Below, in pieces: positions 1 through 34,122 of a stretch of 34,122 bases of DNA. The translations under genes and the position numbers were made by a program. The notes beneath the pieces are model-generated. The model saw only the letters and a program-made list of their open reading frames with translations. It was not told the DNA's origin and ran no database searches. Source of the DNA: Kudoa neothunni (Eukaryota; Animalia; Cnidaria); NCBI GenBank assembly GCA_964304625.1, contig OZ199840.1, forward strand, positions 1 through 34,122. Direction: 5' to 3'. The stretch's first letter is position 1. The number at the start of each line of letters is the position of its first letter.

Positions 1-173
1 TATGCGCATGGATTAAATTTAAAATCATAAAATATTCTCGTTTTTCTGCATTGATTATTAGTTCAACATTTGTTGTTTAATGAATTAAAACTGAATCATT
101 TTTATTAATATAAAAATAGAAAAATGTTGACGTCAACGCTGAATTTTATTCTAGTCCTTTAAAATAAAAATAA

Positions 174-497
174 TCAAATGATGACAATACACTTGTATTT
201 TACGGTAGCGTTTAATTTCTTGATGAATAAAATTATTGCGCAATATCCACCTACACAATAACAGTTGTTGACTGTATTCACAAAGTTAGCCGTTACTAGA
301 CTGGAGTTGTTACCAAATTTAATGGAAAAGCGCATGCTTTCTTCCAACCCACACATTGGGAAACCCTTCTCCTTAAAACATCTTCAAAAATTGTTTAGTG
401 CTAAAAGATAAATTTTTTATATTAAAATATAGATTCAAACTACAGGACGTAAATTTTTCATTGTATTTTTGATGTGAGTCTACCTGTGATGATTAAC
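174..497 (-). pseudogene. Possible exon remnants of a disrupted host gene (continues at 3217-3247 on the far side of the hAT)
   Basis: GC-richer, exon-like blocks separated by an AT-rich GT..AG segment (~401-442). The joined frame reads ..HQKYNEKFTSSLNNF*RCFKEKGFPMCGLEESMRF.. with in-frame stops. No family recognised. Confidence 0.25.
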
Positions 498-505
498 CCA
501 TATAG

Positions 506-3208
506 CAGGACAGGGCAGGGCAGGCCAAACCATGGCTCTTTGAACGTTAGGGTGTGGCTCTCGAAAAAAAAATTCATTGATTCAAAATTTTTAAAATTCA
601 ATAAGCGCTTTAATTTAGAAAAATTAAAAGTTTGAACTATTTAATCGACTGAAGAAATGAACTTTTTAATTGTAACCTAGATAGTATTTTTGGCTTGGAA
701 ACGTAATTACGGACATTTATATAGTTTCAGTATTTGATTCAAGCTAGAATTATTATTAGTTTTGTTAGGAAATACAATTGTAACTAATGTCTTTCCATTA
801 TCATAGTGATGGATATCGTAAGAATAAACACGCGTTAAAGCTTGAAAAGAGAAGGTGGACAAGTGGAAATGAGAATGGTCTCACGCTGGCTCCTTGGTTA
901 GTCTATAAATGACCCAACTCGTCCCTCGGTGCAATTCAAATAACTCGGAACGTGCTGTCTTGTAGCTGTGCAAATTATTTGTTAGAATTGGAGCTTAAGT
1001 GATAATTCAAATTTAGTTATTGTATTAAAAAATTTATGGATTCTTTAAATAAAAAAAGAAAATATGATGACGACAAAAGAATATTCAACCCAGAACGGGG
1101 AAAGAATTTGCCTTTATCGTAATGGGGGGGGGCAAGCCATGTGTATTATTTGCAATCTGTTCGTAAGTGACAACAAAGCTTCTAACCTGAAACGACATTA
1201 TGAGAAAAATTATGGGAACTTTTCTCGTGATTATCGTTGTAAGTCTCAAATAAAAACCAATAAGGTATGTTCTTTAAAGTCATCATTAAATAAACGCCGG
1301 TCACTTTTGACGACATTATCCGCCGAATTTCTCTAGCAACTGAAGCTAGTTTTATTATTTCGTGGAATATCTCTCGCGCAATACGTTCATATTCTGATGG
1401 AGAATTCGTCAAGAAGAATATTGCTGAAGTTATTGCAGTTTTAGATCCCAACAACGAAAGACTTCAACGTTTCATAAAACAAACACCAGTTTCTCGTCAC
1501 ACAATGGAAAAGCGAATCTCTCAAATAAGTGCTGATGTTCGCGATAAACTAAAAAATGATTTGAAAAATTCGTTTGCTTTTAGCTTAGCTCTTGACGAAT
1601 CAACGGACAACGGACATTTAAGAAAATTCCCAATTGGTCATATTCATTCTCTATGTTTTATATGACCTAACTATTAAGGAGGATTTGTTGGATTTGGTGG
1701 CATTGAAAGAAACTACTCGTGACAATTACGTTTAAAATGCACTTTATACAACCTTAGCAAATGCTGGCGTTCAGTTATGTAATCTCCTTAGCGTTTCGAT
1801 AGATGGAGCTCCTGTGATGGTAGGTAAGAACGTAGGCTTAATTGCACTCATGAACAATGATCCAAGGTTTGGAAAACTTATCCCCATACATTACATTATT
1901 CATTGCAAACATCTGATTGCGAAATACTTCAAATATGAAGATGTGATAAAGTGTGTACTCGAAATTGTCAATTATATACGATCAAATCGGAAGACTCGTC
2001 GATAAGCAGAAATTTTGTTGATAAACCTAACGACGTGTCATTCTACTGTATTGTGAGATGACTGCCAACTAGCAATGTGTAGAATAGGTTTGTCTAGCTT
2101 TTAGAACTGATTAGTTTATTACTTAAAGAGAAGAACAAATCATACCCTCAACTTGAAAATAATCAATGGCTCTACGACATGATGTTTTTTACTGACAAAT
2201 GAATCATCTTCAAAATCTCAATTTAGTATTTCATGGGAAGAAAAAATTGGTTTCGGATTTTGTTCAAACAGTTTTCAGCTTCGAGAATAAATTACGAGTT
2301 TTCCATCGAGACATTATATCACAGAATATCAAGGAACTTCATTTATTTTCCAAATCTCAATAGACAACGAAATTTATTCCCTAATGATGTAATACAAAAT
2401 GAGAAATTGGAAGAATATAGCTGCAAATTATAACAACTTATGAACGACTTTAATGATCGTTTTGATGATTTACAGAAACTGAAACTATGCTTTATGTTCC
2501 TCATCAACCTATTTGTGATCGATGTAGTTAATGATGGTTGTAAAAATCTTGAACCACTGGTCATCGATTATTCAACTGTGGAAATGGAACTAATGGATTT
2601 TCAAGATGATCTGGCTTTAAAGATGATTCATAACTCCAAGTCGCCACTAGAATTTTGGAAAAACTTATCAGGAATGAAATATCCAAAATTAAAAGTAATG
2701 ATTATCAAACTTATTTCTATTTATGGAACAACTTATTGTTGTGAATCCCTTTATTCTACGACGAAGTTTGTGAAATCGAAGCATCACGGATCCCTCACCA
2801 ACAAACACCTGACGGAATTAATTCGCACGGCTTTAACAGCATATGAACCAGATTTCCGTCAGCACACTGATAATATGGAAAATATTTTATTATTTTTGCG
2901 GCCTTTTTCAAAAAGAAAACATTTTTTGGATCATTCACTGCTAATATACTTTTCTTGAAAAACTATTATGAATTATACCAATAAAAATTATATATAAGTT
3001 TTCCAATGATTAACTGAATAAGAAAATAATTTAAAAATCTTTATTTATAATTCTACAAAATTTTACATTAGGATGTGTCAAAGGTTTCAAGAAGTGTAAG
3101 TTTTAAAAAAGGAAGAGATACAAAAAACTTTTTTAACACCTTGCGGCTCTTTTAAATATAGGCGCTCTTAAAGTTGCCTCCCATTCTAGGCAAGGCTGGC
3201 CACCTCTG
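506..3208 (+). mobile_element. hAT DNA transposon, Buster/SPIN (GTF2IRD2-like) group, full length but decayed
   Basis: 8-bp TSD ccaTAtag (498-505) / ctaTAtag (3209-3216) has the central TA typical of Buster elements. Imperfect TIRs: left cagga-caggg-CAGGGCAGGCCAAAC, right (reverse complement) CAGAGGTGGCCAGCC. Internal transposase relic. Confidence 0.9.
1036..2958 (+). pseudogene. GTF2IRD2/Buster-like hAT transposase, frameshifted and with stops
   Basis: Start MDSLNKKRKYDDDKRIFNPE. Zn finger CIIC..NLKRHY. Catalytic region LALDESTD, SIDGAPVMVG, HYIIH (CxxH decayed), VR*L (RW), and C-terminal FWK..YPKL..YGTTYCCESLYS. Spread over several frames. Confidence 0.92.
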
Positions 3209-3334
3209 CTATATAGCCTTGGCACCTTTTCTCATTGAGTTACAGAGCTATAATTTTATAAATACTTTCAAAATACATTTGTAAATGATATATTTTAAAA
3301 TAAAAGAAACATCGTTGTTTTAAAATACTCTTTA

Positions 3335-3368
3335 ATATGTTGCGTTAACGCAACATATAGTCTATATG
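3335..3368. repeat. Perfect 24-bp palindrome plus an overlapping 7-bp-arm inverted repeat
   Basis: atatgttgcgtt|aacgcaacatat (3335-3358) and catatag-t-ctatatg (3354-3368), read directly from the sequence. Confidence 0.9.
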
Positions 3369-4029
3369 GGTAAAGTCAGTTATTATTATTAGATTTAATA
3401 AGACGTAGATTAACATAACATTAATCTTCAGTTATTCACTAAATTTTATAAGAATTAATAATAAAAATATAATTTTATTATTTGCTTGAAATCATATAAT
3501 TGAGAAATGGCGTTAAAAATAAATTTCTATGATATTCGACATCATCAATAATTCAAAAATACCAAAAAATAACAATTGCTAGTTGACTCCAAAAGAAAGT
3601 ATATAAAAAATTGGAAAAAAGTTTTAATAAGATGAATATAAATATCGTAATACGTTAGATGTTATTTGTTGTAAATAAATGAAACCCTAACGGAACACAG
3701 TTCCAAAAAACTCAAATATTGATCACGATGTACATAAATTAAACCCAAATAATATCCAAAATACTGTAATTAACGTACTTGAATGTTTTATTAATAAATT
3801 TTATTTGTGCACATTATTGATTCACTAATAGTTAATAATATGTTGGTTCGGCAGATAAAAAACGTACTAGCCACGCATGGACTGCTGTAATATGTATTTC
3901 ACTGTCTACTCATAAGTAAAAATGCATTCAAAGTTATTCGAAAAAGTCAAAACGAACAAATATTTTGTAGGCAATATGCAAAGTCAAAATTATGTTACTA
4001 GTATTGTTAAAAGTTCGGCATATTTCATC

Positions 4030-6245
4030 CTAAAGATCATTGAATAATCTTTGTGAAAACTTGGAACTTTTCTTGTAAACCAAAAACAATAGAAAACACT
4101 GCATAACCAACAAAAAAATGGATAGTATTCCAGTAGCTGCAATAAGGACGTGTTTCCTTCTAATAAACAAGACGGTTTTCAGTCTAATTCCTCGATATTG
4201 GTAGAGTCGTCCAACAATTTTAGACTCATCGATAGTCGTGGTAGGTTCAAGTATAATATCAGCACTTGTTGTGTACAGTGTTGATTTTATTGTAGTAATC
4301 TCTTGCGTTTGTGAGCTTTCCTCTTTTGATAATGAAACTGAATCAATGGACTGCACACTTTCTCTATAACATAATCAGTTTAAAAAATTCAATATTTTTA
4401 CTTTATCATTTTTTCTTCATCCAAGAATAGGGATCCATACAAAGGGTCAACAAACAGATACACATTACCTGTTTGATGATTAACTAGAGGCCTAAACACA
4501 GTTATGGATGAAGGTTGGATGTATGGTTTAATATACGTACTTTAGCGCAATATTTATAATCACATTCGATTCCGTCATAATAGGACTAAATAACAATGTA
4601 AGTATTATATTCAAAAGAATGCATCTATCGACAATATCTTCCATTGACTAAATAGTTTTATATTTTTTGAAAATATAGATTTTCTTACAGCCACTGATTT
4701 GATGTGATCAATCAAACAATAAATATTTAACTGATCAGTTAAAAAGTTTTTCATTTCTTCGTATGTATGTTCATTCAATATCAAAAAATCATTATAGATC
4801 TATATAATATGTATTTTAAACATAGTAATTTATTATCACATAAATTTTGTCAATATCCTTGGTAAATAAATTTTTGGTGAAAGACGCCAAATTACAGTAT
4901 GATTCTGTTGGACAAATCACTTTATTGTGAAAAATTGAATACAATAGACTAACGCATTCGATCATGTTATATTCTCCAACAAAAGTAATTTTAAATTTGA
5001 GACGGGGCTTCTCCGTACAGATTGATTGTATCATTGTGTTGTCAATATTTTCGCTGTGTCCATTTGGATAGCATGGATGAATCATCTTTTCCAGTGAAGG
5101 ATCGATGTTTGATTCCTTCTCCTTCTGTTTTTTAAAATATAAATATTCCCAGATAAATTATTGTTTACTTTGAATAATTTATTATAGGTCTCAAATAGTA
5201 TCTCGAAAACCGACAAGCAGTAAAAGGTATTCACAAACGCCGTGTACTTCGTGCCCCCTATGTAAAATTCCCTCACCATTATTTTATCGTATAGATTTGG
5301 AGATTTTGTTATGAATCCTATGGAAAAATCGGTATTGGATATGCTGATGAATGGCGTGGATTTTAATGCCTTAAAAATATTATTTATGTGGTGATAAATC
5401 GTACTCGTTACTCCGGCTTCAAAATCATAATTATGTTGCAGCAAGGAAATTAATCCACCACTTTGTTCATTAAGTTTGATTTGATTTTTTAATATTATTT
5501 TCAAATTCTCCAACTGAGATTCTTTTTCAGCGTGGTAATTCAGAATTTGTTCGTATTCCTCTTCAGAGAATCTAAAATATAATTTATAATTGATTTTCTA
5601 GATTTATGTACATATATTTGTATTCAACATGGAAAATCCTGTGCACAATTACTTCATTTTTCTCAACAGTATCCCATCCACACTGATCAGCGGCCGATTT
5701 CACATACCACACGATATTCCAATCACCTATTAGAGTTAACTCATCCAAAATCATTGCATGTAGCAATTTTCAATCACAATATAAATATGTATATATTTTT
5801 GTTTAGATACAAAATAAACAATCAAGAGAATGTCTACACTATCATGACGCGTTAATTATTTTAATGAAAATATATATTTAATAATAATTAGTTATATAAT
5901 GATTTTTATTATTTTATCGTTTAGTAAGAGGAAGTCGATGTTATATTTCATTTTCAGTAATATATTCAATATTAAAAAATAAGTTACTTAAACATATGGA
6001 ACTCTCTACATTGAGTTTCTCTACCGAATACAAATCATATTGTTGGATTGGAACTCTCTCATAGCAAATAAAGATATTTTCTGAAGTATCCATGATTATC
6101 AAAAGTCCATACTTTCAATTAAAATAAAAAGTTAATTTATGATCAACAATACAAAAGCTACTTGTTTGATTGCTTTGTTGTTTGATATCACAAACTTGTT
6201 TAATAATAAGTTCACCAAGAAAATATAGGAAAACAAATGCTTCAT
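4030..6245 (-). CDS. Divergent GDA1/CD39 (ecto-NTPDase/apyrase)-fold type-I membrane protein, probably catalytically dead, ~550 aa
   Basis: Hand-built model with phase-compatible GT-AG introns. Exons 6245-6162, 6111-5988, 5726-5612, 5571-5169, 5124-4840, 4799-4689, 4647-4541, 4491-4402, 4363-4030 total 1653 nt with no internal stop. Signal-peptide-like MKHLFSYIFLVNLLLNKFVIS. CD39-like blocks: FYIGGTKYTAFVNTFYCLS (cf. LYGKDYNVYTHSFLCYG), HPCYPNG, SICT, ICPTESYC, DRCILLNIILTLL. S/T-rich stalk and C-terminal TM VLIAATGILSIFLLVMQCFLLFLVY. An in-frame 42-nt GT..AG stretch in exon 4 may be an extra intron. Confidence 0.8.
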
Positions 6246-6685
6246 GACGTAAACCAATCGATTAGCGATATCTTAGTAAACAAACTTAATCGAAGGTGAA
6301 TTATTGGCACACGAATTAAAGATTAACCCAAATCCATACATTTTTGGGAAAGCAATAATCAAATATTCGTGTTTCTAATTCTCATTTGATTGGGGAAATT
6401 TACAGGTAAATCATATTAATAACGTTTTCGTTTAATAAAGAATAAACATTTTTATTATTGGAAATTATGTTTTATTTTACATCTAAAGATTGTTACTATC
6501 ATCTTTATTGTAATTAAAACAATGTTACACTGAAAACTTTGAAAATCATTGATTATATAATATGAAAGTATTATTTTATGGCCAATATCATCACATCTTT
6601 AGACTTCAATCGATTACATCGCTTTACATCTGGCAAAAAATATCTAATCCAACTATTTAATCACAACTAATTCCTAATTTTTGGT

Positions 6686-6693
6686 TGACGTCA
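6686..6693. promoter_or_regulatory. Consensus CRE/ATF site TGACGTCA ~440 bp upstream of the NTPDase-like gene
   Basis: Exact motif match only; a second copy lies in the 12-bp palindrome gttgacgtcaac at 126-137. Function is unproven. Confidence 0.2.
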
Positions 6694-7147
6694 TCTCTGT
6701 TTTTTATCTCTAATTACCAAATACTTGACTTACGCTACATGTAAATTCAGCTATTCATTGTAGTTCAATATTTTATTATAAAGTTTTAATCACTTGATTA
6801 CGAATATTCGAGACCTATTTCACAAACTCGTTATTTAGTATAAAAGAGACAATAATATATATTTGTCGGGTTATATACAACGTAAAAAATAAACTTTCTT
6901 AAATTTTTTACAATTTTCCAAAATAATTCAATTAGATGCATTTTGATTATTAATTTGAAGAATAAGGGGAATGGCTATATCTCAGGTACCTGATAACCCG
7001 ATAATCCGATCGCGTTCAAGTTATATCTCAGAGAATGAATATCTCTAGAACTACAGTGTATACTTTATTCATATTATTTAATATTTAAGTAAATTAATAT
7101 TTTGTTAGTTTCGGATAAATTTGAAAAAGAACAAACTTTTAGTAATG

Positions 7148-7562
7148 TTTTTTTTGTTTACAAGATAAAACCTCTGGCGCAACTTATTAGGTTGTGGAAT
7201 TCTGGTTGGTTAGGTCTTTTCCAATAACGCTTTAGACACCGCAGGACGTAACATGAAACCCCGTCGTTTATGTTTATGCGGTAATGTGGGACTTTAACCC
7301 AATAAACAACCTCGTCTTTGGGCGACCACCATTCCAAACCCTATCCTTTTAAGGGCGTTGGCTCTGTGAGGTCTGCAAATTACTATCCTTTCGATGGGTT
7401 CTGAAGAATTAAACTCCTGTTCACGTTCACCACACTTCACAGCGAGCGTACACTTTAACCACAGCTCCCAAATATGGGATAGAGGCCCACCGACGGAATA
7501 GAACCCCTTACCTCAAAGTTCTGAGTCCGAGTGCCACGCCGATATGCCATCTGTCCTCGGCT
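7148..7562 (-). mobile_element. tRNA-derived SINE (415 bp)
   Basis: Perfect 13-bp TSD acttttagtaatg (7135-7147 and 7563-7575). Minus-strand head has A-box TGGCATATCGG, an anticodon-arm-like TCGGA-CTCAGAA-CTTTGA and B-box GGTTCTATTCC. GC-rich body and 3' A-tail (..tgtaaacAAAAAAAA). Confidence 0.9.
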
Positions 7563-8029
7563 ACTTTTAGTAATGCAACCATCCGAATTCCATCAATAAT
7601 CTAGTGTACATGTCATATTTTATTAAATATTTAAACAAGAAAATCATTGTTCCATTATTAGATCGGTCGATATAAATATTTTTATCGTAGAAGTAATTTT
7701 AACGCACATTGTATTCTTTCGGAATGGCGTGCTAAAAGATGAGTTTCTGGCATGTTTATATATGGAATGTGGTTTATTGCTTTCAAAGATCTGTATATCG
7801 GCGAAATAATATATGAATATTTACAATTAGAGAATCATAAACATTATCCTTCTATCATAAAATGTATTGTATTAATCGGTGAAAAATGTCATATTTCGAC
7901 AAAGGCTTTTAAATGTAGGTCCTATATTAAAAAATAATAAATAAAATGTTTCGACTATTATTGACGGGGAAAAAAATTAAAAGTAAAAGTATTCGGACGA
8001 AAATTAAAATAAAGTACAATTTTAACGAC

Positions 8030-9927
8030 GATATTGCGTAACTCAACTTCTGAGTAATTTGGGGGTTTGTTGGTGAATCATTAAGATCCATTAGCCTGCC
8101 TACTGGGAAAAATAACTAGGAATCATTATGACGTTTTTATCGTTCGTTTCCTAAATAAATGTGACTGTATTTTGGTGAATGAAATTTTTAAAATTTAATA
8201 TAGATGGAGATATATATGGCAATAAATAAAATGGAAATATTTTCCGATAGAATTAAAATCACTATGTTTAGAAACCTCACTCCGAAATTCGTTTGAACTC
8301 AATTTTGTGACGTGTTTACACCCTAAAAATTGATTCCAATTTATTTTGTTGATGAGCCCGTATTCTTTCTCAGCGAATTCGTTCTTAAATGAATTTTCTG
8401 GCACCATATGAAATTGAGATTTGATGTTTGGATTTAATACGTAGGTTGGTTTTAAAAGTAACTTTTTTATTTTCTCGTATGAATTTAAAGCCATAGCGCT
8501 TAATTCACCTCATATTTTTACCAGACATCTCTTAGCTTGGATTTTAGCTTCCAATTCTGAAGTTAATTCCTTGAATTTAAACCCATAATCGATTTCACTC
8601 AAGTGTTTTAGCAGATTCAGATGATTGTATATTTTTGAATTAAGAGATTTCCCAATAAATTAACTTTATCGGTTGCAATCTGTGGATCAATAAATTCCAT
8701 TTGAAATAGCCTGTTTTTTTCCTTCAGTAGTTTTTCAATGAGAGACACAAAAATGAACAGCTTCTTATATTCAGTATTTTTTAGGAGGTCAGGGTTAATT
8801 TGTGCTTTATATTTTTGATTAACTTAGAGTTCGGGTGAGATACTTGTAAGCTTGCTTGAATCGTCCCCAAAATTAGACATTGCGCAACTAGCAAAAACAA
8901 TACTGATTATACAATAATAACTAATGGGAACTAAGTGCTTTAATGTATCTCAAGCGAATATAGGATGAATAGAGATGACGTCGCACAATCCAGAACTAGG
9001 TAAGTAGTAACATACTGTGCTTATAAATACGCATAAGTATATTTGCATAGTTTTGTAAGCACGAATAAATTATTAATCACCTAACAATACTTATAAAATA
9101 TTGAACAAGAATGTCCAAATTATTGATCGGACGCTCAATTATTTCACTTCTATAAAGCCATCTTGTTTGAATGTACATTTTAAATGGTGGATTCGCGCCA
9201 TCAAATTATCTGAAACGGACGACTCTACAAAGTTTTCAAAATGTTTCAAATATTCCATTTTTCTCTTTTTGCTCTTCTTGAACCATTTTGGAATATTTTT
9301 CAAAATACCACTGGTGTTTGGTGGAAGTTCAGAAAACGCTTCTTCAGCAACTTTGTTGAGCGAATGGCAGAGACAATAAATCGAGTTACATTTGGATTTT
9401 TATTAAGTATTCGAGTCCAAACACTAATATTTATCCCGATCATAACAGCAGCTCCATCAGATCCATATCCTACTAAATTCTTGTAGTTTAGTCCAAATGA
9501 TGCAATCGAACTATCAAGGCTGTTAAAAATGTTTTGGCGTCTGTTCTTTCAATTTCCTCAATTTCAAGCAATCGAGTTACAACTGTTTTCTCCACAATAG
9601 AATAGAATAAAACGACTATGCACAAGTGAGTTTTTATATTTATGTCTGACCATTCATCAATTAAAATTTAAAATGGTTGATCCTCTAAGCCATATTTCAA
9701 TTTCACCTTAATTGATTTTGATATTACCTTAATATAAAAATAAAATAAGTAAAAATTAGTTCATATACATTATTGATGATAACAGAACATTTGGTGTGAT
9801 GAATATTAAGTCTTTCCAAGATTTGAACAGTCTGTATTTATACACATAACTTGTTTCATAAAATTCCTAAATGGTCCACTGCTACAATAGGAGTATGCAT
9901 TGCAATTAATCCCGAGAATCGTATTTC
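8030..9927 (-). pseudogene. ZNF862-like hAT transposase relic, 5' part cut by the Gypsy insertion
   Basis: Minus-strand motifs in order: IAMHTPIVAVDHL, IHHTKCSVIINNV, ILIDEWSD, VGYGSDGAAVMIG, IQTRWLYR, then a C-terminal EFRSEV region. Many stops and frameshifts; no termini found; left boundary approximate. Confidence 0.85.
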
Positions 9928-10100
9928 TGATATTTTGGTGTCAACGGATGTTTTTGATTTGGAAACATATTTGTTTTCATATATTTTTGATAAGTTCGTT
10001 CTAGATTTAATATCGGTATGTCTCTTAGAACCTAGAATAGAAATTTTATTATTGTCGTTGTTATTGTTGCTTTTAGTGTATCTTTCTTGCGTCCGCAATA
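9928..10100 (+). repeat. Putative 5' LTR of the Gypsy element
   Basis: Starts TGATATTTTGGT (10/12 match to TGTTATGTTGGT after the PPT) exactly where hAT homology stops. Ends ..gcaata one base before the PBS. Confidence 0.6.
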
Positions 10101-10101
10101 C

Positions 10102-10112
10102 TGGCGACGAGG
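10102..10112 (+). other. Primer-binding site of the Gypsy element
   Basis: TGGCGACGAGG immediately upstream of gag; TGG complements tRNA CCA and this PBS form is common in Mag-like elements. Confidence 0.8.
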
Positions 10113-10130
10113 ATTCTTACAAACCTACCT

Positions 10131-10950
10131 ATGTTTTTTCCTAATAAGGAGGGTTGGATTTGCTTCATGGGACGGTTTTCATGCTTTGTTGAGACCAATG
10201 GAGTTGAAACGGAAAGGCAGAATAGCCTGTTACTTTCTATCATGCATGTTCCAACTTATGGAGTGCTGAACACTCCAAACATCCCGATGAAACTAACAAT
10301 ACCTGAAATTACTAATTAGATGAGCGAACACTTCGATACTAAGACTCTTGTTATTTCGGAACGGTTCACTTTCTGGAAAACCGAACAAGATGACAATGAA
10401 TCTGTCGCTGAATATATTATACTAAGAAGAATGCGTGCAAAATGTGAGTTAGGCTCATTCTTGAAGGAGGCTCTCAGGGATAAATTTGTTGGAGGACTTA
10501 AGAGTGAATTAGCAAACGCACAGCAATTACTCCTTGCGGAAAATAATGTAACATTTGTAAGAGCTATTGAATTAGCTTCTGCCCAAGAAGCAGCAATGTT
10601 ACAGCAGCGAAAGAGGCTGAATGAAAATATTGGAAAAATTTACAATAGAAACACTGGTGGTAATCGAGAGAATAATGATGAAATTTCACCAAAATGTTAC
10701 AGATACAACGGACCCAACGATCCGAAGAAATGCAAATTTATGGACGCAAATTATTACAATCGTGGGAAGACAGGCCACATAAATGGAACCTGCAGGAAGC
10801 GAATTACAACTATGAATGTTAAAACTGTTATTATAAATGACAATAATGAAAAACATTTGAATGAAATTAACCATGTGGCGCCTTTATTTATGCGGGTTAT
10901 GATAGACCAAAAATTTATCAAATTGGAGATTGATACAGATCCCCTTTACC
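10131..10950 (+). pseudogene. gag: Gypsy gag and start of aspartic protease
   Basis: HFDTKTLVISERFTFWKTEQDDNESVAEY..LKEALRDKFVGGL, two decayed Zn knuckles (CYRYNGPNDPKKC, YYNRGKTGHINGTC) and protease LEIDT(D). Confidence 0.88.
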
Positions 10951-10956
10951 TTATTG

Positions 10957-11675
10957 GGCTGAAATTTGGTCTAAGCCCCCCTAATCCTCAATAAAATAAT
11001 GCTTATATTTATTATAAAAACACATTTTAGAAAAAAACAACAAAACGCTCATAAGAGTGGTTTTATTGTAGATTAATTCTTAGAGATTACATAAAACCTC
11101 TCCTCCATAAGTCATGTTGATTTTTTCTTCTCCATTGAAATTCACCGAGAAATTCATTAATGACATCCATACGAACAGTTCCATCCTCATTAACCAATGT
11201 TGTTCTATTTCTGGGAGATATTTGAAATTTTATGGCACCCCAAGTGCCCTCAATATATTGGTGTGATCTCCCGAAACACTATCTATATTCTATACTGTGG
11301 TAAACAGTGAGATGAGTGTAGAAATTATGACGTGTGGCGTAGCTTTTGAAACAGTCAGTGATGATAATTGAGCCTGGTTAATCATAGGTTTTTATTTTTT
11401 TTATTAAAGTTTCAGTAGTTCTATCAGGGACCTCCACTAGAAACACTCTTCTTTCGGGTGTCCTTTCGACACCTCCAGGAACCCGTGCTCCATTAACACC
11501 ATGACCTTGGTTTATGCTTTAGATTACCAAACTTGGACTCATCAATTTCTACGACTGTATTTTCTCCTCCAATTATAATGTCCTCGAATCCTAAACTATC
11601 GACCATCATTTGTCTAAGATAGTGAGAATAGTTAGTGATAGTTTGAGAAGAGTGGCCATTAGAGATCATGAAGTT
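10957..11675 (-). mobile_element. Merlin (ISXO2/IS1595-like) DNA transposon, 3' half, nested in the Gypsy protease
   Basis: Terminal GGCTGAAATTTGGTCTAAGCCCCCCTAA matches the end at 18125-18150. Minus-strand IGGENTVVEIDESKFG, GGVERTPERKVFLVEVPDR, PGSIIITDCFKSY, IEGTWGAIK. 5' end and TSD absent; right boundary approximate. Confidence 0.9.
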
Positions 11676-11679
11676 AGAA

Positions 11680-14413
11680 ACGAAAGAAATTGGAAGCTGT
11701 TGAAGAAATATCATAAATTATTTTTGAACGAACTTGGATGTTTCAATGGAACAAAAACTGCAATATCACTGAAACCTATTACGTCGCCTATTTTTTGTAA
11801 GCACCGAAGAGTATCTCTTATAAGAAAGAAATGGTTTCAACAAAACTCGATAGACTGGTAGAGGCTGGCATATTGAAGGCTATCAGATTCAGCAGATGGG
11901 CCACAACTGTAGTTGTTGTTGAAAAGATAGGCGGTGGAGTAAGAATTTGTGCTGATTTTTCTGTCACATTGAACCCTCATCTAAATGTGGATATATATCC
12001 ACTACCTACAGTGGAAGACATCATGTCTACTCTTGCCGGCGGAGAGTCGTTTAGTGTTATTGACTTAGCAAATGCTTATCTTCAAATGGATTTTGAGAAT
12101 ACTTCAAAGGAGTTTTGGACGATCACAACACAAAGGACTGTTTGAATATCAGAGGCTTCCTTTTGGGTTGGCGTCGGCCCCTGCGATTTGACAAAGAACA
12201 ATGGATATGCTATTGAATGGTATACCAGATGTTCAATGTTATTTGGATGACATTATTGTTACGGGGAAAACGAGGAATGAACACTTGAGAACGTTAGATA
12301 AGGTGCTGAATATACTTCAGCAGCATGGTCTTCGCCTGAACAAAGAGAAATGTGCTTTCCTTAACGAATCTATTGAATATTGCAGATATAATGTTTCCAG
12401 AAAAGGCCTAATGAAAAGTTAAATAGTGTGGAAGCAGTAATGAGGATGCAAAAACCTTCTAATAAAACAGACATAAGGATATTCTGTGGAATGCTAGATT
12501 ATTATAGGAAATTCATTCCAAATTTTTCTTCCATACTCCAATCCCTGTATAACTTGCTGAAGAAAGAAAATGAGTTTACATGGAATGAAATCCATGACCA
12601 TGCGTTTGAAGAAGCAAAAGATTTACTTTCGAATAAAAATATGCTAGTCTATTTTGATCCATCTCTAAAATTATTATTGACAACAGACGCTTCTGGCAGT
12701 GGTGTTGGTGCAGTATTATCCCATGTTATGGACGATAACCTTGTGAGACCTATCTCATTTATTTCTAGAAGCCTATCAAAAAGAGAGGAAAATTATTCCA
12801 CGATTAAAAAAGAAGGATTAGCGATCATTTGAGCAATTCAGAAGTTCCATCATTACCTGGAGGGATGACGATTCACCTTGTTAACTGAATATAAGCCATT
12901 TTTAATCCTAAAAATGGGATACCGAAGACAGCAGCGTCTAGAATCCAAAGGTGGGCAGTCATTATCTGGATACTTGTTTGAAATCAAATATCGAGCCGGA
13001 TCTGAAAATAATCCTGGTGATTGTTTTCCTCGCCTTTTTATGAGAAAGAAGGACGCTAATGAAGAACTTGAAGTGGCAAATGATATGATTGATAAATTAG
13101 TTGTTAAAAAAATTTTAAAACATGGACACTTTCACTTTACGCTTGAAGAACTGACGAGAGAAACAATGGCAGATGAAATCCTAAGTAGTGTTATTAGTCA
13201 TTTTAAGAATGGATGGAAAAGCAAAATACCAATCGGATTGGAACAATTCAAAAGGAGGAAAAATGAGATATCGTTTTTGAATGGATCATTGCTACTTGGC
13301 GGACGGATTATCATACCCAAATCACTCCAAAGTATAGTGTTGAAGGAATTGCATGCGGGGCATATGGGAATATCAAGAACCAAAGAACTAGCGAGAAGTT
13401 ATGTTTGGTGGCCTAACATAAACCGTGATATTAAAAGGGTAAACTTCAGCTGCTGCTCATGCCAGGAAGAAAAACGTAAAATGCCTATTAAAAGCAAAGT
13501 ACAGCAATAGGAGAATTGTTCACGTCCACTTGAAAGAGTATATTTCGATCTTACTGGTCCTATTAAAGGGTTGTATTTGCTTATAATGGTCGACGCTTAT
13601 TCAAAATGGCCTGAAGTGATACCTATGAGTTCGCCAAATGGAGATAGAACTGTTTCTGTTATGAGGACCTTATTTTCACGTCTTGGTAATCCTGAAACAA
13701 CGGTGTCTGATAATTGTCCCAAATTTGTCCCCAAAGAAATGAGGGATTTTACTGCTAGCAATAACATCAGACATAAATTTATTTTAGCTTACCATCCATC
13801 TTCCGACGGACTGGCAGAAAGGTTTGTACAGACCTTCAAAGGATGCCTTGATAAATCTGATAGTGACATACAAAAAAGTATCGATCGGTTCCTGCTTCAT
13901 CAAAGAAACACACTACACAGCACAACATCAATGGCGCAATCAATCTGTATGATGGGAAGGAGGCCAGGTAGTTTCTTCGACACGTTGAAGATCCAGCCAG
14001 GGAAACCAAGAATGAATAGAGAAAAGGGAACACGAGTACTAGAGCCCGGTGAAACCGTACTGATTCGAAATTTCTTGAAAGGCCCGAAATGAATTAAGGG
14101 TAAAGTTCTTAAAGCGGTTGCACCCCTTACATATTTGGTGTTATCCAACGGACGAGAATTAAAAAGGCATATTGACCATTTGATAATGATTCCATACACT
14201 GAACCAACTGATGAGATTGATGCAAACCCTATTGAAGAAGATATACATCAACAACAAATACCAGTGGCCAATACTGAGGAACCAATTATAGATTCTACGG
14301 CCGAGGAGGTGGAAAACCCTAATCTTACTGACGATGGTGTATCATCTGATAGCGAAGATGTAAATGAAGCAACCTTAAGAAGATCTACAAGACAAGTAAA
14401 GAAACCAGGTTGA
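11680..14413 (+). pseudogene. pol: Gypsy pol (RT, RNase H, integrase), fragmented
   Basis: RWATTVVVVEK..RICADF, IDLANAYLQ, CYLDDII, TTDASGSGVGAVL, LHAGHMG..WWP..CCSC, VDAYSKWPE, VSDN, GLAERFVQTFK, ending LRRSTR. Confidence 0.95.
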
Positions 14414-14461
14414 TTTGACTTGTTTTACTCCTAAATAAACCTGGGAATGAAGAGATGTTAT

Positions 14462-14620
14462 GTTGGTAGATTAATACAGGAGACTAACAAACTATTTGAA
14501 AGAAAAGTCTGCAGATCAGTTTGAATTAAAAGAAATATTTTATCTGGGAGTGAAATATGGATGACTGTATCAAAATATTGATGTGTATGAGGTATGGAGT
14601 AGAAGGATGGCTATACCAAG
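14462..14620 (+). mobile_element. Short Merlin-like transposase fragment replacing most of the Gypsy 3' LTR
   Basis: Across frameshifts reads VGRLIQETNKLF..KSADQ..IKRNILSGSEIW.DC..KDGYT, resembling the ISXO2 core (GGI.RET..F..RSA.TL..I...V.PGS.IWTD). Confidence 0.4.
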
Positions 14621-15326
14621 TTATATTGAAATGATTTATTTGCCACATTGTTGATTAATTGAAGTAAATGAGTTTCCGTTAAAGACTTTAGCTGATTTAT
14701 AGGGAAAATTCGTTTCGAAATTAACAACGGCACATGTGATCGCACCTGACTTTTATCCTAACTATAAAAAGTTTGAATGTTTAAAGTGGATTACACATAA
14801 TGATGAAGTTAATAATGCAGTTATATGTATATTTTCGACAAATTTTGATTTTTTCAAAATAAAACTTTAATATGTACGAGATAAATCCTTCTCTGATTCC
14901 ATTCCAAGTAAACCTATCCTTTGTCGAAAAATAAGACTCATGGATACTATTGACACTTTTTTTCTCTCGTCGAACATCACTGGTATAGGGAGGAAATAGG
15001 AATTATTTAAACGAATCTGTTTATAAATTATATAATGATTCTCTAATTTATTGGACTCATTCCAGCTATTCTAACCTCAAACATCTTGCAAGGTCAATTT
15101 ATTCTATCCCAGTCCAGTGAGTTCTGCGGAATGTAAAAGACAAGCCTAAAAGGCTGGATTAATGTCACATAAGATCAGTAATCGTTTAAACCAATGCCAT
15201 TTTGAAAAGTTTGTTCTTCTCAGAAATTATGAATCCTCTGAATCATTATAATAGTTGTTGAATCAGATAAAACGTATGAAGGTTTTTTAAAGCAACTGCG
15301 TATACCCGGCTGTTTCAATATGGAAT

Positions 15327-16935
15327 ATGGAATATGGGGATATCAAGGGTCGGAAGCGGACAATTTTTCTAGATAGTAAGTCGGATGATTGTTGGACACG
15401 AACCAATTTTATTGAACGTTGTACCACCCTGATTAATATGCAATTAAGGAATCTGAGAAAGTATCGATATTTGTATGAAAAAGTTAAAATAATAAACTAT
15501 TATGATGATATAACAAATTTCGGTAGCTTAAATGCTAAACCCGTTGAGACATTTAAATTTAAATCGGAATCTCCCTTAAACAAAAAAATATTTAAAAAAA
15601 GTATTCTGGAAGATTATAACGACGGGAACCGATATCACAATAGAGAAACCTTAAGAAAAGATAATTTCAACATTTTAGATTCTATGGTTAAAGGGTGGAT
15701 TGAGCTAACCAGATCACGTAATAACGAACTCTCTCAGGATGATGTAATTAAAAAGCCTACGATTACATATATAATGTTAAAACACAATTGTTAAAGTTGG
15801 TAGAGGCTGAGACAGGTTTGTTTTAAGAATTTTCTTCGAGAGTTAAGTTGAAAGTAACAAATTCATATGTAAATCCGATAATGTTGTTCCTAAAATAATA
15901 TCCCTTTGGAAAGATCAACTGTTAAAGTTGATTGGAAATTACGATCCAAAAGATATTTTTAGTTGGATGAAACTGGAATATTTTACCAGCAAAAGATAGT
16001 TAAAATATCATTTAAATTTATATCTCCATATGAAATTTAATATATGGTTATGCATTTGAAATGGAGGAAAACTTGCATGGTTCTAGAAAATCTAGAGAGA
16101 GTAACAATTGTTGCGATCTACTCGACGTCAGAAAAAGACTCATTAATAATTCGCAATCGTGAAACACCTTGATGCTTCCGTGAAATAAACGACTTCACAC
16201 CTCCCTATTAAACTAACGTGAAGACTTTATTTTTTCAAAATATCTGATGGTATTATTAAAGCTGAAACTTCTCAATGTAAGATAAGAATCATATGATCTG
16301 GCAAAAATTTCAAATCTTGAACTCTGGAATCCCCCACAAGAAACAATCAGCATATTGCAACAATCAGATCAAGGAATTATTTAAGATTGTTAATACATTT
16401 ACAAAAATCATCTGACGAGTTATTTGATAAATAAAGTTACTGTTAATATCATTCGTATTTTTGATAACAATTCAAATAATGATCCTTCAGATTTACTTGA
16501 ACATATGTACACGATGAAAGTAATGTGGAAATTAGTGAGTGAAGAAACAATCGAAAACTGTTTTAATAAATAATTCTTGTTAATAATTGTGGTTCAGGAG
16601 GTATTATCATTTCGACTGGAAGAAAATCCCTAGAAAAATCAAATGGAATGTCGGGTTAATATAGAAGAAACTATTTCATTTAAAGATCCAGAAGATAAAT
16701 ATGTTAACTCAATAAATAATGAAGTCGACGCAATGAATGTATCCTTCACTCATGAAAATTATTAAAAACCGTGTATTGTTTTTCCATTAATGAAGTTATT
16801 GAGAATTTTAACAAACTAAGAGAAAATATTTTTGCTTATGACTTACTTATGTTATAAAATAAAACAAAATGGGACTTTTTCGTCCTTAAAATAAGTCACG
16901 GTTCGTAAAGGAATGATTAAATAGCTGATTATTCT
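15327..16935 (+). pseudogene. pogo/Tigger (CENP-B-like) transposase relic
   Basis: LRKYRYLYEKVKII (psq-type HTH), LDSMVKGWIELTRSRNNELS (CENP-B HTH), YDPKDIF..DETGIFY, GSRKSRE, P*CF, SNLELWNPPQETISILQQSDQGII. No TIRs recognised; ends approximate. Confidence 0.88.
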
Positions 16936-17180
16936 AAAAAATATACATATTTTCGAATAATTATGATGTATTTATTCGATATTTGTTGTTTAACATTCAG
17001 CTTTGTCTGAATATCTACGAGTTATCATTAATATAAGAAAGAAAATGTAATTTTTGAGTACAAAATACGACCGCGCGTCATTATTATCCATCCGGCATAA
17101 TGTTCGTGCGAGCATGGATACTGTGTACCGCAGGAATACAATTTTGGGGATAGCTACCGAATATCGTTAGATCCGCGCGA

Positions 17181-18150
17181 ATGATTTCCCCAAGATCTTT
17201 TAATAATTTTTGTTTGCAATGAGGATAACTGTATCTGTTGTCTTATCAATATTTGTATCTTCAAAGCACCACCTAACTGTGTGAAATGTAATGGAATTAG
17301 CCATTCTATACATCGAAAAAATTGGCGATGCTGCTCCAAAATATGCAGAACAGAAACATCCATTTTTGAGTGGATATTTTTCAGTAATATGAGAATTAAA
17401 CTTTATGATTTTTTGGAATTGTCATATTACTGGTTGGTGAGCGTAAAAAGCGTTAATCTGGGCACAATTATTGGGCACTCTTATCAAACAATTAAGGAAT
17501 ATTGTCACGTACGTTCTTCGCCAGATGGTAGCAGATAGTTTACGCTTTGAGGAAATAATTATTAAAGAAGAAAATATAATCGAAGACATTGATGAGTCAA
17601 AATTTGGCAATGTGGAGCATAACGAACGGCTTGGGTTCTTGGAGGTGTAGAAAGGACATCAGAAGGAAAGATATTTTTGGTGGAAATTCCTGACAAAACC
17701 GCCGACACTCTTAAACAAAACGTTAAAACTTTCGTTTACCTGGTTTGATTATTATAACAGATTGCTTCAAAAGTTATGGAATACTAAATAATTTCTTCAC
17801 TCATCTCCCCGTAAATCACAGTATAGAATATGTGGATAGTACCACAGAGGCTCATACAAATACCATCGACGGAACCTAGGATGCTATCAAATAGAAAATA
17901 TCACCGAGGAACAGAACATCTTCGGTTAATGAAGATGTTTTTTTCAGTATGGATGGTATCAATCAATTTATTGGTGAATTTCAATGGGGATGAAAATTCA
18001 ATCTCGGTTTATGGGATGGTTTTATATCCTCGATAAGACAACTTTAATTTACTATCATTTAGATTTGTATTTGCATGTTTTTCGTAGTTTTTTTCTATTG
18101 CGCTAATCTTATGTTAATTTAATGTTAGGGGGTTATATCAAAGTTCAGCC
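17181..18150 (+). mobile_element. Merlin DNA transposon, near-complete transposase relic with 3' TIR
   Basis: Zn ribbon CVKC..WRCCSKICR, IDESKFG, WVLGGVERT, ITDCFKSY, VNHS, HTNTIDGT*. 3' TIR ttagggggttatatcaaagttcagcc (18125-18150); 5' TIR not found. Confidence 0.92.
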
Positions 18151-18461
18151 TAATTTTTAATATAAACAAAAATTTCATAGTATTAAATGAGTGTTGTTAA
18201 AATGGTCATTAATTAAGGCATTAGCACCAGCTGTACCAACTATTGTCCCTATAATTGATAAGTAATAATGATTTTACATTAGCAATAATTAGTTATCGAA
18301 ATTTTTTTAACATTAATTTAATCAAAATTTTTTATTATTCAAATAACATAATAGGCCATTGAAACACATTTCTATACAGAACACACTAATACTACTATTA
18401 AAATAAATATTTCTAAACTACTACGTAACTTGGTTCTGTATGGAATATTATCGCACTACTA

Positions 18462-21400
18462 TCATGTTTTGACGTAAATATTTTCACATTTTTCATAAAT
18501 TTCATTCTTTTTGACGCTTCTGTATCGTATTACTGCGCCAGCGATTGCCATAGCCACTAAGGCTACTGCAGCACCTGCCACAATCATCTTGAAATAATCT
18601 TTTGCTAATACATTATTAGACTCTCCTAATGCTGCAGAATTTTGATATGAATCCGTATATTTATTGTCGTTATTACTATGTTCTTCAAAATTTTGAGATT
18701 CATCTACTTTTTCTGTGATAGCATCAGCTGTTTCAGCTGTTTTAGTTGATGACGTGTTGCTGTTTAAATCTTGAACATATTTTTCATCTTTTTTTATCGC
18801 TTCATTAAGTTTATTCCTAAATTCTTCTGCATCTTTTGGAATAGTGGCTTTGATTTGACCGTTATATACTGTAATTGTAATAGGATTTTTATTTTGATCG
18901 AGGAAACTCTCTATTTTTGGAATAAGTGCACTATATTGTATGTGCAATTCGCCAAACTCGTTATCATCAGTTTCTGAATCAATTTTCGTTAATAAAGATT
19001 GTATTTGTCTTAATAAGTCGGCAGATCTAGATGTTTTTTCGGAATATTCCTTGTCAAGGCCATTTTTTTGGTTAGTATAATGCGTTTTGGCTTCGGAAAT
19101 GGTTTCTGAAACTTTTTTCAAATTCTCATCAAATTCATCTTTCAAACTTTGATTTTCAACTTTTATTTCAGTAAATTTACTTCTCAACTCCTCAGGAATA
19201 TCACTTGTATCATCGTTGGATTTGGCTAACATTGCGTTATGTGCTGTTTTGTATTGTTGATATTTATTTAAAGTTGCAGTCTTTTCTTTTTCTAATAATT
19301 CAGTCTCTGATTGACCAGTAGATGAAATTCCGGCTTGTTTTTCGTTTATCAAATCATTATTGCTATCGTATTGAGACTTGGTAACTTTCAAGAAGTTATC
19401 AAGCTCTCCTTTCTTTTCAGTGAGTTTTTTGTTAGCTTCATTAATTGTAGAGGCTGTTTCTTCCAGTGAATGCAGTTTCTTAAGGAATGATTGAAGGTTA
19501 ATTCTTTCGTTTGAAACGTTCCTGGTGTAATCTTCAATAAATTTTACTTCATCAGCAATCTCACTATTCACGTTGTTTTTCATAGTAGACAATTGTGCCA
19601 ATTCCTTTTCCATTTTATCGGTTGTAGCTTTGAATAAGTCAAACTTTTCTTTCAAAGTTTGATTAACTTTTCCAATTCTTTTCACAACATCATTATTTGA
19701 CAACGCAGGTTTATCATTATTAAATGTGTTATATTTTTGAAGAAGGCTCATTATGTCACTCTTGGCGGTTTCCAAAATTGCGTTGTTCTTCTCATAGTCG
19801 GTAGAAATTGAAGAAAATTCATTTTCATGATTCTTTATTTTGCTGTCTATTTCAGTAACAGATTTATGACACTCGATATTCAGATCATTCAATCTCGAAA
19901 AATTATTTTCCACCAAGAAATCTCCTTTCAAGTGTCGCACAATTATTGAACTATGGCTAATTGATTTAATCTTTGCTACCTTGTCGTTAGCTTCGTTGAT
20001 GGTTTTTTTATAATAATCTTGCCCGTTTTTAAGACCATTTGTTTGGGTATTGAGTGTTTCTTTGTAGTTTTTAAATAAATCGGTGAGGTCATCTTTGATT
20101 CTTGTGAAAGAAGTTTGATCCATGATTTCGACTGTATTCAGTCCATAGCCAAGAGATTCCAACATATTCGCATGCACATTTTTCATATTGTCGACTTCTA
20201 TTTCGTAACCGGATTTCAAGGATTTCAATTTGTTAATTTCGTTAGCTATATCAGAGATCATGAGTTTAATACTTTCATAGGATTCTTCATACTTTTTGAT
20301 ATCATCTGATAGTTTTTCAGCGTCACTATCGAGATTTAAATTTAAACGTGATGTTTCTTCAGATATTAGTAAACCAAATTGAACAGGTGTAAAATTTTTC
20401 TTAATTTTTATTCTCCCTTTTGCTTCTTCTATCATTTTATAATCTTTGATTAATTTTTGAGCACGTTCATTGATACTATTCACAAGTACTTTATTATTTT
20501 TGATTTTGGATTGAACATCAACAATTTTGGATATTAAATTAGTACTCTTTATCGTAGTTTGGCTCAATTCACTTCCGGTAACGTCAACCAAGTTAGAAAA
20601 CAAGTCTGATAATTCATTAGCTTTAGTTTTGAGAAATGAGGATGTATTTTCGGAGAGTGACAATTTGAAACTATTATTATTTTCCCTCACTTTTTGTATG
20701 GTTTTAGATGCTGTGGTCAAGCTATCTTTTATTGTCGTTAATTGGTTAATATCAACTTGAGATTCTAATGAATCTAAGTTTTTTAACAATTTCTCGTGTC
20801 GAATATTAATATCATTCAATTTGGTGGCGGGATTTGTAAAGGGTAGCATTTTATCTAATTTTCCCTGATTAAGTTTTCTTCGATACTGTGGAATTTCTAC
20901 TTTTGTTATGGTTTCGATTTCAGATATTAAATTTTGGTAGATATTTAAAGTAGCTGTATTCTCAGTTTTCAATTGGTTGAAATCTATTTGCCACTGTTCA
21001 ACATTTTCCTTAACTTGAGTATACAATTTTTTAACTCGTTCAAACTCAAGATTTGATTTGTTGCCAAATAATTGTCTTGTATTCAAAAAGTTTTGAATTT
21101 CATTGTTTAATCGTTTACCAGTAAACATTCGCTTTCGTAATCCGGATTTTGACGGGAGTTGGTCAATTTGTGATATATAATCATCAATTTGCTTTTTTAC
21201 AGGTTTTATGCGGTTAATGGCATCAGTAATGGCTTCAGGTAATTCGGCTATATTTTGTATTGTTATTGAAATTTTAGCTTGAAGTTCTTTAGTTTTGGAA
21301 ATCTGATTTTCATACGATTCAAGCGCTGCTTTTAGTTTATCAATTGTTTGTGTCATTTTTTTCGACAAATCAGACGAGATATAAGTCGTTGATGAAAAAT

Positions 21401-22361
21401 CACTTTGTGTTTTTTTTAGCAAACTTTGAATTTCATCTGCTTTGTTGATCGACACGCTTCCAATGTTCAAATTACGTAGAATTGTATTGAAATTTTGAGA
21501 ATTACTCAAATAACTTTCAAACAATTCTTTATTGTACTTTGTGATAAAAGATTGCATATCAGATTTTATTTTTCCAAAGTATGGAACCATTGCCTCTGTC
21601 ATGTTAGTATAGAAAGGAATCATTTTTTGTTTTCTCTCTTCAATTGACGCAATAAGCTCAACAGTGGGATCATTCTCGCAGTGATATGTTTTTTCATAAT
21701 AACTATTTAGATTATCTGTGTAAACTTCTATTTTTTGTATGGAATTTTGCATTTTTGAAATTGAAGTTTTTAGATCCAGACTTAATTTATAAGACATACA
21801 ATCATTATAATCCTCACGAGTTACTTCTTGGTTCAATTTGAGATCTGTATTTAAAAATAATTTAACTTTCTCTGAATATTCTGCAAATTTATCTATCAAG
21901 GGAAATACATTCTTGACGCCTTTGAGACAATTGACGGCTTTTTCGCAACGATTTCGAGTATCAATGTCCGTTTGCACTATTGACCCGCCTTTAGTATATT
22001 GTTTAAATAGTTCTACTTCATAGATTTTAAACCAACCAATCCCCCAAAATTTGAATATATGAAGCATATCATGCAACATCTTCGTATTCATTATATCTTT
22101 GTGAGATTCATAATTTATCCTGCTGTTTTGAAGGAAATTCAACCGTTTACTGCAACGTTGAGATAATGATGTTAATAATTCACGTTGCATAAGATAGTGT
22201 TTCCTTGTTTCGTTATAGTGATGACACGCAATTGTTTGATCACCATAGTCTATTAGAGGAGTAGTGGAATAAGATGACAATGTCATCAACAACACGGAGT
22301 CTATGCAACTAATTAGTCAATCTAAATAATAATAGTTTTTACATATTAGTTGATTGAACAT
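18462..22361 (-). CDS. Large alpha-helical/coiled-coil type-I membrane protein, 1285 aa, function unknown
   Basis: A 19-nt first exon (22361-22343), a 42-nt GT-AG intron (22342-22301) and a 3839-nt exon give signal-like MFNQLIYSVLLMTLSSYS. Uninterrupted 3.8-kb ORF in AT-rich DNA. K/E/N/S/L-rich heptad-like body, TM MIVAGAAVALVAMAIAGAVI, tail RYRSVKKNEIYEKCENIYVKT. Confidence 0.92.
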
Positions 22362-23110
22362 AGTCGAAAATTTTGTTATGGCTTCTGACTTTCCTTATCA
22401 GCAGTTTGTTAGATTAGTTTATTAGGTTATTACAAAATCGTAAATATATACAAGAAATATTTTAATCAGCTTATATAAATTATATCTATTATAGGAGTCT
22501 GTATAGATAATTTATAATTATTGTTCCATTTAGATTCTGATTATATAAAATAATAAAAAAACGAATGCTATTCAATTTTAATAAAATGTATTACATTTAG
22601 GAAATTTTATTTTTACTTATTTATTTTTGTGTAATCATAATTTTCTTTAAATTTATAGTTGTAAAGATTTTATGATTTAATAGGTAATTATTTATAGCAT
22701 AACTTTTATATTCTAAATATGAAAGTCACAGTCACAATTAATACCCGAAGGTTTTTAGATTATTAAATTCCACTTGATCAAATATAATTAAATCATCATA
22801 TATAATGTATTATCTTTCTATTCATATTAAATTAAACTAAATGATCAAATAACAATAAAATGAATAAATTCATCTCTGTATGATAGATGGAATCATGTAG
22901 AGATGGGGACATTCAATGAGAAGCATTTTGACATCATCAATTAATTCATCACAAATACCTATCAAGAATTTTCATTATATGAAAGATGAATGGGCAAAAA
23001 TGAATAAATGTATAAATATATAAATGTAATAGATAATTAATGATTATTTTTTTAATTTTTCCCAAAATTAAAATTGCAGAACCTTCATTGATACCATTAA
23101 CCCTTTAACG

Positions 23111-23339
23111 CAGGCGTTCTCAACCGGGGATAAATTTACCCTTTGGAGTAAAATATAAAAGACAGGGGGTAAACTAAGTAACGTCAAAATTAGATGTATA
23201 AATTTTTGCATAATCGGTTTGGGATGCATGATATAATTCCTTAGGAATTATATTATGTGGGGATATTAAAATCAATAACAATCTGGGGGGAATTCTTTTA
23301 ATGTTTTTAGGAATAAGTTTTTAACAGTTAATTATAAAA
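23111..23339. mobile_element. One end of a Buster/Charlie-type hAT element or MITE
   Basis: CAGGCGTTCTCAACCGGGG resembles the CAGnGGTTCTCAA TIR and is preceded by the 8-mer cttTAacg with central TA. Subterminal ggggtaaa/tttaccc repeats. Partner end not seen. Confidence 0.6.
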
Positions 23340-24810
23340 CTATAGCGACAAAACCCCGCTTCGCGCAAACTTCCTTGCCCGGCCAAGTAGACTAAAGCCT
23401 TGAGTAGGTCAAGGTCATGTCAGTTTAAAGTAAATTAAGAATATTTAGATAAATAATACAAACATGAGTCGTTATACCCGGCTACGCTCGAGGTTTTGGG
23501 AATATCTAATTCAGGAAAAAAATTGAAAAAAAAATGATTTAAATTATATTTTTTAAAATAATAAACGTTTCATTATGTTAATAGCACAAATATTTGTCGA
23601 AAATTTACTGCGCAAAATAAACAGCCATAAACGAAATATAACAAAATTTTACTTAATAATGTAATTAGTTTTTATATTTAAGAAGAAAAAGAAAAAAACC
23701 TAATACAAATAAATGAACCTCATTTCGTTTAAATCTCATCATCATTATTTGCTGCATCCGTGGTTTTAAGAAACCATGAAAAGCAAATAGAAATCAACGT
23801 ATACGTGAGGAATTACACCGGAATACAACTATACAGTCAACGTATAAAGGGATATAGAATAAGAAATTGAATTCTCACTTGAATTCTTTTAGGGGCCTGT
23901 TAGTTGAATCATACTTATAACAATGTGGTAGATTAAATTTTTAACATTAAATCCTATAAACTCTTACCAGCGAAATTTCGTCAAACACTAAATTTTGAAA
24001 AATGCAGACAAACAAAATTCAAAATACTTCCACAAGCATATTCAAAGATATAACAACACAATACAAAGTCACAAATAAAACTAATGCGTTCATTTAATCA
24101 GGATTTGTGGTTGCTTCAAGATTTTAGGTCAAATTGGCCCTGGAATTGGATTGTAGTAGTTTTAAGACGATGGCGAACCGACATTTTACAAAATATATTT
24201 CTTGGAAGATTTGCATATGTAAACATAGAATTGATCAGCAACACGTTCCCAGAATAGATACAGATACGTATTTTTCTAACAACCAATATATGTTTAACAA
24301 GCAAAATAGCCAAACCTACCATTTTTAGATTGTTTGGAAATCCACCCAATTTCTCATCCTATTTCAATGAAAGATACTAATGGCATTCTTAAGAAAATAG
24401 AGGTTGATATAACACTTCAAGTCACTATTAATGGTCCCCATAAAGTTAGATCAGCAGCGTGAAGTATTAGACATTTTTTTGTAAAATTAACGCAACACAC
24501 TTCAAACAATAATCGAAGCACAATAATCGCATAACCTACTGCAACACCAAAAATTAAATGTCGGGGATGATGAATGTTATCAGTTTTGCACTCCAAAAAT
24601 TGGCAAACAAAAGTGTGTCGTGTAAAGTTTCTACTTATATCGCTTAATGATGATACAATAATGTTCCACATAACATGGTAGATATATTCCGAAAAATAAA
24701 ATCAAAGAAACATTGTTTCATATAAATAAATTTGAATGAAATTTATATAAACACTGAATTTAAATAGGCGAGTAAGATCCATAAAGATAAGAAAATGATA
24801 GCATAGCCAG

Positions 24811-27800
24811 TTACCGTAATATCTCCCTATAAACTATATTTTTGGTCCGACCATTCATTTGGAGAAAAACTGTATAAATTGTGTTTGGAACCTACCCTGG
24901 AGTTGGCGACATACAACTGCTCATGAGAAAAACGCGGTTCCTCCAAATTTAAATTGGCAACTTTGAAGGTTTGCTCTTGGGCCTTATTTACGAACATTGC
25001 AAAGCATGGTTTGATGGGAAATAGCAGTCTTCTAAAATTAAAGGTGGCGTCTGAAGGAGCAATCGGAATATTTACATTCTCTTAGGCACAACCAGTTACG
25101 ATAGTGGCCAAAATAAGATAAGACATTAGCGACTTTACCATTATACGAGTGCCGTAACACAACCTTGGTGAATCCAAACTTCTTAGCAATATAATTGGAA
25201 TGGCTAACTTTAGAAGAATCTTGTGCGAAGGAACCCCCGAAAGCTCTAGAGTCTAGACTGTTGAGGAATTCAACAGGGAAATTGACACACTGATATTTGT
25301 TCACAACAGTGACATATGGTTTATACACTGAAGAGTCGCCTGGAATAAGACGAATCAATCTATCATTGATTTTGTTTACGGAATGGTTTGTGGGGGTTTA
25401 GATAGTTCGTTCTGACAGCCAATTTGCGTATGAAAAGTTTGTTTGTATTTCTAGTAAAATACGGTCTATCAATTCATCCATGAACAAAACCAGGTTTGAC
25501 ACGGAGCATAGAGGATACATCCATCGGACTCAATGGTAAGTTGATCATCACCAATCCGTAGTATTTCTGAAATAGATTGACTGGCTCCTTATTCGTTGAT
25601 GATTTGCACTCAAATATTGGCGGTGAGATGGATGGTTTAACGTTTGCCCATGTGGAAGAGAACTTTATGGAACATTTTACTTGGTCATATCTTGTACCTC
25701 TCGTTATTAAGGGTAGAGTTTAACTAAAATCGCCAGACAAAATCATTGTGATTCCGCCAAATGGAATGTTTTTGTATGTTAAATCCCTTATTCTTCTATT
25801 TAAAGCTACGAAAAACACTCTGTTTGCCAACGTGCATTCATCCCATATGATGATCGTGCATCTGGTCAACAATTGGGACAAACCTGCCTCCTTGCTGATT
25901 GCACATACTTCGGCTCCATCACCCTTAATCGTGATTAGCAACATAAATATACTGTGGGCCGTGCCATTCCCTGGTAATAAAGTGGCTGCAATACCCGGAG
26001 AAGCAACAACGAGAAAATTTTAGAATCTATTCTTAATTCGGCAAATAAATGGTTTGACACTAATGTCTGACCTATACTACCTGGTGCACCAAAAAAAAAC
26101 GTTACAAACACCTATATTGTAATAAATGCTCCCCAACACTGTTTTGAATGCAAATCGTCGGTCAGTTGTCAGTTTCGTCTTGTTTATTTCTACAAACTCG
26201 GATAATTGTTCAGTGTTGTAGGTTAATTCTCTCTGGATTTCGTTTGGAAGAGAGGCGCAAAACGTTTTGTCCAAATGAGGAAATCCGTATGAATTTAACA
26301 TTACTCCATCCATTTGAATTAAGTGTTGTCTGTGTCAATTAGGGTCATGTTAAAAATGTCAGAATTAAAAATCACGTTTGGCATTAAACTGGTTTGTTAC
26401 AGTTGATACCGCTAACCTTCCGACATAGGTTTCCTAAAAAGTAACCACAGTTTATGAAGCTGGCGCATTTCGCAATTTCTGATCAACTGTGCGAATAATT
26501 TTCGTAATTGACGTGGACTGTTTGCATGAGCAGCTTCCCTTAATATACATTCTCAGTGGTTGTCTCCCTTCAACAAATCACTTTCATTGCACGCTTCAAG
26601 GAATATTGGATATACCTGGCCGTGAACCTTTTTATGATTTTCAAAAGTTTTAGGCCCATTTACACAATGGAGCAACATCCTCAAATAAAAACATTCTTGA
26701 TGTGAAAGATGTACACTGTAAACTCTTCCTATTGTAGAGTCGAATCGTATGCCTGGATGGCCTTCAACTGGACATCCTCTTTTCCCAATGCCAACTATTA
26801 TCCGACCATATGTAATAAGATGAGACAGAGCGAATTCGTCATTCTGGCATAGGCTGAAAAAGCGGTTAATCTCGTGTCCCTTTGGATTTTGTAACCGATT
26901 CAACAAAGTTTCGTCGGTGAAATAAATACGCTGACCGTTCTCCGAAATCCCTCACTACTGCTTATGTAGCGACCAGGCTGGTAATTGGAAACTTCATCCA
27001 AACGATCTTCTTGATTAGCAGCAAACATGGTCGCATCAAAACCTTTGTTTACATACTTGCATATATATTTGGGGGTCTTGACTGAATTGTAATACTCTAC
27101 ATTAATATGAGTATTGAAAATCTTCGTCAACAAAGGACAATAGGGAACAATCCACTTATTTTCTATGATGACTTCCCTATCGTTGTTCAGATGGATTGAC
27201 GCACCAAAACCCCATCTTCAGGTTTTCTTCTGTAAACATGATATCTTTCAGTGTCCGTCTGTGATAGTTTTTGGTGCATTCTCTCTGATCATACGTGCAC
27301 GGGCTTTTTGGATTTAACGCACCACAGAGACCATGGTTGTTCTTACAATCTAAAACAATACTGGACCTACACCTGGGTCTGGTAATTCGTTCGATATGAA
27401 TTTGTCGATATCATTGGAACGCAGTTTCTGGTTCATCCAGACCAATATATGAGCGTGTGGAAGCCCTCTTTGCTGTCACTCAATAGTATACATATAACAC
27501 TGAATTTCACCATAAAACTTCAATCTATGAATTAAAATCATCAAAACATTTAACTTCAAGTTGAATACTCTATCTACTATGTCCAGTCTCTCTTTAGATG
27601 CTTGGCCAGGAAATAACTCTTCATTCAGTTAGCTCCAAAATGGATTAGATTACATGTGAATGTTATAAATAGATCTGGCCCTCTAAAACATCGAACGTAT
27701 GTCATGGCAAGTGTCATGTACATAATCTCTTCTTTTAACAACGTTAAGTATTATAACCTCCTCCCAGCTCCAAAGTACAACACTTAACTTTTTCCTAGCA

Positions 27801-29672
27801 ACCGACTAATGTGATTCATAATCATCGTAAATGATTCTTCCCAATATTCAACAAATAGAAATACTCATTCCTTAACATCCATTTCATAACCTTATCCTAC
27901 AAGACGCCGGTAAATGAATATCTCCAAACATCACGTATTCCACGACGAGTTCACGCCACAACGCGGGTTGCTTCAATACAAAAATGTAGCATTTAAACAT
28001 TGTAGTAATTTATCATTAGTCTAATCCCCTTTGTTGTTTTACTTTCAAACTGTTTTCTTTTACTGGCGCTAGCATTCATAACTTAGTTACAACAACAGGC
28101 TGCATTTTCACGTTCATATAGCATGGTGAACCTACAAAAGTCGATGGCAAAGTATACAACCGTCCCGCCCCATTTATTTCACCGTTGCTACTAATACTAT
28201 CAATTAAATTGATGTAAGAATCAACACGAAGTCTATATTGTTTCGCTCTGATAAAACAAAGTCTCTCTGATTCCATCTTCACAAACATATCTACAGCATA
28301 TTGTTGGAATAATGTCCAAAAGTGATGAAGCATGTTAAAACTATTTTCCCCTTCCATAAAATGTAGAGAATAGAAATTCTGACATGAAACACTTTTTTTT
28401 GCGTCAATCTGTAGAATATGAAAATGGTAACCATCTTGATCATAGACATTAGTTAATGGATATTGCAAAACATAATGCGATCTGTATGTTTCGCTTATTC
28501 TTTATATTCTGTTATCCTTATTCCTCAAAACAATATCCTTCGTCAATGCTGCTCATCCGTCATTGCGATGGCCACCTCATTTCAAGTTGGAGAGTTGTAT
28601 TTTCTCTCATTTTCTCCTTGTAGAAGCTTGTCAGAGTTTATAATTATATCAAAATCAGAAGACGGGTGCATTTCTAAGTCATGCCTAAAACTGTGGATGT
28701 AGCTAGTGTGTCTGTGTAACATACATATCTTGAAGCGCTAAAATAATATCATGCCTATGCTAGAGATACATATTGGATCGATTTTGAGCTTGAAAATACA
28801 TGTTTTGTACGAAATATAATCGCAAGAATTTCGTTCCTCATTTTCAGAAGTCAATAGCGATTCAATTCGATGACACATTCGACCGTGAACCTTGAAAGTA
28901 AAGTAGGCATGAATCTGTCCCTACAAATTACGTTCGCTCCAAAAGATGTCATCTGGAAAGTGCAGTTGTATTTTCGGATATTTTGTAGCAAGTGTCTTGA
29001 AATTCCGGAGTCTATAGAAAATGAGATGAATCAGGTAGTGTGTCCAAAATAACATTACCGCCGGAACAACACAACCGTGGATTCATTTATTCACTTCTTA
29101 GCACGACATTTTTGGCAAATTTTCCAAATTGTAATATTCGTTTCATTTCCATGTTGTAGCAGAGGTCGTAATGCAAAGCGACCATATTCCAAGTATCATC
29201 AGGCATACTTCGCGTTTGTTGACCTAATAGAACAGGAGTGTAATAAGGTTCAGGTACAAATTTACTGTCTAATCCTGTGTTGTGTTCATTTATAGGTGAC
29301 ACTGCAGGACTCTGTTGAGTCGTCTCACATACACGTCGATTTCTATTTCTTACTCTATTTGCTTCTCGTCTTCGTTCTCTTTGCTCGTCGGCAATTACGT
29401 TGTGAGTGTTGGTGTGACTCCTGAGAAGAAATAGAAGCAAGTGGATTTCGATTTGAAATATGCATTCACTGTGATTCTAAATCACACTCAGGCCATATTG
29501 TTGTTTCCACAACTCTCCTCTCTTGTATTCGCCTAGTTCGTCGTAGCGATGAATGATTCGATGAATTGTGCATACATATTGTCCGTCCATGTGAACAGTC
29601 TAATCGAAAGCAGGGTTGAGTGTGCGATGTCTTGGTGTTATTAATTTGATGTAGCGCTGTAGAAAAACACAC
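24811..29672 (-). pseudogene. Helitron RepHel (HUH Rep + PIF1 helicase) pseudogene
   Basis: N-terminal Arg-rich repeats (..RR..ETT), CQKCRA Zn finger, IRKYNCTFQMTSFGA, LPSTFVGSPCYM, PDLFITF, E*QQRGLPHAHIL (HUH), KYICKYVNKG, GIAATLL, IIWDEC, PFGGITMILSGDF, FAMFVNKAQ, FSHEQLYVANSRV. Confidence 0.95.
27712..28094. mobile_element. Candidate solo LTR (383 bp) inserted in the Helitron Rep domain
   Basis: Non-coding TGT...ACA segment flanked by degenerate 5-bp repeats gcaag (27707-27711) / acagg (28095-28099). Removing it restores ..YMNVKMQPAMTYVRCF.. in frame. Confidence 0.7.
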
Positions 29673-29681
29673 TGTTTATGA

Positions 29682-29765
29682 TGATAACGGATAAAATGCC
29701 GCTTAGATGGATTATCCATTGTTTATTATATTGCAATGTTAAATAACATATGCAAATCCGTCACA
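29682..29765 (-). repeat. Putative 3' LTR of the BEL element (84 bp)
   Basis: Starts TGTGACGGA right after the PPT, ends TCCGTTATCA (imperfect inverted repeat), contains AATAAA; Helitron-like coding sequence resumes beyond it. Confidence 0.55.
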
Positions 29766-32700
29766 CTCCCCCAAATTAAGTTCAGAATCCATCAATTTCT
29801 AAGGGGTAGAGTTGAGCCAAAGATCTCTTAGATGTCTTTCGGTTACCAAACTTAATCATCGCCGACCTTATTTGATTATCATGACCCTTTAGCAACTGTA
29901 TGACTCTAGCAATTTTCTAGTTAAGCTTTGAGTCCTGGTCATGCACCAGAACGATATCGCCAACTTTAGGTGTCAGTTCACTAGGCGATTCAGTAATCAA
30001 CCGGTTGTTGTATCTTTCTTTCAAACTCAATAGGTATTCTCTTCTCCAATGATTATTGAATACTGAAAGTAATTTTTGACCCTTTTTCCAATGATTGATA
30101 ATTTGTTCCTTCCTTAGATCCATTTGAAATGTTTCCAAATCATCCTCAGGCTTTAAGGTATAAGGATCACGTCGTGGATTCAGTATCAGGAAATCATTAG
30201 GTGTGATGGGGCGAATAACGGAATCAGCATCAACATAGGTTAATGGTCGATTATTCACCACATTTTCCATTTCGAATAAAAATGTCGACAGATGAGATAA
30301 GCTAAGTATCTTCTTTTTGGTGGTATATTGAAAACAGTTTTTGACAATTTTGATTAATCTCTCATATACGCCTCCCTTCCAAGGAGCAAACGCTGGTGTG
30401 AATTTCCATACTACATCATTATTAGTGAGAAAATCTTTTATTATGGATTCAGCCAGTCCGAATTGTGTTGCGTTATCCGATAAAATTTCTAGCGGTCTCC
30501 CTCTTCGAGCGATAAACCTACGATGACACATCAAGAACTCTTCAGCGGATAAATTGTGAATGATTTCGAGGTGTATTGCCCTTACAGCTAAACATGTGTA
30601 AAGTAAAGGCAGATCCAGACCTTTTCATTATCTGATCCAATCATTACCCCAATTGGGCCAAAATAGTCCAGGCCAACATGAGTGAATGCAGGAGATACGT
30701 TAACTCTAGAGACAGGAAACGGTGGAACATTGTAAGGTTTACTCTTTAGTATTTTGCATTGATGACATTTTCTAATGAATTTTTTAACTTGAGATCGCCC
30801 TTTAGGTATCCAGTATTGCGATTGAACCACTGAAAGCGTATAAGATACACCACCATGAATCGCTCTAAGATGAGCATCCATGATAATGAGTTTCGTGTAT
30901 TTTGTTGGTCTTGGTAACAATTTAGGATTAATTTCATCATATGCAAGTTGGGCAAAATCAAGTCGACCAGCACATCTGACTAGATCATTTTTGTCGAAAA
31001 AAAGTCGTGGTAAGTTGTTGATTTTCACAGGTTCTCCATTTTTAACTGATTCGTATATATCATGAAGATGGCTTTTTTGAATCCACAAGTCCCACATCAT
31101 TCTAGCTCTTTCTAATTCTCGAGCCGTAAGACATCCATTTATTTTGATGTTTTCTCTAGTGTTATAACAAAAACGATTACACCGCGCGGTAACCCGTAGT
31201 AGCTTAAGTAGACTAGTAAAATTTTCAATTTCAATAGAGAATGGACTTTGTATTAAGTGATTATTTGAATCTTGAACAACCAATGTTTTTATTTGCGTAG
31301 ATTCATGCTTTGCTAATTCGACCAGCGCTTCATTAGGAATATTAAGGTTATCTACAGCATGCATAGACTTCCCATAACGATTCATCCGATTGTAGCCAAG
31401 TCGGGCCATTCCACCATAAAGAGCTTTCAGACAGTTCAGATACGAGCATTCCTCTTGTAGGTATATCCGCTGGGTTTTCAGCAGTAGGTACATATTTGAT
31501 TGTTATATCCAAATTGCATTTGAGTTCATTTATTCTATTTTTGACGAATATCGATAAGTTCTTTTTTGAATAATACCAATACATAACGCATTTGGAGTCC
31601 ACAAAGAGCATACATTTTGATATATCAATTAACAATTGGCTCTTAACAAAATGCAAGGAACTGCCAGCGATAATAGCTCCCATTCAATTCGAGATTCGAG
31701 TCTTGGTATGGATAGCTTTTTCATTGGAGCTATTCTAGCCTTGGCAAAAACTAACTTGGAATACCATGAACCAGACTTTTTGTAGCAAATGTACACACAG
31801 CAGGCATAAGCATTCATGGACGCATCAGAAAAGGAGATTCGTTGAGGTTCCTCAGAACCCTGAATATCAATGAAGCGTTGAATTTCAAGTTTTTCGATGC
31901 CAGTAATATCATTCATTATTTTATCTATTTCACTTTTGGCTTCGTCACCAATATAATCGTCCCAATTTTTTGATTCCATCCATAAATTCTTCAGAAGTAT
32001 TTTGCCCTTCAACATCGTTGGACAAAAAAATCCGAGTGGATCGAATACTTTGGATCATTGTTTTTGTCACATCTCGTTTGGACATCGCAGAATTGGTGCC
32101 GAAACCTCCAATTCTCAGGCTGTCAGATTTTGTATTCCAGATTAAGCCTAAGACATTTATCTGTGTTGATTGAAGTTTCTCGTTGGTTGGAAATAATTTG
32201 TTAAATTCATTGCAATTCGAGCTCTATTCCAACAGATTCATTGAGCATTTTTTGAAAATACTTATCATTTCTTCTCGAGCAGTCATCACTTCCTCAATAG
32301 TATCTAATCCAATTATGAAATTGTCCATGTAAACGTTCGATAAAATTTTTCGGCATAGTTTTGAATTTGAACTTTCCAAGTGATGTTTTATAGTCGAACA
32401 AAGAATAAATGGAGATGCCTTTATTCCAAATGGAACTCTTTTAAATCGATATATCAAAACATTGTTTTTAGAAATGCCATTGTTCAAATTTTTGATACAT
32501 AAGAATCTCGTCAGGTCTCTATCACTTTCTTGAACACCGATTTGCAGAAACGCTTTCTCAATATCGCATAAAACTATAAATCTTTTGAATCGCATACGTA
32601 GTAGAATCCCGGTAAGATCATTCAACAGCATAGGTCCATCCAGTAAACAATCATTAAAACTTTTCGAAAGCTTATTTGATTTATACTATGCATTAAATAC

Positions 32701-34122
32701 AATGCGACTTTTTGTCATTGGTTTGTTTGTTGGAGTTACCATATGATGAGGTAAGTAGTGACATCCCTTTAAACTTGGTTGATTTTCGTTGACTATTTCT
32801 ATTATCTCATTTTCCAGTTGATCACAGATTATATCACAATAAATTTTATATAATTCTTCAGAATTCAATAGTTTCTTCGTTAAATTTGCTAATTGAGCCG
32901 GGCAGTTGAAATAATTATGTGGCAATTTTGAAATATCAGCATTAAATGGCCATTTGATATGATATCGATTATTTTGGAATTTTAATGTACTTTTAAAATG
33001 TTTAATAGAAATCGTATGTTCTTCGTCAAGTGGGTCATCCGTTATACCGATCGAGTCCAATTTCCAAAGTTTTGAAACCTCTGTTTGGAAAGGTTCCACG
33101 CTGCTTACATCTGTTATAGGAGAAAGGTTTTTGTCGAGAGGATAATCACAGAAGAATACACAAGATGGATCATCGTGTACACTCACAACCATGTTCCCAG
33201 TTGGTATAATGCCAAAAATTGTTTTTATTAGATTGATAGGTCCAGTAGATGGATCAAGCTTAGAAACGAAGATTCTCCAGAAGTAGTTAGATCCAACTAG
33301 CAAGTCTATTCAAGCATTAGAATAGGGTGAGATTCCATCGGCGAATTTCTCCGTGCACGATATATTTTTGACAATATTATCAAGTAAGGGGACTTGAATT
33401 TTTGAGGAAATCATCGGGACAGTTCTAACCATTAATTTAAATATCTTTTCATTAGGTTTGTTAATGCAAATCCATGCAGTTGAAGAATTCAAAGATCTAG
33501 GTGAGGAGGATCCGAAAGTTGAGACCGTGACTTTTCCTTTTGATATGGGTTTTAGTTCCAGTTTTTTAAATATCTTCTCTCACGTAACTAGAAGCACTAC
33601 CAGTATCTAAAATAATGTTAGCATCAGCAACATGATGGGTATCGTATGGACTGACAAGTGTCGCTCTAAATGTGGGAATGAGTGCAGAGTTGATTTCTTG
33701 GTTAGGTCCAGAAGAATATAATTGAACGTTACAATTATCGTTCATTGAATTACCAATATCGCAAGGTTGAATATCCTCAGAGTCATTTTTTTGAGCTATA
33801 AGAACCTTCTCTGAATGAGTTTGGAATTTTTTCGGGCAAAGGCTACGATGATGATTCAATGATTGACAATGATAACACGCGTTATTATGATAGCAATTTC
33901 TTGACTTGTGAAATTTCAGGCATTTGATACATTTTTCTCCAAGTTTTTTAGATCTCTCCTTTGTTGAGATATACTTTCTGCAATCATCACTGTAATGATG
34001 GCCATTGCAGAAAGCACATTTCAAGCCTTTTGGTAACCGGCTGATGAAATTAGAGTTTGTTAACGTTTTATTAAAGGGTTTGAATGAAGTCACATTGGTT
34101 GTTTCCAAGAGTTCAAGAGACC
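29682..34122 (-). mobile_element. BEL/Pao LTR retrotransposon, decayed, continues beyond the window
   Basis: Three gag Zn knuckles (CAFCNGHHYSDDC, CIKCLKFHKSRNC, CYHCQSLNHHRSLC), protease ILDTGS, YLPHH, RT DIEKAFLQ/YMDNF, RNase H FSDAS, integrase HGG..C..C, GLDYFGP, SDNA, GGVYERL, LYPLE. PPT GGGGGAG at 29772-29766. Confidence 0.96.

What the first reader, a model, noticed from the sequence alone, without database searches (positions are those of the whole stretch)
4030..6245. Intact CD39/NTPDase-fold gene with all ten cysteines but all five apyrase motifs erased: candidate surface pseudoenzyme
Seen: an open 9-exon frame with Cys at SIC, DQC, FYC, HPC, SICT, IEC, ICP..YC, IYC and DRC, matching in order the five disulfides of cell-surface NTPDases (ENTPD1/2/3/8). 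By-eye alignment of the apyrase conserved regions gives ACR1 YGIVLDAGSS -> YGLLIIMDTS, ACR2 ATAGMR -> FHVEYK, ACR3 GQEEG..W..INY -> EQSGG..L..HNY (catalytic Glu lost), ACR4 DLGGAST -> SISNTDF and ACR5 GWTLG -> DPLYG. Inference: the fold is maintained but repurposed as an adhesin, receptor, decoy or surface-coat protein. The ORF track fragments it, so automated annotation could miss it.
Basis: partly seen in the sequence, partly recalled or inferred. Interest (0 to 1): 0.8.

Follow-up and report, generated by a model that had tools for sequence, protein, structure and literature searches.

The report
Dead CD39-like surface protein gene
This is an intact nine-exon gene of a fish-muscle parasite (most likely the myxozoan Kudoa neothunni) that encodes a membrane-anchored copy of the ATP/ADP-degrading enzyme CD39/NTPDase with its catalytic motifs gone. 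It is one of at least 36 such genes, so the parasite seems to have turned an enzyme scaffold into a non-enzymatic surface protein family.

Summary
On the minus strand, 6245-4030 carries nine open exons with GT-AG introns of 38-261 nt, 1653 nt in all (550 aa). The product has a signal-peptide-like start, a Cys-rich ectodomain, a Ser/Thr-rich stalk, one strong transmembrane helix and a short tail.

The NTPDase ancestry is supported, but only exon by exon and through paralogs:
- The exon-5 family profile has rat NTPDase1 as its best hit among all PDB sequences, with all five cysteines aligned.
- Exon 5 of two paralogs matches Pfam GDA1_CD39 below threshold (E 1.3e-4 and 1e-3).
- Exons 5 and 7 align colinearly to an NTPDase alignment (P about 0.01 each).
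- An AlphaFold model of exon 4, built from family sequences only, has NTPDases at Foldseek PDB ranks 1-47, and GDA1_CD39 is the only annotated family among its 30 nearest ESM Atlas models.

No window exon hits Pfam on its own. No canonical ACR motif is present in the window gene or in 53 family rows.

The genome holds one canonical NTPDase and at least 36 loci of this family, enriched near chromosome ends.

Caveats: there is no RNA evidence, the joined protein was neither searched nor folded, and the function is inferred. The scan has already flagged this family at several other loci of the same genome, and another follow-up agent read one of those pairs the same way.

The parts
6162..6245 (-). 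Exon 1: start codon and signal-peptide-like N-terminus (28 codons)
   Evidence: First ATG of the open frame. The hydrophobic core FSYIFLVNLLL scores KD11 2.17, but KD19 is only 1.46, too short or weak for a TM helix. The donor caA|GTAGCT gives a 50-nt intron.
5988..6111 (-). Exon 2: ACR1-equivalent strand (YGLLIIMDTSENIFICY, 6061-6111) and two Cys
   Evidence: Paralogs read KYGIVIHKS.., FGIVIYKK.. and KHGVVIFKK.., so the KYG[IV]V[IL] strand is kept and DxGS is gone. G3, C17, Y18 and R20 are invariant in the 5-row alignment A5. Neither the PDB sequence search nor hhalign gives a signal, so the mapping to ACR1 is by eye.
5612..5726 (-). Exon 3: one Cys (DQC) and the ACR2-equivalent FHVEYK (5617-5634)
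   Evidence: Found in 14 paralog loci by jackhmmer. The mapping to ACR2 is by position only. No ATAGxR motif is present.
5169..5571 (-). Exon 4 (134 codons): ACR3-equivalent helix NEQSGGLISLLQHNY (5427-5471), ACR4-equivalent hairpin PFISISNTDFSIGFI (5310-5354), second hairpin, helix, and Cys FYC
4840..5124 (-). Exon 5 (95 codons): Cys-rich core with five conserved Cys (HPC, SIC, IEC, ICP, SYC)
   Evidence: In alignment A3 (16 paralog loci) the first two of the five Cys are nearly invariant and the other three are aligned in every row that reaches them. The profile's best PDB hit is rat NTPDase1, residues 253-320, E 0.047, with all five Cys aligned. Paralog e5 matches PF01150 at E 1.3e-4 and 1e-3, model positions 238-301. 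hhalign against the NTPDase alignment A6 gives P 0.013.
4689..4799 (-). Exon 6 (37 codons): IYNDF strand and Cys IYC
   Evidence: Counterparts in paralogs read [IF]YN[DN].[FY]......C. Sequence searches were too weak to find them.
4541..4647 (-). Exon 7: DRCILLNIILTLL helix with the last conserved Cys
   Evidence: The Cys is invariant in the 12 rows of A7. The best hhalign alignment to A6 is RECFKSTWMQTLLHKG of NTPDase P0007, residues 464-479, P 0.0083, colinear with e5.
4402..4491 (-). Exon 8: ACR5-equivalent LFVDPLYGS (DPLYG at 4434-4448)
   Evidence: D15 and S20 are invariant and F13 nearly so in A8. The Trp of canonical ACR5 is absent in all rows. hhalign is negative, so the mapping is by eye and by order.
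4030..4363 (-). Exon 9: Ser/Thr-rich stalk (4219-4362), transmembrane helix (4075-4149), short basic tail, TAG stop (4030-4032)
   Evidence: The stalk is 40% S+T against 14% overall, and the helix scores KD19 2.51. Homologous stalk-plus-TM exons occur in five paralogs.

Best explanation
The gene encodes a type I membrane protein whose ectodomain descends from a cell-surface (CD39-type) NTPDase. The scaffold-defining cysteines and core strands and helices are kept. Both phosphate-binding loops (ACR1, ACR4), the ATAGxR strand (ACR2), the catalytic Glu of ACR3 and the Trp of ACR5 have been replaced, so it most likely neither hydrolyses nor binds nucleotides the canonical way.

It is one member of a family of at least 36 loci in a roughly 40-Mb myxozoan genome (matching Kudoa neothunni) that keeps a single canonical NTPDase.

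The likely mode of action is a non-catalytic, disulfide-stabilised module held away from the parasite membrane on a Ser/Thr-rich stalk, acting as a binding, adhesion or shielding protein at the host interface.

Shown: the gene structure, the family, NTPDase relatedness for exons 4, 5 and 7, and the absence of the motifs. Inferred: whole-fold retention, surface location, loss of activity, and the binding role.
For: - Gene model: nine GT-AG exons, 550 codons.
- Family: e4 and e5 profiles find 32 and 39 six-frame matches in the own genome, and 37 of the 39 e5 matches have no stop. A relative from another organism, P0001, is 51-60% identical to its closest paralogs.
- NTPDase ancestry, sequence: the e5 profile's best hit among 177,635 PDB sequences is rat NTPDase1, with five Cys aligned. 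Paralog e5 matches PF01150 at E 1.3e-4. hhalign of e5 and e7 against NTPDase alignment A6 gives P 0.013 and 0.0083 at colinear positions.
- NTPDase ancestry, structure: the e4 AF2 model, built without any NTPDase sequence, has NTPDases at Foldseek ranks 1-47, and GDA1_CD39 is the only annotated family among its 30 nearest Atlas models.
- Motif loss: none of the five ACR patterns occurs in the window exons or in 53 family rows, while the controls have them. The only canonical PF01150 gene lies elsewhere, at C2:7.28 Mb.
- Constraint: family-invariant residues are kept in the window copy, and dN/dS is 0.2-0.45 for pairs with dS below 1.6.
- Topology: TM KD19 2.51 and a stalk of 40% S+T.
Against: - No window exon matches Pfam, even at E 10.
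- The e2, e4 and e8 profiles give nothing by hhalign or PDB sequence search.
- The e5 model was too poor to use (pLDDT 60.6).
- The joined protein was not searched or folded, so domain I and the overall fold are untested.
- No RNA read lay on the gene in three raw RNA runs and one contig set, although the organism's presence in them was not shown.
- Some paralogs read straight through where the window needs a 49-nt intron between e7 and e8, so a frameshifted copy rescued only on paper is possible.
- dS is mostly saturated.
Confidence: 0.72

Rival explanations
1. The window copy is a silent or decaying member of the family: a contig-end, transposon-embedded copy whose open frame survives only by choosing convenient GT-AG pairs.
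For: The gene lies 4-6 kb from a contig end, among hAT, Ty3-like, Helitron and BEL/Pao-like remnants. No RNA reads were laid. The e7/e8 junction needs a 49-nt intron where paralogs such as L051 are continuous. At least one paralog (C1:8.96 Mb) is full of stops. The window copy lacks the CN[FL]S sequon that most paralogs keep.
Against: All nine exons are open and all eight introns are GT-AG, seven of them 38-50 nt, close to the 49-nt median reported for this genome (PMC12239612). Every family-invariant residue tested is retained. Other paralogs also change frame between e7 and e8, which implies an intron there too.
Confidence: 0.13
2. The protein is still an enzyme or a nucleotide binder, using non-canonical residues (for example the conserved Glu two residues upstream of the old catalytic position, or Asp residues in the loops) or a different substrate.
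For: A Glu or Asp at x-E-x-[ST] is conserved at the start of the ACR3-equivalent helix in most paralogs. The scaffold is under constraint.
Against: The Gly-rich phosphate loops of ACR1 and ACR4 are replaced by bulky and variable residues that differ between paralogs. No ACR motif is found anywhere.
Confidence: 0.08
3. The resemblance to NTPDases is convergent or due to chance, and the family is an unrelated Cys-rich lineage-specific fold.
Against: Four independent lines point to the same family at colinear positions: PDB sequences, Pfam, hhalign on two exons, and two structure libraries on a third exon. NTPDases are a tiny fraction of the 350,542 PDB chains yet fill ranks 1-47.
Confidence: 0.05

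Closest known systems
Cell-surface NTPDases (ENTPD1/CD39, ENTPD2, 3, 8; Pfam GDA1_CD39, PF01150)
   Same: The five cysteines of the domain II core align residue for residue with rat NTPDase1. The hairpin-hairpin-helix of exon 4 is recognised as NTPDase by Foldseek and by the Atlas search. The CF..[YI]I..LL helix before ACR5 aligns. The overall length of about 500 aa and the C-terminal membrane anchor agree.
   Different: None of ACR1-5 is present. The N-terminus looks like a cleavable signal peptide rather than a first TM. A Ser/Thr-rich stalk is inserted before the TM. There is an extra conserved Cys in exon 2. The genes form a family of at least 36 loci.
The canonical NTPDase of the same genome (G000:C2:7278745-7279569 and flanking exons, L013)
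   Same: Same superfamily. It is also multi-exon with short introns.
   Different: It scores 119 bits against PF01150 with ACR1-5 intact, and one exon alone hits PDB NTPDases at 4e-13. It shows no tblastn or hhalign similarity to the family exons. The family is therefore not a recent duplicate of it.
Legume lectin-nucleotide phosphohydrolases (for example PDB 5u7x, 'Nod factor binding lectin-nucleotide phosphohydrolase')
   Same: An NTPDase scaffold used for ligand binding. The name comes from the PDB entry; the lectin function is from my own knowledge.
   Different: They keep the ACR motifs and, from my own knowledge, apyrase activity. They are not membrane-anchored on a stalk and do not form a dead, expanded family.
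Expanded parasite pseudoenzyme surface families, such as the inactive trans-sialidases of Trypanosoma cruzi (from my own knowledge, not tested here)
   Same: An enzyme fold kept, catalytic residues lost, many diverged copies, and a presumed binding role at the host interface.
   Different: A different fold and a different parasite lineage. No binding function has been shown here.

Membership tests
GDA1_CD39 / NTPDase (PF01150) | Match to the Pfam model above the gathering score (24.9 bits) | tested here: not met
   No window exon matches at E up to 10. The best paralog exon 5 scores 21.2 bits, E 1.3e-4, at model positions 239-297. The joined protein was not scanned.
GDA1_CD39 / NTPDase (PF01150) | Five apyrase conserved regions: ACR1 DxGS, ACR2 ATAGxR, ACR3 GxxEG, ACR4 DxGGxS, ACR5 W/F-T-x-G | tested here: not met
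   The regex scan finds none in the window exons or in 53 family rows. Controls P0006 and P0007 have all five and P0004 has three.
GDA1_CD39 / NTPDase (PF01150) | Two-domain ASKHA (actin-like ATPase) fold | tested here: inconclusive
Cell-surface NTPDase subgroup (ENTPD1/2/3/8) | Ten conserved ectodomain cysteines (five disulfides) | tested here: met
   All ten are present in order. Five align to rat NTPDase1 and one aligns to the NTPDase alignment. The other four are placed by colinearity. Disulfide pairing itself was not testable.
Cell-surface NTPDase subgroup (ENTPD1/2/3/8) | N- and C-terminal transmembrane helices | tested here: not met
   The C-terminal TM is strong (KD19 2.51). The N-terminal hydrophobic stretch is short (KD19 1.46, KD11 2.17) and reads as a signal peptide. 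This is a hydropathy calculation only; no dedicated predictor was available.
Functional, expressed gene (as opposed to pseudogene) | Spliced transcript | tested here: inconclusive
   No reads were laid from runs X5-X7 and X14, but the organism's presence in those runs is not shown. The genome paper reports that very few transcriptomic reads mapped to the parasite (PMC12239612).

The most novel reading that the evidence does not exclude
The family of at least 36 dead CD39-like ectodomains, enriched near chromosome ends, is a major variable surface coat or host-binding repertoire of Kudoa. That would be a new class of parasite surface family built on the NTPDase fold, and the first NTPDase-derived pseudoenzyme family that I could find.
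Probability: 0.25. Interest if true: 0.8.

Novelty: new variant of a known kind. Interest (0 to 1): 0.56.

Why it matters
Myxozoan genomes are full of orphan, fast-evolving genes with no assigned fold. Tying a family of 36 or more loci to a known enzyme scaffold gives these genes a structural identity and a testable hypothesis: binding rather than hydrolysis at the host interface. NTPDases are studied as parasite virulence factors because of their activity (review PMC8630654). A lineage that keeps one active enzyme and multiplies dead copies would be a clear case of pseudoenzyme evolution. I found no paper linking myxozoans with apyrase or NTPDase, and none describing an NTPDase pseudoenzyme family. 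Kudoa species spoil fish muscle (my own knowledge), so abundant surface proteins could also serve as detection antigens.

Tried and rejected
- Pfam on all nine window pieces: nothing at E up to 10.
- Word-index protein search with exon 4: none.
- Full HMMER search of 1.84 billion representatives with the exon-4 profile: one true relative, the 116-aa metagenome fragment P0001, plus two spurious repeat proteins.
- PDB sequence searches with the e4, e2 and e7 profiles: no NTPDase.
- hhalign of e4, e2 and e8 against the canonical NTPDase exon or alignment A6: not significant.
- AF2 of exon 5: pLDDT 60.6, and Foldseek was meaningless.
- ESM Atlas feature search on e4 and e5: no usable hit.
- Bacterial NTPDase loci for a larger alignment: none found. 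My last word search used too strict a cut-off and returned only two full-length NTPDases, so A6 has no cell-surface member.
- RNA: zero reads.
- Read-through of in-frame introns to obtain a longer natural ORF: no paralog offered one across e4-e5. L051 is continuous across e7-e8 but gave no Pfam hit.
- Organism guesses rejected: nematode, because there is no SL1. TTAGGG and TTAGG telomere arrays were not found.
- The alternative reading of exon 7 in another frame (SYYDGIECDYKYCAK) was rejected because paralogs support the DRCILLNIIL frame.
- The idea that SSGLIELL is ACR4 (the top but insignificant hhalign hit) was rejected on spacing and on the AF2 hairpin positions.

Full report
**What is there.**
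The window is the first 34 kb of contig C3 of a 40.26-Mb assembly. The assembly has three large contigs (17.15, 12.04 and 11.05 Mb) plus an 18.2-kb piece. On the minus strand between 6245 and 4030, stop-free pieces in changing frames can be joined by eight GT-AG introns of 50, 261, 40, 44, 40, 41, 49 and 38 nt. The nine exons are:
- e1 6245-6162
- e2 6111-5988
- e3 5726-5612
- e4 5571-5169
- e5 5124-4840
- e6 4799-4689
- e7 4647-4541
- e8 4491-4402
- e9 4363-4030

The exon lengths sum to 1653 nt and every phase is consistent, which gives 550 codons plus TAG. All searches were made exon by exon by reference. One script strung the exon translations together in memory only to count residues, and that string was neither printed nor searched.

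**Which organism.**
- The window holds hAT, Ty3-like, Helitron and BEL/Pao-like transposon remnants. BEL/Pao elements are, to my knowledge, confined to animals.
- There is no nematode SL1.
- The 18.2-kb piece gives long hydrophobic ORFs only when TGA is read as Trp. The first 10 kb, the part fetched, has 43% GC and no tRNA gene, as expected of a divergent mitochondrial genome.
- Earlier notes of this scan named Kudoa neothunni. I checked that lead against the genome paper PMC12239612. The paper reports a final span of 40.2 Mb, N50 12.0 Mb, three inferred chromosomes plus a circular mitochondrial genome, genomic GC 30.4%, median intron 49 bp and 5,316 genes predicted from protein hints, because very few RNA reads mapped.
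- These figures match what I measured, so the identification is very likely.

**It is a gene family.**
- Exon 4 has 31 six-frame matches in the same genome. The e4 profile finds 32.
- The e5 profile finds 39 matches at about 36 loci, 37 of them without a stop.
- Exons 3, 4, 5, 7, 8 and 9 recur in the same order in paralogous loci. Exon 6 counterparts were found by eye.
- Copies are 23-58% identical in protein, apart from one recent pair at 82%.
- About 15 of the roughly 36 loci lie within 0.75 Mb of a contig end, against 11% expected from length (my count). Two lie within 20 kb of an end: this one, and C2:16 kb.
- A 116-aa exon-4 relative from an ENA metagenome (P0001) is only 51-60% identical to its closest paralogs here, so another organism carries the family.
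- Among 1.84 billion protein representatives, nothing else matched the e4 profile.

**Is it NTPDase-derived?**
At first the answer looked negative:
- No window exon hits Pfam at E up to 10.
- The e4 profile finds no NTPDase among PDB sequences.
- hhalign to the genome's own canonical NTPDase is at noise level.

That canonical gene (L013, C2:7.28 Mb) is the only PF01150 match in the genome (119 bits) and has ACR1-5 intact. One of its exons alone hits PDB NTPDases at 4e-13, so the controls work.

The picture changed with exon 5:
- The 18-row alignment A3, searched against 177,635 PDB sequences, has rat NTPDase1 (3zx0/3zx3, residues 253-320) as its best hit, E 0.047. All five cysteines are aligned. 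Rat NTPDase2 follows lower down at E 1.7.
- Scanned singly, the exon 5 of two paralogs matches PF01150 at E 1.3e-4 and 1e-3, model positions 238-301. This remains significant after correction for 18 scans.
- Against a small NTPDase alignment that I assembled (A6: P0004-P0007 plus the L013 exons), hhalign places e5 at P0007 315-376 (P 0.013) and e7 at P0007 464-479, RECFKSTWMQTLLHKG (P 0.0083). These are the expected, colinear places.

Structure gives a separate line of evidence:
- AlphaFold2 on exon 4 used the 30-row family alignment A4, with no NTPDase sequence and no templates. The first half is poor, but residues 71-134 are confident (pLDDT 77-95) and form hairpin, hairpin, helix.
- Foldseek against 350,542 PDB chains returned NTPDases at every rank from 1 to 47: rat NTPDase1 and 2, Legionella NTPDase1, Trifolium apyrase and human NTPDase4. 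E-values run from 3.6e-3 to 0.2.
- In the ESM Atlas shape search, GDA1_CD39 is the only annotated family among the 30 nearest models.

The caveats are real:
- No Foldseek E-value reaches 1e-3 and TM-scores are about 0.26-0.29.
- The e5 model was too poor to use.

Taken together, four kinds of evidence on three different exons point to one family at colinear positions. I take homology as established with roughly 90-95% confidence.

**Are the catalytic motifs gone?**
A pattern scan for ACR1 (D.G[ST]..), ACR2 ([AS]T[AG]G.R), ACR3 (G..EG), ACR4 ([DE].GG.S) and ACR5 ([WF][TAS].G.) finds nothing in the window exons or in the 53 rows of A3, A4 and A5. It finds all five in P0006 and P0007.

| Region | Basis of the mapping | What is seen |
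|---|---|---|
| ACR4 | Model hairpin (e4 residues 73-87, PFISISNTDFSIGFI); VIA aligns model 67.. to rat CD39 205.. | The loop differs in nearly every paralog |
| ACR3 | Conserved ..NY at the end of the helix, and the 28-residue spacing to the hairpin | The catalytic Glu position is Gly, Ser or Ala in the family |
| ACR1 | By order and by eye | KYG[IV]V[IL] strand kept, followed by HKS, YKK or FKK instead of DAGSS |
| ACR2 | By order and by eye | FHVEYK |
| ACR5 | By order and by eye | D-P-[LM]-[FY]-G-S; the Trp is absent |

For ACR1 and ACR5 the profile comparisons were negative.

**Protein architecture.**
- The N-terminus has an 11-13-residue hydrophobic core (KD11 2.17, KD19 1.46), typical of a signal peptide rather than a TM.
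- Exon 9 begins with a 48-residue stretch that is 40% Ser/Thr (14% overall). It then has a strong TM (KD19 2.51) and a 14-residue basic tail.
- The window copy has no N-x-S/T sequon among its 37 Asn, whereas most paralogs keep CN[FL]S.

**Constraint.**
- Family-invariant residues are all kept in the window copy.
- Exon-wise dN/dS for the less saturated pairs is 0.20-0.44. Most pairs are saturated. One young pair gives about 1.1 on very few changes.
- At least one locus (C1:8.96 Mb) is a pseudogene with many stops.
- One weak point of the window model is the e7/e8 junction. L051, and probably L046, read through there without an intron, and their sequence resembles translated parts of the window's 49-nt intron. 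Other paralogs (L050, L054, L056, L057) change frame there too. The window intron has clean GT-AG ends and the genome's median length.

**Expression.**
Three raw metatranscriptome runs and one contig set carrying the species label gave zero reads on 3900-6400. This is no test, because the organism's presence in those runs was not shown.

**Mechanism.**
Shown: the gene structure, family membership, NTPDase relatedness of exons 4, 5 and 7, absence of the motifs, and the stalk-plus-TM organisation. Inferred: the whole two-domain fold and its disulfides are kept; the protein sits on the parasite surface with the dead enzyme module held out on a glycosylated stalk; it binds a host or parasite ligand, or shields the surface, rather than hydrolysing nucleotides. 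A strongly conserved family-specific segment after the ACR4-equivalent hairpin (G-[FIL]-[FL]-T-x-x-P-x-L-Y-D-x-W-[MIF]-V-[KR]-x-F) is a candidate for the new functional surface. In the canonical enzymes, as I recall them, this is a variable loop.

**Comparison and novelty.**
The gene works from the CD39 scaffold but fails the family's defining motif tests and the Pfam threshold. It is best called an NTPDase-derived pseudoenzyme, not an NTPDase. In the papers I could search, nothing links myxozoans with apyrase or NTPDase, and nothing describes an NTPDase pseudoenzyme family. Within this scan the same reading was noted by first readers at eight or more other loci of this genome. Another follow-up agent reached the same conclusion on a different gene pair (s1-701618). 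Those notes are not independent evidence, but they mean the family, though not this copy, has been found before in the scan.

**Verdict.**
- Novelty: a new variant of a known kind. Interest is moderate to high for the family, and lower for this single copy.

Noticed in passing
window 18462-22295 (-): A single 1277-codon ORF without introns, rich in Asn, Lys and Glu and probably coiled-coil, ending in a hydrophobic helix and a short tail. It has no Pfam match. Another first-reader note (s1-682559) covers it.
   Followed up: no
window 1-3000, 10300-14400, 25000-34122: The gene sits in a transposon-rich contig end. There is a hAT dimerisation domain (2440-2958), a Ty3-like gag-RT-integrase (10320-14092), a Helitron N-terminal domain (28076-28468) and a BEL/Pao-like element on the minus strand (29917-34108). 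No telomere-type tandem repeat occurs in the first 10 kb.
   Followed up: partly
G000:C4 (L067, first 10 kb of 18.2 kb): Probably the mitochondrial genome. It has long hydrophobic ORFs only with TGA = Trp, 43% GC against about 30% in the nuclear window, no tRNA gene found by ARAGORN and no Rfam match.
   Followed up: partly
window 4030-6245, whole coding sequence: The window copy has no N-x-S/T sequon among 37 Asn, roughly 0.4% expected by chance at 14% S+T. Most paralogs keep a CN[FL]S sequon after the last Cys of exon 5.
   Followed up: no
L051 2307-2546 (-) = G000:C1 about 8.767 Mb; window 4491-4541: The intron between exons 7 and 8 is present in some paralogs and absent in others. L051 is one continuous 80-aa ORF there, and its sequence resembles translated parts of the window's 49-nt intron. 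This suggests intron gain by intronisation, or loss, within the family.
   Followed up: partly
Paralog exon 4, e.g. L002 1668-1696, L050 3239-3290, L051 3260-3274: Many paralogs carry an extra short intron, or a stop-containing insert, in the hypervariable stretch between the NY.F helix and the ACR4-equivalent hairpin. The window copy, L045 and the foreign fragment P0001 are uninterrupted there.
   Followed up: no
G000:C2:11538476 and C2:11577861: Two family members about 39 kb apart give identical scores in every search, which indicates a very recent segmental duplication.
   Followed up: no
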